From positions 248,001 to 312,000 of the IMG/VR virus record IMGVR_UViG_3300032116_000001: a DNA stretch of 64,000 nt. The stretch is one strand, 5' to 3'. The position numbers were made by a program, and so were the translations under genes. The notes beneath the pieces are model-generated. The model was not told the origin of the DNA, ran no database searches, and worked only from the letters and a program-made list of their open reading frames with translations. Below are positions 1-64,000 of this stretch, piece by piece (position 1 is the first letter of the stretch; every line of letters starts with the position of its first letter).

Positions 1-82
1 GAGATAATAACAACTCGTGCACAAATTCTATTGATTTTGAGGATGCAATTTCTCGCAGCACTTGCTCAACGCTTTTCGCCAT
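1..82 (-). CDS. Hypothetical protein, runs off the left edge (MAKSVEQVLREIAS...)
   Basis: Minus-strand ATG at 82-80 with GGAGG SD just upstream; frame open to the window edge. Confidence 0.6.
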   Translation of the reverse strand, partial: MAKSVEQVLREIASSKSIEFVHELLLS

Positions 83-91
83 AGAGCCTCC

Positions 92-412
92 TTATTTTAG
101 GATGTCACTTGCAATATCTTCAATAACAGAAGTTATTCTTCCATCTTTTGAGTGAAGTCTCATGTTGTTAATGTTACGATATTTTTCTTTGATTTTACGT
201 ATAATCAAGTTCACTTTTTGATTAACTTCGTGAATACTGGGGTTGTAATGCCCTTTTGTTCTGAAAAATTTTCTCACAACATTTTCGGTGACCGAATACG
301 CAATTTTAGCCTCGTATCCGTGATCCGAGGCTTGACTTTTTTCAGATGCAAATTGCGTGCGATACCACATAGAATTATTTTTGCTTTTCAAGAGCTGCCA
401 CATTAATGGCAT
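92..412 (-). CDS. Hypothetical protein
   Basis: 106-aa ORF in tandem with flanking minus-strand ORFs; start could be 403. Confidence 0.6.
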   Translation of the reverse strand: MPLMWQLLKSKNNSMWYRTQFASEKSQASDHGYEAKIAYSVTENVVRKFFRTKGHYNPSIHEVNQKVNLIIRKIKEKYRNINNMRLHSKDGRITSVIEDIASDILK

Positions 413-599
413 AAGCCACGTTTTGACTTGCCACGTTCATAACACAGATTGTATGTGATTCATCTTCAAAGATCACATGAAAATCTTTGCCAACTAAAAG
501 CCATCCCTTAAAAATCCCAATGGATTTTTCAGGATTGTAAGTTGTTATTTCCCATTCTCCTTCGCCACGATTATTCAGCACATTGTCTCCTATTCCCAT
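375..599 (-). CDS. Hypothetical protein
   Basis: 74-aa ORF with AGGAG SD upstream on the minus strand. Confidence 0.6.
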   Translation of the reverse strand: MGIGDNVLNNRGEGEWEITTYNPEKSIGIFKGWLLVGKDFHVIFEDESHTICVMNVASQNVAYAINVAALEKQK

Positions 600-728
600 T
601 TTTTAGTTCTCCTGTTTTGTTTTTTAGAACCATGTTTATTTCGGTCATTGAACTTAATTTTCCTTTAAAAACAAAAACACTCGACATATATCCAGAAAAT
701 CCACGAATAAAAGTACATCACCATCGCT

Positions 729-2969
729 ATGGTAGACATTTTGGGTTTAAAAATGACTGCAGATCAAGACAATTTAGTGGAAATCATCGGAGAAGTAACG
801 CGAGTTAATCGCTTTGACAGTGGATACGCCATTGTGACCGTTAAGAAAGGTAATACATCTGTCAAATTAGTGGGAGATATGCCAGGAATTTCCGAGGGTA
901 TGACAATCAAAGCCCTCGCTGAAAAAACTGTACACCAAAAATATGGAGAGCAGTTTAAAGTTCGGGATATTGAGGAAAATGGATTTGCTAATATAGATTC
1001 GCTCATTAAATATTTATCTAGCAACACATTTTCTGGAATAGGGGTTTCCACGGCCAGGTCTATTGTGCAAGTTTTTGGGATGGAAACATTCGATATTTTA
1101 GACAATGATCCAGAAAGACTCTATGATGTCCCAGGCCTATCAGATTCAAAAGTTGACTCTATTATTCAATGTTGGACAGAAAATCGAGAATTTAACAGAA
1201 TTATAGCCGAATTAGTTAAGTATGGCATGACTCCCATGATGGCCAAGAAAGTCTACAAATCGCTTGGCGAATCTGCTTTAGATATGATTCGAGAAAATAT
1301 CTACACATTAACACAAGTTTCGGGAATTGGATTTCTTAAAGCGGATGAAATTGCCCTTAAGTCGGGTGTTAAATTAGATAGTCCACAGCGCGTTGACGCC
1401 GCTGTTTTGTACGTACTCGATCAAGCGTTGTCCAGTGGACATTGTTATTTGCCTCTTCCTGATGTTTCTGAACAATCAGTGGGGCTTCTAAAAGGCAACG
1501 TGAACGCAACACATGTTATGGAGTCTGTCCGAAGGTTGGCTTCGTCATCTCAAATTGTGAACGAAAACCACAAAATATTTCTTTCAGGTATCCGCGAGGC
1601 TGAGAAAAATGTTGCTAGTATGATCACAGATATGTTGTGCTACAAGGGTGATGCCATATACAAAGACCTTGCAGCACTTAGAAAGGATTTAAAACAAATT
1701 GATGTCACAAAAGATATTGTTCTTGCTGAAAAGCAAGAGGAAGCCTTGTTCACGGCCCTTAATTCAAGGGTTGCGATTATAACTGGTGGCCCAGGTGTTG
1801 GTAAAACCACGGTCACGAAAGCCCTTTGTGCGCTTTTCGAAAGGCACAACATGGATTTTTTGCTTTGCGCACCTACGGGCCGCGCTGCAAAAAGGCTTTC
1901 CGAGGCCACAGGATCAGAGGCCTCAACTATACATCGATTGCTAAAAGGGGATTCAACTTCCCAAAAGTTTACTTATCATCAGGGAAATCCACTTTGGGCC
2001 GATGTTGTTGTCATTGATGAATCGTCAATGATGGACATTAGATTGTTTAGATCGATTTTATTTGCAATGGAAAGACACATGAGACTAATTATTGTGGGTG
2101 ATAAAGACCAATTACCATCCGTTGGACCAGGAAATGTATTAAGAGACCTTATTTCATCAGGCAAAGTCCCTTGTGTTAAGTTAGATCAAATATTCAGACA
2201 AAGCAAGGGGAATACTATTATTCCCGTAGCACACGACATTTTGCATGGCGTAGTGCCTGATTTGCCAACACCTATTGAATCTAAAGGAAGAAATTGCGTT
2301 TTAGTTGTCTCTGAAGATCAGGCAACACTGACCGATATGATCATTAAGTTGGTTACTCAATCATTGCCAAAGGCAGGTTTCAAAAATGAAGACATTCAAA
2401 TTCTAACCCCCATGCGTGGTCGGGGACTGGGGGTTGAAGATTTAAATCCACCTCTGCAAGCGGCACTTAATCCGCCATCTGATAAAAAGCCAGAAATCCA
2501 GGATAGAAATCGTATTTTTAGGGTTGGTGATCGCGTTATGCAAATTAAGAATAATTATAAAAAGGGCGATGCGGGGGTTTTCAACGGAGACATAGGTTAT
2601 ATTTCGTCTATTATAAATGACGAAAAAGATGGCACGACAATTTGGGTTAAATACCCCGATATGGAATCGCCAGTTGAGTATTCTCGCGAAGACTGGGATG
2701 AAATTATGCATTGTTTAGCGTGCACTGTTCATAAGTCTCAGGGTGCAGAATATCCTTGCGTAATTTTGGTTCAACATCCTTCCCAATATAATATGCTCCA
2801 ACGCAACTTGATTTACACTGGAGTGACTCGTGCCAAAAAGCTTTGTATTATTGCGGGCACTAAGAAAGCGCTAGAGATAGCAGTGGCAAATGACAGGGAA
2901 ATATCTCGCAATACAACTTTATCTGATCTGTTGAAAAATTTAGTTGACGATACTTCTAGGGCATCATAG
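729..2969 (+). CDS. recD2: RecD2-like SF1B helicase
   Basis: N-terminal HhH repeats (SGIGVSTA, GIGFLKAD), Walker A GGPGVGKT, APTGRAAKRL, IDESSM, VGDKDQLPSVGPG, TVHKSQGAEY, YTGVTRAK. True start may be ATG 753. Ends in TAG. Confidence 0.95.
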   Translation: MVDILGLKMTADQDNLVEIIGEVTRVNRFDSGYAIVTVKKGNTSVKLVGDMPGISEGMTIKALAEKTVHQKYGEQFKVRDIEENGFANIDSLIKYLSSNTFSGIGVSTARSIVQVFGMETFDILDNDPERLYDVPGLSDSKVDSIIQCWTENREFNRIIAELVKYGMTPMMAKKVYKSLGESALDMIRENIYTLTQVSGIGFLKADEIALKSGVKLDSPQRVDAAVLYVLDQALSSGHCYLPLPDVSEQSVGLLKGNVNATHVMESVRRLASSSQIVNENHKIFLSGIREAEKNVASMITDMLCYKGDAIYKDLAALRKDLKQIDVTKDIVLAEKQEEALFTALNSRVAIITGGPGVGKTTVTKALCALFERHNMDFLLCAPTGRAAKRLSEATGSEASTIHRLLKGDSTSQKFTYHQGNPLWADVVVIDESSMMDIRLFRSILFAMERHMRLIIVGDKDQLPSVGPGNVLRDLISSGKVPCVKLDQIFRQSKGNTIIPVAHDILHGVVPDLPTPIESKGRNCVLVVSEDQATLTDMIIKLVTQSLPKAGFKNEDIQILTPMRGRGLGVEDLNPPLQAALNPPSDKKPEIQDRNRIFRVGDRVMQIKNNYKKGDAGVFNGDIGYISSIINDEKDGTTIWVKYPDMESPVEYSREDWDEIMHCLACTVHKSQGAEYPCVILVQHPSQYNMLQRNLIYTGVTRAKKLCIIAGTKKALEIAVANDREISRNTTLSDLLKNLVDDTSRAS

Positions 2970-2973
2970 CAAA

Positions 2974-3004
2974 AGCCCTGCAAATGAAAAACATTTGCAG
3001 GGCT
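2974..3004 (+). terminator. Hairpin after recD2, probable terminator
   Basis: 13-bp stem AGCCCTGCAAATG / CATTTGCAGGGCT followed by a T-rich tract. Confidence 0.7.
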
Positions 3005-3023
3005 GCTTGGTTTTTGTTGAGAA
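2999..3023 (+). promoter_or_regulatory. Putative phage late promoter AGG-N18-AGAA
   Basis: Same spacing recurs at 7 intergenic sites in the window. Confidence 0.6.
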
Positions 3024-3087
3024 TTTTTATTAAGATATTGAGCAACTTTATTGTTCATCGTAACTTCTGAGGAGATTTAAACACAAA

Positions 3088-3930
3088 ATGTTAAGAAAAT
3101 TCGCCGAAACTGCCATGTGGCTTGACCAGCAGGGGCTTTTTGCTGAAGCTGATGTTGTAACTGACGTGCTTCGCAAATATGCTGCTAATGCCCTTTGGGA
3201 GGCAGATGACGAAAATGATGTTGAGGAAATTGACCCATATCATGCTCAGATGTATCACACAATTAAGAATTTAGACTTAAGCGACCCTGAACACCTAGAA
3301 ATTATTCGCGGCGCACATCCAGAACTTGCCGATGCGATAGAAAATTATACACCTGGCCGCAGAATACCAATGAAAGAGCCAATGCGGTATGGACCTCGGA
3401 CAGTAATGTTGCCCCCAGGATTTAAAAGCAATTTTGAAAAAAGACTCCCAGAGTTTTTTATGAGCCCAGATCAACTTCAACGCAACAGAGAGGCTTTTTA
3501 TGACAGACTCGATAAGGCCACACGCAACCGATCTCGTCGTGCAACTTTTGATTTAGATTATGCTTCTACAAGCAAACCTGGATATGAGCGGTCTTACATT
3601 TTTGATCCCGAATTAAATAGTCTAATGTCTTCTGACCCCGATTTTAGACCAAGCGAAAACAATGTTAGTCTTTATGACAAAAGAAAGCTTCGCGCACTTT
3701 TTGATCCAACATTTGATCTTGAGTCACTGGATGAAGACGAAAAATCTGGAAGAGAGCGCTATTTAGGCGTTGATCCCAAGACGGGTGAACCATACTCTCT
3801 TCCTAAGCAGATTGGTTGGGCTCACCGTCAAATTAAGCCCGAAAGTGTTTTAACATTCCGCGGTCACAAAGGCGAAGTCGATCCCGAAACTGGAAAGCGC
3901 AAGCCAAATTACTACTTTAAAGCCAGATAG
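3088..3930 (+). CDS. Hypothetical protein with N-terminal A-x2-LD-x2-G-x3-EAD motif; possible virion/internal protein
   Basis: AMWLDQQGLFAEADVVTDVLRKYA; GAGGAG SD; ends TAG-TAA. Confidence 0.75.
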   Translation: MLRKFAETAMWLDQQGLFAEADVVTDVLRKYAANALWEADDENDVEEIDPYHAQMYHTIKNLDLSDPEHLEIIRGAHPELADAIENYTPGRRIPMKEPMRYGPRTVMLPPGFKSNFEKRLPEFFMSPDQLQRNREAFYDRLDKATRNRSRRATFDLDYASTSKPGYERSYIFDPELNSLMSSDPDFRPSENNVSLYDKRKLRALFDPTFDLESLDEDEKSGRERYLGVDPKTGEPYSLPKQIGWAHRQIKPESVLTFRGHKGEVDPETGKRKPNYYFKAR

Positions 3931-3944
3931 TAAAAGGATACATT

Positions 3945-5009
3945 ATGGATAAGCCTTGGTTAAAATCAGGAATACAAAGGTTGGATGAGGCGGATTCCGC
4001 CCTTATCCGCGAATCTGATTTTCTTTACAAAGAGGCTATTCGCGGCGAGATGGACTGGGGAGGCTACGGAAGAACCGCGCTAGAGGGCGGAGCAGGAGGG
4101 GCTATCGGTGGCGCTCTTTTCGGGGGCGTGGGAGCTGTTCCTGGGGCTGCCATTGGTGCGGCGGGTAACGTCGCGATCAAAGGCATAACAGACATATGGT
4201 ACAATACTCGCTCGAACCAAGATAAAGCATCTTGGCAAGCTGGCGATCTTGAGGAGAGATTGAACAAACTTGCGGACTTAATTCAAGGGCAAGACTCAAC
4301 TCTAGCCTCGGTACTAAAGACATTAGGTAACCAATACAAAGAGTTTGTTGACGGGCATATTCAGGGAAGAAAATCTGAAAATTTTCAAAGCAATAGATTC
4401 AATATTTCTCCTGAAGAAATGACGCAAAAATTTCAGCAGGAATATGCTAATTTACAAAACTTAAGAGCCTCATCATACGAGAGTATTAATCAAATTGTCA
4501 GAATAGCATCATCTGCGGATAATCAAAACTATTTTATATCAAACTCTAACAATTCGCCATCTTCAAATTATGGCCATGACTTAGGCTCTTCCGCTAAGCA
4601 ATTAGGCACGGAATTAGGCACAGGTGCATTGGGTGGTAATGCTGGGGAATACGCAGTTAAGAAAACTGTTCAAAACCTTGCTCCCAATATGTTAAAAGGC
4701 GTGGGCAGCCTAAAGAGTATGGGCGTTGGATTAGTCGGCGAATTAGGTGTTGGAGCTATCTTTGATGCCATTGAAAATTTACAAGGTGCTCAAAAACTTT
4801 ATCACAATCAGTCAGTAGATATACAAAAAATTATCACAGAAGTTAACAGGCTTACAGGAAATGATCCTCAAGTATTAGCTGCTGGAAATCAAGTTTGGAC
4901 TTATGTTTTAGAAGGCAAAGAGCGAATTGATAATATGGTTCAAAACGCCCAGTCGTCATATGCACAAAATAAATCTGCGAACACTAATGTTAGTAGATTT
5001 AAAAGATAA
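3945..5009 (+). CDS. Hypothetical glycine-zipper protein; possible internal virion/ejection protein
   Basis: Two Gly/Ala-rich GxxxG segments (GGAGGAIGGALFGGVGAVPGAAIG; LGTGALGG...GELGVG) between helical regions. Confidence 0.7.
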   Translation: MDKPWLKSGIQRLDEADSALIRESDFLYKEAIRGEMDWGGYGRTALEGGAGGAIGGALFGGVGAVPGAAIGAAGNVAIKGITDIWYNTRSNQDKASWQAGDLEERLNKLADLIQGQDSTLASVLKTLGNQYKEFVDGHIQGRKSENFQSNRFNISPEEMTQKFQQEYANLQNLRASSYESINQIVRIASSADNQNYFISNSNNSPSSNYGHDLGSSAKQLGTELGTGALGGNAGEYAVKKTVQNLAPNMLKGVGSLKSMGVGLVGELGVGAIFDAIENLQGAQKLYHNQSVDIQKIITEVNRLTGNDPQVLAAGNQVWTYVLEGKERIDNMVQNAQSSYAQNKSANTNVSRFKR

Positions 5010-5014
5010 ATCTA

Positions 5015-5209
5015 ATGAAAAGCCCATGTATTAAGATTTGCAAACTTGACAACAATGTCTGTATTGCTTGCAAGCGATCATTAGAAGAAATACGTAATTG
5101 GTCTCAATATTCAGATGAACAAAGAGAATTAATTATGATGGATATTAAAAATAATCGATTTTCTATTGAGTGTTATATGTATAAACCCAATAATGAAGTT
5201 AAAAAATGA
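5015..5209 (+). CDS. DUF1289-family small Cys-rich protein
   Basis: SPCIKICKLD..VCIACKRSLEEIRNWS signature. Confidence 0.85.
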   Translation: MKSPCIKICKLDNNVCIACKRSLEEIRNWSQYSDEQRELIMMDIKNNRFSIECYMYKPNNEVKK

Positions 5210-5240
5210 AATTTTAACTTTGCTCTAAGCGGTTACTGGT

Positions 5241-6632
5241 ATGATTGATCCTAATAAAATTATCTCAGATGCAAATTGTGTTGTTTGCGGTACTCCACCT
5301 GAAGAAGGCTCAACTGACCAGCGTTACATTCAGTTTCATGATCGTAAAATATTTTTGTGCGGCAAGCATGCCGAGGCCTTTCATATTGGTGCTGTGATGG
5401 GTCAGCTAGAGCTAAATTCTGCATTAGCGGAATTTATTTTAAAAATGGACGATCCATTAAATTCTCAACAAATCAAAGAGCACATACTTGAAATGGTTCC
5501 GTCAGCACGGCGGCAACTTGAAGATAAGCAATTGCAAGCTCATATAAAAGGAACATATAAGGAGCAATCACCTAGAGAAATTTATGAATATCTTGACAAA
5601 AATGTTATTGGCCAAGAAGAAGCAAAAAGACGCATAAGTTTAGCAGTCTACGAACATTATAAAAACGCCCAAAGACGCGCAGATAGCCCGCTATTAGAAA
5701 AACAAAATATACTTATGCTTGGGCCTTCTGGAAGTGGAAAAACATTAATTGCAAATTCCATTGCGAAAATATTAGACGTTCCATTTGTGTCCGCCGATGC
5801 AACAAGTTATTCTCCCACAGGGTTTCAGGGCGCAGATGTTGATACCATTATTTTTGAAATGATGTACAAATCAAGCGGGGTACATCATGCCGCAGAACAA
5901 GGCATTGCATTTATTGACGAAATTGACAAGCTTTCAACACATGCAATGCAAGGCACAAAATCAGAGGGCTTAAACTACGCAACACAAAGTTCTTTACTTA
6001 AACTTATTGAGGGCAAAAAAGTAAAAGTGCCAATGCAAAATTTGGGCCACCCGCCTGGAACAATGACAATGGTGGATACAACCAAGATGCTTTTTATGTT
6101 CGGCGGGGCATTTAACGGACTTGCTGAGCAGGTGGGCAAGTTGATGGGATACTCTGGAAGAACCATTTCCTTATCCAAAAGAAATGAAGAAGATCGTATA
6201 GAATCTTCGATACGCTCGTATAATATTCTTGCCGAAGCGTCAACCGATGTGATCATAAAAGCGTTGATAGATTTTGGAATGAACACCGAGTTTATTGGTC
6301 GAATTCCAATTATTGTTCCGCTTGCGCCACTAACTAAAGAGCAACTTTACAAGTGCTTAATTGATTTGCCAAACTCGCCAGTTTCCAGATCGCAAATGCT
6401 TTTCGCGGAATCAGGAGTAAAATTGGAGTTTGAGGAAAGCATGCTTCAGGCAGTTGTTGAAACAACTGCCAAATCAGACACAGGAACTCGTGCTTTAAAT
6501 ACTCTTGTTAAAAGAGCTGTTAGCCAAGCCGCGTTTGATCTTTTAGGTTCAGAACCTTCCAGAAAGATCAAACATGTTGTTATAACAAATGAGTGCATTG
6601 CCAATCCAGAATCGTATGTTACAATTAATTAA
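5241..6632 (+). CDS. clpX: ClpX-like AAA+ ATPase (divergent)
   Basis: N-terminal CxxC...CxxH, LDKNVIGQEEAK, KQNILMLGPSGSGKT, FIDEIDK, LLKLIEG, EFIGRIP, TGTRAL. Confidence 0.9.
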   Translation: MIDPNKIISDANCVVCGTPPEEGSTDQRYIQFHDRKIFLCGKHAEAFHIGAVMGQLELNSALAEFILKMDDPLNSQQIKEHILEMVPSARRQLEDKQLQAHIKGTYKEQSPREIYEYLDKNVIGQEEAKRRISLAVYEHYKNAQRRADSPLLEKQNILMLGPSGSGKTLIANSIAKILDVPFVSADATSYSPTGFQGADVDTIIFEMMYKSSGVHHAAEQGIAFIDEIDKLSTHAMQGTKSEGLNYATQSSLLKLIEGKKVKVPMQNLGHPPGTMTMVDTTKMLFMFGGAFNGLAEQVGKLMGYSGRTISLSKRNEEDRIESSIRSYNILAEASTDVIIKALIDFGMNTEFIGRIPIIVPLAPLTKEQLYKCLIDLPNSPVSRSQMLFAESGVKLEFEESMLQAVVETTAKSDTGTRALNTLVKRAVSQAAFDLLGSEPSRKIKHVVITNECIANPESYVTIN

Positions 6633-6894
6633 GCCATGATTTAGCTACAAAGAATGCAGCAAGAAGCCAAACTAATCCGATTATAATTGCAGGGCCGACC
6701 CCTGATCCAACAAAAGCCGAAATCATAACCCATGTGCCAAAGGCGATGCCTCCTGTTACGGCAATATAGATCAACACACCCATAAAAAGCAAAGGTAAAA
6801 GGCTCCATTCCTTTCGAGAATTGGGCAGAGCGGCATAAAGAATGATCGTGCCAATCGCTGACATAATCACGAGATTAATGATATTTAAAAACAT
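6625..6894 (-). CDS. Small membrane protein (about 3 TM segments)
   Basis: Hydrophobic 89-aa ORF with AAGGA SD. Confidence 0.7.
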   Translation of the reverse strand: MFLNIINLVIMSAIGTIILYAALPNSRKEWSLLPLLFMGVLIYIAVTGGIAFGTWVMISAFVGSGVGPAIIIGLVWLLAAFFVAKSWLN

Positions 6895-6929
6895 GTGTTC
6901 CTTATTGTACTATATTATTTCTCTATTAT

Positions 6930-6945
6930 AAAAAAGGGGATTTTT
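6930..6945 (-). promoter_or_regulatory. 16-bp motif AAAAATCCCCTTTTTT, copy 1
   Basis: Exact copies at 38121 and 60097; each lies upstream of a gene start. Confidence 0.6.
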
Positions 6946-6952
6946 TGATTCA

Positions 6953-6977
6953 AGGTTTTTTTAGAAAAAATATTGAA
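6953..6977 (+). promoter_or_regulatory. Putative late promoter AGG-N18-TGAA
   Basis: Upstream of the 7007 gene; conserved spacing. Confidence 0.55.
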
Positions 6978-7006
6978 TTTATACTTATACCCTTGGGCAA
7001 GACACT

Positions 7007-8230
7007 ATGACTAATAAATTTTCAAAGACAAATCCAATTGAGCGCGTGTTGGATAATATGCGCGAAGCGGCCATAAACGCTGACTCAGAAAGAGTTGTAG
7101 TTGCGGCTGGTGAGCTAAAAAGTCTGTGGAATTTTTTCAGACGAACGCGAAGTCCGTTTAAAAATACGGATGAAGTCAAAGAGTTGTTTAAAGGGCACAC
7201 TCCAAGTGCCCAAAATGAAATTTTGAACAGAGTTCTTCAAGAAAAAACACTTGAGGCCTTGTCTCCAACAAAAAGAGGAGTTCAAAATATTGGCGTCGGA
7301 AACTTTATGCCTGATGACATGAAAAATCCAACAAAAATTCATGACAGTGACACTTTGCGAGCAATGATTGAGTCTGCTAATTTTGGCCAAGGACGAGGCC
7401 AAATTGGCAATCTAATACAGAAAATCATAGGTGATAACAGGCTAAAGCAAACATTAGAAAAACCACTTGATCCATCAATTGTCGTCAGGGTTGATAACTT
7501 TAATATGAACCCTAAACCTGTTACGATGATGGAATTACTCACCAATCCATCAGCGGCAAACCTGAAAAGAATTGACTCACAAGGCCATGCTGTTGATTAT
7601 GATCAGGTCGAGCTAAATAAAGAAGTAGACAAAATAGCAACTCAATTTGCTGAGCAATACAAAGATGTTGCAGTTTTTAATTATATGAAGGGACTGGCTT
7701 ATAAAGCTATTCTTGCTGTCATTGGTTTAAAGGCTGCGGCTGGTATTGCCATTCCTGCGGCTGCTGCAGCGACCATGGGTTCACCAAGTTCCACGGACAT
7801 ACAAAAATCACTCAATCCATCGCCCACTGCTCCAGTTTCGCCCAATAATACGCAAACAAATAGCTCAAGTTCTGGTCACCCGCACATGACTAACGGCAAC
7901 AATTTTGGTTCACTCGGAGGTATTCAGTCGGCTCCCGATATGTTTGGCAATGATACATTTACAAACAAAGTTGTTGATTATTCTTCTATGTTTAGAGAAA
8001 ATTCAACAAATGACTTACGAATAAGTCTGGCCCAATCTATGATTCAAGAAGCGCCAGAAGAGGCAAAAGAATACCTTGCGTCGATTCCTGATGTTCATCA
8101 ATTTGTTCAAAATATCATTAGCATTATTAATCAACATGGTGGGCCAGAGTCCACGAAAGCAATAGAACATGCAAATCAGTATGTGGGAACAATTGCTGAC
8201 AAAACTGATTTAATATCAAAAACAATTTAA
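7007..8230 (+). CDS. Hypothetical protein; possible virion internal protein
   Basis: 407 aa with one Ala-rich hydrophobic segment and an S/P/N-rich linker. Confidence 0.75.
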   Translation: MTNKFSKTNPIERVLDNMREAAINADSERVVVAAGELKSLWNFFRRTRSPFKNTDEVKELFKGHTPSAQNEILNRVLQEKTLEALSPTKRGVQNIGVGNFMPDDMKNPTKIHDSDTLRAMIESANFGQGRGQIGNLIQKIIGDNRLKQTLEKPLDPSIVVRVDNFNMNPKPVTMMELLTNPSAANLKRIDSQGHAVDYDQVELNKEVDKIATQFAEQYKDVAVFNYMKGLAYKAILAVIGLKAAAGIAIPAAAAATMGSPSSTDIQKSLNPSPTAPVSPNNTQTNSSSSGHPHMTNGNNFGSLGGIQSAPDMFGNDTFTNKVVDYSSMFRENSTNDLRISLAQSMIQEAPEEAKEYLASIPDVHQFVQNIISIINQHGGPESTKAIEHANQYVGTIADKTDLISKTI

Positions 8231-8247
8231 GGCAATAGGGGTATTTT

Positions 8248-8988
8248 ATGAATTCAAACAATTATCAAAGTTTAGTTAAAATGGCGTCTAAAGCCGATAA
8301 CACGGGAGATTACAAAACAGCAGACGCTATTACAGATTTTCTTAGAATTTCCCAGGCTTTAACTTTAAACAAGGCCCTTCAGGGTGTTCCTGGAATGGAA
8401 ATGAGCACTCAAAACCTTGGCGACTCTGCCGAAGGAGCATACAAAGGTTATTTCAAGGGTAATCCTCGGGGAACATTCCAGGATTCATCATCATCTGCAC
8501 CCGATGCACCGATGGTATCACAGGCTAACAATCCTTTAAACTGGGAGGGTAAAAGCGCGGAAGAAATAGGAAAAATGATGTATGATGAATCAATTGCGCT
8601 GCGAAATGACCCAAGCATGGTTTACAGAAATCAGCAAAGCCTAATGCAATATGCAGAATTTCTCCGTCGATATCCAAATTTACCACAGCCCGTTAGACAG
8701 CAAATGTACCAGGCTATTTCTGGGATGCTTTTGGGACAAATGTGGGGTCAGAGCCCGCAAGTTATGCAACAAACTATGGCTCGATTATTCCAATCGTGGC
8801 CAGACATGCCAGCCGATTTGAAAAACTTTTTGAACTCTGAAGCACAAAAGATTATGCAAATGCAATCAACGAATCAGCAAATGCAGGGTGGTAGCGCAAA
8901 TTATTCAGGCCAATCATATAACAGCATGCCAACAACCAACTTACTTGGCTATCAGGGCGCGAGCGGAACACCAACTCCAATTACTTAA
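8248..8988 (+). CDS. Q/M-rich hypothetical protein with the shared N-terminal motif
   Basis: LVKMASKADNTGDYKTADAITDFLRISQ. Confidence 0.75.
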   Translation: MNSNNYQSLVKMASKADNTGDYKTADAITDFLRISQALTLNKALQGVPGMEMSTQNLGDSAEGAYKGYFKGNPRGTFQDSSSSAPDAPMVSQANNPLNWEGKSAEEIGKMMYDESIALRNDPSMVYRNQQSLMQYAEFLRRYPNLPQPVRQQMYQAISGMLLGQMWGQSPQVMQQTMARLFQSWPDMPADLKNFLNSEAQKIMQMQSTNQQMQGGSANYSGQSYNSMPTTNLLGYQGASGTPTPIT

Positions 8989-9009
8989 CTTGCTGTATAA
9001 AAATCTTAA

Positions 9010-9873
9010 ATGAAAAAGTTTGTTAAATTACCTGTCGGCCAAGCTTGCGAGTGCCCGTTTTACCTCCAGGATGTATCTGGTGATAACAAGTGTGTTTTTA
9101 AATTCTTTGTAACACAAGACAAACTTTCAAAATCTTTTTTAGAGCCAGAAGATTTCAGTGAAGACACCTGGAAGGAAGATTGCGAAGGTTTATATTCCCA
9201 GTGTTCTGTTTTGCCTATAATTTGGCAAATGGATGAAGATATCGAAAGCAATGATGAAGAAATCACAGAAGAAGATCAACTAGAAAGTGAAGATTCTGAA
9301 GATTACGACGATTCTGATGAGCCTGATGATTACGAGGATGGAGATGAACATGAAGTTGTTCAAGTTAGCATTCATCAGGTTGATAATCCTTATGCTGTGA
9401 AGTCTGATATTTTGGTTTTGCCTACAAACATTGGCTTAACAATAGATGACTATAAATTAAACCGCCTTTCAAAAGGCTTAATTCAAGAAGAATGTGATAA
9501 AATTGCCGAAGATTCTGTGAAGATGGGCCACGTTTACCTAACAAGCAATGGTGGAGAAAAAAGCTTAGTAGTTCCCAAGGCTATCGTTCATGCAGTTGTG
9601 GCTGGATTTAGCAGGTTGGTCAATGAGCAAGACATAAAAACAGCAATGAGAAAATCTTTATTAATGGCCGAAGAATTAGGCGCAAATAAAGTAGTAATTC
9701 TTCCATGTGATTGTGGCACTCATGACATTGCTCACACGGCCAGAGTGCAGCTATCTGCAATATATACATTTTTAAACAGTGTTGAAACAAAATCAATCAC
9801 CCATGTATATATTGTTATGGAAGATGAAGAAAGTTTTAATATTTTCCAGGAATACTTTAATAGAATATTCTAA
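9010..9873 (+). CDS. Macro-domain protein with Cys-rich N-terminus and acidic linker
   Basis: DILVLPTN, GHVYLTSNG, KAIVHAVV, AEELGANKVVILP..CG. Confidence 0.8.
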   Translation: MKKFVKLPVGQACECPFYLQDVSGDNKCVFKFFVTQDKLSKSFLEPEDFSEDTWKEDCEGLYSQCSVLPIIWQMDEDIESNDEEITEEDQLESEDSEDYDDSDEPDDYEDGDEHEVVQVSIHQVDNPYAVKSDILVLPTNIGLTIDDYKLNRLSKGLIQEECDKIAEDSVKMGHVYLTSNGGEKSLVVPKAIVHAVVAGFSRLVNEQDIKTAMRKSLLMAEELGANKVVILPCDCGTHDIAHTARVQLSAIYTFLNSVETKSITHVYIVMEDEESFNIFQEYFNRIF

Positions 9874-9893
9874 TAATACAAAGAGGAAAACCA

Positions 9894-10247
9894 ATGAGTG
9901 GCTCTGCTAAAACAACAAAATCATCTGAGAATTATCAGAAAATTTTGCAAGCTATGTTGGATAGTTACAGGCATCCAGTTTGGATTGTAGAGGATGATCA
10001 TATTCGACTCATGAATGAACCTGCGAAGGAGCTTGAAAGCCAGGGTTTTGTAATACAGAACTTATCGCAAAACATGAATGTCGGAGAAGTGAAAATTTTG
10101 AGCTTTAAAGGTAGAGACATAAGTATTAAAAAATCAATGATAAAAAATGGTGGAACTGTATTTTTGCATGAGGTGAGTTTTGAAACTCCATCCACCGCGA
10201 GGCTTAAAGCATCTACGGCTAAATTAAGAAAAGCGATTACTAGGTAA
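9894..10247 (+). CDS. Hypothetical protein with PAS-like N-terminus
   Basis: LQAMLDSYRHPVWIVEDDHIRLMNEPAKEL resembles the start of a PAS fold. Confidence 0.6.
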   Translation: MSGSAKTTKSSENYQKILQAMLDSYRHPVWIVEDDHIRLMNEPAKELESQGFVIQNLSQNMNVGEVKILSFKGRDISIKKSMIKNGGTVFLHEVSFETPSTARLKASTAKLRKAITR

Positions 10248-10266
10248 TTTATTAATTGAACTCGAA

Positions 10267-10310
10267 AAAAGAATCTTGGGCATGTTTTCAAAACGGTCAA
10301 AGATTCTTTT
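10267..10310 (+). terminator. Inverted repeat, possible terminator
   Basis: AAAAGAATCTT...AAGATTCTTTT between genes. Confidence 0.45.
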
Positions 10311-10344
10311 TAATTATAAAAGAATCAAAAGAGAGTGTTATACA

Positions 10345-11043
10345 ATGAGTGAAAAAAATTCAAATAATTCATCTATAGAAGATTTGAAAATGTTGCGCAA
10401 TGAAATCACAGCGCAAACTGAAGCTTATGTGGAATTTTCTAATGCACTCGTCCGTATTTACGATCTGCAAACAGAGATTAAAGCAGACATTGAAAAACTC
10501 AGCGAATCTGACTCAAAAGAAGTACGCGAAATTTTTGAGAAAATAACAACAATGAGCGAACTGCTGAAAACTTATCAGCAGTATCAACGCGAAGGCGATG
10601 CATTAATGTCGGAAGAAATTGAAGAGTTTAATGCAGTTTTGTCTCATTTTGGCTCTGAATTGGAGTTGTTTAAGGCCAAAATTGAGCAGCTTATTAGTGA
10701 CGATGGCAAGCTCGGCAGTGCCAATAGAGAGGCTGTCGAAAGTGCTTTAAATGATATGATTTCTGAATTTGAAATAATGGCAAAGGATACTCGTGCTCAT
10801 TTTGAAAGTGAAAGCCAAGCAAGAAAACAAGTTATTGAAAAGTTAGATCAAATAACAAATTATCTCGAATCTTTTAAACAAGTTCAGACAGGTTGGACCG
10901 AATGGAAAAAAAGAATTGGATGGGGAATTGCGGGCATTTCTGCTTTAATTGCAGTTCTTATGGCACTGGCTCAATTTAATGCATTGAAAATTGAATATTT
11001 CCCAAAAAACCATGAAGCAACGCCTGTGACAAGGCCACGATAA
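10345..11043 (+). CDS. Coiled-coil protein with C-terminal TM helix
   Basis: Heptad-rich sequence, then WGIAGISALIAVLMALA; start moved to ATG 10345. Confidence 0.75.
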   Translation: MSEKNSNNSSIEDLKMLRNEITAQTEAYVEFSNALVRIYDLQTEIKADIEKLSESDSKEVREIFEKITTMSELLKTYQQYQREGDALMSEEIEEFNAVLSHFGSELELFKAKIEQLISDDGKLGSANREAVESALNDMISEFEIMAKDTRAHFESESQARKQVIEKLDQITNYLESFKQVQTGWTEWKKRIGWGIAGISALIAVLMALAQFNALKIEYFPKNHEATPVTRPR

Positions 11044-11046
11044 GAT

Positions 11047-11439
11047 ATGAACGTTAAAGTAATTTCTGGAGCCAATAATAACATTGATGCAACGGGCCTT
11101 AAAAACAAACTTAAAGCCATAGGCTTGCATGAAAAGCACGATGTGATTGCGCTTAATGATGATCAAGCAAACTTTGATCTTAATATATGGTTTGGCGACA
11201 ATCCTCCTGAGAATACAGAGGCCTTAATAATGAATTCCAGTGAATTTAGTGGCCATGAAATGCTAAAGAAATATCCAAGATTATTATTATTGGCTCAAAT
11301 AGTTTCTACAAATGGATTAATACCTGAGTTTTATGCTGTTTATGAAAGAACGTCGTATAAGCCAGTGTTTTTTATTAACAAACACGAAATGGAAGGTTAT
11401 TTTGTGGACAAAATAGCATCAGTACAGGAGCTACCATAA
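11047..11439 (+). CDS. Hypothetical protein
   Basis: 130-aa ORF in a tightly packed operon. Confidence 0.7.
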   Translation: MNVKVISGANNNIDATGLKNKLKAIGLHEKHDVIALNDDQANFDLNIWFGDNPPENTEALIMNSSEFSGHEMLKKYPRLLLLAQIVSTNGLIPEFYAVYERTSYKPVFFINKHEMEGYFVDKIASVQELP

Positions 11440-11759
11440 TGTCAGAAAGAAAACCAGCAACAATTTCTTGCAAATGTGTAGAATGCGGAATGTCGTTTTA
11501 TGAAAAAGGCGATGCAGTTGGCGTCATGCCCTCGATGCGGCCTGTAAAAAAATGGCAGCGTGGTGATCCTTTAACAACATGGGCAGACTGGGTCATGCAC
11601 ATACAAACACACTGTCCAGACTGCAGAATAGTTGTGCCACCACCCGATTGTGTAAACGACTTGCGGGCTCAACTTTCTGAATTCAGGCATGCAAATTCAC
11701 AAGATTTTGAGCTTGAGTCTGATGAGTACACAAGATTATTTAATGAAAGGCTTAAGTAA
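11439..11759 (+). CDS. Zn-ribbon hypothetical protein
   Basis: CVEC...CPDC; TAATG overlap with the upstream gene. Confidence 0.7.
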   Translation: MSERKPATISCKCVECGMSFYEKGDAVGVMPSMRPVKKWQRGDPLTTWADWVMHIQTHCPDCRIVVPPPDCVNDLRAQLSEFRHANSQDFELESDEYTRLFNERLK

Positions 11760-11806
11760 TGTGTTAATTTGACTTATTTTTTACGAATAGATAAATAAGT
11801 CAAATT

Positions 11807-12589
11807 ATGATCGACGGCAAAATTTCTATAGACGTGGTGTTACTAGGTCCGCCAGCAAGTGGAAAAGGCACTGTTGTGTCTTATTTTTTGGATAAATATA
11901 ATTGGAATGCAATTGTTCCTGGCGATATTTATAGAAAAATACGCGACGAAGACAGCGACCTGGGCGCTTTAGTTAGAGAATCTCTTGAAAGGTACCATCA
12001 TTGTCCCGATGATTTAACAAATAGAATTATTCACAAAGCTGTTGATGATTGTCTAAAAATTAATCAACTCTTGGATTTACCAAATTCTAGATTTGTTTTT
12101 GATGGTTATCCAAGGTCTTTTGAGCAATTGGATTATTTAGATAAAAATTTCAATGTTTCTGCATTTATTCATCTTGATGCGCCGATTGAAACCACACTAG
12201 CTGCCGCAATCAATCGAAGATATTGTTCTGGTTGCAATAAGGTGTTTTCAAAGCAGTCTCCCCCAAAAATCACGGGTCCGAACATTTCGTGCATAGACGG
12301 TGAAGCTTCAAGACCTTATTTAACAAATACTTGTCTTGAAAACGAAGCCCAGTGGCTTTCGTGCTCGGATTCTTGCGCTGCTACATCAGAAAACAACTGG
12401 ATTACTCGATGGGACGATAGCGAGGAAAAGTATTATGAAAGAATAAGCGCATTTAACCAGAACACACTGCCTGTAATTGAGGCAATTTCACAAAGACCAA
12501 ATTATAAAAAGTTTCAAATTATCGGTAACGATAAGGGCTTAAGTGAAATTGAAGATTGGCTTAACGCTGTCTTAGGTAATAATTGTTAA
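11807..12589 (+). CDS. adk: Adenylate kinase family protein with expanded Cys-rich LID
   Basis: LLGPPASGKGT, GDIYR, FDGYPRS..Q, RRYCxxC, RWDD. Confidence 0.85.
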   Translation: MIDGKISIDVVLLGPPASGKGTVVSYFLDKYNWNAIVPGDIYRKIRDEDSDLGALVRESLERYHHCPDDLTNRIIHKAVDDCLKINQLLDLPNSRFVFDGYPRSFEQLDYLDKNFNVSAFIHLDAPIETTLAAAINRRYCSGCNKVFSKQSPPKITGPNISCIDGEASRPYLTNTCLENEAQWLSCSDSCAATSENNWITRWDDSEEKYYERISAFNQNTLPVIEAISQRPNYKKFQIIGNDKGLSEIEDWLNAVLGNNC

Positions 12590-12870
12590 TTTTTTCTTTG
12601 AACTCCATGAAGAGCTTCTTGAACTTCATTTTCAAAGACATTTGTACTCATAATTTCATCGTTGCTGACACCATCAAGACTAAGTTTCTGCAAAATTATG
12701 TTAATCAAATCGGATATCTTCTTGTCCTTAAGTCTTATGTCGTCTTGATTGTTGCTTTCGGGATAAGAAGATATAGCCTCGTCAATTTCGTTAGCTTCGT
12801 CAATGAAGCCCGATTCATCCAAGTCGTTTGCAATTTGGGCCAATCTTCTGATCACATCAACACTGATCAT
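12586..12870 (-). CDS. Small hypothetical protein with the shared motif
   Basis: RRLAQIANDLDESGFIDEANEIDEAI. Confidence 0.75.
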   Translation of the reverse strand: MISVDVIRRLAQIANDLDESGFIDEANEIDEAISSYPESNNQDDIRLKDKKISDLINIILQKLSLDGVSNDEIMSTNVFENEVQEALHGVQRKN

Positions 12871-12873
12871 GAT

Positions 12874-13182
12874 TTACCTCTTTGTAAATATATCTACAAA
12901 TATTTGATCAATTATTTTAGACGCCTCTGCAGATCGACCAGATTCTATAATAGCAGAGGCTTTTTCCATCATTTGCTCAGTGGTTGGATTATTTTGAAGG
13001 AAAGATTTTTGTGCATCTATGCAAGTGGGGCACTGCCAATAAGATACAAAAAGAGGTCTGTGTTTGCGACAAACAGCTTTGCCACAATTATCACAGAAAG
13101 CCCGCGCCCAGCCTTTCACCTGTCTGTTGCAGATAGAACAAATCGGGTCACTATAGAATTTCTTAATTGGTGCGCCTGGCAT
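12874..13182 (-). CDS. Zn-finger protein with the shared motif at its C-terminus
   Basis: CSIC, CDNC, CRKH, CPTC, then KASAIIESGRSAEASKIIDQI. Confidence 0.75.
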   Translation of the reverse strand: MPGAPIKKFYSDPICSICNRQVKGWARAFCDNCGKAVCRKHRPLFVSYWQCPTCIDAQKSFLQNNPTTEQMMEKASAIIESGRSAEASKIIDQIFVDIFTKR

Positions 13183-13206
13183 GGTTTCTTAACCTTATGT
13201 TTTTAT

Positions 13207-13231
13207 TTCTCTAATTTAAATAATCAATCCT
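13207..13231 (-). promoter_or_regulatory. Putative late promoter AGG-N18-AGAA
   Basis: Upstream of the 13182 gene. Confidence 0.55.
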
Positions 13232-13452
13232 GGTTGAACTTCAGCCAACATATAACGTTTTTTGAGATTGTTCTCAAAAAAAATCCCCTAAATTTATTTA
13301 AGCAAAATGCTAAAATATGGGGAAACAAGGCGGACACTGCCTGCAAACCGATTGTGTCGCCCGCGGCCACGCCTGCGTTGCTGGTTTTTTTCGGTACCAG
13401 CACAAAGACGTTGCGTAAATAAAACCTGCGGGAGAATAAAGGTAAAAAAAAT

Positions 13453-14187
13453 ATGAATATTAGAAACATAACCTTGACATTCGCGATTCTTTTCGCGTCG
13501 TATGCCACTGCTACATTTGTGCCCAACAGCACGGATGCCACAACTGTTGCCAATCAGGCTTCAAAGCCAATTAGCACTAAGGCGGCGAACATTGTACAGG
13601 TACATCAAACAAACACGGTGGATCAGGAACAAAAGCGCATTAGTGAATTTGTTTACATTGTTCAAAGCCGTTTGGGCCGCGAGTATGCCGACAGAGTTGC
13701 AAAGGCAATTGTAACGTCGGCGCGACGCAATGGCCTTCCTCCAATGATGGTTGCAACCACAGGATATATCGAAAGTGAATTTCGAATGGTAAGCCGCCCA
13801 GCTATTGGAATTATGCAAATTCTTCCTTCAACTGCTCGAAGAGTTTTTGGAAACAGCGGTCTCGATCCTTATAAACTCGAAGACAATATTGAAATGGGGT
13901 CGAGATACTTGGCAACCCATTATCGAAAATATGCTGGTTCATACTCTAGACTCAGAGGTAACACAACTAGTAGAAGCGGGTCTACTGGCTCTTCAGCATC
14001 CGTGCCAAATTTAACTCCTGATCAACAAGTTATCGTTATGCGACAAACTTGGGGGAGATATAATGGTAGTGGAATGAATGGAGCTTATCAAAGAAAAGCT
14101 ATGATTGTTTGGAATCGTGTTACAAAGTTAACCCCAGATGATTGGAAAAAGCATGTAAACACAAAAGGTCCTCTCTGGAAGAACTAA
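13453..14187 (+). CDS. Lytic transglycosylase (SLT family) with signal peptide
   Basis: IESEF (catalytic Glu), AIGIMQILPSTA, DNIEMGSRYL, RYNG; hydrophobic N-terminus. Confidence 0.9.
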   Translation: MNIRNITLTFAILFASYATATFVPNSTDATTVANQASKPISTKAANIVQVHQTNTVDQEQKRISEFVYIVQSRLGREYADRVAKAIVTSARRNGLPPMMVATTGYIESEFRMVSRPAIGIMQILPSTARRVFGNSGLDPYKLEDNIEMGSRYLATHYRKYAGSYSRLRGNTTSRSGSTGSSASVPNLTPDQQVIVMRQTWGRYNGSGMNGAYQRKAMIVWNRVTKLTPDDWKKHVNTKGPLWKN

Positions 14188-14188
14188 A

Positions 14189-14917
14189 ATGCTGAACAAA
14201 CCCATGATTCTTGATCTAAGAGGATATTTGTCCTATGCCATGCCTGAAAAAATTGCGCATGGACGAGGGCAGACAATGGCTAAGGACTTGATGGGTCAGG
14301 CTAGGTATACAGTTTATACCGAGGCTGCAGAAGCCATTGCAGAGGTTACTTATAGTCGCCTCTGCAATGTGATTGGCTTGTCATGTGTTCAATCAGAGTA
14401 TGCCACAGGCCTAGATGGCGTAAAACCCAATATCGTAAGCGCTTCAGAGTATGATGATTCTTGGATGCCAGCACCAACAAGTGTAGTGTCTCTGGGCTCA
14501 AGGCAGGCCAATAATGATGCTATAAAAAATTATGGATTGTCTATGCTTTTATTTAATCCCTTTACAAATAAAAAACCTGGCTATATTAAAGGTGATAAAT
14601 CTTTTGTAAAAGCAAATAATGGGCAGTGTTTCTATTCATTTGAGTTGAAAAAAATTTTAGAAGGAACCGATAAGGAATACAAATCCCCATATTCGCCAAT
14701 GTCTGTGGATGTTTATTTTCAAATTAGCAGCATGTTTCCTCAAATCAAAGAGATAATTCCACGAATTGAATCACTTACTGATGAGCAAATTGAATGGTGC
14801 GCAAGCACGCCAGGAGATTTGTATGGCGGTAAAATTGGCTCTGAATTTGTAAGTCTTCGGTTGCATCTACTAAGAGATTTTGCAAAAAAAGCAACAAGGG
14901 CCATGCTTGATGAATAA
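14189..14917 (+). CDS. Hypothetical protein; possibly a degenerate HipA/PI4K-like kinase fold
   Basis: AIAEVTYSRLCNVIGL and IESLTDEQIE..LRLHLL resemble HipA-like helices; no catalytic DxHxxN. Confidence 0.5.
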   Translation: MLNKPMILDLRGYLSYAMPEKIAHGRGQTMAKDLMGQARYTVYTEAAEAIAEVTYSRLCNVIGLSCVQSEYATGLDGVKPNIVSASEYDDSWMPAPTSVVSLGSRQANNDAIKNYGLSMLLFNPFTNKKPGYIKGDKSFVKANNGQCFYSFELKKILEGTDKEYKSPYSPMSVDVYFQISSMFPQIKEIIPRIESLTDEQIEWCASTPGDLYGGKIGSEFVSLRLHLLRDFAKKATRAMLDE

Positions 14918-14939
14918 GATTTCCAATAATTGAAAATTA

Positions 14940-14970
14940 AAAAAGCCGAAAGTTTTACTTTCGGCTTTTT
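14940..14970. terminator. Bidirectional intrinsic terminator
   Basis: AAAAAGCCGAAAGT-TTT-ACTTTCGGCTTTTT between convergent genes. Confidence 0.85.
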
Positions 14971-14992
14971 TAACGGACGGCTTACGGCTTTT

Positions 14993-15424
14993 TTAATAGC
15001 CTCTATTCCATCCAGATGGGTATCTAGATGCAGGAAGCGAGCCTTTGGTATCAATCAGTGATACATCTTCGGTAAGGCGGTTAAGCGCAAAAGCGAATTC
15101 TTCAGCTTTTTGCGTCAGAGTAACAAGTGTCAAAGAAAGAGCGTTAGCAATGTAATCCTTTTCAATTGCGCTAGTAGTAGCAATTGCAGCTTGATAAGCA
15201 TTTATTTCTGTTTCAAGAGTTTGAATAACTGTGTCAAAATCTTCGATAGTGGCCGTGGAATCTGTCAGATCGGTAGTACCTCTGGATTGGTCGGTGGGAT
15301 AAGGCCCAGCCTGGCCAATTGTGTTGACAGTAATGTTCTTAATTTCACGATTGTCCGTGATGTTATTTACGGAACGCTCGCCAGGAGCAGTCCCGCTTAT
15401 GAAAGATGAAGGGTAGTTAGGCAT
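14993..15424 (-). CDS. Hypothetical protein, probably structural
   Basis: 143 aa; AGGAG SD; late-promoter motif upstream. Confidence 0.75.
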   Translation of the reverse strand: MPNYPSSFISGTAPGERSVNNITDNREIKNITVNTIGQAGPYPTDQSRGTTDLTDSTATIEDFDTVIQTLETEINAYQAAIATTSAIEKDYIANALSLTLVTLTQKAEEFAFALNRLTEDVSLIDTKGSLPASRYPSGWNRGY

Positions 15425-15479
15425 TTAAGTTTCGTTCTCCTGTAGTAAGCAGCCCGCTGAAGCGTGCCACATTATCACA

Positions 15480-15504
15480 TTCTAGAAAATGTTCTTTGTC
15501 ACCT
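15480..15504 (-). promoter_or_regulatory. Putative late promoter AGG-N18-AGAA
   Basis: Upstream of the 15424 gene. Confidence 0.55.
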
Positions 15505-15574
15505 TTTCTTAAACTTTACAATCTATACCTTCTCAAAAGTTATTTTTTTTGTTTTTTTCAAATTTTCTGAATGT

Positions 15575-15599
15575 AGGCCCTGATCTTGTATTTGCTGAA
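15575..15599 (+). promoter_or_regulatory. Putative late promoter AGG-N18-TGAA
   Basis: Upstream of the tail-fibre operon at 15650. Confidence 0.55.
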
Positions 15600-15649
15600 T
15601 AATAAAATACATCTTTTGCTTTCAAAAAGTAAGCAATAAGGGCGATCAG

Positions 15650-17380
15650 ATGGATAATTTTGGCATAAAAATATCAAATAATAAGATTTCCATAGATACG
15701 GGTGCTAATTTCACATGGACGGGTAGTCATGCTTTTGTCAGACCTGTGTCTTTTTGCGCTGATCAAAAGATTTCAACAGACTCGTTGTTTAACGCAAGAC
15801 TATCTGCGGGGGATATGTTATTTGGCAACATCAATGGTTTTAGTCTGCTAAAAATTGGGCCAATAGGATCAGTGCTTTTTTCTTCTGGCAGCTCGCCAAC
15901 TTGGGGCTATGTTAATTTAGAGTCTCACGTAACTGGTGTTCTGCCATTGCATCTTGGTGGCACAGGGTTGTCATCTGCGCCTGAAAAAGGATTGTTTGTA
16001 AGTGATGGTCATAAAATATTGAGCTTGCCCCTGGGCGAAAGCGGAACATTTCTTTGTGTTGAACATGGCCAATTAATGTGGAAGCGTATAAATTTAAATA
16101 TTGACCAAAATGATGATTCTTATATAGAGCCCTTGTCTCAAATTAATAATGATAATTCTGAAAAAGAGAATCAGTTTGTTGCACAGTGGAATGATAGCGG
16201 AGAGTTAATCGAGGGCTTAGTGCCCTCAAAACACATTTTAGGCACAATTAACACTACTGCGGGTGGCACGGGAATAAGCAAGTTTGCCGTGGGGGATATT
16301 CTTTATGCATCGTCTGAAAACAAGTTGTCAAAACTTTCAACAAAGGGAAAAGAAAATTGCTTTCTACAAGTTTCAAACGGCGTGCCTGTTTGGAAAAAAA
16401 TACCCGAATTAGACAAGCTGGCTAAAAAATCTTATTCTTTTGAATTTGGTGATAATGGGCTAATTTATGTTGATGGTAAAAAACGTAAATCCATTGTTTT
16501 GCATGGCGAAGATATTACTGGGAAATCATCTGGGATAAATGGAATTTTAAATCTGGAGAGCGGTGGGACTGGTAGGGATTTATCAAGTTTTACAGCTGGC
16601 TCTCTAGTCATATTAAATGACAAGTCTTCGATGATAGGATTAGATCAGGGCAACAATGGGCTTGTCTTAGTTAGCAAGGGTGTGGGCAATCCTCCAGCTT
16701 GGGAGCCATCAGTGATGAGAGTTGAGGCTAATGAAGGCATACTTTGTTTTGAAAAAGATGGATTAGTGAGATTGGAAGTTGATTCAACTGAAAAATTTAA
16801 TCCCGTGTGGCAAGGACAACATGTTTTTGACAATACAGTTGGATTTTCCAAGCCTCCAATTATGGCTAAAGGGCTATCGATTGCAGAGAATAATGATTAT
16901 GAAAATCATGCCAGTGGAGATTTGTGGCGACAAAATGACCACTTGTATTATCGATCAGGCGCAAAAACCATTTGCATTTCGCAACCTGAAAATGATTCTA
17001 AATTATTGCGCACATCCCATTATATTAGGATTGCGTTTGGTGATTCTATTGACAATGGGGAAATTCAAAAAAACAGAACTTTAATGCCTCATACTTTAGA
17101 TAAAATCATTTCTGGGGCTCAGTGGAGAATTGCGCGAATTGATGTTTTGTGCGAGCAGTGTCCAACACAAGACTCTGGCGCACTAATAGATGTTGTTTTA
17201 GAAAATGGCTCTAGCGTTCTAGTGTCTCCGATTACTATAGAAAAGGATTCTAGAAGGGGATTCTCTGTAGAGTTTAAACAAGCAGTTTTAAGCGACGACG
17301 AGACTTTAAGGCTTGTTATAAAAAATAGCGGAGAAGCTAATTTTTGGTCAGCATGGGTTCTGATTGAAGAATTTTGTTAA
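15650..17380 (+). CDS. Tail-fibre-related protein
   Basis: Repeated LPxxxGGTG / GDILY / LxxGxxGxxLxxxxGxPxW fibre modules, shared with the two downstream genes. Confidence 0.75.
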   Translation: MDNFGIKISNNKISIDTGANFTWTGSHAFVRPVSFCADQKISTDSLFNARLSAGDMLFGNINGFSLLKIGPIGSVLFSSGSSPTWGYVNLESHVTGVLPLHLGGTGLSSAPEKGLFVSDGHKILSLPLGESGTFLCVEHGQLMWKRINLNIDQNDDSYIEPLSQINNDNSEKENQFVAQWNDSGELIEGLVPSKHILGTINTTAGGTGISKFAVGDILYASSENKLSKLSTKGKENCFLQVSNGVPVWKKIPELDKLAKKSYSFEFGDNGLIYVDGKKRKSIVLHGEDITGKSSGINGILNLESGGTGRDLSSFTAGSLVILNDKSSMIGLDQGNNGLVLVSKGVGNPPAWEPSVMRVEANEGILCFEKDGLVRLEVDSTEKFNPVWQGQHVFDNTVGFSKPPIMAKGLSIAENNDYENHASGDLWRQNDHLYYRSGAKTICISQPENDSKLLRTSHYIRIAFGDSIDNGEIQKNRTLMPHTLDKIISGAQWRIARIDVLCEQCPTQDSGALIDVVLENGSSVLVSPITIEKDSRRGFSVEFKQAVLSDDETLRLVIKNSGEANFWSAWVLIEEFC

Positions 17381-17423
17381 TTGAAAAAACTGTAAAATTA
17401 AAAACATAAGTCGGAGAAAGTAA

Positions 17424-19862
17424 TTGCCTAATTTCGTTATAATACCACCAAGATTAATAGTTGGTAGTTCTGTTGGCACTGATGTTGTAACGTCAGTGAA
17501 CGGGGTTCGTGGCGATTTAATATTTTCGGCTACAGATGGCTTACAACTTGGCTTGTCAGGCAAAACTTTCACTCTTTCTGTCATACCAAACACATATGTT
17601 TTAAAATCTGGGGACACATTTACTGGGAATCTTCAATTTGTTCCGACTGGTGGAGCCTATGGGCTCAGGCTGCACACGTCCACCACCGATCCATCCCAAA
17701 GTGCTGAAGGTGCCGCATACGTCAACACATCTGATGGAACTCTTAAAATTTATCTTGGCGGGTCTTGGCTGGATGTGGGGCAAATGGGGTCTCTTACCGA
17801 GGCACAAGCAGACCTCAGGTACTTAAAACTTGATGGCAGCAACGATCCTATCACTGGGGATATCTCCATGGGTGTTGCCACGCTTAGATTTGGGAATAAA
17901 GCAGGAGACCCTGTTTCTGGTTCTGCGGGAGACGTGTATTTCAACACAAGTCTTAACAAATTAAGGCTTCACAATGGCTCTGCATGGGTGGACGTGGGTT
18001 CGTCAGGCGTCACAAGTATTTCTTCTGGCAATGGCCTTGCAGCTTCTCCCAGCAGCCCCATTACTTCTACTGGAACTCTTTCTGTAGACCAGGCTTATAA
18101 TTTTAACTGGACGGGAGCACACACATTTTCTCAAGCGATCAGTTTTGCCAGCGGCCAAACATTTGATGCGTCAAAACTAACTATAGGAAGTCAGGCTACT
18201 GGCGACATTTTATATTACTCAGGGTCGGCTTGGAGCAGGCTCGCCATTGGGTCAAGCGGCGAAGTTTTAACAGTTGTGAGTGGCGCACCACAATGGGAGC
18301 CTGCGCTTGGAGGACAAATTGGTACGCCATCTGATGGGGTTTATAGTGATGGCTTTTTTGATTCTTGGACATCATCAACTGATGTATCTAACGCCTTTGA
18401 CGACGTAAATGAATTACTTAAAGATATCGCTCCAGTCAAAGCTGGCTTACTTACAGGTAATGCACTTACTCAAATTTCCATGCCTACATTTTACTCTGTT
18501 AAGCTTTCATCAGGCTTAACAGCAGATTGGTATCCATCTGGTGTGGCAGCAGGTGACACGATCAATACTTATTACTTAAGTGGCAATATTGAGCTTACTT
18601 CTCCCTCTGCTTCTAGCGCTTTTAGAGCAGGCAGAAAATTACAGCCATTAACTTTTGGAAGTGTAAATCATAGAATTCATAACAACACGAACCCATCTGG
18701 TGCCACAGCAGCGACAATTGATCTCACCACAGAACCATCTATACCAGCAACATCTGGGTCCCTAACCGTGACTGATCATGGCATATATAATTCAATTTGG
18801 ATGAAAGCTAATGCAGAAGTTAATTATACTCAAACCGCCGAAGGTTGGGAAGGGCATAGTATTTCGTCCACCGAGGCTGGGGAAACGCTTAGATTAGATG
18901 TGTGGCGCGATACGCACTCTAATTCTAACCCAACTCCGTCTTTTTCTACAAGCCCGACGGCCACTGAGGATACTCCCGTAAATAAATATTTAAGTGGGAT
19001 TAATCACTATGGTTTAAACAGCACTTTTGAAGTTCGATTCGCTGCCGCATCTGGCATATTTAACAGATGTTACAATAGCACACAAGTTGCGAGAATTTCT
19101 GGCACTGGAATGCCAAATCTGAATTTAAATCCAGGATCAACGCCGAATTATCTTGACGCTTATGATCGAACAGGGGTGAATTTTGCCCTGGCCACATTAA
19201 GTACATCCAATTCGGCATCACCGAACAAATATTTAACAGTTACTATTTATAAGGCACATGGTGCGTCTGCTTCATCAAACGCATCTATAAACAGGCCCAT
19301 TTGTACATACGGAACAGTATCCACAAATACATCTGACGTGTTTATGGACGAGGCTCAAAGATTGGTAATAGGCACAACGACTTCCTGGACTTCTTCTTCG
19401 GCACTAAGCAACGGAAATGCGCAGCAAAAAATAACAGGCACAAATGTATCATCCTTGCAATATCCTGACTCAAGTGATTATCCAGGGTTTACGGGAGATC
19501 AAGAGTACCAAAGATTTATTTACAAAACATCAGCTTCAACAGGAACAATAACATTTGGGACACTTACAGCCGCGCAAATTTCTCCCTATGGCACAGGTGA
19601 TGTTAACATTTTGTTATATTTAGACGATGACGCTGTATGGTTTGACCTCGGTGTTGTTCAGGGTTCTAATAGTAACGATGGAAGTAGTAGGGCCTTGGCA
19701 ATTCCTGTCAGAGTTTCCACAACAACATCGGGCAGTACTGTTGGCTTTTCTTTTGGAACATATACTACAGGACCCACAGGGTCTGGTAATTTGGGTAGAT
19801 ATCGAATTGTAATTATATTCAGAAATAATACTCGGACAATAACTTCACTCACTGGTGCTTAA
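17424..19862 (+). CDS. Virion structural / tail-fibre protein
   Basis: S/T/G-rich 812 aa; VTSVNG..G, DLRYLKLDG, GDILYY..WSRLAIGSSGEVLTV..GAPQW; TTG start with GGAG SD. Confidence 0.8.
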   Translation: MPNFVIIPPRLIVGSSVGTDVVTSVNGVRGDLIFSATDGLQLGLSGKTFTLSVIPNTYVLKSGDTFTGNLQFVPTGGAYGLRLHTSTTDPSQSAEGAAYVNTSDGTLKIYLGGSWLDVGQMGSLTEAQADLRYLKLDGSNDPITGDISMGVATLRFGNKAGDPVSGSAGDVYFNTSLNKLRLHNGSAWVDVGSSGVTSISSGNGLAASPSSPITSTGTLSVDQAYNFNWTGAHTFSQAISFASGQTFDASKLTIGSQATGDILYYSGSAWSRLAIGSSGEVLTVVSGAPQWEPALGGQIGTPSDGVYSDGFFDSWTSSTDVSNAFDDVNELLKDIAPVKAGLLTGNALTQISMPTFYSVKLSSGLTADWYPSGVAAGDTINTYYLSGNIELTSPSASSAFRAGRKLQPLTFGSVNHRIHNNTNPSGATAATIDLTTEPSIPATSGSLTVTDHGIYNSIWMKANAEVNYTQTAEGWEGHSISSTEAGETLRLDVWRDTHSNSNPTPSFSTSPTATEDTPVNKYLSGINHYGLNSTFEVRFAAASGIFNRCYNSTQVARISGTGMPNLNLNPGSTPNYLDAYDRTGVNFALATLSTSNSASPNKYLTVTIYKAHGASASSNASINRPICTYGTVSTNTSDVFMDEAQRLVIGTTTSWTSSSALSNGNAQQKITGTNVSSLQYPDSSDYPGFTGDQEYQRFIYKTSASTGTITFGTLTAAQISPYGTGDVNILLYLDDDAVWFDLGVVQGSNSNDGSSRALAIPVRVSTTTSGSTVGFSFGTYTTGPTGSGNLGRYRIVIIFRNNTRTITSLTGA

Positions 19863-19866
19863 TTTT

Positions 19867-22800
19867 ATGCCTTGGAACGAAACAGATATTGCTTTTAAGA
19901 AGCTTAATAACAAAAGAGTAACCACTAATCTTGGAAAGGGGATTAATGAAGAACGCGGCGCAAAAACCATCAATGTGAGTGCTGATGAAATTTGGACAGA
20001 TAGTGTTCCTGGTGTGCCGCCTGGATCAACCACATCTGTAATTGAAGTCTATGATTATGCCGATAGACTTACTTTGATAGAAGACCTATCAGTTCCTAAT
20101 CAACAAGCATGGTTTGCGACGACAATCACAAATACTGTGACTGCTAACAACGGCACAACTTTATCTGAGTCTTCTCGATTAATGGATTGGGTTTCAGATA
20201 AATATGATGCCCCTGGCACGGCCCCTGGTTTAGGCTATGAAATCAAAGTGTATGATAAAGATGACATATTAATTCCAAAGGGAGATGCAAGTCAGTGGTA
20301 CTTTGATTATCAAACTGGTATTCTAATTTTTAGAAATGCAAGCACAGATAGCGGAAGCGTGTCGTCAAGAGCGCCTTTTAAAATAGTAGGTTACAGATAT
20401 ATAGGAAACAAAGGCGCTGGAACAGTTTCTTCTATTGGTGGCAGTAATGGGATTATAACTGATTTAATATCAAATGCACCAATCACTTCATCAGGTAATT
20501 TGCAGCTAGATGTGGCATATTCGCCGTCTTGGTCTAGTAGACATACCTTTAGTTATAATCCAACATCAGGCGTTAGCACTAATCATATATTATCAATTAC
20601 TGGTGCGCCTTTTGGACAATCAAGTGGCGCGGCCATCGAAATAGGTGCCACAAGTGCCTTTGATGGATCAACCGCTGGTTTTTTCAATGGAAGTTCTAGT
20701 GGCACATACATTGCGATTAATGCTGCTTCTTCGTACACGGGTGATTTTTTAAATTTTGGCCTTGCCGCGGGCGCTGGCTACAGCGAAAGACTTAAAATTA
20801 GTGGACAAGGCGTCCTTTCTCTTTTAAACCCAGGAGGGGCGTCAGGCCCGCAAATCTTCTTTGGAAATGCTTCTGCTCCAAGCTCTCCGTCTAATGGAGA
20901 CCTTTGGTATACTGGCAGTGCGCTTAATTTTAGATCAAGTGGAACTATATATAATCTTATAGGAAGCACTATAGGCGATCCATTAAGTGGCGGAACTGTG
21001 GGTTCGGTTATTTTCGTGGGATCAGGTAACACATTGTCACAAGATAATGCGAATTTATTTTGGGACGACTCTAATAATCGCCTGGGACTTGGCAATGCTA
21101 CGCCGCAAATGCCGCTAGATGTCAGAACTGGAGCAAGCTCAATTATTAGAGCGTTAAACACGACATCTTCAGGGCTGAATGAGGGCTCGGTAATATCACT
21201 TCACCAAGGCGATGTTGGATTGATCGTTAATGGTAATAGACTTGGTGGTATCATGATGGGAGGGGCTGATGGAGCCAATTATTCATCTCAGCATAATGCA
21301 GCAGCAATACAGGCTTTTGCTGGCCAAACTTGGTCTTTTGGTTCGTCAGAAGGCTCTTATTTAACTTTTGAAACCACGCCATTGGGCTCTGCAAGTCGTG
21401 TTGAACGAATGAGAATTGACGCTGGCCCAATTATTTGGTTTGGTAATGGTGCAGCATCAGCCTCGCCTATTTCAACTACGATATCAGCAACCTCTGGCTT
21501 AGGAACTAATATCGGTGGCGCAAATTTAACCATAAGAAGTGGCTCTGGAACTGGCACTGGCCAAAGTGGAGATATAGTTTTTCAGACAGCTACCCCAGGT
21601 GGATCAGGGTCGGGGGCAAATGCCCACAGCGATAGATTTGTTATTTCTAGCCATGGGGATATAACCATTTATGGCAACACTGGAAATATTTTATGGCATG
21701 CAGATACAAGCAAATTAATTATTGATGGCGACGGTTATTCAGATCATGTTTCTATTAAGCAAGGAGGCGTAACATCAATACAGCTCGGGCATTCATCTTT
21801 GTCAGGTTTGCTGGGCGGAAGAATTTATGGTTCAGGAGAAGAAGCTGGCGGACTCGAAATTTCTTCAGTTAGTTCGATACAATTACTGTCTGGAGTCGAC
21901 CATGGCATAGACATATATCCACCTGGTGTTGGAGCAGGAGAAACTGGCCAGTTGCGCTTTAGAGAGCTTGATGCGAATGGCTCTAATTTCATATCTTTTA
22001 AATCCCCTGACGCAATTGCAAATAATGTCACATATGTTTTACCATCGGCACACCCAAGCACTAACCAAGTGCTCACAGCCTCAAGCATATCTGGCTCAGG
22101 CCCATATGAGGTTGTTTTAAGCTGGGGAACCCCGTCTGGTGGAGGAATTACAAGCTTAAATGGCCAAACAGGAGGAACACAGACATTTGCCAATGATACA
22201 AATGTTACTATTTCTTCATCATCTAATACTCATACTCTTGGATGGACTGGGCAACTTGCAGTGTCTCGTGGCGGCACAGGTGCTGGTACATTTACTTCCA
22301 ACGGTGTTTTACTCGGAAGTGGCACATCGGCAATTACAGCCACGGCGGCGGGGACGTCTAACCAAGTATTGAGAGTTCCTGGAGCGGGTGGCGCTCCCGC
22401 ATTCGGGGCAATTGATATTTCATCAACCGCGGCTGTTACAGGGTCGCTTGCCGTAACCAATGGCGGCACGGGCACGGGGACAGCATTTACAGAAAACAAT
22501 GTTGTTTTCGCTGGATCGTCGGGCGTATATTCACAGAGTAATGCTTTTGCATTTACTTCATCAACAGGACAACTGGCACTTTCGACAACAGGCGCTGCAG
22601 CAGGCGTGCTCATCGGCGGTGATGTCCAGTTATATCGTTCTGGAGCCAATATTCTTGGGATTCCAGACATTGTTGAAATTCGCTCAGCAAATGAATTACG
22701 TTTCAACAACTCTGCTGATACTAAATTCACTTCTTTTGTGCCTGGGTCACAGACGGTCACGATTAACTATACTCTTCCAGCGTCTGCGCCCTCTCTCAAT

Positions 22801-24669
22801 GATGTCTTAAAAGCGACGTCAGTGTCGGGAACTGACCCTGTCACAGTTGCATTGGGATGGGCTGCAGATACTGATACAGGAATTACAAGCCTTAATAGTC
22901 AGACAGGAAACACACAAACGTTTGCAAATGATACAAACGTTACAATTACATCAGGTTCTAACACTCATACACTTGGGTGGAGCGGCCAGCTTTCTGTTGG
23001 CCGCGGTGGAAGTGGTGCGGGAACGTTCACCTCAAATGGTGTCTTGCTCGGGAATGGAGCATCTCCTTTTAATGTGACAGCTGCTGGCACTGCCAACCAA
23101 GTCTTACGAATTCCTGGGGCTGGCGGAGCGCCAGTTTTTGGTGCAATTGATCTTGCACAAGCCGCCGCGGTCACGGGCACACTTGCGGTCGGAAACGGTG
23201 GGACTGGGACTGGAACTGCGTTTACGGCGGGGAGTGTTGTTTTTGCAGGTTCTGGTGGAACATATTCGCAAGACAATGCAAATCTTTTCTGGGATGACAC
23301 AAACGACCGCTTAGGAATAAGAACTAATACACCAGGTGCTACACTTCATATTAACCCGTCAACTGGCTCTCAGGCGTCATGGTTACAAGAAGGTGCTTTC
23401 TTTAGGGTTCAGGCTGGAACAAGAACAAACAACAGCACCGCAACATCTGGAACAGCTACATGGGCAGTGTTTAACTCATTTGCGCAACCAACCTTAGCGG
23501 CCACGAACACTGGCGTCACAACCACAAACGCAGCAACCGTATTTATAGCTAACTCTCCAGCGGCTGGGGCTAATATGACAATTACCAACAGGTATGCTCT
23601 ATGGGTAGACGCTGGTTGGTCAAGATTTAACGGCTCTGTGGGATTGGGCTTGGTCCCAGATGACAACAACATGTTGTTCAGTTTTATTACCACTTCCTCA
23701 AACTTAACTCGACGTGCGATACAGGGCTTAAATTCGGTTACGGGATCAATTACCTCAACATTTCCCGTTGGTATATCAGGAAGAATAGAGATTAATGCTG
23801 CCGCAAACACAATTTCATACGCAGCAGGGCTGTTTGGATCAGCAAGAACACTTTCGGGCCAAAGCGGGACTATTACCGCTCTTTACGGTATGGATTTCGA
23901 TGTATGGCATCAGGGCACCGCAAATATTGGCACCATGGCAGCGTCCAGAGCTTTTGCTACACTAACAAATACATCTAATGGAACCATTACTGATTGGATT
24001 GGCTATTCTGCACAGCTTAATACCTCTGTTGGCGGAAGTGCTTCTGCCACAAATGCATTAGGTTACGATACGATCTTTTCATTAAGCGGATCGGGAACGA
24101 TTGCAAATCTAACAGGCTACCGAATACAAAACCCGTCGGGAAGCCAAACGATAACAAATCTTTATGGCATTCGGATCGCTGACCTAACGCGGGGAACAAA
24201 CAACTTCGGTATCTACTTTGATGGTACATCAGGGCTGGCAAGGCAAGGCATCTGGTGGAATGCTGACACAAATCTTTATCGCTCAGCAGCAAACACACTG
24301 AGAACGGATGATGAACTAGTCGTTGGGCAAAGAGCTACATCAGGCGTTGTCGTGTTGACAGACGGGGCGAATATCTCACTAGATGCCAGTTTGGGCAACC
24401 ACTTCAGGGTGACTTTAGGGGGTAACAGAACACTACTGGCTCCGACAAATCCAGTCGATGGACAAAAGATTACGATTGAAGTCATTCAAGACGGTGGCGG
24501 AAATAGGACATTAACTCTAACCACGGGGAGTAGCGGAAGTTTCATTTTTGGGACAGATATAACAGGAATAACACTTACCACGACTGGTGGCCTGCGCGAT
24601 TTAATCGGATGTGTTTATTCATCATCGCTTAGTCGATGGATGGTTGTGAGTTTTGTCAAGGGATTCTAA
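19867..24669 (+). CDS. Long tail fibre / receptor-binding protein (about 1600 aa)
   Basis: G/S/T-rich; SQDNANLFWDD..RLG twice, ERMRID, large internal duplication, C-terminal DASLGNHFRVTLGGNRTL..PTN..GQ..IQDGGGNRTLT tip domain; ATG at 19867. Confidence 0.9.
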   Translation: MPWNETDIAFKKLNNKRVTTNLGKGINEERGAKTINVSADEIWTDSVPGVPPGSTTSVIEVYDYADRLTLIEDLSVPNQQAWFATTITNTVTANNGTTLSESSRLMDWVSDKYDAPGTAPGLGYEIKVYDKDDILIPKGDASQWYFDYQTGILIFRNASTDSGSVSSRAPFKIVGYRYIGNKGAGTVSSIGGSNGIITDLISNAPITSSGNLQLDVAYSPSWSSRHTFSYNPTSGVSTNHILSITGAPFGQSSGAAIEIGATSAFDGSTAGFFNGSSSGTYIAINAASSYTGDFLNFGLAAGAGYSERLKISGQGVLSLLNPGGASGPQIFFGNASAPSSPSNGDLWYTGSALNFRSSGTIYNLIGSTIGDPLSGGTVGSVIFVGSGNTLSQDNANLFWDDSNNRLGLGNATPQMPLDVRTGASSIIRALNTTSSGLNEGSVISLHQGDVGLIVNGNRLGGIMMGGADGANYSSQHNAAAIQAFAGQTWSFGSSEGSYLTFETTPLGSASRVERMRIDAGPIIWFGNGAASASPISTTISATSGLGTNIGGANLTIRSGSGTGTGQSGDIVFQTATPGGSGSGANAHSDRFVISSHGDITIYGNTGNILWHADTSKLIIDGDGYSDHVSIKQGGVTSIQLGHSSLSGLLGGRIYGSGEEAGGLEISSVSSIQLLSGVDHGIDIYPPGVGAGETGQLRFRELDANGSNFISFKSPDAIANNVTYVLPSAHPSTNQVLTASSISGSGPYEVVLSWGTPSGGGITSLNGQTGGTQTFANDTNVTISSSSNTHTLGWTGQLAVSRGGTGAGTFTSNGVLLGSGTSAITATAAGTSNQVLRVPGAGGAPAFGAIDISSTAAVTGSLAVTNGGTGTGTAFTENNVVFAGSSGVYSQSNAFAFTSSTGQLALSTTGAAAGVLIGGDVQLYRSGANILGIPDIVEIRSANELRFNNSADTKFTSFVPGSQTVTINYTLPASAPSLNDVLKATSVSGTDPVTVALGWAADTDTGITSLNSQTGNTQTFANDTNVTITSGSNTHTLGWSGQLSVGRGGSGAGTFTSNGVLLGNGASPFNVTAAGTANQVLRIPGAGGAPVFGAIDLAQAAAVTGTLAVGNGGTGTGTAFTAGSVVFAGSGGTYSQDNANLFWDDTNDRLGIRTNTPGATLHINPSTGSQASWLQEGAFFRVQAGTRTNNSTATSGTATWAVFNSFAQPTLAATNTGVTTTNAATVFIANSPAAGANMTITNRYALWVDAGWSRFNGSVGLGLVPDDNNMLFSFITTSSNLTRRAIQGLNSVTGSITSTFPVGISGRIEINAAANTISYAAGLFGSARTLSGQSGTITALYGMDFDVWHQGTANIGTMAASRAFATLTNTSNGTITDWIGYSAQLNTSVGGSASATNALGYDTIFSLSGSGTIANLTGYRIQNPSGSQTITNLYGIRIADLTRGTNNFGIYFDGTSGLARQGIWWNADTNLYRSAANTLRTDDELVVGQRATSGVVVLTDGANISLDASLGNHFRVTLGGNRTLLAPTNPVDGQKITIEVIQDGGGNRTLTLTTGSSGSFIFGTDITGITLTTTGGLRDLIGCVYSSSLSRWMVVSFVKGF
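22144..23271 (+). repeat. Internal duplication in the tail fibre (two copies of about 130 aa, 735 nt apart)
   Basis: GITSLNxQTGxTQTFANDTNVTI...GTGTGTAFT..VVFAGS.G.YSQ at about 22144-22536 and 22879-23271. Confidence 0.9.
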
Positions 24670-24671
24670 AG

Positions 24672-25250
24672 ATGATTTTACCTGGAGACATTACGCCATA
24701 TACTGACGAAGAAAGATCGTGGTTGAACGCTGCCTATGATTTAATTCGCGACAAGATCGAACCTGCTGAATGTGATGGAGTTATTTTAAGAGCAGGTAAG
24801 CACTATTGCGATCCTTTTTGGATATTAGACATCGACAAAATGTGCTGGATGGCCACAGCTCCGATTGATCTGTACGCCCATAAATGCATATTAGACGACA
24901 TGTATGGTGATGTTTGTTTAACAGGACTTGGGATTGGAGTTGGTCTGATATTTGCTGAGGCGAATCCGAGGATCAGCAATATAACTATTATAGAAAACGA
25001 TATGAGAGTAGCCAATGCTGTTTGGAATATGCATTTAGACTTAAAAAATGTTCATAAAGCAAAATTAATTATTGCCGATGCTAATAAATTTGACTTCAGT
25101 AATTTTGATTGTACATTTATCGATCACACACCAAATGTACAAGCTGAACTAGAGGTCCTTGATCGTGCATATAACCAAACAAAGGTTTTTAATTGGTATG
25201 ACATTGCCATTAGCATAGAAGATAGATGGAGGTCCAGGCCATGGCCGTAA
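24672..25250 (+). CDS. Class I SAM-dependent methyltransferase-like protein
   Basis: VCLTGLGIG, ITIIEND, LIIADA..FD..FID. Confidence 0.7.
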   Translation: MILPGDITPYTDEERSWLNAAYDLIRDKIEPAECDGVILRAGKHYCDPFWILDIDKMCWMATAPIDLYAHKCILDDMYGDVCLTGLGIGVGLIFAEANPRISNITIIENDMRVANAVWNMHLDLKNVHKAKLIIADANKFDFSNFDCTFIDHTPNVQAELEVLDRAYNQTKVFNWYDIAISIEDRWRSRPWP

Positions 25251-25825
25251 CCGTTTGGAAGCCCGCTGGAACGTGTGCCACAGATAGCACGATGGGAACA
25301 AAATCGTGGCTTACAACATCTTCGGGGACACTTGTTGGAACAGAAGTGTCTTCGAACAATGATGTTTTCGCAGCCACGACTGCATCACAAGGCGAAACGT
25401 CGCACTTACTAAGATGCACAAATTTTGGGTTCACATCAAGTGATGTCCCATCGGGGTCAACAATTGATGGCATAGAAATTAGGCTTCGAAGGTATAGAGT
25501 TTCTGGAACCGAACCTGTGGTCGTGGATACAAATTACAGAGTTGTTAAGGGAGGAACTGTCCAAACGACAAATACAACAAAATCTGGCGACTGGACCACC
25601 TCTGAGATCGAAGACACGCTTGGTAATTCAACTTATCTTGGTGGCACGACTTTTACACAATCGGATATTTTGAGTAGTGGTTTTGGAGTAGCCGTTGGCG
25701 TAACTACGGCCACTGGGAGAATCGGTGTGCCAGGCCAGTCACACTTCATAGATATTGTTGAGTCAAGAGTGTATTACACACCACCTTACTCAGCTAATCA
25801 ATCAAGTATGTTTTTGGCATTTTAA
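25241..25825 (+). CDS. Virion-associated / tail-fibre accessory protein
   Basis: TNFGF..VPSGSTIDGIE..., SSGFGV; GGAGG SD before ATG 25241. Confidence 0.7.
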   Translation: MAVTVWKPAGTCATDSTMGTKSWLTTSSGTLVGTEVSSNNDVFAATTASQGETSHLLRCTNFGFTSSDVPSGSTIDGIEIRLRRYRVSGTEPVVVDTNYRVVKGGTVQTTNTTKSGDWTTSEIEDTLGNSTYLGGTTFTQSDILSSGFGVAVGVTTATGRIGVPGQSHFIDIVESRVYYTPPYSANQSSMFLAF

Positions 25826-26025
25826 GCTCTTTTTTGTTTTCCAACTCTTTGGACTTTCTTTTCTTTCATGTCCTCATTTGGTGTTGTTTCAAGCACGTTA
25901 AAACCTTTTATTTTATCAAGAAAAGCCATTAACTCAATACACTCTGCGCCTTGAGTACCATTGGGCACAACATGTACATTTCCTTTTTCATCTATTTCAA
26001 CTTCAAGATAAACTTCTTTAGCCAT
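25822..26025 (-). CDS. DUF2997-family protein
   Basis: VEIDEKGNVHV..NGTQGAECIELMAFL; adjacent to DUF1257. Confidence 0.75.
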   Translation of the reverse strand: MAKEVYLEVEIDEKGNVHVVPNGTQGAECIELMAFLDKIKGFNVLETTPNEDMKEKKVQRVGKQKRA

Positions 26026-26456
26026 TATATCACCTTTTTGCTGCGCATATTTATTTTTGTCCTTGTTCTAGACGTTAAACCGATATCATCCTTAAGCGTG
26101 ACCTTCGTTTTAAAGCCTTGTGACTTTAGCGCCTTTTCAATGACAACTTTTGCATAAGCTTGCTTTACTCTTTGATCGATCATGCATGCCTTATCATAAT
26201 CAGAACAAAACATCACAAACTCTCCCTTTTGCTCGTCAAAAGCAAAGCCAAGATCATTTGAAGCCCCAGTGAAAGCCTTGTTCAGCTGATGTTTACCCAC
26301 TATAATTTCTGCCTTCTGTTCTCTTAGTGTGCCTTCAAAGCCGCTGAGGGACTGAGGGTTTTCATAAACTTTAGGGATTAATCCCAGCTCTTTTAAGGCC
26401 GATAACAAAGCATCTTTGTCTACTAGGCTGCATTCTATTCTTTTATAGGCTGACAT
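26025..26456 (-). CDS. DUF1257 (Ycf35-like) protein
   Basis: MSAY..I...D...LLSALKELG, AEII, NDLGF, SDYD, KQAYA. Confidence 0.8.
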   Translation of the reverse strand: MSAYKRIECSLVDKDALLSALKELGLIPKVYENPQSLSGFEGTLREQKAEIIVGKHQLNKAFTGASNDLGFAFDEQKGEFVMFCSDYDKACMIDQRVKQAYAKVVIEKALKSQGFKTKVTLKDDIGLTSRTRTKINMRSKKVI

Positions 26457-26472
26457 AACACTTTACTTCCAT

Positions 26473-26820
26473 TTAATTAAAACCTGGGCCTTTGAAATTT
26501 GGAACAAACTCTTTTTGGGGCATTCTGCACTGAGGACACAGCCAAATATTTACCATAATTTCCTGTGGGATTTCTGAAGAAATTTCTTCTGCATTTTCTC
26601 CCGCGATTAGATTAATATTGTTAATTGTAGGTTGCCCCAATGACCCCTGTCCCCTTTTACCCATTAAGCAAAGCGGACAGCCAATCGGAACATAATTAGA
26701 ATCATTAACTTTTACTATAGTAAGCCCAGTGGAATTACTAACAAAATGTTCTCCGCCCATTTTTTTGCTAATTTGTGCAACTTTTGTTAAAAATTCTATA
26801 TCTTGCTCTTTAAATATCAT
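26473..26820 (-). CDS. Zn-ribbon hypothetical protein
   Basis: CPLC...CPQC. Confidence 0.7.
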   Translation of the reverse strand: MIFKEQDIEFLTKVAQISKKMGGEHFVSNSTGLTIVKVNDSNYVPIGCPLCLMGKRGQGSLGQPTINNINLIAGENAEEISSEIPQEIMVNIWLCPQCRMPQKEFVPNFKGPGFN

Positions 26821-26823
26821 GAT

Positions 26824-27171
26824 TTAAAGGTATTCGTCAGTTGACGTGTTCTTTTGATTGGCTTCTGTGACATCGTTTAACTCAGTCTCAAATCTTGAAG
26901 ATACCCAAGTCACGGTATTTGCAAGTCCATTTCTCGTTCTGACAAGCGCAGAAATTAAAGCCGCTGCACCGACGTCTACCTGATTTGCCATTTCGATACC
27001 CTCAAGTACAACCTCAGTTGTATCAAGGCAGTATTCAATTAATTCCAGGAATTCTTCTGCGTTGAGGTTTTTGATTGCTTCCAATACCTGACGATTTTGA
27101 GATTCAGTAATATCATCAGTGGCATCAGCGGCGTCAAGAAAAATTTCGGAAGTTTTATTATTTGATTTCAT
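26824..27171 (-). CDS. Hypothetical acidic helical protein
   Basis: 115-aa ORF in the minus-strand operon. Confidence 0.7.
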   Translation of the reverse strand: MKSNNKTSEIFLDAADATDDITESQNRQVLEAIKNLNAEEFLELIEYCLDTTEVVLEGIEMANQVDVGAAALISALVRTRNGLANTVTWVSSRFETELNDVTEANQKNTSTDEYL

Positions 27172-27195
27172 AATTGTTTCTCTTATACATTAAAC

Positions 27196-27549
27196 TTAAT
27201 GTCCTTGGATAATTAAATTTTCCAATTGATCAAGAATGATCGCGGTTTGAATCTGGTGGGGAATAGACAATTCACTTACAGAGACCACTTCATCTGATGA
27301 CTCTATAATTTCTTTTGGCAGGCCTCGCGAATCTCCAACAAAAAATGTAACACAATCTCGTGCAAGAATTTCTTTGATCTTGTTTTCTGTTAATGGCTGC
27401 CCCGAGTTGCAAATAGAAACTTTAAAACCTGGTTTGGCTGGCATATCACTACTTAAATCTGCTTGCCGAAGTCGTGAAATTTTCTTTATTGAGTCTTTTG
27501 CGTAATTAGTGTACTTACCGCCAGTTCCTCTGTGTACGATGTGTATCAT
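27196..27549 (-). CDS. Truncated RlmH-like SPOUT protein
   Basis: FFVGDSRGLPKEI..SDEVVSVSELSIPHQI..IILDQL matches the RlmH knot (FxIGGxxGL...SLSxxTxPH..xLxEQ); C-terminal YRA...PYH is missing. Confidence 0.7.
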   Translation of the reverse strand: MIHIVHRGTGGKYTNYAKDSIKKISRLRQADLSSDMPAKPGFKVSICNSGQPLTENKIKEILARDCVTFFVGDSRGLPKEIIESSDEVVSVSELSIPHQIQTAIILDQLENLIIQGH

Positions 27550-27555
27550 AGTTAA

Positions 27556-27587
27556 AAAATATCCATTGGGTCAAGAATGGATATTTT
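27556..27587 (-). terminator. 12-bp hairpin, probable minus-strand terminator
   Basis: AAAATATCCATT-N8-AATGGATATTTT. Confidence 0.55.
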
Positions 27588-27721
27588 ATCATCGTGTATT
27601 TTCATTATTTTTTTAATGTGAAAATATTTTGTGTAAAAAATCAGAAATTTTGTCTGTTTTTTTACACCCTACTTAAGGCATATTAATAATGATCATTATT
27701 CTAATCATTTATTAATGATCA

Positions 27722-28666
27722 TTATTCAACTGGTCTGATGGACTGAAATCTTGCTTCGCCACTTGTGATATTGATTTTAAATCTTGCCCAAAACCTTAAT
27801 GGATTGCTTAAAAGCGTAGGTGGCTGCGTGTTCCCGTTAGTTACATCGTTAATAATATCATTGATCGAATCATTAATTTGCCTTTTCACCCAAGTAGCAG
27901 CATTAATCAAAACAACTCCGTCAAATCTAAATGATCCTGGAGAAGACATACCGTCCGACGTATTATCAAGAACCGAACCTGCCACTACCCATGCGGACCC
28001 ATTCCATACCTCCGCAGTTAATGCAGAATTTGAACCTGTGGATACGGTTGAAAATTCAAATAGCCATTTGTTTTGAGGTTTTTCTGACCCTACATAAACA
28101 TAATCATTTGCATTATTAAGTGGAAAATTTTCTCCCCCATGTAGGGTCATGGCGCTTGTGATGTCAGTCAGCGCCCCCGTGCCACTATCTTCATGAACGA
28201 CTTTGAAGCTTAGATCACGTGCTATCCCAGTGCTATCCCCCCTGTTGGCAGTTGTTGGGAAGCTTCTCTTCCCTTCGGCTCGAACAGTAAATACAGTGCC
28301 TGTTGTGATCGATGCAGCAGAAATCCTAAGATGTAGAACACCAACATTTCTTACATCTTCAACAAAACATTCACTTAAATCTAATACAAGCATATTATTA
28401 GCCATACTTCCCGAGGCTGATCCTGCTATGTAAAGTGGCTTGTTCGTTGCGCTGGCGGCTCTGTAGAGCGCAGAGTCTGTCAACACTGTCACCGTTACGT
28501 TGGCAATGCTGTTATTTGCCGACAGAATAATTCTATCAACAGTGCTGCTTTTTGGCCATCCACCGATGCTAATGTATACTTCCGTTGCCCCCGCCAATGA
28601 AGCTGGCGCACTGGCAACTTTACTTATGACGGAATTTTGATTTATTATAGATTGAATGTAATTCAT
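27722..28666 (-). CDS. Probable virion structural protein (beta-rich)
   Basis: DYVYVGS, AEVWNGSAW, DNTSDG...FRFDG, FWARF; late-promoter motif upstream. Confidence 0.7.
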   Translation of the reverse strand: MNYIQSIINQNSVISKVASAPASLAGATEVYISIGGWPKSSTVDRIILSANNSIANVTVTVLTDSALYRAASATNKPLYIAGSASGSMANNMLVLDLSECFVEDVRNVGVLHLRISAASITTGTVFTVRAEGKRSFPTTANRGDSTGIARDLSFKVVHEDSGTGALTDITSAMTLHGGENFPLNNANDYVYVGSEKPQNKWLFEFSTVSTGSNSALTAEVWNGSAWVVAGSVLDNTSDGMSSPGSFRFDGVVLINAATWVKRQINDSINDIINDVTNGNTQPPTLLSNPLRFWARFKINITSGEARFQSIRPVE

Positions 28667-28703
28667 GAAACCTTTTTCTCCAGCCTTGGATACGTCATTA
28701 TTG

Positions 28704-28728
28704 TTCTGCTTTTCTGCGAACCGATCCT
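28704..28728 (-). promoter_or_regulatory. Putative late promoter AGG-N18-AGAA
   Basis: Upstream of the 28666 gene. Confidence 0.55.
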
Positions 28729-28797
28729 GTTATTTGTAAAATAACTATTTTTGGCTCATCACGTGATTATTTTGCTGTAAAATTAACGTATATAGAT

Positions 28798-28897
28798 TTA
28801 GCAGCTTTGGGTAATCATGGTTGCTGAGGGGGTATACTCTGGAATTATCGTCTTGAAAAAGGCATGAGGCGCTCTGAGTTCCATGTGGATACCCCTT
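28798..28897 (+). ncRNA. Candidate structured RNA or 5' leader
   Basis: GC-richer intergenic island with a 9-bp hairpin and a long nested stem (AGGGGGTAT/ATACCCCTT, TGGAATT/AGTTCCA, CGTCTT/GAGGCG); G-U pairs favour the + strand. Confidence 0.45.
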
Positions 28898-28908
28898 GGT
28901 TTTAATTT

Positions 28909-29898
28909 ATGTCAAGTGTATTAATAGTATCGCATATCGCTGATCTTGATGGAGTCGCTTCAGCAGTTTTGTTAACTGCATATTTCAAGGAGTTCAGAGG
29001 GATATTGCCCAATGTTGTGTTTGCAGATTACGAAAATGCTCAAGAAAAAGTTTTGAGTAATTCTGATTTTGCAGATGAAATCTGGATATGTGATTTATCA
29101 TGGAAGGAAAATAATATTGATTTGATTGATAAACTAAAATCAATCAAAATATTTTTTTTCGATCATCATTCAAGTTCAAGAAAATGTTTTGAGCATTGGG
29201 CTAACTCCGCAAGTATTTTTTTTGATGATTCAGGAAAAATGTGCACGGCGGATATAATTTACGCTTATTTGAGTAGTTTGTCTGAATCCACGGAGCTTCC
29301 ACCGCCAACTGAAGATTTTTTAAAGCTTATGGCCCCCATAGTTTCAGCAACTCATAGCAGAGACTTATGGATTAAAGATGACCCAAATGGCTGTGCTATA
29401 TCATGTGTTATTGATGATTTGGGCGCAGAACATGTTTTTTTTGAACTTATTAAAAATCCAGAAAAAATACACATATCTAATTTCCCGAAACAATGGACTG
29501 ATTCTGTGAGTAAGTTTGAAGAAAAATTAAACTTATCATATGACATGGCCCAAAAAACACTTTTGACGGAAGTTGTTAATGGGGTTAATGTTTGTGCATG
29601 TTTTGCCTTGGGTGCAATTTCAGAAACTGGAGAAAGAATCCTCAAAGAAAAAGGTCCTAGTCTTATTGGTTTTATTGATTTGAACAGAAAGGAAATATCT
29701 TTTAGAACAAATGAAGAAACAATAGAAATTGTCGGATTTGGGGTAAATAAAATCGCATCATTTATTCATCAAAATGGTGGCGGTCACCCCTGTGCCGCTG
29801 GAGCAGCCTGTTCCTCCAAGCATTTCACAGAAGGCCCTATCGCCCTACTTAATGATATGCTTAAATGTGTCAAAAATCAACAATTAATTAAAAAGTAA
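28909..29898 (+). CDS. DHH/DHHA1 phosphoesterase (NrnB-like)
   Basis: SHIADLDG, ICDLS, FDHH, RDLW, SFR, GGGHPCAAG. Confidence 0.9.
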   Translation: MSSVLIVSHIADLDGVASAVLLTAYFKEFRGILPNVVFADYENAQEKVLSNSDFADEIWICDLSWKENNIDLIDKLKSIKIFFFDHHSSSRKCFEHWANSASIFFDDSGKMCTADIIYAYLSSLSESTELPPPTEDFLKLMAPIVSATHSRDLWIKDDPNGCAISCVIDDLGAEHVFFELIKNPEKIHISNFPKQWTDSVSKFEEKLNLSYDMAQKTLLTEVVNGVNVCACFALGAISETGERILKEKGPSLIGFIDLNRKEISFRTNEETIEIVGFGVNKIASFIHQNGGGHPCAAGAACSSKHFTEGPIALLNDMLKCVKNQQLIKK

Positions 29899-29910
29899 AA
29901 AGAGAAAAAT

Positions 29911-31461
29911 ATGAAAGTTACTCAAGTATCTATAATTCCATCAGAACAAGCTGCACTAGCTGGCCGACCCGCTCTTACTCCTGAATTACTTGCTGCGACA
30001 GGGGCCAGATATTCTCGCAATAACGAGGGATTGGATTCCATCATTGCCAATATCGACTTTGGAAATCGAGACGAAGTCATGTCTAGTGTTGCAGAATGGA
30101 TGCTTGAGCAATCAGAGCGCCATGATCAGGGAGATTGCGAATTCAATGACTTGGTGATTGCGTTTGATGAACATGCGCAGCGTATAAGACAGATTCGCGA
30201 TGCTAAGCTGGACAAGGGGGTGGATTCAATTTTCAAGATGGTGGACTACGGCCACGCCAGTATTGCCGATATGGCTCCTGTGGCGATTTTCATAGATGGA
30301 ATATCAATTTTTGCTGCATATTATCTATGGTCTATATGCCCTGTTGCAAGTGGGCAAGAATCTTCGACTAGATATATTAAACAAAACGCCTCTGGCTTAG
30401 TCTCACCCCATGTACTAGGAATACCTGAACACCTTCATGAAGAATGGGAGAAAGAAATGCTTAAGGCTTTTGAGTTGTATCAAAAAGCATTGGAGTTTTG
30501 GGAAAAATTAGCTCAAGAAAATCCAGAAATTACAAAAATACCAAAATCTCTTCTTGAGAGTACAGATGAAAAAGACAAGAAGAAAGTTGATCGAATGCTG
30601 AGGAACTATGCGTTCGATAGGGCCAGAGTTTACTTACCTGTTGCAGCTGCAACGAATGTCATGATGATTCAATCAGCTCGTGCCTGGGCCTCTACAGCAT
30701 CTTATTTGCAGTCTACTCCCTGGCCCGAATTAGTAACTCTTGGCGAGAATATCGCCAAAGAAATGGCTCTTGCCACCCCGAGACTACTTAAGCACACGAA
30801 GCCTACAGAATCAACTAAATTGGTCTTGATTGATGAAATTAACAATTGGAAAGACATGATCCTAGATATTTTGCTTTATCCATTAGAATTAGAACATGGC
30901 GTTGGTTCCGCTGCTAATCCAAAGGCAAATATTAGAATATCCGCCCCGCCTCTTACTAAGAGCGAATTTCAAAAAGCTCTTGTGCATAGAACGAATCGCT
31001 ATTCTTTGGTCGGCAGCGCTTTAGAAAGAACATGGGTTACATTCTGGTGGGACGCTGTTGCAATGGCTGAAATTCGTGACTTAAATAGACACAGGACGGG
31101 AAACAAATATTGCCCACTTGTACCCGTAGGTTTTTATGCTGCCCTAGATCAAATTCCCGAAGGAGTCAATGATAACGATATGATAGAAGCAGCTTTTTGG
31201 GGGCGTAATGCCTCTTTAGATGCTGCTGAGATGTTAATTCACGGATCATATCATTATATTTATTGGACTTACCTTGGGACTCAGTTTCCATTTGAACATC
31301 AAACAACTGCAGATAAATTCATTTATGAAATGGAACTTCGAACAGGAATAGGTTCGCATTACAGATACGCAAAGCATTGTTTTGATATGCTTGAACTATT
31401 TTATGAAGAATTCCCAGAGCTTAAAGGATTAGTTCTGGAAGGTACTGCAGAGCCAGAATAA
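29911..31461 (+). CDS. thyX: FAD-dependent thymidylate synthase-like protein (two ThyX-like halves)
   Basis: ARYSR, YGHASIAD, QESSTRY, FDRARVYLP, RDLNRHR, ELRT..GSHYRY. Confidence 0.8.
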   Translation: MKVTQVSIIPSEQAALAGRPALTPELLAATGARYSRNNEGLDSIIANIDFGNRDEVMSSVAEWMLEQSERHDQGDCEFNDLVIAFDEHAQRIRQIRDAKLDKGVDSIFKMVDYGHASIADMAPVAIFIDGISIFAAYYLWSICPVASGQESSTRYIKQNASGLVSPHVLGIPEHLHEEWEKEMLKAFELYQKALEFWEKLAQENPEITKIPKSLLESTDEKDKKKVDRMLRNYAFDRARVYLPVAAATNVMMIQSARAWASTASYLQSTPWPELVTLGENIAKEMALATPRLLKHTKPTESTKLVLIDEINNWKDMILDILLYPLELEHGVGSAANPKANIRISAPPLTKSEFQKALVHRTNRYSLVGSALERTWVTFWWDAVAMAEIRDLNRHRTGNKYCPLVPVGFYAALDQIPEGVNDNDMIEAAFWGRNASLDAAEMLIHGSYHYIYWTYLGTQFPFEHQTTADKFIYEMELRTGIGSHYRYAKHCFDMLELFYEEFPELKGLVLEGTAEPE

Positions 31462-31463
31462 TT

Positions 31464-32300
31464 TCATGATTGAATCTTGAACAGAAGCACACTGAACCCG
31501 TCTTTGCTTTTCAGTACTCGATAGGGCTTGATTTCGGATGAGGCTATAATACTTGCCTCATCCGAAATTTCAGTAAAAACTATAGCCGTTTTTTGGGGCG
31601 GCAAGGTGGCGATTGTTTCGGCAGTGGCGCTCACGTTACCAGAATGGCAGATGATATATGTTGATGGATTTTCTTGAACAAAATTCCCTGCTATTAGGGA
31701 AATCATTTGAATTTCGTTTATAAATTTAGTGTTTGATTTACTCAATGGGTGCAGTCCAACACTTGTCATTGATGCTGTTTCTGCGATTGATTTTATAACC
31801 GAATTTGTGCTAGCTTCTATGCCATTCATCGCCATTATAAAATCAAACTCGCTATCCGATTGATTATTTTGATTTTCTAAGATTTGTTTTTTTCTATATA
31901 CGGCTTCAAATCCATCAATGATAATGTTTTCTCTAATATTGCCCCAAACAAACTCATTTTCATAATAAGCTGATGAAGAGCTTATTTGTTTTAAACAATC
32001 GAGAATGTTATCCTTGGACGGACATTCATGAGCCCAGCAAAACAACAAATTCCAATGAGTAAAATTTGAATATATTACTCCAGTTTTTACAGCCAATTCC
32101 TCGCACAATGGATGTTCAATAACCCTTTCAAGATTCATTGTCCTGTCCGCCTCGGTCATCCATGATATTTCCGAAGCACTTGGCGTGTGACCAAGAAATA
32201 TAAAAAACCTATCTGTGTTTTCAATATGGCCAAGTTTTGCGCCAGCATAAGAAGCCTCTTCATGAGTTCGGCAAAAAATAATTATTAAATTAGAAGCCAT
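31464..32300 (-). CDS. Hypothetical protein
   Basis: 278-aa ORF filling the gap between genes. Confidence 0.7.
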   Translation of the reverse strand: MASNLIIIFCRTHEEASYAGAKLGHIENTDRFFIFLGHTPSASEISWMTEADRTMNLERVIEHPLCEELAVKTGVIYSNFTHWNLLFCWAHECPSKDNILDCLKQISSSSAYYENEFVWGNIRENIIIDGFEAVYRKKQILENQNNQSDSEFDFIMAMNGIEASTNSVIKSIAETASMTSVGLHPLSKSNTKFINEIQMISLIAGNFVQENPSTYIICHSGNVSATAETIATLPPQKTAIVFTEISDEASIIASSEIKPYRVLKSKDGFSVLLFKIQS

Positions 32301-32348
32301 ATGTTTATTTTACAAATTATTGATTGTATAAAGAAGCAAATAATCAAT

Positions 32349-33746
32349 ATGAATATTACGGGAAATATAAAGGGCAGTTTACCAGATGGTGCAAGCAGAA
32401 TTGCGCAAAAACTATTTGGCGCACCCGACGACCCAAATTTATATAATAAAGATTCGTATAAAATAGCATCTCGTTTTTCTAATGAGAATTTTTGCGTTGT
32501 TGGTATTGCTGCTGATAAGGGCGCGTGTGGTCATTACAGATTGAAATTTCCGTTAATGCATTTGGAAAAACTTGGAGTAGAAATAAGAATATCTGACATC
32601 GGTGACATATCTGATTTAGATATGATTATTTTCAAGGGAGCAACCCATGTTATTCTTTCGCGTTGTTCTGATCGAGACATGTTCGAAGCGATAAGGGCAT
32701 GCTGTAAAAGATATGACATTACGTTGATTTATGACATTGATGATTGTTTTCATGAGATTAATGTAAAAAACCCAGCTTTTGGATTTTTTGATATAAACAC
32801 GGAATTTGGGAATAAAAATTTAAGGAACTTTGAATATTTTCTTGCAGAATCAGATGGGGTTATTTTCTCAACCAGAGAGCTTAAAGGTTATTATGAAGAA
32901 CAATTCCCGCATAGTCACATTCTTCATAATGGCTTGGACCTGAGCCTTAAGTGCAGAAATTGGTCGCCTTCCTCCAAGGCCAAGCGAAATGAAATTGCCG
33001 CATCTCAAGGATGCTATGTAGATGAAAACACAGTTGTTGTGGGCTGGGCGGGCAGCATTACGCATATTGCTGATTTGGAGCCAATGTCAGATGCAATAAA
33101 TACAATTCTTCAACAGAATCCAAATTCTTTAATAGGAATGTATTGCGATCCAGAAATGGCTATGCATTTTTGTTTGAACTCCTGGGGGTTGGCAGAAAAC
33201 AGATATTTTTTAATCCCGCCAACATCATTCAAATATTATCCAGAAAAGTTATCTTATTTTGATATTGGTTTAGCGCCGATTAAAAACTGTGCATTTAATC
33301 GATGCAAAAGTGACTTAAGGCTCATAGAAATGGGAGCAATGGGAGTGCCTTATGTAGCCAGTAAAGTCGCCCCTTATTATAGATTTCATCTTCAGACCAA
33401 GGGGGTCGGAGGATACATAGCGGAAACAACCGAAGAGTGGGTTGAAAAAACAAGCTTGTTAATTAGAAAAACTCAAGAGAGAGAGCTACGAGGATTGACG
33501 CTTAAAAACTATGTTTATAATAATTGTGATGTAAGTAATTCGGCAAGCAGCCTTGTATACACGCTGAAAACAATAAGAGAAAATAGCTTTAGCTATACGA
33601 AAGCGCCAGACGCTACTATTTTAAATGATCGAAGCATCGGCGTACCCAAACCCCGAAAAGAATACAAGCTAACTGACCAATGTCCTTGCGGAAGTGGAGA
33701 TCAGTATGGGACTTGTTGGAGAAATTGTTCTCCTGCCTGGGGATGA
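32349..33746 (+). CDS. GT-B (GT4-like) glycosyltransferase with C-terminal SEC-C-like motif
   Basis: GACGHYR, YDIDD, GWAGS.TH..DL, DIGLAP....FNRCKSDLRLIE; C-terminal DQCPCGSGDQYGTC. Confidence 0.85.
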   Translation: MNITGNIKGSLPDGASRIAQKLFGAPDDPNLYNKDSYKIASRFSNENFCVVGIAADKGACGHYRLKFPLMHLEKLGVEIRISDIGDISDLDMIIFKGATHVILSRCSDRDMFEAIRACCKRYDITLIYDIDDCFHEINVKNPAFGFFDINTEFGNKNLRNFEYFLAESDGVIFSTRELKGYYEEQFPHSHILHNGLDLSLKCRNWSPSSKAKRNEIAASQGCYVDENTVVVGWAGSITHIADLEPMSDAINTILQQNPNSLIGMYCDPEMAMHFCLNSWGLAENRYFLIPPTSFKYYPEKLSYFDIGLAPIKNCAFNRCKSDLRLIEMGAMGVPYVASKVAPYYRFHLQTKGVGGYIAETTEEWVEKTSLLIRKTQERELRGLTLKNYVYNNCDVSNSASSLVYTLKTIRENSFSYTKAPDATILNDRSIGVPKPRKEYKLTDQCPCGSGDQYGTCWRNCSPAWG

Positions 33747-34553
33747 TTAGACATGATTGTGAATAGCTTCCGCTGCGCTTCTGTAATTAATAAGGGCAGC
33801 ATGGGCAGCATCCATGTCTCTTGGCGTTAAAGTGTCTTTTTCGGGATTATCATGATTTTGGTGGATACATATTGTTCTTTCGTCCATCAATGTGTCCGTT
33901 TGTATACCCAGAAGATGTCTTCTTCCAAGAAAGTCCATATCAATAGAACCCCAGGTGTCAAACTCAGTCATGCCCCCGATGCGTCTCCACGTGTTTTTTG
34001 ATAAACCTCCGAAAACCCAGGATTGCCATTCTGTATGTTTGTCCATTGCCGAGTGGGAATAGTCACTCATATTATAAGCAGGATCAGAAGAGTAAAAACC
34101 TTCAAGATTTCTGACTTCCAGTGGGTTCTCCCACCATTTCACGGTGTCTAAATTTTCTTGCTCTTGAGGACTTAGATAATATATCTTACTTGCTACATAT
34201 ACTTCGTCTCTCGCGGCTGCGGCAACATGCTGCAAGGTCATCCATCCTGGAATAACTTCTGGATGAGTTGCCACAATAAAATTCCCTTTCGCGGCTCGAA
34301 TACCAAGGTTGATATTTCTTGCACAATCGCGCCAAACGTTTTCCCGCTTTCTCACAATGATCGACTTAATATCTATCTTTTTAGCATACTCCTTTATTAC
34401 AGCTTGAGTGTTGTCAGTTGAATCATCGTCTATGATGATTAGTTCAAAATCTTTATATGGCTGAGATTCGTATACTTTGAGTGATCTTTCAAGCAAGTGA
34501 GCACGATTATAAGTGACCATGACGACAGATAGCATGAGTATTTTATACATCAT
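33747..34553 (-). CDS. GT2 glycosyltransferase
   Basis: SVVMVTYNR, ELIIIDDDSTD, NLGIRAAKG, GGMTE...WGSID; start may be 34535. Confidence 0.9.
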   Translation of the reverse strand: MMYKILMLSVVMVTYNRAHLLERSLKVYESQPYKDFELIIIDDDSTDNTQAVIKEYAKKIDIKSIIVRKRENVWRDCARNINLGIRAAKGNFIVATHPEVIPGWMTLQHVAAAARDEVYVASKIYYLSPQEQENLDTVKWWENPLEVRNLEGFYSSDPAYNMSDYSHSAMDKHTEWQSWVFGGLSKNTWRRIGGMTEFDTWGSIDMDFLGRRHLLGIQTDTLMDERTICIHQNHDNPEKDTLTPRDMDAAHAALINYRSAAEAIHNHV

Positions 34554-34561
34554 GCTGATAA

Positions 34562-35788
34562 ATGCCAGAAATATTTCGTATTAGTGGTATGCATATTTCA
34601 AATATAATTTACAAAGGCGACCACGATGAGGCTACAATAAAGCAGATTCAGAATTGCGCTACAGATGAGTATGCGCAGCATGCTGTGCTGTGTGCAGATG
34701 GACACAAAGGTTGGAATATGCCCATTGGCGGCGTAGTGGCTTATGAAAATCACATCAGCCCTGCGGGAGTTGGGTTTGACATTGCGTGTGGTAATAAGGC
34801 CGTGCAGCTCAATGTAACATACGATCAAATTAAGGACGATTTGGCCAAAATCGCTGATGAAATTTTTGCATCTTTATCATTCGGAGTGGGAAGGGTGAAT
34901 AATGAGCGTGTCGAGCATGATGTATTTAATGATGCTGCGTGGCGCAACGTTAACTTTCTTCGTAAAACTCAATCGTTGATGCCTCTTGCTAGAGAACAAC
35001 TTGGTACTATCGGCTCTGGTAATCATTATGTAGATGTGTTCAAAGATGAAAAGGATTGTGTATGGGTGGGTGTTCACTTCGGTAGCCGAGGCCTTGGGCA
35101 CAAGATTGCCACTGAGTTCATTACTCAAGCTGGTGCAAATCCCAATGGTAACATGGATGATCCTCCTTGTCTTTTGGATGTAAACACTTCACTGGGGGAA
35201 GACTATATTCAAGCTATGAATTTAGCAGGACGGTATGCTTATGCAGGAAGAGACTGGGTGTGTCAGAAGGTGGCTTCTATCCTTGGAGCACAGATCGTGG
35301 AAGAGATTCATAATCACCATAATTTTGCATGGAAGGAGAATCATTTTGGCTCGGATTATTGGGTAGTCAGAAAGGGAGCTACTCCCGCGGCTCCTGGGCA
35401 GAAGGGATTTGTCGGCGGATCAATGGGCGAAAACTCTGTGATCCTTGAGGGTGTTGACACTGAAGAATCTGCGAAAATGCTTTATTCTACAGTACATGGC
35501 GCAGGCCGTGTACTGTCAAGAACTCAAGCCGCAGGCAAAACAAGATGGGTGAACGGAGAAAAAATCAGAGTTTCTGAAGGCCTTGTGAACATGGATAATG
35601 TTTTAAAGAATCTTTCCGAAAGTGGTGTAATCCTTCGTGGCGGTGGTGCTGACGAAGCGCCAGAGGTTTACAAGAGATTACCCGAAGTGCTTGCGCATCA
35701 TGGAAATACGATCAAGGTTGTTCACCAATTGAGCCCACTAATTGTGTGTATGGCGGGATCGGAAATCAGAGACCCGTATAAAGATTAA
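34562..35788 (+). CDS. rtcB: RNA 3'-phosphate/5'-OH ligase RtcB
   Basis: ADGHKG..MPIGG, VGFDIACG, LGTIGSGNHY, HFGSRGLG, HNHHN, RKGATPA, HGAGR, DEAPEVYK. Confidence 0.95.
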   Translation: MPEIFRISGMHISNIIYKGDHDEATIKQIQNCATDEYAQHAVLCADGHKGWNMPIGGVVAYENHISPAGVGFDIACGNKAVQLNVTYDQIKDDLAKIADEIFASLSFGVGRVNNERVEHDVFNDAAWRNVNFLRKTQSLMPLAREQLGTIGSGNHYVDVFKDEKDCVWVGVHFGSRGLGHKIATEFITQAGANPNGNMDDPPCLLDVNTSLGEDYIQAMNLAGRYAYAGRDWVCQKVASILGAQIVEEIHNHHNFAWKENHFGSDYWVVRKGATPAAPGQKGFVGGSMGENSVILEGVDTEESAKMLYSTVHGAGRVLSRTQAAGKTRWVNGEKIRVSEGLVNMDNVLKNLSESGVILRGGGADEAPEVYKRLPEVLAHHGNTIKVVHQLSPLIVCMAGSEIRDPYKD

Positions 35789-35798
35789 TTAATGCCGC

Positions 35799-36575
35799 AT
35801 GAGTCATACTAATCCCCAAACACTAGAGCGAAAACACTACGATAATATCAAGGTGTTTTCGCCCGATGATATTTTGATGTTTTTAACTTCAAGAAGGAAG
35901 GCTAACTGGTATCTTAAAAAAGGCATTGCCGAAGATATCATCGGGGATGCGTCGTCAATTAAGCTGAAATTTAAGCCGAATCAGCTTGGCCATCACGGTG
36001 ATGATTTTTATCTTAATGAAAAAGACAATATTTGTGTATGTTGTGGTTCATCTTGTGAACTAACAAGACATCATGTCATACCTAAGTGTTTTAGCAGGTA
36101 TATGCCAGCAAAATACACAAAGCACTCGTCGCACGATGTTCTACTGCTGTGTCGTGTGTGCCACGAAAAGTACGAAGATTCTGCCACTGCTATTAAAATG
36201 CAAATGATTGAACCATTTGCACAAAACTATAGCGAAGTAAGAAAAGCCAGCAGTGCCGCCCGCGCCATACTTAACAACTATGACAATTTAAGCTTTGAAA
36301 GATTTCAACATTATTTTCATATCATTGAAAACTATTTAGATAATGATTTTAGCCAAGAAGCATTAAGAAATTTAGCCAACATAAATAGTGGATATCAAAA
36401 AAATTGGTGGGCCGAGTACATTGCCAATTTAGAAAACCTGGATGAATTTAATAAATTTTGGCGTTCACATTTTATTGAAACATTAAAACCAAAATATCTC
36501 CCGCACGGCTGGAGCGTAGATAGATTGCCAAGTCTTATTTTGGCGGAACAAAAACAAGAGGAATATTCATTATGA
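35799..36575 (+). CDS. HNH-type nuclease resembling the EXD2 C-terminal domain
   Basis: SPDD...RRKANWYLKKG, NICVCCG, RHHVIP, HSSHDVLLLCRVCH. Confidence 0.8.
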   Translation: MSHTNPQTLERKHYDNIKVFSPDDILMFLTSRRKANWYLKKGIAEDIIGDASSIKLKFKPNQLGHHGDDFYLNEKDNICVCCGSSCELTRHHVIPKCFSRYMPAKYTKHSSHDVLLLCRVCHEKYEDSATAIKMQMIEPFAQNYSEVRKASSAARAILNNYDNLSFERFQHYFHIIENYLDNDFSQEALRNLANINSGYQKNWWAEYIANLENLDEFNKFWRSHFIETLKPKYLPHGWSVDRLPSLILAEQKQEEYSL

Positions 36576-37537
36576 ACAATATTATGGTTTTCGGCGGTGG
36601 GTCTCATCCCCAATTAACACATGATATTTGTAAAATAATGTCATTGTCTCCTGGTAAAACTTTAACAACTCGATTTTCTGATGGCGAAACGAGGGTAATC
36701 ATTGAGGATTCGGCTCGTGGGAAAGACGTATTCATCATTCAGCCGACTTGCGCTCCTGTGAATGACACATTTATGGAATTGTTTATCATGGCTGATGCTT
36801 TCAAGCGAGCTTCGGCAAGAACAATTACAGCTGTAATGCCTTATTTTGGATATGCCCGACAAGATAAGAAAGTGAAACCCAGAGAACCAATTACTGCCAG
36901 AATGGTGTGCGATTTTCTTAAAGCCACTGGTGTAAATAGAATAATGGCCATTGACATTCATGCTGAACAAATTCAAGGCTTCTTCGACGGTCCATTTGAC
37001 CATCTTTATGCTGGTCCAATTTTTGCCAATGCCCTGTCATATGTCGAGAAAACTCCAGATGATTATGTGATTGTCAGCCCTGACGCTTCTGGAACGAAAA
37101 GGGCGGAAAATCTTGCCAAACATTTAAATTGTGATTTTGCTATCATCACAAAAAACAGGCCGTCTCCAAATGCTGTTACACCAGGTAAGCTTATTGGTAA
37201 TGTAAAAGGCAAAAAATGTATCATATTGGATGATATGCTTGATACATGTGGAACTATTTGTCAGGCGGCTGACATGCTTATTGATGCTGGAGGCGTTTCT
37301 TCTATGGCTTGTTGCACTCATCCAGTTTTGTCGGGGAATGGAGCGAAAAAAATAGGAGAAAGCCAGTCCATTGAAAAGATTTTGGTTTTAGATACGATAC
37401 CCATTAGTCCACAAAAGCTTAATCAATTAAATAACAAGGCTGAAATTCTATCTTGTGCCGATTTGATTGCGCAATCTATCAAGTTGCATACAAGAGGGGA
37501 ATCTGTCAGCAGTTTGTTTTCGGAGTGGAGAGTTTGA
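36572..37537 (+). CDS. prs: Ribose-phosphate pyrophosphokinase
   Basis: FSDGE, PYFGYARQDKK, DIHAEQIQGFF, VSPDASG, ILDDMLDTCGT. Confidence 0.95.
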   Translation: MNNIMVFGGGSHPQLTHDICKIMSLSPGKTLTTRFSDGETRVIIEDSARGKDVFIIQPTCAPVNDTFMELFIMADAFKRASARTITAVMPYFGYARQDKKVKPREPITARMVCDFLKATGVNRIMAIDIHAEQIQGFFDGPFDHLYAGPIFANALSYVEKTPDDYVIVSPDASGTKRAENLAKHLNCDFAIITKNRPSPNAVTPGKLIGNVKGKKCIILDDMLDTCGTICQAADMLIDAGGVSSMACCTHPVLSGNGAKKIGESQSIEKILVLDTIPISPQKLNQLNNKAEILSCADLIAQSIKLHTRGESVSSLFSEWRV

Positions 37538-38106
37538 GAGTTGGTATTTTCGGTGGGAGCTTTGATCCTCCTCACTTGGGTCACGCGCAAATTCTTTGCG
37601 ATGCTGTTCATGCAATAAATCTTGATAAAGTGATTGTTGTACCCGCGAAAGTGAGTCCTTTTAAAATTGGTTCCACAAAAACACCCCCAGAGCACAGACT
37701 CAGAATGTCTCAGTTGGCATTTCCGAATGCATCGGTAAGTGACATAGAGATAGCTCGCCCAGAACCAAGTTTTTCATATTACACATTGCTTGATTTTCAA
37801 AAGATTATAAACGGGGAATTTTGGTGGATAGGGGGCACTGATTTATTATCAGGGTTAACAAAATGGCACAAAATCGAAGAGATGGCTGGTGCTTGTCGTT
37901 TTGCGATAGGCAATAGGCCTGGGTTTTGCAAGAGGCAGGAAGATGATTTACCTGACTGGCTTGTTAATAAAATTGACTTCTTTGACTCTGATCACGGAAT
38001 TAGCCTGTCTTCCACTGTGATTAGAGAAAATAAAGACATATGGGAATCTGGTCTTGACCCCTTAGTGAGAGAATATATTGCGTCTCAAAATTTATATCTA
38101 CAATAA
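37534..38106 (+). CDS. nadD: Nicotinate-nucleotide adenylyltransferase
   Basis: GIFGGSFDPPHLGH, SPFK, IGGTD...WH, LSSTVIRE, YI..NLY; TTG start overlapping the prs stop. Confidence 0.9.
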   Translation: MRVGIFGGSFDPPHLGHAQILCDAVHAINLDKVIVVPAKVSPFKIGSTKTPPEHRLRMSQLAFPNASVSDIEIARPEPSFSYYTLLDFQKIINGEFWWIGGTDLLSGLTKWHKIEEMAGACRFAIGNRPGFCKRQEDDLPDWLVNKIDFFDSDHGISLSSTVIRENKDIWESGLDPLVREYIASQNLYLQ

Positions 38107-38120
38107 CTAAGCGCACCTAA

Positions 38121-38136
38121 AAAAATCCCCTTTTTT
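38121..38136 (+). promoter_or_regulatory. 16-bp motif AAAAATCCCCTTTTTT, copy 2
   Basis: Upstream of ruvB, followed by TATAAT. Confidence 0.6.
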
Positions 38137-38179
38137 CAAGCCTTAGATAAGATATAATAGACATCAAGGCACATTTAAA

Positions 38180-39229
38180 ATGAGTACCACAATTAACACT
38201 GAATTTCGTCCCCTTACCTTCGCTGACTATTCGGGCCAGGAAGAAAGCAAGACCTACCTGCAGCTTAAAGTTTCGGCTTTCAAGAAGACTCGCCAGGCGG
38301 CAGGGCACGTGCTTTTCCTTGGCCCCTCGGGTCTTGGTAAGACTACGATTGCTACGATCTTTGCGAATGAACTTGGTGTTCGATTTCATCAGTTGATGGG
38401 CACTCGCATCAAGTCTTTTCAGGATATTATCAATATCGTTCAAAACATTAAGGAAAATGATATTGTTTTCATTGACGAAATTCACGCCTTGAATTCTCGT
38501 ATTCAGGAAGAGTTGTATATCTTGATGGAAGATTTTGCTTACGATCACTTTAGTCACCACTATGGCAAGAGTATTCGCCGAACTGTTCCGCGATTTACTC
38601 TGATTGGTGCCACTACTCATGCTGGCGATCTTAACGCTCCGCTTCTTGCACGGTTTCAAGATCGTATTGAACTTTCGCCTTACTCTCGTGCTCAGTTGAC
38701 CGAAATGATTATTAAGGCTGGGAAGCGCATGTACATGATTGATATTCCTGTGATTATTGCTGATAATCTTGCTAGACTTTCTCGACGAACTGCCCGCCAT
38801 GCGTATAGTTTGCTCAAGAGTTACATGGAAGTTGTTGAGGCTATGACCCCTGGAAATGTTACTGCAAATGATCTTGCCCTTGACTTGCTGGAAAAGACAC
38901 TTCGCATGAAGCGCATTGACCCAATCCTTGGCCTTGACGTTGCTTCACGCAAGTATCTTGTTGCTATTCTGCGCGATCCTTCGCCCATGGGTATCAAGTC
39001 TTTGGCCACGATGATTAATGAACAGGAAAGCACGATTAGTTACATGATTGAGCCCTTCTTGTTCTCTGATACCACTCTTTCGTACAACGGTCAGGACTTT
39101 TCTGGTCCCATGGCCCGACCGACGAAGAAGGGTCGAGTTGTTACCGAAGTGGCTGAAGCTTATATTCTGGCTTGCCAAAATCTTCAAAAAGAATCTGGAT
39201 GGTTTAATAACGAGTCGTTGACTTTTTAA
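38180..39229 (+). CDS. ruvB: Holliday junction branch migration ATPase RuvB
   Basis: RPLTFADYSGQ, GPSGLGKTT, FIDEIH, MEDF, FTLIGATT..GDL..PL..RF, IEPFL. Confidence 0.92.
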   Translation: MSTTINTEFRPLTFADYSGQEESKTYLQLKVSAFKKTRQAAGHVLFLGPSGLGKTTIATIFANELGVRFHQLMGTRIKSFQDIINIVQNIKENDIVFIDEIHALNSRIQEELYILMEDFAYDHFSHHYGKSIRRTVPRFTLIGATTHAGDLNAPLLARFQDRIELSPYSRAQLTEMIIKAGKRMYMIDIPVIIADNLARLSRRTARHAYSLLKSYMEVVEAMTPGNVTANDLALDLLEKTLRMKRIDPILGLDVASRKYLVAILRDPSPMGIKSLATMINEQESTISYMIEPFLFSDTTLSYNGQDFSGPMARPTKKGRVVTEVAEAYILACQNLQKESGWFNNESLTF

Positions 39230-39263
39230 AAAACACACTAAAACCAATAAGGTATAGACTAAT

Positions 39264-40574
39264 ATGACGCAAAACACACAAGTCACTATGGACATGATTG
39301 ATCCCAAGATGTACACAACTGTATTTTCAACGGGTATTCTTGAGGCTGTCACAAGTAAAGACGGCCTCAAGTTTTGGCAAGGGCATGTTGCTTGTACACA
39401 TGACGAATCTACATGGGTGACATACACTACTTATTGCCAACTTCTTGCAGGGGGAAAGATTTCCGCAGATGAAAATAACTGGCCATCTTTACAAGGGTCT
39501 GACATTTCAAAGATTACTATTAGTGCCCCAACGGTAATTAAGGGTAAAAACATTGGCAGATCGAATGAGACAACCCCGAAAGAACAAGCATTATTCGAGA
39601 TTGATTCTACATATAAAAAGCAAATTGATAAAGGCTATTATCCTATTGGCGAGAAGACGGCAAGAGAAGGAGCATTGGTCTTACCTATGCTTGCGTACCC
39701 ATTTCCCGACAAGGCTCATAAAGTGGAATTCCCATTAACATTACAGCCAAAATACGATGGAATAAGGGCAATTTGTGATGGTGAAAAGATGTGGAGTAGA
39801 AAGGGCAAGGAATTTTCCCCAAATATCGTTGCTCATTTCTTTAAAAACAATGATCTAGAGAAAAATGAAATTAAAGTAGGCCAGGTCACCTTGTCTGATT
39901 TACTCTCAGATAATGATAGTGAAAGTATTGTAGGCGGATTGGATACACTTGGTTATATTGTAGACGGCGAACTAATTCTCCCCGAAGGTTACTCTTTGCA
40001 AGAGACGGTTAGCGCGGCAAAGAAATTCTACCCCGATTTGTCTCCCAAACTTTTGTATCGAATCTACGACGTTGTTGAACCCGATCTATGCTATACTGAG
40101 AGATACAAAATCGTACAAGAAATTGTAGCGAAATCAAATCATCCCCAGATCGTAGCCGCGCCTATTCATGTTATTGAAAGTGAAGAAGAAATGCATCCTG
40201 TACATGAGCGGTATGTAGCGGAGGGCTGGGAGGGAACCATGATCCGATTACATGGCATGGGTTACAAAGTGGGTCAACGCACTCACCAGTTATTAAAGCT
40301 TAAAGACTTTCTTGAAGAAGAATTTCTTGTGATCGGAGTAAAAGAAGGCGGCGGAAAATTTGCGGGTGCGGCAATTTTTATCTGCCAGACTAATGATGGA
40401 GCCGTGTTTGACACTGTGCCGATTGGGACAATGGAGCAAAGACAATATTATTTCCAAAATTCTCATGAAGTAATCGGGTCTTACTGGACGGTGCGCTTCC
40501 AGGCCTGGACCAAAGATCGAAAACCACAATTTGGCCGCGCTATTAATCAACGTGATGTGGATGTGCAGGGATGA
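39264..40574 (+). CDS. ATP-dependent DNA ligase
   Basis: QPKYDGIRA, DGEL, IYD, EGTMIR, LLKLK and an OB domain; N-terminal GKNIGRSNETT extension. Confidence 0.92.
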   Translation: MTQNTQVTMDMIDPKMYTTVFSTGILEAVTSKDGLKFWQGHVACTHDESTWVTYTTYCQLLAGGKISADENNWPSLQGSDISKITISAPTVIKGKNIGRSNETTPKEQALFEIDSTYKKQIDKGYYPIGEKTAREGALVLPMLAYPFPDKAHKVEFPLTLQPKYDGIRAICDGEKMWSRKGKEFSPNIVAHFFKNNDLEKNEIKVGQVTLSDLLSDNDSESIVGGLDTLGYIVDGELILPEGYSLQETVSAAKKFYPDLSPKLLYRIYDVVEPDLCYTERYKIVQEIVAKSNHPQIVAAPIHVIESEEEMHPVHERYVAEGWEGTMIRLHGMGYKVGQRTHQLLKLKDFLEEEFLVIGVKEGGGKFAGAAIFICQTNDGAVFDTVPIGTMEQRQYYFQNSHEVIGSYWTVRFQAWTKDRKPQFGRAINQRDVDVQG

Positions 40575-40966
40575 GTAAGTATCAGAGTAAATACATCGCT
40601 TTTGTGGTCGGAGCAGGGGAGGGTTGTGATTACACGATGGGTTGTAATCGCAGCCTCTTTGAGATCGTGGCAGAAACAGATGACCAGGCACACAAGGGGC
40701 TGTTTGAACTTCTATTTGGCGAGTGGTGTGAAGATAGAAAATGCTGGGTAAGCTCTGGGTTACATAATCCCGACAATCGTGTTGGCGAGGTGTATCTGTT
40801 CAAGGTTGACTCGTGCTCAGGAAACATCATAAGCGAGATGCTTCAGACAAAAGATATTTTTGACAATTCCGAAAAAGAGCAGATCGAGACAATTCGCCGT
40901 CATAAGTCCGAGGAAGCGGAACGCCTTGAATATGAGCGCCTCAAAGCCAAGTTCGGAGAACAATGA
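40571..40966 (+). CDS. Hypothetical protein
   Basis: GEGCDYTMGC; C-terminal ERLEYERLKAKF. Confidence 0.75.
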   Translation: MSKYQSKYIAFVVGAGEGCDYTMGCNRSLFEIVAETDDQAHKGLFELLFGEWCEDRKCWVSSGLHNPDNRVGEVYLFKVDSCSGNIISEMLQTKDIFDNSEKEQIETIRRHKSEEAERLEYERLKAKFGEQ

Positions 40967-41577
40967 AATCCTATCCATCTATTCCGCAAAGTACAGGCCA
41001 GTCATTTTGTGAGTTTCAGGCGTATGTTTTTGACAAACTTGACGGATCGAACTTGCGCTTTGAATGGGCGCGAAAATCGGGCTGGGGCAAGTTTGGGACA
41101 CGTAATCGGTTATTTGACGAGAGCGATCCTGTATTTGGCTCGGCAATACCCATCTTCTTTGATACTCTTGCCGAGCCCATCGAGAGAGTTGCGAGCATGG
41201 AAAAATGGGAACGTGTCACAGTATATGCCGAGTTCTGGGGCGAGAAAAGTTTTGCTGGCTTACATGAACCTGGTGATCCTAAAGTCCTAACACTCTTTGA
41301 TGTCGCACCTCACAAGAAGGGTTTACTCGGCCCACAAGAGTTTTTGAAGAAGTTCGACCACCTTCCAATTCCTAAGCTTCTAGGCCAGATGAAATGGACA
41401 CGCGACTTAGTACAGCGTGTGCGAGAGGGCGAACTTGAAGGAGTGACTTTTGAGGGAGTGGTTGGCAAGGCTGGCGAGGGTCACAAGCTCATTATGGCCA
41501 AAGCAAAAACTCAAGCCTGGATCGATGCAGTTCGGTCCCGATGTGGCGCAACCGCCGATCAGATAATTGCCAGTTAA
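40963..41577 (+). CDS. RNA ligase (Rnl2-like nucleotidyltransferase domain)
   Basis: DKLDGSN, AEFWG, LFDV, EGVV, AKAK motifs. Confidence 0.8.
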   Translation: MKSYPSIPQSTGQSFCEFQAYVFDKLDGSNLRFEWARKSGWGKFGTRNRLFDESDPVFGSAIPIFFDTLAEPIERVASMEKWERVTVYAEFWGEKSFAGLHEPGDPKVLTLFDVAPHKKGLLGPQEFLKKFDHLPIPKLLGQMKWTRDLVQRVREGELEGVTFEGVVGKAGEGHKLIMAKAKTQAWIDAVRSRCGATADQIIAS

Positions 41578-41604
41578 AATCCCATTTGCTGTATCTAGTA
41601 AATT

Positions 41605-42504
41605 ATGATGTTTAATACGAAGCGGTTTTTGGTGACGGGCGGAGCAGGCTTTATAGGCACGCAACTTATAAAGCATCTGCTCAATAAATACGAAGACTGT
41701 GTTATACTTTCAGTTGATAATTATTTCACAGGCCTTATTGAAAACCATATCACAGACCCAAGAGTTACTTACTTGGCATGCTGCACGACAGAGATAAATC
41801 AAAATGCGTCTACTGTAAATTTCAGCCCCGATATTGTTTTTCATCTAGGTGAATTCAGTCGAATAGTTAAAAGTTTTGACGATATTGAAGAATGTCATAA
41901 ATTTAACATGGCTGGAACTTTTCAGGTGCTTCTCTATTGCCGAAAAACTAATGCTCGTTTAGTTTATGCAGCTTCTTCATCAAAATTTGGCAACAATGGC
42001 GAAGACCAGCACTTATCCCCTTATGCCTGGATGAAAGCCAAAAATATAGAACTTATAAATAATTGGCATCATTGGTATGGGCTTGATTTCGTAATCACAT
42101 ATTTTTATAATGTATATGGTCCTGGTCAAATTATGAGCGGAGATTATGCTGCTGTGATCGGAAGATTTCAGCAGCAAGTTATTGACAATCAGCCGATCAC
42201 TGTGGTTGCCCCTGGAACTCAAAGGCGAGATTTTACCAACGTTGAAGATATTGTCCGAGGCATTGTTCTCGCCGCAGAAAAAGGATCAGGCGATGGATAT
42301 TTACTTGGAACAGGTAAAAACTATACTCTTTTAGAAATTGCCGAAGCTTTTGATCATCCTTATATGATAATTCCAGAGCGCAAAGGCGAAAGATTTTCTG
42401 GACAAGCATATCCATCAAAAGCCGAAGAAGAGCTTGGGTGGGTTGCGGAACATAATATCATTGAATACATTAAAAACTGGAAAAAAGAATTCACAAAGCC
42501 ATAA
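41605..42504 (+). CDS. NAD-dependent nucleotide-sugar epimerase/dehydratase
   Basis: TGGAGFIG, SPYAWMK, YNVYGP, GTQRRDF. Confidence 0.92.
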   Translation: MMFNTKRFLVTGGAGFIGTQLIKHLLNKYEDCVILSVDNYFTGLIENHITDPRVTYLACCTTEINQNASTVNFSPDIVFHLGEFSRIVKSFDDIEECHKFNMAGTFQVLLYCRKTNARLVYAASSSKFGNNGEDQHLSPYAWMKAKNIELINNWHHWYGLDFVITYFYNVYGPGQIMSGDYAAVIGRFQQQVIDNQPITVVAPGTQRRDFTNVEDIVRGIVLAAEKGSGDGYLLGTGKNYTLLEIAEAFDHPYMIIPERKGERFSGQAYPSKAEEELGWVAEHNIIEYIKNWKKEFTKP

Positions 42505-42573
42505 TTAATATGAACACTATGTTTGTTTTATCTGTATAAGTTCAATTAGTTCTTAAACAGAAGGAATTACTAA

Positions 42574-44217
<1,644 letters not shown>

Positions 44218-44240
44218 TTGTTGTATAACAATATTTGACT

Positions 44241-44274
44241 CAAGAGGACAAACTAAATTTAGTTTGTCCTCTTG
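44241..44274. repeat. Perfect 34-bp palindrome after groL (terminator or operator)
   Basis: CAAGAGGACAAACTAAA|TTTAGTTTGTCCTCTTG. Confidence 0.85.
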
Positions 44275-44302
44275 GCTTTGAAAATATCCCAGGTAAACAT
44301 AT

Positions 44303-45178
44303 ATGAAGAAAGCCTTTACGCTCATCGAACTTCTTGTTGTTATCGCAATTATTGCTATTTTAGCTGCGATTCTTTTCCCCGTCTTTTCTCAGGCCAAGCT
44401 TGCCGCCAAGAAAACTGTTGGTTTAACCCAAGTTAAACAGATTGGAACATCAATGCAGCTGTATGTCGGCGATTATGATGACATGCTGTTTCCGTACCGA
44501 CTTAATGGTACACAAAACCCCGATTATGCCCGCGCCATTGCTGCTCGGGGGCAGGCGTATGCCGATAGCGTTGTAGGAACTAGTGCAAGAAATGTTATTT
44601 TCTTTAACCAGCTTCTGCAACCATATATGAAAAATAATGATATTTTCAAGGCACCTACCAAGCCAAATGCCTGGGCTGGCGTTGATACTTTCGGTTCTGA
44701 CACTGAACCTGCATTCCGATCTTACGGCGGACAAAACAGCTATGGTGTTAACAATTATGTGTTTACATCTCAGGCGGGCACGTCATCAATCGGCGGGGGG
44801 CTTAATATGGGCGAAATAGCAGAACCAAGCAATACTTTGATTATGGTTGATGCAAGCTATTATAATGTTCTTCCCCGATTCGTTGGAAGACTTAATGGAT
44901 ACACTGGCACATTTAATGTGTGCAGCAGCAGTTACCCGTTGTATTGGAAGAATCTCGGCAACTCCTATCTCTTTAGATGGAATGGTGGACCAAACACGCC
45001 ATCTGACGCTGAAGCTCTGCGATTGATTAATAACCGATATAATGGACCATTGAATATGGTTCAGGGCGACACTAGTTCAAGAGCCGTTGCAGCTAATGCA
45101 ATTCTGAACAACCTGAGAGATCGGGGCGCAGAATCATTTTGGGACCCATACAAACTCGGCAACACTCCATGTCCGTAA
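44303..45178 (+). CDS. Prepilin-type N-terminal cleavage/methylation domain protein (DUF1559-like)
   Basis: [35 protein letters not shown]...Y..DYDD, PYMKN, SYG.N. Confidence 0.92.
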
Positions 45179-45207
45179 TGCAACAAAACTGCATTATATA
45201 ACGTATA

Positions 45208-45243
45208 ATAATTGGCTCAACTGATTGTAGTTGGGCCAATTAT
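45208..45243. terminator. 15-bp hairpin between the two pilin-like genes
   Basis: ATAATTGGCTCAACT-N6-AGTTGGGCCAATTAT (one G-U pair). Confidence 0.6.
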
Positions 45244-45255
45244 ATTAGAATTATT

Positions 45256-46017
45256 ATGAGACAGGCTTTTACACTTATTGAATTACTTGTTGTGATCGCA
45301 ATTATCGCGGTTTTGGCTGCAATCCTTTTCCCAGTTTTTTCACAAGCAAAGGAAGCTGCCAAGAAAACTCAGTCGATTTCCAACATGCGCCAACTTGGTA
45401 TTTCCTGGCAGCTTTACAATACTGACTACGATGATACCTTAATGAGAGTTTCTGTGCCTGATGAGCATGGTGTGGTTTATTGGTGGGGATGTTGGGAAGA
45501 AGACGAACAAGAACTTAGAGTTGAGGAAGGCCTTTTATATCCTTATACTCGAAACAATGGTATTTACAAGGATTCATCTTTTAATGCTCAAGTTACGGGA
45601 AGTATGAATTTCTCTGGGTATGGATATAATTATGCTTATTTGAGTCCGTCAACTTATTCTCCTCCGAACTGGGAAGAAAATCCCATTCCCGTAAATGCTT
45701 CATCGATTGAGTTTCCATCTGAGACAGTCGCTTTTGCATCAAATGCGAGACTAAATACATGGGCTTATGACAATCCTGTTTTAGAGGGCACGGGATACTT
45801 AGAGCCACCTTCTTTCGATTTCCCAACATTTCAGGGCCGACACAATAAGCATGGCGTAGTACTTTGGTCTGACGGGCATGCCAAGGCGCAAAAGCCTATT
45901 TTGAGGACTGGGGACTTCGGCTGGGGATATAACGGGGCTCAGTTTGCCCCATATAATCTTGGGGAAATAGATAAAGATGGTAATCTTTCAACTGATGAAC
46001 TTTTTGATTTAGAGTGA
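45256..46017 (+). CDS. Prepilin-type N-terminal cleavage/methylation protein with C-terminal H-X9-DG motif
   Basis: [16 protein letters not shown]...QAKEAAKKT; GYGYN; [16 protein letters not shown]. Confidence 0.92.
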
Positions 46018-46064
46018 ATTTGCAACAGGTGTTGATCAACAAACGTAGAATAATAAAACACTAC

Positions 46065-46422
46065 GGGGGCATAAGGGATCGATTGACGTTGCTATCTTAT
46101 GTTTGCAAGGCGCGGATGTATCCTTGGCCGCGATAACAAAGGATGCAAAAAGTAAATGCGGAAAACAACTTCGCTTTCGCTGCTTAATTAAGCTGGCGCA
46201 TGAACCTGAGACGAGTCTGTAGTTAATGGGGATTGTAAAATAAATCAGACTTAGCTTTGAAACTTCGGCTTGTAGTTGAAAAAGCGATATTAATCAAGCT
46301 GCTGTCAAGAAAGTGCTGGCCTCTAGCCAAAGCTTGACTTAAGATTAATATGAGGAGAACCTTGTGGCGAGCATAGGCTCTGTACGGACAACAAGCGGGT
46401 TCAAATCCCGCTGCCTCCACCA
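46065..46422 (+). ncRNA. ssrA: tmRNA with tag (A)AENNFAFAA
   Basis: 5' GGGGGCA pairs with 3' TGCCTCC-ACCA including the G3-U Ala determinant; T-arm GCGGG-TTCAAAT-CCCGC; resume codon GCG at 46158, TAA at 46185-46187. Confidence 0.95.
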
Positions 46423-46427
46423 ATTTT

Positions 46428-46461
46428 GCAGTATGATTTTTTCATACTGCTTTTATTTTTT
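46428..46461 (+). terminator. Intrinsic terminator after the tmRNA
   Basis: GCAGTATGA-TTTTT-TCATACTGC followed by TTTTATTTTTT. Confidence 0.85.
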
Positions 46462-46617
46462 GGGCGGACTCAACTTAAACATGCCCACAGGGGCTTTTTT
46501 AATAAAATGCTGAGCAGCCAAAAGTGAATAGAATTTTTTAATATCTCCTGCTTTAAATTTGACTCCGCTATAAACTCCAGGCCGACTGCATTCTACATAA
46601 AAAACTTTTCGGTTCAT
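46453..46617 (-). CDS. Small hypothetical protein (54 aa, MNRKVFYVECSRPG...)
   Basis: Manually read ORF that fills the gap between the tmRNA and the tRNAs. Confidence 0.45.
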   Translation of the reverse strand: MNRKVFYVECSRPGVYSGVKFKAGDIKKFYSLLAAQHFIKKAPVGMFKLSPPKK

Positions 46618-46691
46618 ATGATTTTTTTTGGGTTTTTAGTCCCAAATTGCCTACTTTTTATTTAAAAATACGTATTATAATTATATTGCTT

Positions 46692-46762
46692 GCTCCATTA
46701 GCTCAATGGTAGAGCTGGGGTCTCTAAAACCTTGGTCGCGGGTTCGATTCCCGTGTGGAGCA
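46692..46762 (+). tRNA. tRNA with CUA anticodon (amber suppressor) no. 1; CCA not encoded
   Basis: Acceptor GCTCCAT/GTGGAGC, D-arm GCTC..GAGC, anticodon arm GGGGT-CTCTAAA-ACCTT (CTA at 46724-46726), T-arm GCGGG-TTCGATT-CCCGT, A73. Confidence 0.85.
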
Positions 46763-46783
46763 GACAATATATTAAAAATACGC

Positions 46784-46858
46784 GCTCTAGTAACTCAGTG
46801 GTAGAGTGGCCCTCTCTAAAAGGGCATGTCGCGGGTTCGAGTCCCGCCTAGAGCGCCA
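46784..46858 (+). tRNA. tRNA with CUA anticodon (amber suppressor) no. 2
   Basis: Acceptor GCTCTAG/CTAGAGC, D-arm ACTC..GAGT, anticodon arm GCCCT-CTCTAAA-AGGGC (CTA at 46816-46818), T-arm GCGGG-TTCGAGT-CCCGC, G73-CCA. Confidence 0.93.
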
Positions 46859-46882
46859 AGGTTTCTAAAACAATACAGAGTC

Positions 46883-47098
46883 ATGTCAAACAAAAACAAT
46901 TATCAAGAATCTGATCAACCAGACGGCGTATTTCTTAAAGGGGTCATGTATGGGGCCGTCATAAGCATTTTTATTTTAATTATAGCAAAGGCCTTATCAT
47001 TGATTTTGAGCCTAAATATATTTGCCAGCTTGGGCATTTCCGTGCTTGCTATTTTCTTAATTGCTTTATTTTTTGAAATTTTTCGGAAAAGATGCTAA
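46883..47098 (+). CDS. Small membrane protein (2 TM segments)
   Basis: MSNKNNYQ... followed by two hydrophobic helices; start moved downstream of the tRNA. Confidence 0.7.
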   Translation: MSNKNNYQESDQPDGVFLKGVMYGAVISIFILIIAKALSLILSLNIFASLGISVLAIFLIALFFEIFRKRC

Positions 47099-47115
47099 CT
47101 TTTTTGTTGAAAAGC

Positions 47116-47140
47116 AGGTATTAAAGATATAACACGAGAA
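47116..47140 (+). promoter_or_regulatory. Putative late promoter AGG-N18-AGAA upstream of the leader/tRNA-Lys unit
   Basis: Exact spacing match to the six other copies. Confidence 0.5.
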
Positions 47141-47155
47141 TTAAGGTAATTCAAA

Positions 47156-47197
47156 ATGAGACACAACATTCTTAAACGCAAACCTAAACATTACTAG
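47156..47197 (+). CDS. Putative leader peptide MRHNILKRKPKHY-amber
   Basis: TAAGGT SD 8 nt upstream; three AAA codons; TAG stop; lies within alternative hairpins. Confidence 0.6.
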   Translation: MRHNILKRKPKHY

Positions 47198-47314
47198 GTT
47201 CTAGTTCTTTCCGAGGCTAGAATCTGGCCTCTTTGCGTATGTGTCTGCAAATCAAAAGTTATTTTTAACTTTTCCTGCGATCAGAAAACCTTCGGGGCCA
47301 AAACTTTAAATTTT

Positions 47315-47390
47315 GGGTCAGTAGCTCAGTTGGTAGAGCAGCGGTCTTTTAAACCGCGGGTCGCGGGTTCGAGCCCCGCCTGGCCCACCA
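47315..47390 (+). tRNA. tRNA-Lys(UUU)
   Basis: GGGTCAG/CTGGCCC-ACCA; anticodon arm GCGGT-CTTTTAA-ACCGC. Confidence 0.96.
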
Positions 47391-47401
47391 GAATTTTTCA
47401 T

Positions 47402-47477
47402 GGAGGGATAGCTCAGTCGGTAGAGCAGCTGACTCTTAATCAGCATGTCGTGGGTTCGATCCCCACTCCCTTCACCA
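47402..47477 (+). tRNA. tRNA-Lys(CUU)
   Basis: GGAGGGA/TCCCTTC-ACCA; anticodon arm GCTGA-CTCTTAA-TCAGC. Confidence 0.96.
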
Positions 47478-47482
47478 ATATA

Positions 47483-47590
47483 TGGTGTTCTGGTACAAGT
47501 GGATTAACTCTGCGCCACAGGAAAAAGACGATGGAAAAACCCATCCATATTTGCAGAGATGTTCAGGCTCGTCCCCTGATAATTTCATCA
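47483..47590 (+). ncRNA. tRNA-like structured element or pseudo-tRNA
   Basis: D-loop-like AAGTGGATTAA, CTCTGC/GCAGAG stem enclosing a GATGG/CCATC hairpin, T-arm-like TCAGG-CTCGTCC-CCTGA. Confidence 0.35.
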
Positions 47591-47632
47591 AGATTGATTT
47601 ATTTTATTGGGCAAATTAACGGCTCAATTAAA

Positions 47633-47752
47633 AAGGAGGTCTCACCTATGTTGTAGGTCATTCGTCCGCCTTAATCATATTTGTAATTCCATTCACTAAC
47701 TTCGTTCATGGCTTTGCATAGCCCACGATTACAAACAGAAATACAAATATGA
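47633..47752 (+). promoter_or_regulatory. Amber-containing leader (ATG TTG TAG GTC ATT CGT CCG CCT TAA, 47648-47674) and an 11-bp helix over the next start codon
   Basis: AAGGAGG SD at 47633-47639; TCATATTTGTA (47675-47685) is exactly complementary to TACAAATATGA (47742-47752), which contains ATG 47749. Confidence 0.7.
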
Positions 47753-48192
47753 AAAACACACTTAATAAAAACATAACATCGACGTTCTTTAACTCTCCTG
47801 ATGGCTACGAAAAGCTTCGGTCTAAATGGAGTGAAATTGTAAATTCTAACTCAGAATACAAACTTACTGCAGCAGATTACATGCTTTATGCAATTCTTCG
47901 TGGAAAAGATTGGAGAAAAGGATTTACAATGCCCAAAAAGCAAGACCCATCTTGGGAGTACGAGACTCCAATTATTGTTTCAAACTCAATGTATACTTCT
48001 AGTACAATCCTGAGATCAATGGCTTGTCCAGTATCAAAGAGTCAAAAATTTTGGGCTGATAATTTCGGGGATATTTTAAATCTCGAAACTGCAAAATCTA
48101 TTTCTAAATTTTATTATCGTCTTGATAGAAGGGAAAATATACTTAAGCAAAGCGCTTATATTTTGGAGGATTCTTCCGAGAATGTGGCCTAA
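47749..48192 (+). CDS. Hypothetical phage protein, first gene of the leader-controlled operon
   Basis: 147 aa; LTAADYMLYAILRGKDWRKGFT; no clear SD of its own. Confidence 0.8.
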   Translation: MKNTLNKNITSTFFNSPDGYEKLRSKWSEIVNSNSEYKLTAADYMLYAILRGKDWRKGFTMPKKQDPSWEYETPIIVSNSMYTSSTILRSMACPVSKSQKFWADNFGDILNLETAKSISKFYYRLDRRENILKQSAYILEDSSENVA

Positions 48193-48775
48193 AATTGTAA
48201 TAAATGAAGATTTGCAAGTGGTTGAGACTTTGGAAACTTATGGATCACGAAGTCTGGCTCAGGCATTCGACCACTATCAAGCGCCTCGTATTAGGGATGG
48301 CGTCGAGCTTGTAACCCTTGCTGACCCAGAGACCTGGGTGCCAGCAGACTATGATAAACAATCCGAAAATTGGACCGAAAGGTCTGTTATTTTAATGTCA
48401 AAGCTATATAAAGCTTTTGAAGAAAAAATTAAAATGGTTTCTGATTATTACGTGCTCACAATGGGAGAAAGCGGAGAAAGGTTTCAACGAATTTATGCTA
48501 TTGGCGACGACCATATCACGGTTGAATATTCTTCTCGTGGATGTTTGAGGGGGTGCTGTCCCGATGAAGAATATTCTTATGATATTCCTATACAGGCACT
48601 CTGGGACACCAGCGTTATTGACAATATGAAAACCGAAAAAGAAAAAGCCGCGCAAGAGAAAAAAGCACAAGAGATTAAAGATGCCCGCGACCGCGAAAGA
48701 CAACGTAAAAAAGAACGAGAAGAAAATGAACTTAAAGAATATCATCGGCTTATGGAAAAATACAAAGGAAACTAA
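48182..48775 (+). CDS. Hypothetical protein with charged C-terminal helix
   Basis: GGAGG upstream of ATG 48182; CxxCC; ends ELKEYHRLMEKY. Confidence 0.75.
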   Translation: MWPKIVINEDLQVVETLETYGSRSLAQAFDHYQAPRIRDGVELVTLADPETWVPADYDKQSENWTERSVILMSKLYKAFEEKIKMVSDYYVLTMGESGERFQRIYAIGDDHITVEYSSRGCLRGCCPDEEYSYDIPIQALWDTSVIDNMKTEKEKAAQEKKAQEIKDARDRERQRKKEREENELKEYHRLMEKYKGN

Positions 48776-48776
48776 A

Positions 48777-49502
48777 ATGACTACCGAATACAAACCGCCA
48801 TATGTTGCTCGCCTTGGTGAAGGTTTTTTAAAGCCTTGCAAGTTTAGTGACGGAAAAGTTCACAAGATTAAATATCACTATGTTGATGTCTATGAGGTTA
48901 ATGAGGACTCAGAAACTAAAATAGGAACATACGAGGTTTCCGATTTTAAGTCCCCGCGTGTTGTGTTTCATCCGTTTAGACATGACGGTGAATGGTACGC
49001 ACTAGTAAGTGAAAGCAAAAAAATATTTGTCTATTCATTGCCAGAAATGAAATTATTAGCTGAACTTGAACCACAGGGTTGCATTAAGTTTTTAGAATTT
49101 TATATACCCAGATTTCATCATGTAGTATATAAAGGAGTTGCTTTTACTCTTGTGGACAAAGAAATTGAAGAAGATTATAAGGATAATGAAGCATGGTGCC
49201 ATGCAGATTTTGCTTTTGTAATGGGGTATGACCCGTTCTGTAATTCGCCTAATTACGTAAATATTGTTGATCTTTCAAATATTAAGATCGGAGAAATTAA
49301 ATTTAAGCAAGAATATTGGCATGAATGTCCGCAGTGGCTTGATTTAAATCAAATTGTGCAAATATCCTATTGGGATAAAAGCTTCCCTGCATTTGCAATC
49401 GCCACAGTAGAGTATGCTTCAACGTCAACGGGCTTAAAATGCGGAAACAATGGATGGACTGACGAAACTCTTGGTGCCATAGATAGTGGTGAAAAATCAT
49501 GA
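48777..49502 (+). CDS. Hypothetical beta-rich protein
   Basis: AAGGA SD; ATG 1 nt after the previous stop. Confidence 0.75.
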   Translation: MTTEYKPPYVARLGEGFLKPCKFSDGKVHKIKYHYVDVYEVNEDSETKIGTYEVSDFKSPRVVFHPFRHDGEWYALVSESKKIFVYSLPEMKLLAELEPQGCIKFLEFYIPRFHHVVYKGVAFTLVDKEIEEDYKDNEAWCHADFAFVMGYDPFCNSPNYVNIVDLSNIKIGEIKFKQEYWHECPQWLDLNQIVQISYWDKSFPAFAIATVEYASTSTGLKCGNNGWTDETLGAIDSGEKS

Positions 49503-49825
49503 GCTAGACTACCGCGCCTTATATATATATTTTCGTTAGAAAAGACATTGGCGTAGCGGACCAGATGGTTCAGGCCTGTCATGCTGCGCAAGAATCGGGA
49601 GCTAAATTTGGCTGCCCCGATTCTTGCCACCTTGTTCTTTGCTCGGTTGAAAATACATTTGAATTGGAAAAAATAAGCTATGTTTGCCAAGAGAATGACA
49701 TAAAATTTGTTACTTTTTACGAGCCTGATGACCAGATGGGAGACACTGCAATTTGCACGGAACCAATCTGGGGAGAAAAAAGAAAGGCTTTTAGAAAATT
49801 TAACACATGGAAACCCGTGGTATAA
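49499..49825 (+). CDS. Pth2-like peptidyl-tRNA hydrolase with in-frame TAG at codon 3 (49505-49507)
   Basis: ATG AGC TAG ACT..., then YIFVRKDI...QMVQACHAAQE...HLVLCSVEN..EL...FYEPD....TAICTEP; ATGA overlap with the upstream stop; the ORF-track start at 49565 would remove the conserved VRxD strand. Confidence 0.8.
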
Positions 49826-49853
49826 ATATTGATTTCTTTTCGTAGAATAATTA

Positions 49854-51659
49854 ATGAACATTGTTATTGCTCAATTAGAACTCCGCACGGGCGACCTATA
49901 CGGGAATACTGCGAAAATTATCAACACCGTGGAAGAATCAAGCGACAATTCCGTGATTATATTTCCAGAACTTGCTGTCACTGGGTATAATTGCGGGTCG
50001 CTTTTTGAAAGTGACGACTTTATCAATGACGCCCTTGAGTGTGTGGATCAAATTGTTAAAGCGACTAAGGGCACAAACAAAACTGCTATTTTTGGAGCAC
50101 CGAGATTTGCCACGCCTGATAGAGAACCTAACGGTAACATCAGACTCCACAACAGTGCTATGATCGCAAGAGACGGAAAACTTCTTGCTGTTTACGACAA
50201 GATTTTGTTGGCTAATGATTTTCAGCATGAAGATCGAAAATATTTTATTCCTGGTGAGAATCTATTCACATTCCAGGTTGGCGATCAGGTGGCGGGCGTT
50301 CTTATCTGTGAGGATATCTGGGCACCCGATCATGACCGAAACTTGGTTGCAGAGCTTAAAGCCCTCAATCCTGATCTTTCCATGATCTTTTGCATCAACT
50401 ATAGTTACTACACTTATGAGAAGCATTCAGCTCGTCAAAATTTGCTTTCTAATCTTGCACGAGATCATAAAGTAGGAATTTTTTATGTTAACGCCGTGGG
50501 GGTGGGAGATATTGTTAAGAACTTTATGGTTTATGACGGTAGGTCGATGGTTTATGATGCCTTGGGCAATCTGTTTGACATCCTTCCGTCTTTCGAAGAA
50601 AAAATTATATCTTGCTCCTTAAAAAAGGGGAAAATTTTCAATTGGTTTGACAATGATTGGGATGGAATTGACAAGCGTAATCAAAGGAGATTTCTATATT
50701 CAAAGAATGATAAATACCAGACTATCTGGTGTGCCCTGAAATATGCTTTGCGTCAGTTGATGGACCAAACTGGCATAGAGCGTGCCCAAGTTCACGTTTC
50801 TGGTGGCATAGACAGCGCCGTTGTGGCAGCGCTTTGCGCCAAGGCGCTTGGGCCTGATCGTTGTGTTTTCATTAGTAATCCCTCCCAATATAATGGAGAT
50901 ATTACTAAAAATAATGCTCAGTACATTGCTGACAAGCTCGGGGTCCCCCTGTATTGGATGCCCGTGGGCGATCTTACAAATCATGCCAAGTCGATTTTCC
51001 AAAATGCTTACTTGGAATCTGCAGAAGATGGTTGTCGCATGCCCCTTGCCAGCGAAGAGCTTCCCCAGATGGTGGACACTACATTAGATGCTGTAGGTCG
51101 AACATTGCTTGGCCTGTCAATCTGTCATTATTTTAAATCGGCTATTATTTCCACGGGCAATCACACTGAAAATGTACTTGGATGGTTTACTTTCCATGAC
51201 GTGGGCAGCGTGGGTCTTTTCCAGCCGCTTGGTGACCTGACAAAATCAGAGGTAAATTGCTTGGCGAAATATATCAATGAAATATATGAGGATGAAATCA
51301 TTCCAATCAATCTTTATGATGGAAGCACCAAGCCCATGGCTGAGCTTGCAGACAGTAGCGAAGACCCATTTGATTATCCTCTGTATTCTGGAATTTGTGC
51401 CGAAATTATCCGACGCAGGATGACTGTAAGAGACCTGGAAGAAGCCTATGATAATCACACGTTAACTACTGATTATTTTTGCGAATGCGACCCATACAAT
51501 TATCCCAAGGATGTTTTTGTGTCGGCGGCACGTGATGCCTGGAATCGATCAAAGAGGAGTGTATTTAAGTGCGCACAATCATCCCCAACACTTATTGTTT
51601 CTCCCAGAAGCAGAGGCTTTAGTTCAAGAGAGACAATTTTAAACTACTATAATTCTTAA
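49854..51659 (+). CDS. nadE: Glutamine-dependent NAD+ synthetase
   Basis: Nitrilase-fold FPELAVTGY, YDK..L, ICEDIW; synthetase SGGIDSAV, STGNHTE, LGDLTKSEV, PMAEL. Confidence 0.93.
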   Translation: MNIVIAQLELRTGDLYGNTAKIINTVEESSDNSVIIFPELAVTGYNCGSLFESDDFINDALECVDQIVKATKGTNKTAIFGAPRFATPDREPNGNIRLHNSAMIARDGKLLAVYDKILLANDFQHEDRKYFIPGENLFTFQVGDQVAGVLICEDIWAPDHDRNLVAELKALNPDLSMIFCINYSYYTYEKHSARQNLLSNLARDHKVGIFYVNAVGVGDIVKNFMVYDGRSMVYDALGNLFDILPSFEEKIISCSLKKGKIFNWFDNDWDGIDKRNQRRFLYSKNDKYQTIWCALKYALRQLMDQTGIERAQVHVSGGIDSAVVAALCAKALGPDRCVFISNPSQYNGDITKNNAQYIADKLGVPLYWMPVGDLTNHAKSIFQNAYLESAEDGCRMPLASEELPQMVDTTLDAVGRTLLGLSICHYFKSAIISTGNHTENVLGWFTFHDVGSVGLFQPLGDLTKSEVNCLAKYINEIYEDEIIPINLYDGSTKPMAELADSSEDPFDYPLYSGICAEIIRRRMTVRDLEEAYDNHTLTTDYFCECDPYNYPKDVFVSAARDAWNRSKRSVFKCAQSSPTLIVSPRSRGFSSRETILNYYNS

Positions 51660-51671
51660 GGAGATTTTACA

Positions 51672-52064
51672 ATGACACAAAGAATGAAAGAGCGCAAGAT
51701 TAAGTATATCGAAAAAACCATGGAATATCTAGATATTGAATTTATTTCAGTTTCTGACAAAAATTCTGTTTCTGAAATAATGAATGAGATTGGCTTGCCG
51801 ATGCCAGAAGATGGCCACCGTTTAAGTTTTAGGTATTATCTTTACTGTAGCCCTGGACAACAAGAAATGATATTAAGAGACGGAGGTTTCGAGCGCGGCT
51901 CTTACCCTGCCACAAACACTATGATTGATGAAGTTTTCTTTCATTGTTGTCAAATTTTGCCACAAAAGATATATCAAGACATTTTGGAAAACGAATATAA
52001 AAATAAAATCCACAATTTGATTCTTAAATTTGAAGATATAGAAGAGCGATTAAGAATATTTTAA
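51672..52064 (+). CDS. Hypothetical protein
   Basis: 130-aa ORF with GGAG SD. Confidence 0.7.
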   Translation: MTQRMKERKIKYIEKTMEYLDIEFISVSDKNSVSEIMNEIGLPMPEDGHRLSFRYYLYCSPGQQEMILRDGGFERGSYPATNTMIDEVFFHCCQILPQKIYQDILENEYKNKIHNLILKFEDIEERLRIF

Positions 52065-52079
52065 CATGATACAAATTAT

Positions 52080-52820
52080 ATGATGAACCAATTATTTCAA
52101 AAAGACAAAAACACTTCTGTTAGAGAGCACCCGCTTTCTCTAAATTCAGCAATGGTGCAGGCCGTCCTTGATGGCCGCAAGACGCAGACGCGGCTGATCG
52201 TGAAGATGACCGACTTTGGTAAGCCTGCTCCTGGTCCATGCAATCATACCCAACGAGTGTTTGAATCAGACGGCAAATTCTATCAACAAGATTGTTTTAT
52301 TCCCCCATGCGCTTTGCCTATTTTGGGGCCGCGACATGAAATTTCATGTCCTTACGGCATTCCTGGCGACCGCCTTTGGGTGCGCGAGACGTGGTGTGAG
52401 CTGCGCGTGGGCCACTTCAACGAGCTTGGCCTCCCGCGTGACCTGCTTGTTACTCGTTACGACGACCCGCGTCGCAACGGGGCGGCGTATCGCGCCAATT
52501 GCAGCGCGGAGGGCGAAGAAATCCGCGCCAGCTACGGCTATCGCTGGAAGCCCTCCATCCACATGCCCCGATGGGCCTCAAGACTTACACTTGAAATTGT
52601 AAATGTTCGCGTGGAACGATTGCATGACCTGTCCGAAGCCGACGCTCTTGACGAAGGATGTGACATTAATCTTTTGCCTGACGGTGCGGGAGAAGGTGGT
52701 GAGTTTACCTGCCCAACAGAATGGTTTATGAACTTATGGAATACCAAATACGGTTCGAAGGCATGGGATGATAATCCATGGGTATGGGTTATTGATTTCA
52801 AGCGAACGGAGGATGAATAA
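52080..52820 (+). CDS. ASCH/PUA-like conserved phage protein
   Basis: MVQAVLDGRKTQTR, PYG..GDRLWVRETW, WKPSIHMPRWASRL, VERL.D, NPWVWV. Confidence 0.85.
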   Translation: MMNQLFQKDKNTSVREHPLSLNSAMVQAVLDGRKTQTRLIVKMTDFGKPAPGPCNHTQRVFESDGKFYQQDCFIPPCALPILGPRHEISCPYGIPGDRLWVRETWCELRVGHFNELGLPRDLLVTRYDDPRRNGAAYRANCSAEGEEIRASYGYRWKPSIHMPRWASRLTLEIVNVRVERLHDLSEADALDEGCDINLLPDGAGEGGEFTCPTEWFMNLWNTKYGSKAWDDNPWVWVIDFKRTEDE

Positions 52821-53054
52821 ATGAAAAACGCATATGTTCGGCCCAGAGGGGAACAATGGATTGTGATTTCCGAAGGATGTAAGAGGCCATCAACAGTGCG
52901 TCATACGTTGGCGGACGCTATTAAAATTGGCCGCAGAATTGCCATGAACCGAGGTTGTGAGTTGATTGTCTATCGGGTAGACGGTACGATGCGCTCAAAA
53001 GATAGTTTGGGGACCGACCCATTTCCGCCAATGCCGAGGGATGATGAGAAATGA
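52821..53054 (+). CDS. DUF2188-family protein
   Basis: V.PR...W.V..EG..R.S....T..DAI...R.IA...EL.....DG.....DS.G.DPFPP. Confidence 0.85.
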   Translation: MKNAYVRPRGEQWIVISEGCKRPSTVRHTLADAIKIGRRIAMNRGCELIVYRVDGTMRSKDSLGTDPFPPMPRDDEK

Positions 53055-53347
53055 CAATTCTCTATAAGTCTTACGGACAGCTGGTTTTGTGGGCCAACTG
53101 TGAAGAAATTGGCGGTGATTACTGGCAACATGCTCATATTATTGATGATAGTGAATGGGAACGCTTACTTAATGAAGCGCAAGGGAATAAGGACGTGATT
53201 AGGCCACAAGATATTGATTCTACTGGGCACACAGTGCCGCTTTTAGAAGTTACGGAAGACCTTCTTAGTATAATGTGCGAAAGCGAAGGTGTTGAGTTAA
53301 TTCATATTTGGCCTGATGACCAGGAGGAACAGGATGACATGTTATGA
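53051..53347 (+). CDS. Hypothetical acidic protein
   Basis: ATGA-coupled 98-aa ORF. Confidence 0.7.
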   Translation: MTILYKSYGQLVLWANCEEIGGDYWQHAHIIDDSEWERLLNEAQGNKDVIRPQDIDSTGHTVPLLEVTEDLLSIMCESEGVELIHIWPDDQEEQDDML

Positions 53348-53552
53348 GGCTTTTGACGCCCTGCTGGCAGGCAAGCGAGTGCGTCGAGCAGCGTGGACTG
53401 AAGCGACTTCATGGAAGATGTCGTCCAAGCAGGATGATTACCCAACTCTTATACAAATGTGGGTGGGTAATACCGTAATCACTACGTATGTCACCGAGGA
53501 AGACCTCACTGCTACCGACTGGGAAGTTGTACCCAACCAAGAAAATAAATAA
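53334..53552 (+). CDS. DUF2829 / Tad2-like (Thoeris anti-defence 2-like) protein
   Basis: MTCYEAFDALLAGKRVRRAAW...EDLTATDWEVV; AGGAGG SD. Confidence 0.75.
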   Translation: MTCYEAFDALLAGKRVRRAAWTEATSWKMSSKQDDYPTLIQMWVGNTVITTYVTEEDLTATDWEVVPNQENK

Positions 53553-53557
53553 AAACA

Positions 53558-54007
53558 ATGACACAAACCATATATTTAGCTGGCCCTATTGGGGGATTCG
53601 CCAAATGCGCCGATTGGCGCAAAGAAGCAGAACAAGCCTTAGAAAATCATAATTTAATTGGCCTCAACCCTCTTCGTCATAAAGAGCAAATGCTCATGAA
53701 CACAAGCGCCATGACTGAACTAAATGATACGATTCACGCCCTTGAAAAGATTATCATGAGACGAGACGCTTTAGATATAGAGCAGTCTAGTGGTATGATT
53801 GTATGTTTTCAAGGGGCGGAAAAAGTCAGCGTTGGAACATGTATAGAAGTTGGGATTGCTTATGCACTTAAAAAACCAATTATTCTAGTTATGGACAGGG
53901 GTGTTGGGAACCCACACGATCATGCTATGGTCAGAGAAGCCGCTTGGGCGATAGTCAACGACATTGAAGAAGCAGTGAGGCTTATGGCAAGCTTTCTGAA
54001 TAAATAA
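53558..54007 (+). CDS. Nucleoside 2-deoxyribosyltransferase-like protein
   Basis: IYLAGPI, LNPLR, RD..DI, SVGTCIEVGIAYALKKPI. Confidence 0.85.
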   Translation: MTQTIYLAGPIGGFAKCADWRKEAEQALENHNLIGLNPLRHKEQMLMNTSAMTELNDTIHALEKIIMRRDALDIEQSSGMIVCFQGAEKVSVGTCIEVGIAYALKKPIILVMDRGVGNPHDHAMVREAAWAIVNDIEEAVRLMASFLNK

Positions 54008-54008
54008 C

Positions 54009-54659
54009 ATGAAATTATCACTTAAATCAGATTGGCGAGATTATTACGATCATATGTTTCATATGTTTGGCGATGACCTTGTCGTGTTTGAAAGACTATC
54101 GCGTAGCGGGCCAAACAAAGAGCAACAATTTGATTTTTTAGTAAGTCTGGGACAAAATACTCCTTCTTATGGGAAAATTAGTGATTTGCTAGACGAAACG
54201 AAAGACGATACGCAAAAATTTGTTATTTATGATGATTTAGACGCTCATGCTGGAGATGGGAAAAGGCTTGTAGATTATCAACAAGCCTTAAAAGAGCCTG
54301 TTGATTCTTTTGCATCTTCATATATCCCGCGCCAACAAGAAAATCCGATTACTTTACGATGGCTTCAGGTCGGATATCAACCATTTCTTCTTGAATATTC
54401 TAGCGATGATGACTGGAGATCAAATTGCGGAGATGTTAATATCAAAATTCTCCAAGTCAGCGATCTTATTGGCCCAATAAGAAAAGTGCCTTACCCTTTG
54501 TGGGCGATAGATTATATACCACTAAACAATGGAGAGGTTGTGGCTATTGACTTTAATATTTCCCCTGGACTAAGGGGCACTGGTGTAGAAGAGCATATGA
54601 CAGCTTCAGAGGTCGTTCACGCAATTACTTATGTAATGGAGATTCTTTTAAAAAAATAA
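54009..54659 (+). CDS. Hypothetical protein with ATP-grasp-like C-terminus
   Basis: DWRSNCG, WAIDY, AIDFNISPGL. Confidence 0.6.
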   Translation: MKLSLKSDWRDYYDHMFHMFGDDLVVFERLSRSGPNKEQQFDFLVSLGQNTPSYGKISDLLDETKDDTQKFVIYDDLDAHAGDGKRLVDYQQALKEPVDSFASSYIPRQQENPITLRWLQVGYQPFLLEYSSDDDWRSNCGDVNIKILQVSDLIGPIRKVPYPLWAIDYIPLNNGEVVAIDFNISPGLRGTGVEEHMTASEVVHAITYVMEILLKK

Positions 54660-54714
54660 ATGAAAACAACACTATAATAAATTACAAACCAATTTCAAAC
54701 GAGGCGAATCAAAA

Positions 54715-55413
54715 TTGACAGCAGAACTTAAAATCCCATCACATATCCCCGATCATTGGCCCCGAGAGAAAAAAATTGAAAACTTAATGGGAATTGCTTT
54801 TTATTTATCCAAGCACTGGAAATCAGTAGACAATGGCCTTGTGACTATGGATAGTGATGATATTTATCAAGTGGCTGCCATGGCAATTGTAAAGGCCGTA
54901 GATACATACAACCCTTCACACGGGGCTAAGCTTTCCACATGGGCCACGTCCCAGGCTAAACTTTCTATCAGAGACGCTGTAAGAAAAAATTCTCATGCCA
55001 CCAGAAGCATGCAGGAAAAAGGCAACAATATACGATGGGTTAGCTTTGATCAGTGTGTATCAGATGGCACAGGAGACATGATATCAATAGAAGATATTAT
55101 ATCAGAATCACAATCTTTTTCATCGGTTGATATCATCGATTTGTTACATAAAGACTGGGAAAGACAAAAGATTGAAGAATATTTACAGCGGCTAAACAAA
55201 CGTGAACAAGAAGTCATACGTGAATACATTTCTGGAAAATCTATATCTTCTATTGCAAAATCTATTGACGTTTGCGACTCAAGGGTTTATCAAATTATTG
55301 ACACTTCGATTAAGAAAATGCAAAATTATGATCGGATAGAGAGAAAAAAAGAAGAAATATCATTAGATAAACTTGAGAAGCATTATAATAATTTAGGAAG
55401 AGAAGATTTATGA
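54715..55413 (+). CDS. Sigma-70 family sigma factor (FliA/WhiG-like)
   Basis: Region 2 DDIYQVA..AIVKAVDTYNPSHGAKLSTWA; region 4 LNKREQEVI...SISSIA....SRVYQI. Confidence 0.88.
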   Translation: MTAELKIPSHIPDHWPREKKIENLMGIAFYLSKHWKSVDNGLVTMDSDDIYQVAAMAIVKAVDTYNPSHGAKLSTWATSQAKLSIRDAVRKNSHATRSMQEKGNNIRWVSFDQCVSDGTGDMISIEDIISESQSFSSVDIIDLLHKDWERQKIEEYLQRLNKREQEVIREYISGKSISSIAKSIDVCDSRVYQIIDTSIKKMQNYDRIERKKEEISLDKLEKHYNNLGREDL

Positions 55414-55706
55414 AATTAAATATTGAAATTGATAATATTACCCAATCTCAGGCGGCAGCCATTGAAGATATGCTGGCACTATGGTCAGAGCTTGGTGAAC
55501 AAAATGCCAGTCGATGGGTAGCATTTTTTGCCAACGGGCATGAAGGATTTGCTCCGATCATTAAAGTCGAAGGAAATTTCGCCAGCCGATACAAAGGTGA
55601 CATGGGTCAAAGATGGGGCAAAGTTGCTTTTAATAACAAAAACAACGAAGACGAAGAATTGGAAACAGTGTATTTCATTGACCCTCATAAAATTCACACA
55701 GAATAA
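55410..55706 (+). CDS. Hypothetical phage protein
   Basis: QAAAIEDML..W..LG...SRWVAFFA.G..F.P. Confidence 0.7.
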   Translation: MKLNIEIDNITQSQAAAIEDMLALWSELGEQNASRWVAFFANGHEGFAPIIKVEGNFASRYKGDMGQRWGKVAFNNKNNEDEELETVYFIDPHKIHTE

Positions 55707-55723
55707 AACGGGGAAAATACTCA

Positions 55724-56275
55724 ATGAATCATCCAAACATACTTGTAAATTTTTTTGGCGGCCCAGCAATTGGAAAAAGCAATTGCGCAAGATCGCTTTG
55801 TTCATTATTGAGTGAATTCGGTATATCAAACGAATATGTTCCCGAATTTGCAAAAAAATTAACTTGGAAATCTGACTTAAACACCAGATCAAACCAAGTG
55901 TTTGTTACAGCAACACAATTTGACGACATACTAACTGTTTATGATAAGGTGTCCGTAACGGTCACTGATGGCCCCTTAATTCTGGGCATGGTTTATCCAG
56001 GCCCATGCTGCACTCCCGTTTGGAAAGAACATGTTATTGAAATGCATAATTATTTCAACAACATCAACATATTTATTCAAAGAAATAATGAATGGTATCA
56101 GCCAATTGGCAGAACCCAAACACTTGAAGAATGCATAAGTGCCGATCAAAGAACTTTAGACTTCTTGAATCAATATCAAATTGATTATGTCACCATCCCA
56201 GCTGACAGACACATGTCTAGTCGTGTCTTTGATGTTTTAATGGAGAAAATAAAAAATGAGAAAACACACACATAA
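55724..56275 (+). CDS. P-loop NTPase, NadR/AAA_28-like
   Basis: NFFGGPAIGKS, EFAK.L.W, TDGPL, GRTQTLEE. Confidence 0.8.
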   Translation: MNHPNILVNFFGGPAIGKSNCARSLCSLLSEFGISNEYVPEFAKKLTWKSDLNTRSNQVFVTATQFDDILTVYDKVSVTVTDGPLILGMVYPGPCCTPVWKEHVIEMHNYFNNINIFIQRNNEWYQPIGRTQTLEECISADQRTLDFLNQYQIDYVTIPADRHMSSRVFDVLMEKIKNEKTHT

Positions 56276-56750
56276 ATACATTGAAGTGATCGTGAACGGC
56301 AAAGTTATTAGTCGATTTACTCGCCCAGAAGCTTACAAAAGTATAAATGAAGCTCGCGACAATTATTCAAGTATTTACAAGAAATGGAAAAGAGATGACT
56401 CTGATTATCCATGTCTTAATTGCGATGGGGCAGGCACTTATCATAAGTTTGAAGATAGAGACATTATAGAGGGCTACAAACTGGCTCCGCTTTATACATG
56501 TAAATCGTGCAGTGGCTCTGGCCGCGGCCCCAAAGAGATGTTTAAGGCATACTATGACGCTGAAAAACAAAAGATTAAAGCGCAACAACAAAAATTTGAC
56601 AAAGACTTAGATTCTTTTATGGAAGCGATACAAGTTCTTAGCCCCGAACAAATTTTAACACTAAATAAAATGCTAGGAAATGTGTGTCCAATTTATGAAA
56701 AAAATGCCCCAATTAAGAAAATTAAGGTGAGAAAAAATGGAATGGCGTAG
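56256..56750 (+). CDS. Protein with DnaJ-type zinc-finger repeats
   Basis: CLNCDGAG and CKSCSGSG; ends in TAG. Confidence 0.75.
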   Translation: MRKHTHKYIEVIVNGKVISRFTRPEAYKSINEARDNYSSIYKKWKRDDSDYPCLNCDGAGTYHKFEDRDIIEGYKLAPLYTCKSCSGSGRGPKEMFKAYYDAEKQKIKAQQQKFDKDLDSFMEAIQVLSPEQILTLNKMLGNVCPIYEKNAPIKKIKVRKNGMA

Positions 56751-57225
56751 TGGTGATATGCTGCAGGTAGCAAGGGAAGAAGAATGCGAAATTATTGCCT
56801 TCACTGCAAACTCCGTGCTTAAAAGCATCAACGGAAGTCAAGCTTTAGTTATGGGCGGCGGCGCAGCTAAGCGTGTTCGAGATGCTTTTCCTGGTATTGA
56901 TGTTCAGCTTGCTGAAAAAATCATAGAGTCAAGAAGTATTGACAACAATAATTCAGCAGACTATTATGTTGTTGCATCAAAAACTAATGGTTTGTGGGTT
57001 GCCGCAGTTCAAGTAAAAAGACATTGGAAAGATGATGGAGACTGGAAACTTACTGAAACAAGCCTCAAAACCTTGGCCAGACATTTGTCAAAAAATCCGA
57101 ACCGTAAATGTGTTCTTAATTGCCCGTTAATTGGGCTTGGTGGCTTTTCTGACCGCATTGATGATGTGAAACAGATGGTAGAGGACACACTTAAAGACGC
57201 CAATGTTTTCGTTTGTATAATTTGA
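56737..57225 (+). CDS. Macro-domain-like (ADP-ribose-binding) protein
   Basis: GDM, FTANS...LVMGGGAAK, VKRHWKD, PLIGLGG. Confidence 0.8.
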   Translation: MEWRSGDMLQVAREEECEIIAFTANSVLKSINGSQALVMGGGAAKRVRDAFPGIDVQLAEKIIESRSIDNNNSADYYVVASKTNGLWVAAVQVKRHWKDDGDWKLTETSLKTLARHLSKNPNRKCVLNCPLIGLGGFSDRIDDVKQMVEDTLKDANVFVCII

Positions 57226-57228
57226 CAA

Positions 57229-58614
57229 ATGGCATCAAAAAACAATCCAGAATTTAGCATTATAACTTGGGTTAATAAACCTGAATTATATGATGGGTTG
57301 GTCAAAAGTTGCTCGCATATTGATTGTGAATTTATATGTGTTGATCAGAAATTTAACAACATGTCATCAGCCTATAACTTTGCCACGGATAAGGCAAGGG
57401 GGAAATTCTTGGTTTATTGTCATCAAGATGTTGAGATATTAGACACACAGTTTTGTGATAAGGTTAGGTTTGTTTTTGAGAACCATAAAGATATTGGATT
57501 TTTAGGCCCCATTGGTTCTATAACAAATCATCGAAAACGACTTTGGTTTAATGAAGGTCATGAAAATTCACGTGGATGGATACTTCAGGGTAATCGAATC
57601 ACTGGCTGCGGTAATTACAATGGAATTGCAAGATTGCTTGACGGGCTGATGATGATTACAGATAAGCGTATGGATTTTCCAGAATTTCTTCCTGGAATTC
57701 ACTGTTTAGACACTATGATGTGTATGCAAGCAGAATCACAAGGTTTGAGAAATTGGATTACTCCTTTGGCTATCAGGCATTGGTCTGAAGGAGACACTGG
57801 AAGCCCAGATATTGATGTAAATTCTGATTATCTTTTAAGGTTCATATCCCAGAAATATAAAGATTCTTTTCCAGATGATCTTTTCGATCCTGCAAAGGCT
57901 TTTTGGCACTCAGAGGGTCTTTATGATTGTGACGGAAGTGATTTAACAGTTGTTATACCCGTTCTGAATCAGATAGAACACACAAAAGAATGCCTGGAGT
58001 CACTAAAAAAAGATGTTCCTCAAGCCACGGTAATTATTATTGACAACAATAGTCTTGATGATACATCTGTTGTTATTAAGAGGGATTTTCCGTGGGTTAA
58101 ATATGTAAAAAATACATTTAATGCTGGTGTTGCCGCATCGTGGAATCAGGGGGCAGCATTATCAGACACAGATTTAATTTGTTTTTTAAACAATGATACG
58201 ATTGTTCAACCAGACGGAATGCGGATGCTTGTCCGTGAGGCCAGAAGAGTCGGTGCATCAACAGTTGTGGGAAGAATGTTGAACCCCAATTTTACTTGCG
58301 GCCCAATTACTGAAAATACCGACCAAATGCATTATCCCGAGGCATTTGCACTTATTTTAACAAGAGATACATATAAAAAAGTTGGCCCATTTGATGAAAG
58401 ATTTTGGCCTGCGTATTCAGAAGACGCAGATTATGGTATTAGAATGTTATTAGCAGGCATTAAATGTGCTATTGTCCCCAATAGTATAGCACACAAGGGC
58501 TCTGCGACATCGACAGAAATACCCGACATCGCTGATGTGATTTCAGCAAATAGACAAAAGCTTTTTAAAAAATGGTCTAAAACACCTAATATTCATAAAA
58601 TTTTAACCGTATAA
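57229..58614 (+). CDS. Two-domain GT2 glycosyltransferase
   Basis: N-terminal AYN...YCHQDV..LDG; C-terminal VVIPV, IIDNNS.D, FLNNDT, FDERF...EDADY. Confidence 0.88.
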   Translation: MASKNNPEFSIITWVNKPELYDGLVKSCSHIDCEFICVDQKFNNMSSAYNFATDKARGKFLVYCHQDVEILDTQFCDKVRFVFENHKDIGFLGPIGSITNHRKRLWFNEGHENSRGWILQGNRITGCGNYNGIARLLDGLMMITDKRMDFPEFLPGIHCLDTMMCMQAESQGLRNWITPLAIRHWSEGDTGSPDIDVNSDYLLRFISQKYKDSFPDDLFDPAKAFWHSEGLYDCDGSDLTVVIPVLNQIEHTKECLESLKKDVPQATVIIIDNNSLDDTSVVIKRDFPWVKYVKNTFNAGVAASWNQGAALSDTDLICFLNNDTIVQPDGMRMLVREARRVGASTVVGRMLNPNFTCGPITENTDQMHYPEAFALILTRDTYKKVGPFDERFWPAYSEDADYGIRMLLAGIKCAIVPNSIAHKGSATSTEIPDIADVISANRQKLFKKWSKTPNIHKILTV

Positions 58615-58628
58615 CAAATGTAAACATA

Positions 58629-59081
58629 ATGAAACCCGTATATTCTGATCAATCTGTGCTATACAACCAGCCTTCAATTTTCTTAGCTGGTCCGACCCCT
58701 CGCGCTGGCGGACCAGAGTCCTGGAGAAAAGAAGCGTTGCTAATTTTGGATCAACTAGAATTTAAAGACAATGTTTTTATTCCAGAGCCCTCTGACGGTC
58801 GCTGGCCAGAGCATTATGAAGAACAAGTAGGCTGGGAATACGAGGCCTTACATGCCTGTGGTCTTATTGTTTTTTGGGTGCCCCGATCAGAACTGATGCC
58901 TGGTTTCACAACAAACGTTGAATTTGGTTACTGGCTTCGAAGTGGGAAAATCTTATATGGTCGCCCCGACTGGTCTATTAAAAACAGATACTTGGATTCC
59001 ATGTACGAAATTGAAACTGGAATGAAGCCATACGACAATTTGCAATCTCTTTTGGCCGAGGCCGTAAACAAACTTAAATAA
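58629..59081 (+). CDS. Nucleoside 2-deoxyribosyltransferase-like domain protein
   Basis: SIFLAGPTPR, SWR, QVGWE, FWVPR, TTNVEFG. Confidence 0.85.
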   Translation: MKPVYSDQSVLYNQPSIFLAGPTPRAGGPESWRKEALLILDQLEFKDNVFIPEPSDGRWPEHYEEQVGWEYEALHACGLIVFWVPRSELMPGFTTNVEFGYWLRSGKILYGRPDWSIKNRYLDSMYEIETGMKPYDNLQSLLAEAVNKLK

Positions 59082-59082
59082 T

Positions 59083-59478
59083 ATGAACTTTACAATAACA
59101 ATAACAGAATCAGCAGCAAAAGAAGTATTATCGCTGCGCGAAAGCCAATCACTTGAGGATGCCAAGTTGCGCGTTTGGGTTGCTGGCGGTGGTTGTTCTG
59201 GGCTTTCGTATGGCATGGCCCTTGACCCAAATGACCCCGAAGAAGACGATATTGTAGTGGAAAACAATGGGGCCACGATTGTTGTCGATGCCATGTCAGC
59301 AAAATACTTATCTGGAAGCATAATTGAATTTGATGATAACATGATGTCTGGTGGCTTTCGAATTTCTAATCCGAATTCCGTAAAAAGCTGTGGCTGCGGC
59401 TCATCGTTTTCTACAGATGAAGAAGGAATTTCAGAACTTAATGATGGCAAAGGGTGCGGCGGCTGTGGATCAAGATAA
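59083..59478 (+). CDS. iscA: A-type Fe-S carrier (IscA/HesB)
   Basis: GGGCSGLSY, GF..NPN..SCGCGSSF; extra C-terminal GCGGC. Confidence 0.92.
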   Translation: MNFTITITESAAKEVLSLRESQSLEDAKLRVWVAGGGCSGLSYGMALDPNDPEEDDIVVENNGATIVVDAMSAKYLSGSIIEFDDNMMSGGFRISNPNSVKSCGCGSSFSTDEEGISELNDGKGCGGCGSR

Positions 59479-59512
59479 TTTCCCCCTTTTGATAGCGGGA
59501 AGAACATTAGAA

Positions 59513-60097
59513 ATGCCTATTGACACTATCGCTGCGTCAATGGCGAGACAGCTCGTAGGACGATCTTCTTTGCCTACGGGACTGACGTATTACAGTACGT
59601 TTAAATTATATATTCCTGACATTATCGAATACCTTAAAGAATCGCGGCATCTCGATCCACAATTTAGTATTGATTTATTTGGAGATATTTGGATTGATAA
59701 TTTTTTTGATTGGAAAAAAGAAAAAAACAAGCCATTTTGTCGAGATTTAGTGGTTACATTTCCTGATGGAAGCGAATGGAGTGTTCGCGCAGTTGATATT
59801 GCCACGCTGTATGCAGAAAAATTACTTAACGATCAAGAAGACTCTACTAACGATACTATATTTGATCTAAGGGATTCATTTTTGGAAAACGATGAAGATT
59901 TAATCAATTGGGTGAATGGCAACCTCGAATGGGACGATGTCGCCCCATATGCGGAGGAAGTTAAAAGACCACAGCCAGAAACAAATTATTCAGACGCTTG
60001 GCAATCATCTCCAAAAAGAATGCAGCCATGGGAAGATGCTGATTTTGTGATAGGCTGGCTGGCTGATCCAGAAGACGATAATCTAGACGAAGAATGA
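59513..60097 (+). CDS. Hypothetical acidic protein
   Basis: Start moved to ATG 59513, after the iscA stop. Confidence 0.7.
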   Translation: MPIDTIAASMARQLVGRSSLPTGLTYYSTFKLYIPDIIEYLKESRHLDPQFSIDLFGDIWIDNFFDWKKEKNKPFCRDLVVTFPDGSEWSVRAVDIATLYAEKLLNDQEDSTNDTIFDLRDSFLENDEDLINWVNGNLEWDDVAPYAEEVKRPQPETNYSDAWQSSPKRMQPWEDADFVIGWLADPEDDNLDEE

Positions 60098-60112
60098 AAA
60101 ATCCCCTTTTTT
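60097..60112 (+). promoter_or_regulatory. 16-bp motif AAAAATCCCCTTTTTT, copy 3
   Basis: Runs into TTGACA; upstream of the exonuclease gene. Confidence 0.6.
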
Positions 60113-60137
60113 GACATCCAAGACTAATACATAAAAA

Positions 60138-60689
60138 ATGTTTAGAGATATATCGAAAATTCTTTGCGTGGATGTTGAAATGACTTGTTGGGAGTTTTTC
60201 ATCCCAGAAAATCAAGTCCCCGAGATCATTCAGATTGGATATTGCTGGTTAGACACTAATACATTAGAGATTGAAAACAAAAAAGCTATTTATGTCAAGC
60301 CTGTTTTTTCGGAAGTCTCTGACTTCTGCGTTAATTTAACAGGCATCACCCGAAAGCGTGCCTATGGCGGGATGACCTATGAAGCAGCTTGTAAAAACTT
60401 AATTCGCAAAGCTGGTAGCCGAAGATTTGCGTGGGCTGGATGGGGCAACGAACGACAGCCATTCTATGCAGACTGTGAGCGAAAGCAGGTGGAATACCCC
60501 TTCAACGATCAGTTCTTGGATATTAGCGCTTTAGCAAGCTTGTTCTTGGGATTACCCGTAAATAATGGACTTGACAAAACTCTTGCTGACTTTGGCATTT
60601 CTTTTGAAGGTCGGAGACACGATGGCGCAGACGATGCATTTAATCAGGCTAGGGTTCTTGCGGAAATTATTCGCAAGGTTAGACAATAA
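60138..60689 (+). CDS. DEDDh 3'-5' exonuclease (ERI1/KapD-like)
   Basis: VDVEMTCW, EIIQIG, FC..LTGIT, FEGRRHDGADDA. Confidence 0.9.
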   Translation: MFRDISKILCVDVEMTCWEFFIPENQVPEIIQIGYCWLDTNTLEIENKKAIYVKPVFSEVSDFCVNLTGITRKRAYGGMTYEAACKNLIRKAGSRRFAWAGWGNERQPFYADCERKQVEYPFNDQFLDISALASLFLGLPVNNGLDKTLADFGISFEGRRHDGADDAFNQARVLAEIIRKVRQ

Positions 60690-60697
60690 TAATTACA

Positions 60698-61369
60698 ATG
60701 ATTAATCCAGAAGAAGTTTATTTTTTTGAATCTGATGTTCATGAGCTTGAGGAATTCATTCTTTTCTGCGTCGCAGTGGCAGGGAAGAATGCCTCAACAC
60801 AATCGAGGTTACTGCACAAGTTGCTTTATGAGTACATGCATGTTGATTTTTGCAAAGATCATGGATGGATGATAACTTGTTTGCTCGACCTTCCTGACCC
60901 AAGGCTATATGGCGGGCCTGTGGAAAAAGACTCTCCTTTTGAAAGACTAAGATTTTTAGAAAGGGAGGGTCTTCTTGGGCAATTCATTCGGCATTCTAAA
61001 CTTGGACAATACAATAAAATTGAACGATCATACCGAGAATTGATTAAAAGCAACATATGCCTAAAAACATGCTCTGTGGAGGAACTTGAATCTATTCATG
61101 GCATAGGCATGAAAACCAGTAGATTTTTCTTACTAAGAACAAGGCCTAATCTTAGACTTGCGGTTTTAGATACACACATACTAAAATACATGAGAAATGA
61201 AATGGGATTAGAAAATATACCCAAGGCTACACCAAGTAATCCCAAACAGTATGCCAGATTAGAAAAAATATTTTGCGATCATTGTGATTCTCTTGGGAAA
61301 ACTGTTGATGATCTTGACCTTGAAATTTGGACCAAATACTCACAGTTAGCTCGCGGAGAAAAGAATTAA
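60698..61369 (+). CDS. HhH-GPD DNA glycosylase-like protein (Ogg-like)
   Basis: IHGIGMKTSRFFL and AVLDTHILKY. Confidence 0.8.
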   Translation: MINPEEVYFFESDVHELEEFILFCVAVAGKNASTQSRLLHKLLYEYMHVDFCKDHGWMITCLLDLPDPRLYGGPVEKDSPFERLRFLEREGLLGQFIRHSKLGQYNKIERSYRELIKSNICLKTCSVEELESIHGIGMKTSRFFLLRTRPNLRLAVLDTHILKYMRNEMGLENIPKATPSNPKQYARLEKIFCDHCDSLGKTVDDLDLEIWTKYSQLARGEKN

Positions 61370-61424
61370 TTTAGCCCACCACGTGGATTTGTTAAATTAT
61401 TGCTTTTATGATCGTATAATAAAT

Positions 61425-61988
61425 ATGAAAACCTACTTTACGGCGGACCTACACTTCGGTCACGCAAATGTCATTAAATACAATTCTAGGCCATTTAACT
61501 CAGTAGAAGAGCACGATAGGGCTTTGGTAGACAATTGGAACTCCGTCGTCACTAACAAAGACCGTGTGTATTTTCTTGGAGACTTGGCATTTCACCCTAG
61601 CTCTGCTGCGAAATGGGTGGAAAAGCTAAATGGCCTTAAGTATTGGATTAGAGGCAACCACGATAATCCCTCAGTGCTCTCTAATCTTCGGCAATATTTT
61701 CAATGGGTCAGAGAGATGGAAGAAATTTGCATATTAGACAATGATGCTCCTCATGGAAAGCGATACATAACCTTGAATCACTATGCTATGCGCGTCTGGA
61801 ACAAATCTCACTACGGGGCATGGCATCTTTACGGACACAGCCATGGCTTGCTCCCAGATGATCCAAACTCACTTTCTTTTGACGTGGGTGTTGATTGCCA
61901 CGATTACACTCCGATTTCATATGATCGTGTAAAAGAAATTATGAGCCTTAAAACATGGACCTCTCCATTGGAAAAACAAAACACATGA
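61425..61988 (+). CDS. Calcineurin-like metallophosphoesterase
   Basis: ADLHFGH, LGD, GNHD, HY, GHSH, DVGVD. Confidence 0.92.
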   Translation: MKTYFTADLHFGHANVIKYNSRPFNSVEEHDRALVDNWNSVVTNKDRVYFLGDLAFHPSSAAKWVEKLNGLKYWIRGNHDNPSVLSNLRQYFQWVREMEEICILDNDAPHGKRYITLNHYAMRVWNKSHYGAWHLYGHSHGLLPDDPNSLSFDVGVDCHDYTPISYDRVKEIMSLKTWTSPLEKQNT

Positions 61989-62428
61989 AAGACCTCTCTG
62001 CTAACAATAGTCAATACTTATCGGTTGAATTTTTTAATGCCAATACATGTGAAATCCCGACCATAAAATCCTGTAATTCATTAGGTATGCATGTAATTCT
62101 GGAGCTTATTGGATGCAACCCCAATAATATGAGCGGGGTTGAGAAAATTCAACAAGCTTTTCATGATGCAGCAAAGCTGGCCAAGTGCAACATCGTCACA
62201 GAAGCGTTTCATGAGTTTGAGCCCCATGGCGTTTCAGGAGTTGTTGTAATAAGCGAGAGCCATTTGACCTATCATGGGTGGGATGAACATGGTTATGCCG
62301 CGATTGATTTTTTCTATTGCAGCGATGAAGTGCAAATATCTTTGGCCATTGAACACATAATGAAGTTTCTAGAGGCCGAAAGTTATCAAATCACTGCAAT
62401 CCCCCGTGGATTTAAAAACAGTGTATAA
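61985..62428 (+). CDS. speD: S-adenosylmethionine decarboxylase proenzyme
   Basis: G.H...EL.GC, F.PHGVSGVVVISESHL..H.W.E.GYAAID; exact start uncertain. Confidence 0.9.
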   Translation: MKDLSANNSQYLSVEFFNANTCEIPTIKSCNSLGMHVILELIGCNPNNMSGVEKIQQAFHDAAKLAKCNIVTEAFHEFEPHGVSGVVVISESHLTYHGWDEHGYAAIDFFYCSDEVQISLAIEHIMKFLEAESYQITAIPRGFKNSV

Positions 62429-62439
62429 TATATAATGCT

Positions 62440-62646
62440 ATGTTAAGATTGTTTAAATCATTATTTAAGCGCGAAAAAATCTATCACAAATCTGAGCCCC
62501 TAGTTGAAATCAACCCATCTGATGTTCAAGAGCCATGTGTAAGAATCACCGTAGGGAGAAAATCAATACTCTTATCAGGTGGACAGGCCAGAAGACTGTG
62601 GGGCAAACTTGGATCGAACTTGGAAAAAATTACTCCTGATAAATGA
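62440..62646 (+). CDS. Hypothetical protein
   Basis: 68-aa ORF, ATGA-coupled to the next gene. Confidence 0.6.
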   Translation: MLRLFKSLFKREKIYHKSEPLVEINPSDVQEPCVRITVGRKSILLSGGQARRLWGKLGSNLEKITPDK

Positions 62647-63092
62647 GCTATCAAGATCGATTGCTTAACATAGAACTTGTTCCAGAATCATCATGGTGCA
62701 ATAATGTTCGATCTCATGTCAAGAAATCTTCATGGGACCGAATTAGAAAACAAGTTTACAAAGATTATCAGCATAAATGTGGCATATGCAACTCAAAAGG
62801 CGCTCTTGCCGCCCATGAAATATGGAATTATGATGATTCGTCTTCAAAGCAGACACTAATTGGTATGATTGCGCTTTGTGGCTTGTGTCATCATGTTAAG
62901 CACATTGGATTCGCTGAAGTTTTAGCCAATCAGGGAAAACTAAACTTTCAGCGTGTTGTTAATCATTACTGCAAAATCAACAAATGCACAAATGACGAAT
63001 TTTGGGCCGACAGAGAAGAGGCATTTTATGAATGGTCGAAAAGGTCTAGAAACACATGGTCGGTTGATATATCGTATATAGAGCGATATTAA
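62643..63092 (+). CDS. HNH-like Zn-binding nuclease family protein
   Basis: ELVP.S.W..NVR, CGIC, HEIW.Y, LCGLCH.VKH.G. Confidence 0.8.
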   Translation: MSYQDRLLNIELVPESSWCNNVRSHVKKSSWDRIRKQVYKDYQHKCGICNSKGALAAHEIWNYDDSSSKQTLIGMIALCGLCHHVKHIGFAEVLANQGKLNFQRVVNHYCKINKCTNDEFWADREEAFYEWSKRSRNTWSVDISYIERY

Positions 63093-63146
63093 TTTGCGAA
63101 GAATTCTTGCGCTAATTTCAGATGAATTAATATCGTATTAAAGATA

Positions 63147-63527
63147 ATGCTATTTGATTCTAATCCACAACATGCTGAAAGATACAATGTTGTTTCGATA
63201 ATTTTGAATAACCAGCTTTGGTCTTTTGCCGAAGTTCCAGGTGTTAAAATCATGTCGCCTACTTTTCCGATTAAACACTTTGGCACCGCAACAAATAAAT
63301 CTTGTCCGTCTCCTGTGATTAGATATGCTGTAGATTCAGATTTAAACATCTGGATCGGCAACGATGAAAATGGCATCATGTTTTGCGATGATCAACATCA
63401 TGTTTTGAGCATCCTATTCTTGTACAATCCTTTGGCCTGGGCCTCTGTTTGCGAACAAATTGGAAACAATGCTGTACAAGAAATTATTAATTCATGCGAT
63501 TGGAGCATGACTGACGGTATAGAATGA
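63147..63527 (+). CDS. Hypothetical protein
   Basis: 126-aa ORF. Confidence 0.6.
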   Translation: MLFDSNPQHAERYNVVSIILNNQLWSFAEVPGVKIMSPTFPIKHFGTATNKSCPSPVIRYAVDSDLNIWIGNDENGIMFCDDQHHVLSILFLYNPLAWASVCEQIGNNAVQEIINSCDWSMTDGIE

Positions 63528-63691
63528 ACCAAAACTCTGAACAACAAGAAATTTTTAATCGCCTTAATCGGTATCAAGAATGTTGCCCAAAAGATCATGA
63601 TGTTCAATCAGTGCTATTATTGTGCATACTTGAAGAAATGTCGTCTATTCGAAAATTCTTAGAAAAAATAACCAAAGAAAACAAGGACTAA
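63524..63691 (+). CDS. Small hypothetical protein (55 aa, MNQNSEQQ...)
   Basis: ATGA overlap with the upstream stop; read manually. Confidence 0.55.
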   Translation: MNQNSEQQEIFNRLNRYQECCPKDHDVQSVLLLCILEEMSSIRKFLEKITKENKD

Positions 63692-63693
63692 AT

Positions 63694-64000
63694 ATGAATG
63701 TTATCACCAATGCAGACATTATGTCTGCTTACAAATATATAAAAAAAGACGGACAGGCTGATGGACTAACAAACTTCCCCGATGTTGTGCATGCATTAAA
63801 GGCCGACGAAGAATGCCAATATGTTTGGGGTTCTGATTCTATCATGAAAGTCCCAAAAGGGAGCTGGATTTTGGCCGAGAATGATAATGATTTTCCCAGG
63901 CTGCTAGACGATGAATTCTTTCATAAGTTATATGCCTTTGACAGGCAACAAATGGATTTGATTTTTGATGATATTATAAAAGATGCATTTGGAGACCAAG
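63694..64000 (+). CDS. Hypothetical protein, runs off the right edge (MNVITNAD...)
   Basis: AAGGA SD; frame open to the edge. Confidence 0.6.
   Translation, partial: MNVITNADIMSAYKYIKKDGQADGLTNFPDVVHALKADEECQYVWGSDSIMKVPKGSWILAENDNDFPRLLDDEFFHKLYAFDRQQMDLIFDDIIKDAFGDQ

What the first reader, a model, noticed from the sequence alone, without database searches (positions are those of the whole stretch)
44303..46017. Two host-type pilin-like (DUF1559/H-X9-DG) genes in a phage; host clue and possible receptor interference
The N-terminus [32 protein letters not shown] is typical of the expanded family in Armatimonadota (Fimbriimonas-like); Planctomycetes versions read LLPAVQ.AREAARR. Phage carriage could alter or block host pili (superinfection exclusion) or change substrate capture. 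Phages of this phylum are poorly characterised.
Basis: partly seen in the sequence, partly recalled or inferred. Interest (0 to 1): 0.6.

Follow-up and report, generated by a model that had tools for sequence, protein, structure and literature searches.

The report
Host-derived pilin-like genes in huge phage
A 379-kb freshwater phage carries two intact, selectively maintained copies of pilin-like surface-filament genes taken from Fimbriimonadaceae (Armatimonadota) bacteria, which names its likely host and suggests the phage re-equips the host's filaments, most plausibly to keep rival phages out.

Summary
Two ORFs, P1 (44303-45178, 291 aa) and P2 (45256-46017, 253 aa), encode prepilin-type proteins inside a real 378,848-bp phage that has a major head protein, 34 tRNAs and a tmRNA. 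It is not a misassembly: the same gene order recurs on more than 24 independent contigs, and the genes have phage-like GC (0.42-0.45, against 0.47-0.63 at bacterial orthologue loci).

Full-length homologues are Fimbriimonadaceae proteins at up to 62-73% identity, against 33-38% in five PVC-group genomes. GroEL (weakly) and the tmRNA tag point the same way.

The family label is only half right. P2 has an intact H-X9-DG motif and a DUF1559-like fold but scores below the Pfam cut-off. P1 lacks the motif and has no DUF1559 hit.

Each gene matches a single-copy host orthogroup. P2 copies form one phage clade that sits beside GroEL in relatives of GC 0.41-0.55, under strong purifying selection, with fixed changes in two segments. 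Other huge phages captured similar genes independently.

The phage has no prepilin peptidase or assembly ATPase, so its proteins must use host machinery. Function is untested. The best guess is subunit replacement that causes superinfection exclusion, as shown for prophage P-FimU. Maintenance of a host function is the main rival.

The parts
44303..45178 (+). P1: prepilin-type protein, 291 aa. It has a class III signal (A-1, F+1, E+5) and two conserved Cys (C207, C290), and lacks H-X9-DG. It is a near-faithful copy of a single-copy Fimbriimonadaceae orthogroup.
45256..46017 (+). P2: prepilin-type protein, 253 aa. It has a class III signal, an intact H-X9-DG motif (H196-D206-G207) and a conserved acidic C-terminal motif (I-D-K-D-G-N...T-D-E-L-F-D-L). 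Its fold is DUF1559-like. Phage-clade-specific changes lie at residues 79-84 and 104-120.
44240..44275 (+). 16-bp hairpin between GroEL and P1. Its lower-stem sequence also occurs upstream of P1 in the relative L139, with differences in the upper stem.
45208..45243 (+). 16-bp hairpin ending 12 nt before the P2 start codon. A strong hairpin occupies the same position in relatives L139 and L140.
42577..44217 (+). Phage GroEL, the conserved upstream neighbour of P2 in related phages
46065..46422 (+). tmRNA directly downstream of P2 (tag AENNFAFAA), followed by a terminator-like hairpin at 46428-46450

Best explanation
P1 and P2 are type-IV-filament subunit (pilin/pseudopilin-like) genes that huge phages captured from Fimbriimonadaceae hosts and have kept functional. 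In an infected cell the pre-proteins would insert into the inner membrane. The host's single prepilin peptidase would cut them between A-1 and F+1. One of the host's several type IV pilus/type II secretion-like machines would then assemble them, because the phage encodes neither a peptidase nor an assembly ATPase. There they would replace or dilute the host's own single-copy orthologues. The most likely consequence is superinfection exclusion: an altered filament surface, since P2 has phage-specific fixed changes in two segments, that other filament-binding phages, or progeny of the same phage, can no longer use. This is the mechanism demonstrated for prophage-encoded FimU. Shown here: gene integrity, host origin, phage residence, purifying selection, recurrent capture, and dependence on host machinery. 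Inferred: processing, assembly and the exclusion phenotype.
For: Pilin nature: N_methyl and TIGR02532 pass their cut-offs. AF2 models (pLDDT 85 and 84) show a 50-residue N-terminal helix followed by strands. For P2, the top ~22 VIA-align rows are almost all type IV pilins or pseudopilins. The P2 Atlas model matches a PF07596 cluster at TM 0.90. Host origin: homologues are Fimbriimonadaceae proteins at up to 73% (P1) and 62% (P2), against 33-38% in five PVC genomes. Maintained in phage: phage-like GC/GC3. pN is 0.09-0.15 with synonymous sites saturated, and dN/dS is 0.05 for the one unsaturated pair. 110 of 137 (P2) and 101 of 107 (P1) columns conserved in bacteria are kept. P2 copies form one phage clade (SH-aLRT 100) and are syntenic with GroEL in relatives of GC 0.41-0.55. 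Specific target: each gene matches a single-copy orthogroup (28 and 62 of 121 family genomes). Independent capture by a GC-0.31 huge-phage lineage. Dependence on the host: the phage has no Peptidase_A24 and no T2SSE above cut-off, while the candidate hosts examined each have 1 peptidase match, 8-11 T2SSE-family ATPase matches and 3-10 secretin matches. Surface change: fixed phage-specific substitutions at bacterial near-invariant positions (R114T, G118N) and a 2-aa acidic insert. Precedent: PMC12952977.
Against: There is no experimental or expression evidence. The only RNA trace is one 166-nt contig inside P1 in a metatranscriptome, which may be DNA carry-over. P1 differs from the bacterial consensus at only one conserved column (A29S), which suits a faithful functional copy better than an altered receptor. 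The biological role of DUF1559-type proteins is unknown in any organism. Nothing shows that they form an external filament or serve as phage receptors. The genes sit among host-maintenance-type genes (GroEL, tmRNA, tRNAs, NAD synthase). No integrase was found, so any exclusion would act during lytic infection rather than from a prophage.
Confidence: 0.45

Rival explanations
1. Auxiliary, host-maintenance role. The phage supplies extra copies of two specific host pseudopilin-like subunits to keep or boost a type II secretion/type IV filament-dependent function (secretion, polymer capture or uptake, adhesion) during the long infection cycle of a huge phage, much as its GroEL, tmRNA, tRNAs and NAD synthase do for other functions.
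For: P1 is almost unchanged at conserved positions. Both genes match single-copy host orthogroups. Their neighbours are host-like housekeeping genes. Purifying selection is strong. Two DUF1559 paralogues are essential in Planctopirus limnophila (PMC10632474).
Against: The host already has these genes, and structural filament subunits are not an obvious bottleneck for phage production. The P2 phage clade has a long stem (0.44 substitutions per site) and fixed changes at positions invariant in bacteria, which suggests altered rather than identical function. Bacterial P2 orthologues have no conserved neighbourhood that points to a pathway.
Confidence: 0.3
2. Interference role. The phage subunits poison or cap host filaments, or titrate the prepilin peptidase, to shut down pilus-dependent motility, DNA uptake or secretion. 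The aim would be something other than phage exclusion, for example stopping uptake of competing DNA or retaining resources.
For: The phage-specific loop changes, acidic insert and an unpaired Cys (S79C) in P2. Truncated PilA-like genes in virulent Pseudomonas phages have been proposed to act in this way.
Against: Both proteins are full length and keep nearly all assembly-relevant invariant residues. There is no direct evidence.
Confidence: 0.15
3. Neutral passenger genes, or an assembly chimera of host DNA in a phage bin.
For: The family is hugely expanded in the host phylum (18-99+ matches per genome), so chance capture is plausible.
Against: The same junctions occur on more than 24 contigs from several samples and in independent runs. 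Base composition is ameliorated. Synteny is conserved across diverged phages. dN/dS is far below 1. Capture is recurrent.
Confidence: 0.03

Closest known systems
Prophage-encoded FimU (P-FimU) of Pseudomonas aeruginosa F10-like phages, and the PilA-like genes of Xylella prophages and some virulent phages (PMC12952977)
   Same: Both are phage-borne homologues of a host type IV filament subunit. Both depend on host processing and assembly. Both diverge from the host copy while keeping the assembly-competent N-terminus.
   Different: The present genes belong to the uncharacterised DUF1559-like branch, not to FimU or PilA. They sit in a ~379-kb phage with no integrase detected, whose predicted host is in Armatimonadota. 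Two different subunits are carried. No phenotype has been tested.
DUF1559 / H-X9-DG prepilin-type paralogue families of Planctomycetota, Verrucomicrobiota, Lentisphaerota and Armatimonadota (PF07596; 68 paralogues in Planctopirus limnophila, PMC10632474)
   Same: The class III signal peptide is the same. P2 has the H-X9-DG motif and a predicted fold at TM 0.90 to a Planctomycetota PF07596 cluster. The host family holds tens of paralogues per genome.
   Different: P2 scores below the Pfam gathering threshold. P1 lacks the motif and the Pfam hit. These copies are phage-encoded. Each belongs to a single-copy orthogroup rather than to a lineage-specific burst.
Major pseudopilins and pilins with solved structures (Thermus PilA4 6xxd, Vibrio EpsG 4lw9, Klebsiella PulG 5wda)
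   Same: A long N-terminal helix packed on a beta-sheet (VIA-align Z 5.2, 4.1 and 3.5). The acidic C-terminal motif recalls the calcium site of GspG (my recollection, not tested).
   Different: The globular part is about twice as large, with extra strands. Similarity is weak (Z no higher than 5.2, and no Foldseek hit at E below 0.001).
Host-like translation and chaperone genes of huge phages (Al-Shayeb et al. 2020, PMC7162821)
   Same: The genomic setting is the same: tmRNA, many tRNAs and a chaperonin.
   Different: The main text of that paper contains none of the words pilin, pilus, pili or secretion.

Membership tests
Type IV filament subunits (type IV pilins / pseudopilins) | Class III signal peptide: a short basic leader, G/A at -1, F at +1, E at +5, and a hydrophobic helix of about 20 residues | tested here: met
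   PF07963 scores 30.3 and 28.9 bits (cut-off 21.2). TIGR02532 scores 31.6 and 30.2 bits (cut-off 16.3). F5, E9 and the hydrophobic stretch are invariant in the alignments.
Type IV filament subunits (type IV pilins / pseudopilins) | A long N-terminal alpha-helix packed against an antiparallel beta-sheet | tested here: met
   AF2 models have pLDDT 85 and 84, with helix 7-57 followed by strands. For P2, the VIA-align top rows are almost all pilins or pseudopilins, but Z is only 5.2 or lower, and Foldseek against the PDB gives weak pilin top hits only. P1 was searched with Foldseek only.
Type IV filament subunits (type IV pilins / pseudopilins) | Cleavage and N-methylation by a prepilin peptidase, and assembly by a T2SSE-type ATPase machine | not testable with these tools
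   The phage lacks both. Five Fimbriimonadaceae genomes each have 1 peptidase match, 8-11 ATPase matches and 3-10 secretin matches.
DUF1559 (Pfam PF07596, SBP_bac_10) | Score at or above the Pfam gathering threshold (23.3 bits) | tested here: not met
   P2 scores 15.8 bits, on residues 30-59 only. P1 has no hit. 33 of 36 P2 orthologues and 3 of 30 P1 orthologues hit at E<=1.
DUF1559 (Pfam PF07596, SBP_bac_10) | The same predicted fold as bona fide members | tested here: met
   The P2 Atlas model aligns at TM 0.90 over 250 residues to a cluster whose members all carry PF07596. P1 aligns at TM 0.68 to an Armatimonadota cluster in which 53% of members carry PF07596.
H-X9-DG prepilin-associated domain | A C-terminal His, nine residues, then Asp-Gly | tested here: met
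   For P2: H196-(9 residues)-D206-G207, conserved across its alignment. For P1 the feature is NOT met: it has R245-(10 residues)-D256-T257. No NCBIfam H-X9-DG model appeared at E<=0.01 for either protein.
Phage-encoded filament-subunit replacement for anti-phage defence (P-FimU type) | A phage-encoded homologue of a host filament structural subunit | tested here: met
Phage-encoded filament-subunit replacement for anti-phage defence (P-FimU type) | Incorporation into the host filament, and a block on adsorption of filament-binding phages | not testable with these tools
   This needs expression in a host and adsorption assays. The only indirect hint is the set of phage-specific changes in two P2 segments.

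The most novel reading that the evidence does not exclude
Several lineages of huge phages have independently captured members of the same few single-copy prepilin orthogroups. This could mean that DUF1559-type proteins sit at the exposed end of a surface filament that these phages use as a receptor. The enormous paralogue expansions of this family in Armatimonadota and the PVC phyla could then be driven, at least in part, by a phage-host and phage-phage arms race over that receptor. That would give a first functional handle on one of the largest uncharacterised bacterial protein families.
Probability: 0.12. Interest if true: 0.8.

Novelty: new variant of a known kind. Interest (0 to 1): 0.55.

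Why it matters
First, it gives a concrete, multiply supported host assignment (Fimbriimonadaceae, Armatimonadota) for a widespread freshwater huge phage. My one paper search on phages of this phylum (terms Armatimonadota, phage, pilin) found nothing relevant. Second, it extends the recently demonstrated idea that phages carry their own versions of host pilus subunits. The extension covers the large, functionally unknown DUF1559/H-X9-DG family, lytic-type huge phages, and repeated independent captures. Third, phage copies that are conserved, single and traceable to single-copy host orthologues offer a tractable way to find out what this protein family does.

Tried and rejected
- tblastn of P1 against 50,697 GenBank phage records found no match.
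- Foldseek against the PDB gave no hit at E<=0.001 for either model. VIA-align was needed.
It served only to obtain genome handles.
- No gene cluster recurred in three or more of the ten 18-kb loci around bacterial P2 orthologues.
- P1 and P2 orthologues are not adjacent in the bacterial loci examined. Neighbouring pilin-like genes match only at the N-terminus.
- Genome-wide TAG recoding, suggested by the two tRNA-CUA genes, is rejected. Coding density is 0.912 under code 11 and 0.918 with TAG as sense. A suspected TAG-containing giant ORF is intact under code 11.
- Pfam Terminase_6C and Phage_integrase found nothing in the phage.
- Paper searches for DUF1559, H-X9-DG, Armatimonadota+phage+pilin, 'huge phages'+pilin and phage-encoded+pseudopilin found no description of such phage genes.

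Full report
**What is there**

The window is bases 248001-312000 of a 378,848-bp IMG/VR virus record that CheckV rates as complete.
- P1: 44303..45178 +, 291 aa.
- P2: 45256..46017 +, 253 aa.

Both pass Pfam N_methyl (30.3 and 28.9 bits, cut-off 21.2) and NCBIfam TIGR02532. Each begins with a four-residue basic leader. After it come A at -1, F at +1, E at +5 and a hydrophobic helix of about 20 residues.

The record is a phage:
- It has a major head protein (phrog_2522, E 6.7e-66, at genome 139986-140840).
- It has typical phage replication genes.
- It has 34 tRNAs and a tmRNA.
- No tyrosine integrase was found.

The genome holds exactly two prepilin-type genes. It has no prepilin peptidase and no T2SSE-family ATPase above cut-off.

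**Not an artefact**

- A protein identical to P1 is encoded on at least 24 contigs from several JGI and ENA samples. Every place shown, as far as its contig reaches, has the order ligase, epimerase, GroEL, P1, P2, then NAD synthase.
- The stretch occurs near-identically in 19 DNA runs from at least 11 studies, mostly labelled freshwater metagenomes. Contigs of independent runs bridge P1, P2 and the tmRNA.
- The genes have GC 0.447 and 0.420 in a genome of 0.406. Loci of bacterial orthologues have GC 0.47-0.63. GC3 is 0.41 and 0.35, against 0.81 for the closest bacterial P1 homologue.

A recent chimera of host DNA would not look like this.

**Where the genes come from**

Both proteins have thousands of full-length homologues.

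- For P1, the closest homologue seen in a clearly bacterial context is 73% identical. It lies in a chromosomal neighbourhood (HSP20, NamZ, ECF sigma, HtrA-like, other prepilin genes) of GC 0.63.
- Almost every hit that carries an organism name is Fimbriimonadaceae, Fimbriimonas or Armatimonadetes. Two are labelled Chlorobia and one simply 'bacterium'.
- In 121 species-representative genomes of that family, P1 has an orthologue (E<=1e-50, up to 67% identity) in 28. It is nearly always single copy.
- P2 has an orthologue in 62 of the 121, always single copy, at up to 62% identity. Only about 20 candidates per genome were scored, so these counts are lower bounds.
- The wider family is strongly expanded: 18 to 99 or more matches per Armatimonadota genome.
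- As a control, five genomes of Verrucomicrobiota, Lentisphaerota and Planctomycetota give at best 33-38% identity to P2 (E 1e-17 to 1e-27).

Two independent markers agree with this host assignment:
- The phage tmRNA tag (AENNFAFAA) has the same nine-residue length and pattern as the tags of five Fimbriimonadaceae genomes (ANTNYAYAA, ANNNYAYAA, ANNNYAFAA, ADNNFAYAA). The RNAs themselves are only 53-56% identical.
- After the phage relatives, the only GroEL hit among the best 120 that carries an organism name is Fimbriimonadaceae, at 56%.

**What kind of protein**

- AlphaFold2 models are confident: P2 has pLDDT 85 and pTM 0.81, and P1 has pLDDT 84 and pTM 0.79. Both show a helix spanning residues 7-57 followed by a beta-rich domain.
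- Foldseek finds nothing significant in the PDB, although the top rows are pilins.
- An exhaustive VIA-align search with P2 returns almost only type IV pilins and pseudopilins in its first 22 rows. These include Thermus PilA4 (Z 5.2), EpsG (4.1) and PulG (3.5). The Z-scores are weak but the pattern is consistent.
- The ESM Atlas model of P2 aligns at TM 0.90 to a Planctomycetota cluster whose members all carry PF07596. P1 aligns at TM 0.68 to an Armatimonadota 'PulG family' cluster.

Family membership is only partial:
- P2 has the H-X9-DG motif (H196 to D206-G207), which is conserved across its orthologues. It scores only 15.8 bits on PF07596, below the 23.3 cut-off, although 33 of 36 orthologues hit at E<=1.
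- P1 has R-X10-D-T at the equivalent place and no PF07596 hit.

P2 is therefore a peripheral DUF1559/H-X9-DG protein. P1 belongs to a sister subfamily.

**Evidence that the phage keeps them for a purpose**

1. *Synteny.* Related phages carry P2 in the same place.
   - A 30.9-kb contig has ligase, epimerase, a GIY-YIG endonuclease, GroEL, two small ORFs, then a P2 homologue (75% identity). It has no P1.
   - Two contigs of GC 0.55 have epimerase (81% identity), GroEL (71%), one small ORF, P2 (81%) and SIR2, again without P1.
   - A 3.2-kb contig has P1 (86%) and P2 (79%) adjacent.
2. *Phylogeny.* The four P2 copies on these phage or phage-like contigs form one clade (SH-aLRT 100) on a long stem (0.44 substitutions per site) among bacterial homologues. 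The two P1 copies form a clade (99) inside a supported group that contains the 73% bacterial homologue. Both are quick trees with midpoint rooting.
3. *Selection.* Between the window and its relatives, synonymous sites are saturated (pS 0.87-0.96) while pN is 0.09-0.15. The one unsaturated pair gives dN/dS 0.05.
4. *Residue conservation.* All phage copies keep 110 of 137 (P2) and 101 of 107 (P1) columns that are at least 80% conserved in bacteria.
5. *Recurrent capture.* A distinct set of huge-phage contigs (up to 358 kb, GC about 0.31) carries other H-X9-DG prepilin genes. Their 299-aa type is 50% identical to a Fimbriimonas protein and has no match at E<=1e-25 in four PVC genomes. It groups with that bacterial protein (96), apart from the window's P1 clade. 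Capture has therefore happened more than once.

**Phage-specific changes**

P1 differs from the bacterial consensus at a single conserved column (A29S). P2 has 14 positions where all four phage copies depart from the conserved bacterial state, 11 of them in two segments:
- Residues 79-84: S79C, G82E/A and a two-residue acidic insertion.
- Residues 104-120: Q104Y, P107S, L113V, R114T, G118N and T120S.

R114 and G118 are invariant among the 117 homologues compared, and part of the second segment (residues 111-120) has the lowest model confidence. I could not compute solvent exposure, so 'surface loop' is an inference.

**How it most likely works**

The phage lacks a peptidase and an assembly ATPase. 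The five candidate host genomes examined each have one Peptidase_A24 match, 8-11 T2SSE-family ATPase matches and 3-10 secretin matches. The phage proteins can therefore only act through host machinery. They would be cleaved at A|F, extracted from the inner membrane and polymerised into, or onto the tip of, a host type IV filament or pseudopilus. There they would compete with the single-copy host orthologue.

What this achieves is not shown. I rank the options as follows:
- *Subunit replacement causing superinfection exclusion, about 0.45.* The mechanism has been demonstrated experimentally for prophage FimU homologues. Those are incorporated into the Pseudomonas pilus without impairing it, and they block phages that bind the tip. 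The same paper notes PilA-like genes in virulent phages (PMC12952977). The P2 loop changes fit an altered binding surface.
- *Auxiliary maintenance of a secretion or uptake function, about 0.3.* This is favoured by the almost unchanged P1 and by the housekeeping-type neighbours.
- *Filament poisoning for another purpose, about 0.15.*
- *Neutral passenger, about 0.03.* The evidence above effectively excludes this.

**Regulatory context**

Stable 16-bp hairpins lie at 44240-44275 (between GroEL and P1) and at 45208-45243 (12 nt before the P2 start). Their z-scores are -5.9 and -5.3.
- The first recurs upstream of P1 in L139, with the same lower stem and differences in the upper stem.
- A strong hairpin also precedes P2 in L139 and L140.
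- A clean terminator-like element follows the tmRNA at 46428-46450.
- No convincing Shine-Dalgarno sequence precedes P2.

I did not test whether the hairpins terminate transcription, stabilise mRNA or regulate translation.

**Expression**

One metatranscriptomic run contains a 166-nt contig identical to 44989-45141, inside P1. It shows nothing over GroEL or P2. This is a hint at best, because DNA carry-over cannot be excluded.

**Literature**

DUF1559 is mentioned only as a large paralogous family of unknown function. Planctopirus limnophila has 68 paralogues, two of them essential (PMC10632474). I found no paper describing such genes in phages. The main text of the huge-phage survey contains none of the words pilin, pilus, pili or secretion.

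**Verdict**

The family label is half right, and the functional proposal is plausible but untested. I class it as a new variant of a known kind: phage-encoded filament subunits, here of the DUF1559-like family, in huge phages with predicted Armatimonadota hosts, with recurrent capture. Interest is moderate at 0.55.

Noticed in passing
window 46065-46422: Phage tmRNA (Rfam 91.3 bits) directly after P2. Its 9-residue tag AENNFAFAA mirrors the 9-residue tags of Fimbriimonadaceae tmRNAs, although nucleotide identity is only 53-56%.
   Followed up: partly
window 46691-46763 and 46784-46858: Two tRNAs with anticodon CUA (amber suppressors; ARAGORN labels them 'Pyl'). [quoted passage not shown] The genome shows no sign of TAG recoding (coding density 0.912 against 0.918), and TAG is the rarest stop (43 of 412 ORFs). 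Their role is unexplained.
   Followed up: partly
window 42577-44217: Phage GroEL. Its nearest relatives are phage homologues (68-71%), then a large group of 536-539-aa GroELs on short, unnamed contigs (57-62%) that may be a phage-borne GroEL clade. Bacterial Fimbriimonadaceae GroEL is at 56%.
   Followed up: partly
L139, L140, L141, L137 versus the window: Syntenic relatives of this phage differ greatly in base composition (GC 0.49-0.55 against 0.41) while keeping the epimerase, GroEL and P2 module at 71-81% amino-acid identity.
   Followed up: partly
L003-L019 (IMG/VR contigs up to 358 kb, GC about 0.31): A second group of huge-phage contigs carries other H-X9-DG prepilin genes (299-aa and 322-aa types). 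The 299-aa type groups with Fimbriimonas proteins, which implies independent capture and probably the same host phylum. They share a few proteins with the window's phage.
   Followed up: partly
L022 (166-kb IMG/VR contig, GC 0.407): A probable relative of the window's phage (its homologue of the major head protein is 74% identical) carries a different, very divergent prepilin-like gene (325 aa) at another locus.
   Followed up: no
30.9-kb contig carrying P0123 (no DNA held): In this relative a GIY-YIG homing-type endonuclease sits between epimerase and GroEL. A short RF-1-like gene (196 aa, PCRF + RF-1) and a FeoA gene lie between P2 and NAD synthase. These genes were not called at that place in the window's phage.
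   Followed up: no
window 19855-24669: A 1604-aa ORF coincides with a local GC rise (0.48 at 22001-24000, against about 0.40 around it). Its only PHROG hit is an unknown-function family on the first 200 residues.
   Followed up: no
window 44989-45141: A metatranscriptome run (X20) holds one 166-nt contig identical to this part of P1 and nothing elsewhere in 42400-47600, apart from a tRNA-like piece.
   Followed up: partly
window 47272-47445: Contig depth in DNA runs jumps about 50-fold over the two tRNA-Lys genes, with many loose ends. This indicates that near-identical tRNA sequences occur in many other organisms in the same samples. It explains why contigs break there and is not a feature of the phage.
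   Followed up: no

What the first reader, a model, noticed from the sequence alone, without database searches (positions are those of the whole stretch)
46065..49825. Candidate amber-readthrough-gated translation-rescue system in a standard-code phage
Seen in sequence, within 3.8 kb: a tmRNA; two tRNAs with CUA anticodons; a leader ORF ending in TAG ahead of two tRNA-Lys genes; a second leader with TAG at codon 3; and a coupled four-gene operon ending in a Pth2-like hydrolase that also has TAG at codon 3. The other long genes need no TAG readthrough, so this is not genome-wide recoding. Established: Pth recycles dropped-off peptidyl-tRNA, tmRNA rescues stalled ribosomes, and UAG is read only by RF1. 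Inference: UAG acts here as a conditional switch. When suppressor tRNA outcompetes RF1 (late infection, or RF1/termination impaired by host defence), the rescue operon is switched on. I do not know of a description of this circuit.
Basis: partly seen in the sequence, partly recalled or inferred. Interest (0 to 1): 0.95.

Follow-up and report, generated by a model that had tools for sequence, protein, structure and literature searches.

The report
Amber-stop-gated phage Pth2-like operon
A giant phage carries its own UAG-reading tRNAs beside an operon whose short leader and last gene each hold an early UAG stop, a layout shared by dozens of phages, so the operon is probably made only when the phage's suppressor tRNA is working.

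Summary

- **Leader.** A Shine-Dalgarno-led leader reads M-L-UAG-x-x-R-P-P-UAA. It recurs upstream of the same gene family in at least 14 phage lineages. Arg and Pro codons vary only at synonymous sites, so the codons after UAG are translated.
- **Helix.** In six lineages, RNA just after the leader's stop pairs with the start region of the next gene. The arms differ in sequence but stay complementary.
- **Last gene.** It has a Pth2 fold. In 39 of 52 further phage contigs it starts M-x-UAG, usually with no other start codon. In 37 of 52, a tRNA with anticodon CUA lies within 4 kb.
- **Second leader.** A small ORF ending in UAG ahead of the tRNA-Lys genes is also conserved.

My reading is an attenuator that senses amber suppression, plus a UAG gate inside the last gene. 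I found no description of this in the literature I searched.

Three caveats:
- "Standard-code phage" holds only for this 64-kb replication and metabolism region. About half of the related loci look UAG-recoded.
- The tmRNA is not a conserved neighbour.
- The "rescue" function is inferred; the canonical catalytic lysine of Pth2 is missing.

The parts
46065..46422 (+). tmRNA gene (tag peptide AENNFAFAA). It is a neighbour in this phage only and is not a conserved part of the module.
   Evidence: ARAGORN; Rfam RF00023, 91.3 bits, E=2.7e-35. No tmRNA found in the relatives scanned.
46428..46450 (+). Terminator-like hairpin with a T-run just after the tmRNA.
   Evidence: Pattern scan.
46691..46763 (+). 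Suppressor-type tRNA, anticodon CUA, copy 1. It has a U1-A72 pair and G73, which are Gln-like features.
   Evidence: ARAGORN; Rfam tRNA, 60.5 bits; alignment. The amino-acid identity is not resolved.
46784..46858 (+). Suppressor-type tRNA, anticodon CUA, copy 2. G73 and an encoded CCA end; 80% identical to the tRNA-CUA of relative L015.
46883..47098 (+). Small predicted membrane protein (71 aa). A similar ORF sits at the same place in relative L015.
   Evidence: ORF list; L015 1371-1577. No family hit.
47156..47197 (+). Leader ORF 1: MRHNILKRKPKHY followed by UAG, with three Lys codons, upstream of the tRNA-Lys genes.
   Evidence: Conserved as MRHNTLKRKQKHY-UAG in L015 and L017, with synonymous codon changes.
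47194..47231 (+). Two mutually exclusive hairpins that begin at the UAG of leader ORF 1: 47194-47227 versus 47213-47231.
   Evidence: RNAfold with and without masking the 10 nt after the stop. The same pair of alternatives, with different sequence, occurs in L015 and L017.
47315..47390 (+). tRNA-Lys (UUU).
47402..47477 (+). tRNA-Lys (CUU).
47198..47653 (+). Reading frame that stays open after the UAG of leader ORF 1. It crosses both tRNA-Lys genes and joins leader ORF 2 in frame.
   Evidence: Stops per frame are 0 / 11 / 6; 2 of 20000 shuffles give 0 stops. The same holds in L017, where the frame is open for 409 codons up to the leader's UAG.
47633..47674 (+). Leader ORF 2 with its Shine-Dalgarno site: AAGGAGG, 8 nt, then M-L-UAG-V-I-R-P-P-UAA (UAG 47654-47656, UAA 47672-47674).
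   Evidence: Sequence. Conserved in at least 14 lineages with synonymous variation in the R-P-P codons. It is the only such site in the window.
47675..47752 (+). Long-range helix. The 5' arm (47675-47689) lies just after the leader's stop; the 3' arm (47738-47752) covers the start codon of gene 1.
   Evidence: MFE -18.7 kcal/mol, z = -4.8. Cognate arm duplex -13.5 kcal/mol against a shuffle mean of -4.1; arms from other lineages do not substitute.
47749..48192 (+). Gene 1: 147 aa, all-helical, function unknown, the conserved partner of the Pth2-like protein.
   Evidence: 940 clusters at 50% identity. Natural fusions to the Pth2-like domain, P0185 and P0169. AF2 pLDDT 88, with no PDB or BFVD match.
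48182..48775 (+). Gene 2: 197 aa, Cys-rich motif plus a charged C-terminal tail, function unknown. It overlaps gene 1 by 11 nt.
   Evidence: Present in L001, L017 and L019.
48777..49502 (+). Gene 3: 241 aa, function unknown, optional (absent in L017, L019, L021 and L022).
49499..49825 (+). Pth2-fold gene. ATG overlaps the TGA of gene 3, then AGC, then TAG (49505-49507), then 105 codons. No ATG, GTG or TTG lies between the TAG and the first core strand.
   Evidence: AF2 pLDDT 90. All top Foldseek hits are Pth2 proteins, TM 0.7-0.8. Family profile against PDB sequences: a peptidyl-tRNA hydrolase at E=2.9e-4. Early TAG seen in 39 of 52 further homologues.

Best explanation
This is a phage module in which decoding of UAG by a phage-encoded tRNA-CUA acts as the on-switch for a small operon. 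The core of that operon is a Pth2-fold protein and its helical partner, gene 1.

**Gate 1: a leader-peptide attenuator.**
- Without suppression, ribosomes translate M-L and terminate at UAG, 18 nt before the leader's real end. A helix then keeps the start region of gene 1 closed.
- With suppression, ribosomes run on to R-P-P-UAA. Pro-Pro followed by a stop is a context of slow peptide-bond formation and slow release.
- A ribosome held there sits on the 5' arm of the helix and frees the start region of gene 1.

**Gate 2: a UAG inside the last gene.**
- The Pth2-like gene begins ATG-x-UAG on the stop codon of the upstream gene.
- The full-length protein therefore also needs suppression. Failure costs only a dipeptide.

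**A second leader.**
- A UAG-terminated leader with switching hairpins sits ahead of the tRNA-Lys genes.
- Its frame stays open through those genes, which suggests that read-through also carries ribosomes, and perhaps transcription, through that stretch.

**Shown versus inferred.**
- Shown: conservation, coding-type evolution after the UAG, covarying helices, the Pth2 fold, and linkage to tRNA-CUA.
- Inferred: stalling at PP-stop in the unknown host, opening of the helix, the enzyme's activity, and the biological purpose. A likely purpose is to supply extra peptidyl-tRNA or aminoacyl-tRNA hydrolase capacity in step with suppression.
For: **TAGs are real.** They are identical in six independent assemblies.

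**Leader M-(x)-UAG-...-P-P-stop is conserved.**
- Found upstream of gene 1 in the window, L001, L015/16, L017, L019, L021, L025, L027, L029, L044, L049, L052/53, L055 and L068/69.
- Arg is encoded by CGT, CGC, CGA or AGA, and both Pro codons vary only at the third position. That is the pattern of amino-acid selection downstream of the UAG.

**The helix covaries.**
- In six lineages the 5' arm starts 0-5 nt after the leader's stop and the 3' arm covers the Shine-Dalgarno site or the AUG of gene 1.
- Cognate duplexes are -12.6 to -19.3 kcal/mol, against shuffle means of -4 to -8. Arms from different lineages do not pair.

**The Pth2-like gene carries an early UAG.**
- 39 of 52 further IMG/VR homologues start M-x(0-5)-UAG. 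In 38 of these no canonical start lies between the UAG and the conserved core.
- The base after the UAG is a purine in 34 of 36 distinct cases.
- In the window and in L001 the Ser codon before the UAG is AGC versus TCT.

**tRNA-CUA is linked.** It lies within 4 kb on the same strand in 37 of 52 loci and is the only tRNA in 15 of them. It lies directly upstream of the leader in L011, L020, L021, L022 and L025.

**Gene 1 and the Pth2-like domain occur fused** in P0185 and P0169.

**Literature.**
- Release is slow after C-terminal Pro, and PP, DP and EP ends induce SsrA tagging (PMC7246954, citing Hayes 2002 and Pierson 2016).
- Poly-Pro before a stop lowers termination efficiency (PMC6412442).
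Against: - No experiment shows suppression, stalling or helix opening.
- The host is unknown, and EF-P could relieve the Pro-Pro pause.
- L025 lacks the long-range helix. L011, L022 and L024 have different leader ends, which run up to or overlap the gene 1 start.
- In the window the 3' arm covers the AUG, but gene 1 has no clear Shine-Dalgarno site.
- In L012, L019, L024, L017 and L022 a TTG, GTG or ATG lies 1-4 codons after the UAG, so read-through may not be obligatory there.
- The amino acid carried by the tRNA-CUA could not be determined.
- About half of the related loci look UAG-recoded, so the UAGs may be ordinary recoded codons rather than dedicated sensors.
- The Pth2-like protein lacks the canonical Gly-Lys catalytic lysine and scores below the Pfam cut-off.
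Confidence: 0.65

Rival explanations
1. This is ordinary stage-specific recoding. The phage reads UAG as an amino acid late in infection, as code-15 phages do. The UAGs here are then just recoded sense codons in a late-expressed module, and the leader is not a dedicated sensor.
For: - 28 of the 59 related loci examined have an internal TAG in at least 25% of their long ORFs, against 3% in the window.
- The window holds replication and metabolism genes (RtcB, DNA ligase, clamp loader, NadE, GroEL). Recoded phages keep such genes in standard code (Borges et al. preprint).
Against: - The UAG sits at codon 2-7 in 36 distinct starts and at codon 3 of the leader. It is not scattered through the genes.
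- 17 loci with the early UAG show no local recoding.
- A 9-codon leader with a conserved PP-stop and a helix onto the next start site has no role as a mere recoded gene.

This rival concerns purpose more than mechanism; both readings need suppression.
Confidence: 0.2
2. There is no read-through. ATG-x-TAG are two-codon mini-ORFs that only serve termination-reinitiation, or act like lambda bar minigenes. The Pth2-like protein then starts at a nearby canonical or non-canonical codon.
For: - A TTG, GTG or ATG lies 1-4 codons after the TAG in L012, L019, L024, L017 and L022.
- ATA and ATT codons follow the TAG in the window.
- A strong Shine-Dalgarno site plus a two-codon ORF is the architecture of the lambda bar minigenes (own knowledge).
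Against: - The codons after the leader's UAG evolve synonymously, with R-P-P kept.
- The TAG is in frame with the Pth2-like ORF in every case, and the stop is always TAG.
- 38 homologues have no canonical start after the TAG.
- A suppressor tRNA gene is linked.
Confidence: 0.08
3. The feature is a sequencing or assembly artefact, or a decaying pseudogene.
For: Gene callers truncate the last gene to 86 aa.
Against: - Six assemblies are identical at these sites.
- The feature is conserved across dozens of divergent phages.
- A confident fold is predicted only when the residues upstream of the called start are included.
Confidence: 0.01

Closest known systems
Stop-codon recoding in phages and the 'code-change module' (suppressor tRNA, aaRS and release factor upstream of lysis genes; Borges et al., bioRxiv 10.1101/2021.08.26.457843)
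   Same: A phage-encoded suppressor tRNA makes translation of genes with in-frame stops depend on the stage of infection. Relatives of this locus carry a release-factor-like gene next to the module.
   Different: Here the UAG sits in a dedicated 9-codon leader and at codons 2-7 of one gene family. In the window it is not spread over structural or lysis genes. That paper mentions no leader, uORF, Pth2 or tmRNA.
Leader-peptide translational attenuation (the ermC, cat and cmlA type)
   Same: A short upstream ORF is followed by a helix that sequesters the next gene's start site. A ribosome held on the leader opens that helix.
   Different: The input is not a drug bound in the exit tunnel. It is whether a UAG inside the leader is read by a suppressor tRNA, and the pause site is a Pro-Pro-stop.
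The tna operon leader TnaC, and the synthetic 'Uaa transcriptional switch' (a TAG placed in a leader peptide; PMC6412442, section 6)
   Same: Translating a leader past a given point controls the downstream genes. The synthetic switch uses an amber codon in the leader as that control point. TnaC ends in R-P-stop and stalls at termination.
   Different: This locus would be a natural version of the synthetic design. Control appears to act on translation, through a helix over the start site. Control through Rho is possible but untested.
PepNL, the E. coli arrest peptide whose stalling is cancelled by read-through of its UGA (PMC11890864)
   Same: Read-through of a leader's stop codon is the regulatory input for the downstream gene.
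   Different: PepNL relies on near-cognate Trp-tRNA at its own terminal stop, and read-through relieves the arrest. Here a dedicated suppressor tRNA reads an internal UAG, and read-through leads the ribosome to the pause site.
Pth2 peptidyl-tRNA hydrolases (PF01981: archaeal and eukaryotic Pth2, human Bit1/PTRH2)
   Same: The fold is the same (TM 0.7-0.8 to 3erj, 1rlk, 2zv3, 1wn2, 1q7s and 1xty). The R-x-D...Q-x-x-H-A motif is shared.
   Different: The score is below the Pfam cut-off (13 bits against 23). The Gly-Lys segment with the catalytic lysine is missing, and Glu stands where the catalytic Asp aligns. The protein is always paired with, and sometimes fused to, a helical partner of unknown fold.
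prfB autoregulation (RF2 level sensed at an in-frame UGA)
   Same: Competition at one early in-frame stop codon sets the expression of a translation factor.
   Different: prfB senses release-factor activity through a +1 frameshift. This module would sense suppressor-tRNA activity through read-through.

Membership tests
Pth2 peptidyl-tRNA hydrolase (PF01981) | Alpha/beta Pth2 fold | tested here: met
   AF2 model, pLDDT 90.3. The 15 best Foldseek hits in the PDB include 14 Pth2 chains plus 2gax (Atu0240, unknown function), with probability 0.99-1.00 and TM 0.5-0.8.
Pth2 peptidyl-tRNA hydrolase (PF01981) | Sequence score above Pfam's gathering threshold | tested here: not met
   13.2 bits against a cut-off of 23, E=0.11. 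A family profile reaches a PDB peptidyl-tRNA hydrolase at E=2.9e-4.
Pth2 peptidyl-tRNA hydrolase (PF01981) | Catalytic Lys (in the Gly-Lys segment) and Asp | tested here: not met
   The Gly-Lys segment is a gap in the profile alignment to two Pth2 chains. The invariant Glu72 aligns with the Asp. Arg11, Asp13, Gln22 and His25 are shared. The residue roles come from my own knowledge of the S. solfataricus enzyme.
Pth2 peptidyl-tRNA hydrolase (PF01981) | Hydrolysis of peptidyl-tRNA | not testable with these tools
   Needs an enzyme assay or complementation of a pth(ts) laboratory strain.
tmRNA (RF00023) | Covariance-model score above the gathering score, with a tag reading frame | tested here: met
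   91.3 bits against 47, full-length match. Tag peptide AENNFAFAA.
Amber suppressor tRNA | Cloverleaf tRNA with anticodon CUA | tested here: met
   Two genes found by ARAGORN, with Rfam tRNA scores of 60.5 and 69 bits.
Amber suppressor tRNA | Aminoacylation and decoding of UAG | not testable with these tools
   Identity elements are ambiguous. G73, and U1-A72 in copy 1, are Gln-like; the overall sequence is closest to tRNA-Lys.
Leader-peptide translational attenuator | Short upstream ORF with its own ribosome-binding site and a conserved peptide | tested here: met
   AAGGAGG, 8 nt, then ATG. The M-L-UAG...R-P-P-stop peptide is conserved with synonymous changes.
Leader-peptide translational attenuator | RNA structure that sequesters the downstream start site and lies within reach of a ribosome paused on the leader | tested here: met
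   Six lineages. The 5' arm starts 0-5 nt after the stop, and the arms covary. The structure is not seen in L025.
Leader-peptide translational attenuator | Ribosome pausing on the leader changes downstream expression | not testable with these tools
   Needs toeprinting and reporter assays.
UAG-recoded (code-15-like) phage | In-frame TAG in a sizeable share of genes | tested here: not met
   Window: 2 of 62 long ORFs, both likely spurious. The other 315 kb of the genome could not be read. 28 of the 59 related loci examined do meet this feature.

The most novel reading that the evidence does not exclude
Phages that carry amber suppressor tRNAs have evolved a natural suppression sensor. It is a 9-codon leader (M-L-UAG-x-x-R-P-P-stop) that opens the start site of the next gene only when UAG is decoded. 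It is coupled to a second UAG gate at the door of a Pth2-fold enzyme. In this clade there is also a third UAG-ended leader. Read-through of that leader sends ribosomes straight through two tRNA-Lys genes, in a frame kept open by selection, into the sensor. That would link suppressor activity, tRNA-Lys supply and a hydrolase-based clean-up function in one transcript.
Probability: 0.45. Interest if true: 0.88.

Novelty: new variant of a known kind. Interest (0 to 1): 0.82.

Why it matters
- **A testable mechanism.** Stop-codon recoding in phages is currently inferred from where in-frame stops lie. Here a compact, conserved cis-element appears to read out suppressor-tRNA activity directly. That gives a defined handle on how phages time or meter a change of genetic code.
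- **New players.** It ties a previously unnoticed protein pair to suppressor tRNAs: a Pth2-fold protein and a helical partner whose family has 940 sequence clusters. This points to a cost of suppression that phages must manage.
- **A possible tool.** The leader is a natural counterpart of engineered amber-codon switches. It could serve as a small, portable reporter of suppression efficiency.

Tried and rejected
- **blastn against cultured phages.** The 4-kb region matched only at tRNA genes.
- **Scans with gene 3.** Searches of IMG/VR and JGI metagenomes returned only the source contig.
- **Exact leader pattern in IMG/VR.** It found only the source contig.
- **Gene 1 in cellular genomes.** Its profile found nothing in 185,579 bacterial and archaeal genomes, so the host stays unknown.
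- **MAFFT plus RNAalifold on the leader-to-start region.** This gave no consensus structure because the arms were misaligned. I replaced it with per-sequence folding and a cognate versus non-cognate duplex test.
- **Back-up stops.** TAG-terminated genes having a back-up stop within 6 codons is not significant: 3 of 3, against a background of about 36%.
- **tRNA-CUA isotype.** Similarity comparison was inconclusive.
- **Functions of genes 1-3.** No hits in Pfam, NCBIfam, PHROGs or PDB sequences. The confident gene 1 model has no structural match in the PDB or BFVD.
- **Release-factor-like gene.** Relatives have one, but the window does not.
- **Rest of the genome.** I could not read the remaining ~315 kb, so late-gene recoding in this phage is untested.
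- **Leader ORF 1 elsewhere.** It was not found outside the window/L015/L017 clade.

Full report
**Observation**

- ARAGORN and Rfam agree on a tmRNA at 46065-46422 (91 bits against a gathering score of 47).
- They also agree on two different tRNAs with anticodon CUA (46691-46763 and 46784-46858) and on tRNA-Lys UUU and CUU (47315-47390 and 47402-47477).
- Reading the sequence places a 13-codon ORF ending in TAG at 47156-47197.
- A second leader has AAGGAGG at 47633-47639, 8 nt, then ATG TTG TAG at 47648-47656. It continues V-I-R-P-P to TAA at 47672-47674.
- Four tightly coupled genes follow: 47749-48192, 48182-48775 and 48777-49502. Then comes an ATG that overlaps the preceding TGA, followed by AGC, TAG (49505-49507) and 105 in-frame codons to 49825.
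- Six independent assemblies of the same phage, from different samples, are identical at all these sites, so the TAGs are not errors.
- The leader is the only Shine-Dalgarno-preceded ATG-NNN-TAG in 64 kb.

**Context**

- The window is positions 248001-312000 of a 378,848-bp IMG/VR contig. Other assemblies of the same phage reach 421 kb.
- It has 40% G+C, is 93% coding in the standard code, and uses TAA 57, TGA 17 and TAG 3 times as a stop.
- Recognisable genes are an exonuclease V-like helicase, an RtcB RNA ligase, PRPP synthase, DNA ligase, a clamp loader, GroEL, NadE, glycosyltransferases and two pilin-like proteins.
- This is a replication and metabolism region with no structural genes. The absence of TAG-interrupted genes here therefore says little about late genes elsewhere in the genome.

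**The leader is conserved and is translated past its UAG**

Homologues of gene 1 led to divergent relatives with 35-61% G+C. Directly upstream of gene 1, each carries a short ORF of the form M-(x)-UAG-...-P-P-stop.
- L015/L016, L017, L001 (this contig begins at the UAG), L019, L021 (ends R-P-P-P), L025 and L027 (ends E-P-P).
- L029, L044, L049, L052/53, L055 and L068/69.
- Among the R-P-P leaders, Arg is encoded by CGT, CGC, CGA or AGA, and both Pro codons vary freely at the third position only. Leu before the UAG is TTG or CTG.
- This is selection on amino acids encoded after the UAG, so ribosomes must read through it.
- L011, L022/L026 and L024 are variants. They have one to three UAGs and an internal P-P, and they end at or next to the gene 1 start.

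**A covarying helix links the leader's stop to the next start site**

- In the window, L015, L017, L019, L001 and L021, the minimum-energy fold of the spacer is closed by a helix. Its 5' arm begins 0-5 nt after the leader's stop. Its 3' arm covers the Shine-Dalgarno site or the AUG of gene 1 (in the window, 47675-47689 with 47738-47752). MFE z-scores run from -1.5 to -4.8.
- Cognate arm duplexes are -12.6 to -19.3 kcal/mol, against shuffle means of -4 to -8 (0 to 2.8% of shuffles reach the observed value).
- Arms taken from different lineages pair poorly, for example window with L015 -3.0 and L019 with window -4.2. Pairing is kept while the sequence changes.
- Geometry fits a switch. The UAG lies 18 nt before the final stop, so a ribosome terminating at UAG does not reach the 5' arm. 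A ribosome with the final stop in its A site covers that arm.
- L025 lacks this helix.
- MAFFT plus RNAalifold failed because the arms were misaligned.

**The last gene has a Pth2 fold and is amber-gated across its family**

- Pfam gives only a sub-threshold PTH2 match (13 bits against 23).
- An AlphaFold model built on the family alignment is confident (pLDDT 90). Its best PDB matches are all Pth2 proteins (3erj, 1rlk, 2zv3, 1wn2, Bit1 1q7s, 1xty; TM 0.7-0.8).
- An 11-member profile finds a PDB peptidyl-tRNA hydrolase at E=2.9e-4.
- Arg11, Asp13, Gln22 and His25 are shared with Pth2. The Gly-Lys segment is missing, and Glu72 aligns with the catalytic Asp. Activity is therefore plausible but unproven.
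- The first core strand and four invariant residues lie upstream of the ATG that gene callers use. In the window and in L001 no ATG, GTG or TTG lies between the TAG and that strand.
- The Ser codon before the TAG is AGC in the window and TCT in L001 and L012.
- A scan of IMG/VR with the family profile gave 52 further loci, on contigs of 8-527 kb. In 39 of them the gene starts M-x(0-5)-TAG just before the conserved core, and 38 of these have no canonical start in between. The TAG is at codon 3 in 19 of 36 distinct starts, and the next base is a purine in 34 of 36. To my knowledge a purine after UAG favours amber suppression.
- In a few lineages (L012, L019, L024, L017, L022) a start codon follows closely, so read-through may not be obligatory everywhere.

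**Linkage to suppressor tRNAs, and the partner protein**

- A tRNA-CUA lies within 4 kb, always on the same strand, in 37 of the 52 loci. In 15 of these it is the only tRNA found.
- In L011, L020, L021, L022 and L025 it lies directly upstream of the leader, which suggests one transcript.
- Gene 1 precedes the Pth2-like gene in all twelve loci fetched through gene 1 whose downstream sequence was available. My profile detected gene 1 upstream of the Pth2-like gene in only 9 of the 52 IMG/VR loci.
- The gene 1 family has 940 clusters at 50% identity. It is absent from 185,579 cellular genomes.
- Gene 1 occurs fused to the Pth2-like domain in P0185 and P0169, so the two probably act together.
- Its confident all-helical model (pLDDT 88) matches nothing in the PDB or BFVD.
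- Genes 2 and 3 are optional and of unknown function.
- No tmRNA was found in the relatives scanned, so the tmRNA is not a conserved part of the module.

**The leader ahead of the tRNA-Lys genes**

- The 13-codon ORF (MRHNILKRKPKHY, then UAG) recurs in L015 and L017 as MRHNTLKRKQKHY-UAG, with synonymous changes.
- It is followed in both lineages by two mutually exclusive hairpins that differ in sequence. The first includes the UAG. The second forms when the 10 nt after the stop are masked.
- Its frame stays open after the UAG for 152 codons, across both tRNA-Lys genes, and joins the second leader in frame. Stops per frame are 0, 11 and 6, and 2 of 20000 shuffles give 0.
- In L017 the frame is open for 409 codons and ends exactly at the second leader's UAG.
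- I cannot explain this with confidence. One reading is that read-through lets ribosomes follow the polymerase through the tRNA genes, which would shield the transcript from polarity. Another is that the three Lys codons report tRNA-Lys supply. The window also encodes RtcB, a tRNA-repair ligase.

**Recoding status**

I applied a crude test: long ORFs delimited by TAA or TGA that carry a TAG at least 40 codons from both ends.
- The window scores 2 of 62. The related loci score 122 of 494, and 28 of 59 loci are at 25% or more.
- The early TAG of the Pth2-like gene occurs both in loci that look recoded (22) and in loci that do not (17).
- The module therefore belongs to the toolkit of amber-suppressing phages. 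Calling this one a "standard-code phage" is justified only for the 64 kb seen.

**Mechanism proposed**

- Without suppression, the leader is a two-codon ORF ending at UAG, the helix stays closed and gene 1 is not initiated.
- With suppression, ribosomes reach R-P-P-UAA. This is a context of slow Pro-Pro bond formation and slow release. C-terminal PP, DP and EP ends induce SsrA tagging, and release after Pro is inefficient (PMC7246954). Poly-Pro before a stop lowers termination (PMC6412442).
- The paused ribosome melts the 5' arm and exposes the gene 1 start.
- Translation then passes by coupling to the last gene, where a second UAG must be read.
- Conservation, coding-type evolution, covariation, the fold and the linkage are shown. 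Pausing, helix opening, the enzyme's activity and the purpose are inferred.
- A reasonable purpose is to scale hydrolase capacity with suppression, which increases read-through and aborted translation.

**Comparison with what is known**

- Recoding as a timer of late genes, and a "code-change module", are described for phages (Borges et al.). Huge phages are known to carry tmRNAs and release factors (PMC7162821).
- Leader-peptide attenuation (erm and cat type), TnaC, the engineered amber-codon leader switch (PMC6412442) and PepNL (PMC11890864) each share part of the logic.
- None of the papers found mentions a natural leader that senses a suppressor tRNA, or a Pth2-like gene tied to suppressor tRNAs.
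- I therefore rate this a new variant built from known principles.

**Limits**

- I could not read the rest of the genome, determine the host, or assign the amino acid of the tRNA-CUA.

Noticed in passing
L001:2299-2972 (relative). The P0009 contig has the same gene order, but no DNA was available.: A release-factor-like gene sits right after the Pth2-like gene. It lacks domain 1 and has a GGQ motif and a P-P-T tripeptide. It is split by CTT TGA C, so a +1 shift is needed, as in prfB but at a different place in the protein. Pfam RF-1 scores 1.7e-31, and PCRF pieces lie on both sides of the shift. The window has no such gene.
   Followed up: partly
L017:261-360 and L015:1938-2037: A 100-nt tRNA that ARAGORN calls tRNA-Pro(GGG) looks like a tRNA-Lys(UUU) with an insertion of about 25 nt in the anticodon loop.
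   Followed up: no
L015:~2130-2858 and L017:801-1274: Homing endonuclease genes (GIY-YIG in L015, HNH in L017) are inserted between the tRNA-Lys genes and the leader. Both keep the frame of leader ORF 1. The HNH gene ends at the leader's own UAG.
   Followed up: partly
window 34562-35788: An RtcB-type tRNA/RNA ligase (phrog_1075, 1.9e-77). Together with the phage tRNA-Lys genes, it hints at repair or replacement of tRNAs cut by host anticodon nucleases.
   Followed up: no
window 44303-45178 and 45256-46017: Two paralogous proteins with a prepilin-type N-terminal methylation motif (PF07963), which is unusual cargo for a phage. Their first 115 nt are 77% identical.
   Followed up: no
window ~53316-53552 and 53558-54007 (from L005 7752-7988 and 7994 onwards): Precomputed Pfam hits on the identical locus L005: a Tad2-like small protein (PF11195, a family known as anti-Thoeris), next to a nucleoside deoxyribosyltransferase-like gene.
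   Followed up: no
L019:6203-6718: One relative carries a canonical PTH2 gene (PF01981) about 4 kb upstream of the amber-gated Pth2-like module. The two are therefore not redundant copies.
   Followed up: partly
L019:15673-17781: A 574-aa ART-PolyVal-like gene ends in TAG and is in frame with the next 122-aa gene. Read-through would fuse them.
   Followed up: no
window 729-2969, 3088-3930, 56256-56750: The only three window genes that end in TAG each have a TAA or TGA 1-6 codons further on. This is not significant against the background, where about 36% of other genes have the same.
   Followed up: yes

What the first reader, a model, noticed from the sequence alone, without database searches (positions are those of the whole stretch)
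46692..46858. Two different tandem amber-suppressor (CUA) tRNAs
Both cloverleaves have the 7-nt loop CTCTAAA (anticodon CUA) but differ in acceptor stem and discriminator (A73 without encoded CCA; G73 with CCA). Two independent copies argue against a sequencing error. The loop is one base from Trp (CTCCAAA) and one from Lys-CUU (CTCTTAA). In E. coli, such amber tRNAs are often charged with Gln or Lys, so the two may insert different amino acids (inference). Suppressor tRNAs are reported in huge phages, but here candidate target codons lie next to them.
Basis: partly seen in the sequence, partly recalled or inferred. Interest (0 to 1): 0.8.

Follow-up and report, generated by a model that had tools for sequence, protein, structure and literature searches.

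The report
Two amber-suppressor tRNAs in huge phage
A roughly 380 kb freshwater phage carries two different, intact tRNA genes that read the stop codon UAG; this kind is already known from large phages, and the unusual point is that the 143 kb examined is otherwise in the standard code, with one nearby gene that needs UAG read-through.

Summary
ARAGORN and Rfam call two canonical cloverleaf tRNAs with anticodon CUA at 46692-46762 (A73, no encoded CCA) and 46784-46858 (G73 plus CCA). The region is identical in at least seven independent assemblies.

The window is part of a 378,848-bp IMG/VR huge-phage contig. The pair sits between a phage tmRNA, which is abundant in four freshwater metatranscriptomes, and tRNA-Lys(UUU) and tRNA-Lys(CUU). 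Those Lys tRNAs are the closest relatives of the pair among the phage's own tRNAs.

I reconstructed 143 kb around the pair. It uses the standard code, and no gene is split by TAG, including giant tail- or fibre-like genes.
- TAG ends only 8 of 119 genes.
- Seven of those eight have a second in-frame stop within five codons, against 35 of 111 other genes (p about 0.003).
- One conserved gene 2.6 kb downstream, a PTH2-fold peptidyl-tRNA-hydrolase-like protein, has TAG as codon 3, ahead of a conserved core strand.

Best reading: these are real, probably active phage suppressors in a genome adapted to leaky UAG, with little or no recoding in the part seen. The inserted amino acids, tRNA expression and the other 62% of the genome remain untested. 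This is a new member of a known kind, of moderate interest.

The parts
46065..46422 (+). Phage tmRNA with tag AENNFAFAA, immediately upstream of the suppressor pair.
   Evidence: ARAGORN. Rfam RF00023, 91.3 bits. Perfect 340-nt contigs at depth 36-57 in four freshwater metatranscriptomes, with flanks near zero.
46428..46450 (+). Terminator-like hairpin plus T-run after the tmRNA. The tRNA pair therefore probably has its own start of transcription.
   Evidence: Consensus scan. This is inference only.
46662..46672 (+). The 11-mer TTAAAAATACG upstream of tRNA 1. The same 11-mer recurs upstream of tRNA 2 at 46772-46782, which looks like a trace of a local duplication.
   Evidence: Exact matches at 46662 and 46772. 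There is only one other exact copy in the window.
46692..46762 (+). tRNA(CUA) 1: 71 nt, 4-nt variable loop, A73, no encoded CCA.
46784..46858 (+). tRNA(CUA) 2: 75 nt including CCA, A10-U25 pair, 5-nt variable loop, G73.
47315..47390 (+). tRNA-Lys(UUU), the closest relative of both CUA tRNAs among the phage's 18 tRNAs found.
   Evidence: Pairwise identity is 72-73%.
47402..47477 (+). tRNA-Lys(CUU), the last member of the four-tRNA cluster.
49499..49828 (+). PTH2-fold (peptidyl-tRNA-hydrolase-like) gene. Its ATG overlaps the TGA of the upstream gene (ATGA), codon 3 is TAG, and the conserved first strand lies between that TAG and the only later canonical start (ATG 49565).
   Evidence: Translation. 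960 homologues, nearly all beginning 1-5 residues before the PY-x-Y-x-F-V-R strand. PF01981 matched by 10 of 25 family members, and a PDB peptidyl-tRNA hydrolase at E 1.6e-4. Model pLDDT 95.6, with strand 5-11 and Met20 inside helix 1. The top 14 PDB fold matches are all PTH2 family.
49505..49507 (+). In-frame TAG, the candidate codon read by the suppressor tRNAs.
   Evidence: Identical in every assembly holding the region.
2967..2987 (+). TAG stop of the RecD2-like gene, followed by TGA five codons later (backup stop).
3928..3933 (+). TAG TAA tandem stop of gene 3088-3930.
56748..56756 (+). TAG TGG TGA: TAG stop of gene 56256-56750 with a backup stop one codon later.

Best explanation
The two genes are genuine phage-encoded amber-suppressor tRNAs. 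They belong to the translation module of a huge freshwater phage of roughly 380-420 kb, together with a tmRNA, at least 18 tRNAs, RtcB and an RNA-ligase-like gene. They most likely arose by duplication and divergence within the local Lys-type tRNA cluster.

During infection they are charged by host synthetases. The amino acid is unknown; Lys and/or Gln are the likeliest from the shared U35 and from A73 and G73. They then decode UAG in competition with host RF1.

The phage genome is written in the standard code but is adapted to leaky UAG. TAG is a rare stop, and almost every TAG stop is backed up by a second stop. At least one gene needs read-through of a TAG at codon 3 to make its full-length product: a PTH2-like peptidyl-tRNA hydrolase next to the tRNAs.

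The phage is therefore in a state with suppressors but minimal recoding, rather than fully recoded, at least in the 38% of the genome examined.

Shown: the tRNA anatomy, the compensatory changes, the stop statistics, and the in-frame TAG ahead of a conserved core strand.
Inferred: expression, charging, actual read-through, and the descent from tRNA-Lys.
For: - Both tRNAs are called by ARAGORN and Rfam with high scores.
- All stems are kept through compensatory changes.
- The region is identical in seven assemblies.
- The source is the huge-phage contig IMGVR_UViG_3300032116_000001.
- The closest own tRNA is Lys(UUU), at 72-73%, and an 11-mer is repeated before each CUA tRNA.
- In the 143,482-bp composite, 119 genes of at least 100 aa end in TAA 90, TGA 21 and TAG 8. 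Seven of the eight TAG stops have another in-frame stop within five codons, against 35 of 111 for the rest (Fisher p 0.003). Six of eight have one within two codons, against 16 of 111 (p 0.0005).
- The PTH2-like gene has TAG at codon 3, with the conserved strand before Met20, stable across samples.
- The neighbouring tmRNA is highly expressed in situ, so this locus is active in nature.
- A relative carries the PTH2-like gene directly next to an RF-like (PCRF/RF-1) gene, which links the module to termination.
- In a relative's 21-kb locus, the two TAG stops have no close backup, at 11 and 20 codons.
Against: - There is no direct evidence that the tRNAs are transcribed, matured (tRNA 1 needs CCA addition) or charged. 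The metatranscriptome contigs do not resolve them.
- Only one convincing in-frame TAG was found in 143 kb. It sits in a variable N-terminus, so a rare non-canonical start (ATA or ATT inside the strand) or a truncated product from Met20 cannot be excluded.
- The backup-stop statistic rests on eight genes. It weakens to p 0.04 if only TAA and TGA count as backups.
- One TAG-terminated gene has no backup stop.
- No promoter-like site was found in front of the pair.
- No syntenic relative with DNA available shows the same tRNAs. Relative L019 has the tmRNA, but ARAGORN finds no tRNA in the roughly 600 nt that remain after it on that contig.
Confidence: 0.6

Rival explanations
1. This is a classic alternatively coded (code-15-like) phage. 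The suppressors exist to translate many late genes (capsid, portal, terminase, lysis) that carry in-frame TAG and lie in the roughly 235 kb I could not read. The window is simply the standard-code early part.
For: Recoded phages keep replication genes in the standard code and concentrate TAG in structural and lysis genes, and they carry suppressor tRNAs and RF2 (Borges et al., bioRxiv 10.1101/2021.08.26.457843; PMC13037316). The window is rich in replication and nucleotide-metabolism genes. A relative has an RF-like gene at the syntenic place. TAG is depleted as a stop.
Against: Coding density under code 11 is 93% over 143 kb. That stretch includes likely virion genes with no in-frame TAG: a 682-aa 'minor tail protein' (phrog_13352, E 8e-39), ORFs of 2282+, 1654 (PA14/GLEYA) and 2889 aa, and a fibre-like 1604-aa protein (a lead only). 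TAG is still used as a genuine stop in eight genes.
Confidence: 0.22
2. The suppressors act mainly on the host. Read-through of host TAG stops disturbs host proteins and drives ribosomes to mRNA ends, and the phage's tmRNA and PTH2-like hydrolase deal with the consequences. The phage's own genes are shielded by avoiding TAG and by tandem stops.
For: The suppressors, an expressed tmRNA and a peptidyl-tRNA-hydrolase-like gene are co-located. The phage's own TAG stops are backed up, and there are few phage targets.
Against: This is purely inferential. The host is unknown and its TAG usage was not examined. It overlaps with the best explanation rather than excluding it.
Confidence: 0.1
3. The tRNAs are not working suppressors. 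They could be decaying duplicates of tRNA-Lys whose anticodons drifted, decoys or substitutes aimed at host anticodon nucleases, or tRNAs whose anticodon is modified to read a sense codon.
For: They sit beside two tRNA-Lys genes and near RtcB and an RNA-ligase-like gene, a setting typical of tRNA cleavage and repair conflicts. tRNA 1 lacks CCA, whereas 15 of the 18 phage tRNAs encode it. Expression is unproven.
Against: Both keep every stem through compensatory changes and keep the conserved tertiary bases, with Rfam scores close to those of the Lys tRNAs. Both share the same nine-base extended anticodon loop, TCTCTAAAA. The backup-stop pattern and the TAG in the PTH2-like gene are hard to explain without suppression.
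Confidence: 0.08

Closest known systems
Suppressor tRNA(CUA) genes of TAG-recoded phages: Lak, crAss-like, Agate and other jumbo phages (Borges et al. 2021/2022; PMC13037316)
   Same: A phage-encoded tRNA with anticodon CUA in a large genome that also carries other translation genes. TAG is depleted as a stop. An RF-like gene is present in a relative.
   Different: In the 38% of the genome examined there is essentially no recoding: one in-frame TAG in 143 kb, and tail-like genes are intact under code 11. There are two different tandem copies. RF2 was not found in the window.
Standard-code relatives of recoded phages that have already acquired a suppressor tRNA, the proposed evolutionary intermediate in Borges et al.
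   Same: A standard-code genome, a rare stop codon, the suppressor present, and the first in-frame stops tolerated.
   Different: The published example is a TGA suppressor in gut Agate phages. This is a TAG pair in a freshwater huge phage. As far as the papers I read go, the tandem-stop signature and the TAG in a translation-rescue gene are not described there.
tRNA(CUA) of Bxz1-like (cluster C) mycobacteriophages
   Same: The best full-length database match of tRNA 1 (75-77% identity). It is annotated tRNA-OTHER, TERM or Pyl, in phages that otherwise use the standard code.
   Different: The similarity is low and is probably generic tRNA body similarity. The hosts are unrelated, and there is a single copy there.
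Laboratory E. coli amber suppressors such as Su7 (tRNA-Trp with CUA, charged with Gln) and CUA versions of other tRNAs that are mischarged with Lys or Gln (recalled from established literature, not tested here)
   Same: The same anticodon loop, CUCUAAA, with U35 as the shared determinant for GlnRS and LysRS.
   Different: These are natural phage genes. Their acceptor stems (G1-C72, C2-G71, U3-A70) match neither E. coli Gln nor Trp determinants, and the host synthetases are unknown.
prfB (RF2) autoregulation through an early in-frame stop codon (an analogy only)
   Same: A translation-termination or rescue gene carries an early in-frame stop, so its own decoding efficiency gates expression.
   Different: prfB uses a +1 frameshift at UGA at codon 26. 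Here it would be suppression of UAG at codon 3. No regulatory role has been shown.

Membership tests
Canonical elongator tRNA (Rfam RF00005) | Covariance-model score above the gathering threshold. | tested here: met
   60.5 and 69 bits against a threshold of 29.
Canonical elongator tRNA (Rfam RF00005) | Cloverleaf with 7/4/5/5-bp stems and a 7-nt anticodon loop, with U8, A14, G18G19, U33, the GTTCGA T-loop and C61. | tested here: met
   Sequence reading, MFE folds, and 100% of stem cells paired with compensatory changes.
Canonical elongator tRNA (Rfam RF00005) | Transcribed, processed, CCA-ended and aminoacylated. | not testable with these tools
   The metatranscriptome contigs show the tmRNA but no tRNA-sized RNAs.
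Amber suppressor tRNA | Anticodon C34 U35 A36 flanked by U33 and a purine at position 37. | tested here: met
   Loop CTCTAAA in both.
Amber suppressor tRNA | UAG is actually decoded as an amino acid in vivo. | tested here: inconclusive
   Indirect evidence only: an in-frame TAG ahead of a conserved strand of the PTH2-like gene, and enrichment of backup stops.
tRNA-Pyl (ARAGORN's label) | Atypical body: 6-bp anticodon stem, 3-nt variable loop, short D-loop without G18G19, and an unusual T-loop. | tested here: not met
   Both have 5-bp anticodon stems, 4-5-nt variable loops, GG in the D-loop and a GTTCGA T-loop.
tRNA-Pyl (ARAGORN's label) | pylS and pylBCD genes present. | tested here: not met
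   No such Pfam families among the roughly 60 window proteins scanned. The rest of the genome was not seen.
Alternatively coded (code 15) phage | Many genes interrupted by in-frame TAG, with coding density that rises markedly when TAG is read as sense. | tested here: not met
   Coverage is 93.1% under code 11 and 94.3% with TAG as sense in the window. No gene is split by TAG in 143 kb. 62% of the genome was not examined.
Alternatively coded (code 15) phage | A suppressor tRNA for the recoded stop. | tested here: met
   Two tRNA(CUA) genes.
Alternatively coded (code 15) phage | Phage RF2, which is frequent but not universal. | tested here: inconclusive
   None in the window by Pfam. A relative (GroEL 68% identical) has a PCRF/RF-1 gene in 37-aa plus 196-aa pieces at the syntenic site, but no DNA was available for it.
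PTH2 peptidyl-tRNA hydrolase (for the gene with the in-frame TAG) | PTH2 alpha/beta fold. | tested here: met
   AlphaFold model pLDDT 95.6. The top 14 Foldseek PDB hits are all PTH2 family, with TM 0.7-0.79.
PTH2 peptidyl-tRNA hydrolase (for the gene with the in-frame TAG) | Pfam PF01981 score above the gathering threshold. | tested here: not met
   13.2 bits against 23 for this protein. 10 of 25 family members match, best E 8.7e-6. The family profile hits PDB 24bt_A at E 1.6e-4. It is a distant branch.
PTH2 peptidyl-tRNA hydrolase (for the gene with the in-frame TAG) | Catalytic residues and hydrolase activity. | not tested
   Invariant Q22, H25 and E72 in the family alignment were not mapped onto known active sites.

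The most novel reading that the evidence does not exclude
The TAG at codon 3 of the PTH2-like gene is a built-in sensor. The peptidyl-tRNA hydrolase is made only once the phage's suppressor tRNAs out-compete RF1, which ties a ribosome-rescue module (tmRNA, PTH2-like protein, RF-like gene in relatives) to a phage-imposed change in how UAG is read. The two suppressors, with A73 and G73, are charged with different amino acids. This would be a regulatory use of suppression in a phage that has not otherwise recoded its genome.
Probability: 0.15. Interest if true: 0.7.

Novelty: new member of a known kind. Interest (0 to 1): 0.4.

Why it matters
Phage suppressor tRNAs are usually discussed as tools for reading heavily recoded late genes. 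This phage looks like the earlier or alternative state. It has suppressors, a genome that protects itself from them (few TAG stops, nearly all backed up), and a single conserved translation-rescue gene that depends on read-through.

If confirmed, it gives a concrete natural system for testing two things: how stop-codon reassignment begins in phages, and whether suppression is used as a switch. It is also a caution for annotation. Under code 11 the PTH2-like gene is called as an 86-aa truncated product.

Tried and rejected
1. Bacterial chromosome. GroEL, a tmRNA and pilin-like genes suggested one at first. I rejected this because exact matches lie only in a 378,848-bp IMG/VR phage contig, the gene content is that of a jumbo phage, and many proteins have no Pfam family.
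2. tRNA-Pyl. Rejected on structure (see the membership test).
3. Recoding in the window or its flanks. Read-through scans of the window and then of 91, 110 and 143 kb found no split genes.
4. A 314-aa gene ends in TAG and is in frame with the next 340-aa gene (L025:12401-14428), which looked like programmed read-through. The downstream gene has its own SD and ATG, its homologues are all stand-alone, and in a relative the first gene ends in TAA out of frame. It is kept only as a possible by-product.
5. A 49-aa ORF, TAG, then a 70-aa gene (L002:17475-17843). Unconvincing.
6. The mini-ORF AAGGAGG-N8-ATG TTG TAG at 47633-47656. AAGGAGG is not enriched in the window, so it may be chance.
7. The shared 11-mer before each tRNA as a promoter. 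It is not a genome-wide motif, and the promoter scan found nothing in front of the pair.
8. Relatives carrying the same tRNAs.
   - Protein-based scans of IMG/VR and the single metagenome scan returned only the same contig.
   - A degenerate tRNA pattern found unrelated CUA tRNAs in three other viral contigs and two MAGs.
   - One GroEL relative had no DNA on file, and the other two gave only contigs of about 6 kb.
9. Isotype by similarity. The INPHARED hits are mixed (Lys, Gly, Asn, Thr, Met, Trp, and 'OTHER'), and the E. coli search was uninformative.
10. Expression of the tRNAs. The metatranscriptome contigs cover only the tmRNA.
11. Walking to the capsid, terminase or lysis genes.

Full report
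**Observation.** The sequence at 46692-46858 holds two tRNA genes 21 nt apart.
- ARAGORN calls both with anticodon cta.
- Rfam's tRNA model scores them at 60.5 and 69 bits (E 1.3e-10 and 5.7e-13). The two tRNA-Lys genes 450 nt downstream score 72-73 bits.
- Both fold into the cloverleaf as the minimum-energy structure.
The loop is CTCTAAA in both. tRNA 1 has A73 and no encoded CCA. tRNA 2 has G73 followed by CCA.
- I add that both share nine identical bases across positions 31-39 (TCTCTAAAA). tRNA 1 has a 4-nt variable loop, and tRNA 2 has an A10-U25 pair.
- The label 'tRNA-Pyl' is only ARAGORN's name for the anticodon. The bodies are canonical, not Pyl-like.
- The 1,071 bases spanning the region are identical in contigs from seven different samples, apart from one mismatch in one of them. 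Error is excluded.

**Where it comes from.** Exact matches to both tRNAs occur in one IMG/VR contig only, IMGVR_UViG_3300032116_000001, of 378,848 bp. The window is its positions 248001-312000. The same GroEL occurs on contigs of up to 420,993 bp.

The gene content is that of a huge phage:
- DNA and nucleotide metabolism: RecD2-like helicase, a ClpX-like ATPase, adenylate kinase, ThyX, PRPP synthetase, RuvB, ATP-dependent DNA ligase, NAD synthetase and an Ogg-like glycosylase.
- RNA repair and chaperones: RtcB, an RNA-ligase-like protein and GroEL.
- Other: an SLT lysozyme, two pilin-like proteins, a sigma-70-like factor, glycosyltransferases, a Tad2-like protein, and many proteins with no family.

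Directly upstream of the pair lies a tmRNA (tag AENNFAFAA) with a terminator-like hairpin. Four freshwater metatranscriptomes contain perfect 340-nt contigs of this tmRNA at depth 36-57, while the flanking genes are near zero. The locus is therefore active in nature. tRNA-sized RNAs cannot be seen in such data.

**Origin of the pair.** I walked outward from the window and assembled 143,482 bp of the genome. It holds 18 tRNAs.
- Both CUA tRNAs are most similar to the adjacent tRNA-Lys(UUU), at 72-73%, and to each other, at 71%.
- They do not resemble the phage's own tRNA-Trp, which is an odd 87-nt gene.
- The same 11-mer precedes each CUA tRNA.
- Across the four clustered tRNAs, all 84 stem positions pair, and 12 of 21 pairs show changes on both sides. 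After diverging, both CUA genes have therefore been kept as folded tRNAs.

I infer local duplication of a Lys-type tRNA followed by anticodon change. This is an inference from similarity, not a demonstrated history.

**Does the phage recode TAG?** In the window, open frames of at least 100 codons cover 93.1% of the sequence under the standard code. Reading TAG as sense adds almost nothing, giving 94.3%. No real gene is split by TAG in the window or in the 143-kb composite.

That stretch includes probable virion genes, all uninterrupted:
- a 682-aa 'minor tail protein' (phrog_13352, E 8e-39);
- ORFs of 2282+, 1654 (PA14/GLEYA) and 2889 aa;
- a 1604-aa fibre-like protein, which is an atlas lead only.

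The phage therefore does not match, in the 38% I could read, the published picture of code-15 phages whose structural genes are full of TAG.

**Signs that UAG is nevertheless leaky.** Of 119 genes of at least 100 aa, 90 end in TAA, 21 in TGA and only 8 in TAG.
- Seven of the eight TAG stops are followed by another in-frame stop within five codons, and six within two. Examples are TAG TAA, TAG TGG TGA, TAG CAG TGA, TAG ACT CAG TGA and TAG TAG.
- The corresponding figures for the other genes are 35 of 111 and 16 of 111. Fisher p is 0.003 and 0.0005.
- Counting only TAA and TGA as backups gives 5 of 8 against 29 of 111 (p 0.04).
- The sample is small, but the direction is what selection against read-through products would produce.
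- In a 21-kb locus of a related phage, the two TAG stops have no such backup.

**A target codon next to the tRNAs.** The gene called as an 86-aa protein at 49565-49825 is really longer.
- An ATG at 49499 overlaps the TGA of the upstream gene (ATGA). It is followed by AGC, then TAG at 49505-49507, then 19 sense codons before the ATG at 49565.
- The 105 residues after the TAG have 960 homologues. Almost all begin with a Met only 1-5 residues before the motif P-Y-x-Y-x-F-V-R-x-D-I, which here lies between the TAG and Met20.
- The family is a distant branch of PTH2 peptidyl-tRNA hydrolases. 10 of 25 members match PF01981, and the profile matches a solved peptidyl-tRNA hydrolase.
- The AlphaFold model is confident (pLDDT 95.6), with a first strand at residues 5-11 and Met20 inside helix 1. 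Its top 14 PDB fold matches are all PTH2 proteins, with TM 0.7-0.79.
- There is no ATG, GTG or TTG between the TAG and Met20. A full-length protein therefore requires initiation at 49499 and read-through of the TAG. The alternatives are a rare ATA or ATT start, or a truncated product lacking a core strand.
- The TAG is identical in all assemblies that hold it.
- The nearest homologue (64% identical) is in a syntenic relative. It starts normally with M-P-Y and is immediately followed by a gene with PCRF and RF-1 domains, called in two overlapping pieces like a frameshifted prfB. No DNA was available for that contig.

**Other candidates I do not rely on.**
- One TAG-terminated gene lacks a backup stop. 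This 314-aa protein is followed after 19 sense codons by an in-frame 340-aa weak paralogue, beside the tail gene. Suppression would make a fusion. However, the second gene has its own ribosome-binding site, its homologues are all stand-alone, and the relative has TAA and a different frame there.
- A mini-ORF with a strong Shine-Dalgarno sequence (ATG TTG TAG, 47648-47656) lies just after the Lys tRNAs and may be chance.

**Amino-acid identity.** I could not settle this.
- Database matches are a mixture of isotypes. The best full-length match of tRNA 1 is the CUA tRNA of Bxz1-like mycobacteriophages, at 75-77%.
- From established identity rules (recalled, not tested), U35 is a main determinant for both LysRS and GlnRS. 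A73 fits Lys. G73 fits Gln, Trp and several others.
- Neither acceptor stem carries the E. coli Gln or Trp pairs.

**Mechanism proposed.** The pair is transcribed from the tRNA and tmRNA region. It is matured (tRNA 1 by the host CCA-adding enzyme), charged by host synthetases, and competes with RF1 at UAG. The phage's ordinary genes are shielded by rarely using TAG and by tandem stops. The PTH2-like gene, and possibly others in the unread 62% of the genome, is completed only when suppression works.

I give this reading 0.6. I give 0.22 to the classic alternative, in which many late genes elsewhere are recoded. Smaller weights go to a mainly host-directed role and to non-functional or decoy tRNAs.

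**Comparison and novelty.** Suppressor tRNAs, release factors and tmRNAs in huge phages are documented (PMC7162821; the Borges et al. preprint; PMC13037316). So is the idea that standard-code phages acquire a suppressor before recoding. This is a new member of that kind.

The features that stand out are:
- two diverged tandem copies;
- a genome that looks adapted to suppression without being recoded, as far as seen;
- an early in-frame TAG in a translation-rescue gene beside the tRNAs.

Interest is moderate at 0.4. It would be higher if the TAG proves to be a regulatory switch.

Noticed in passing
window 46065-46422: The phage tmRNA (tag AENNFAFAA) appears as perfect 340-nt contigs at depth 36-57 in four independent freshwater metatranscriptomes, while neighbouring genes are near zero. 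A relative's tmRNA has the tag ANNNFAFAA (L019:5705-6056).
   Followed up: partly
L002:11801-11887 (about 1 kb beyond the right end of the window): The phage tRNA-Trp(CCA) is 87 nt long, with a 12-nt insertion between the anticodon arm and the T arm. The neighbouring 'tRNA-Ser(CGA)', and a 'tRNA-Arg(UCU)' about 22.7 kb beyond the window end, also look atypical and lack CCA.
   Followed up: no
window 47633-47656: A strong Shine-Dalgarno sequence (AAGGAGG), 8 nt, then ATG TTG TAG. This is a two-codon mini-ORF ending in TAG just after the Lys tRNAs, reminiscent of lambda bar minigenes. AAGGAGG is not enriched in the window, so it may be chance.
   Followed up: partly
window 34562-35788 and 40963-41577, with tRNA-Lys at 47315-47477: RtcB and an RNA-ligase-like gene occur together with tRNA-Lys(UUU) and tRNA-Lys(CUU). 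This is the kind of set expected for repairing or replacing tRNAs cut by host anticodon nucleases.
   Followed up: no
window 44303-45178 and 45256-46017: Two paralogous phage genes carry a type IV pilin-like N-terminal methylation motif ([14 protein letters not shown]...). The nearest named GroEL relative is from a Fimbriimonadaceae MAG, which hints at the host lineage.
   Followed up: partly
L025:12401-14428 (about 19-21 kb left of the window start, minus strand): A 314-aa gene ends in TAG with no backup stop and is in frame, after 19 sense codons, with a weakly paralogous 340-aa gene next to a minor tail protein gene. Suppression would fuse them. The arrangement is not conserved in a relative (L029).
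   Followed up: yes
Relative contig of 30,899 bp (sample ERZ1426830; gene table only): A syntenic relative has the PTH2-like gene directly followed by a PCRF/RF-1 domain gene called as overlapping 37-aa and 196-aa pieces, the pattern expected of an RF2 gene with its programmed frameshift.
   Followed up: partly
window 53316-53552: A 78-aa protein with a Tad2-like (PF11195) hit on record, a family described as anti-Thoeris.
   Followed up: no
L002:16072-17250 and L023:2755-3876: Two TnpB / Cas12f-like (OrfB_IS605) genes lie inside the phage genome. They are not similar at the DNA level.
   Followed up: no
L025:18414-21497: The UvsW-like helicase is 1027 aa with an intein-splicing hit. The orthologue in the relative L029 is 617 aa, so the intein appears to be absent there.
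   Followed up: no
L028:1-18670 and window 19855-24669: There is a run of giant ORFs (2282+, 1654 with PA14/GLEYA, and 2889 aa) and a 1604-aa fibre-like protein. The phage also encodes GroEL, DnaK and DnaJ.
   Followed up: no
L007:2641-2796: An unrelated 176.5-kb IMG/VR phage contig also carries two adjacent, different tRNA(CUA) genes. Single CUA tRNAs with the same T-arm occur in a 395-kb and a 48.6-kb viral contig and in two bacterial MAGs (L008, L009, L031, L032).
   Followed up: partly
L002:17475-17843: A 49-aa ORF ending in TAG is followed two codons later by an in-frame 70-aa gene downstream of TnpB. Probably coincidence.
   Followed up: partly
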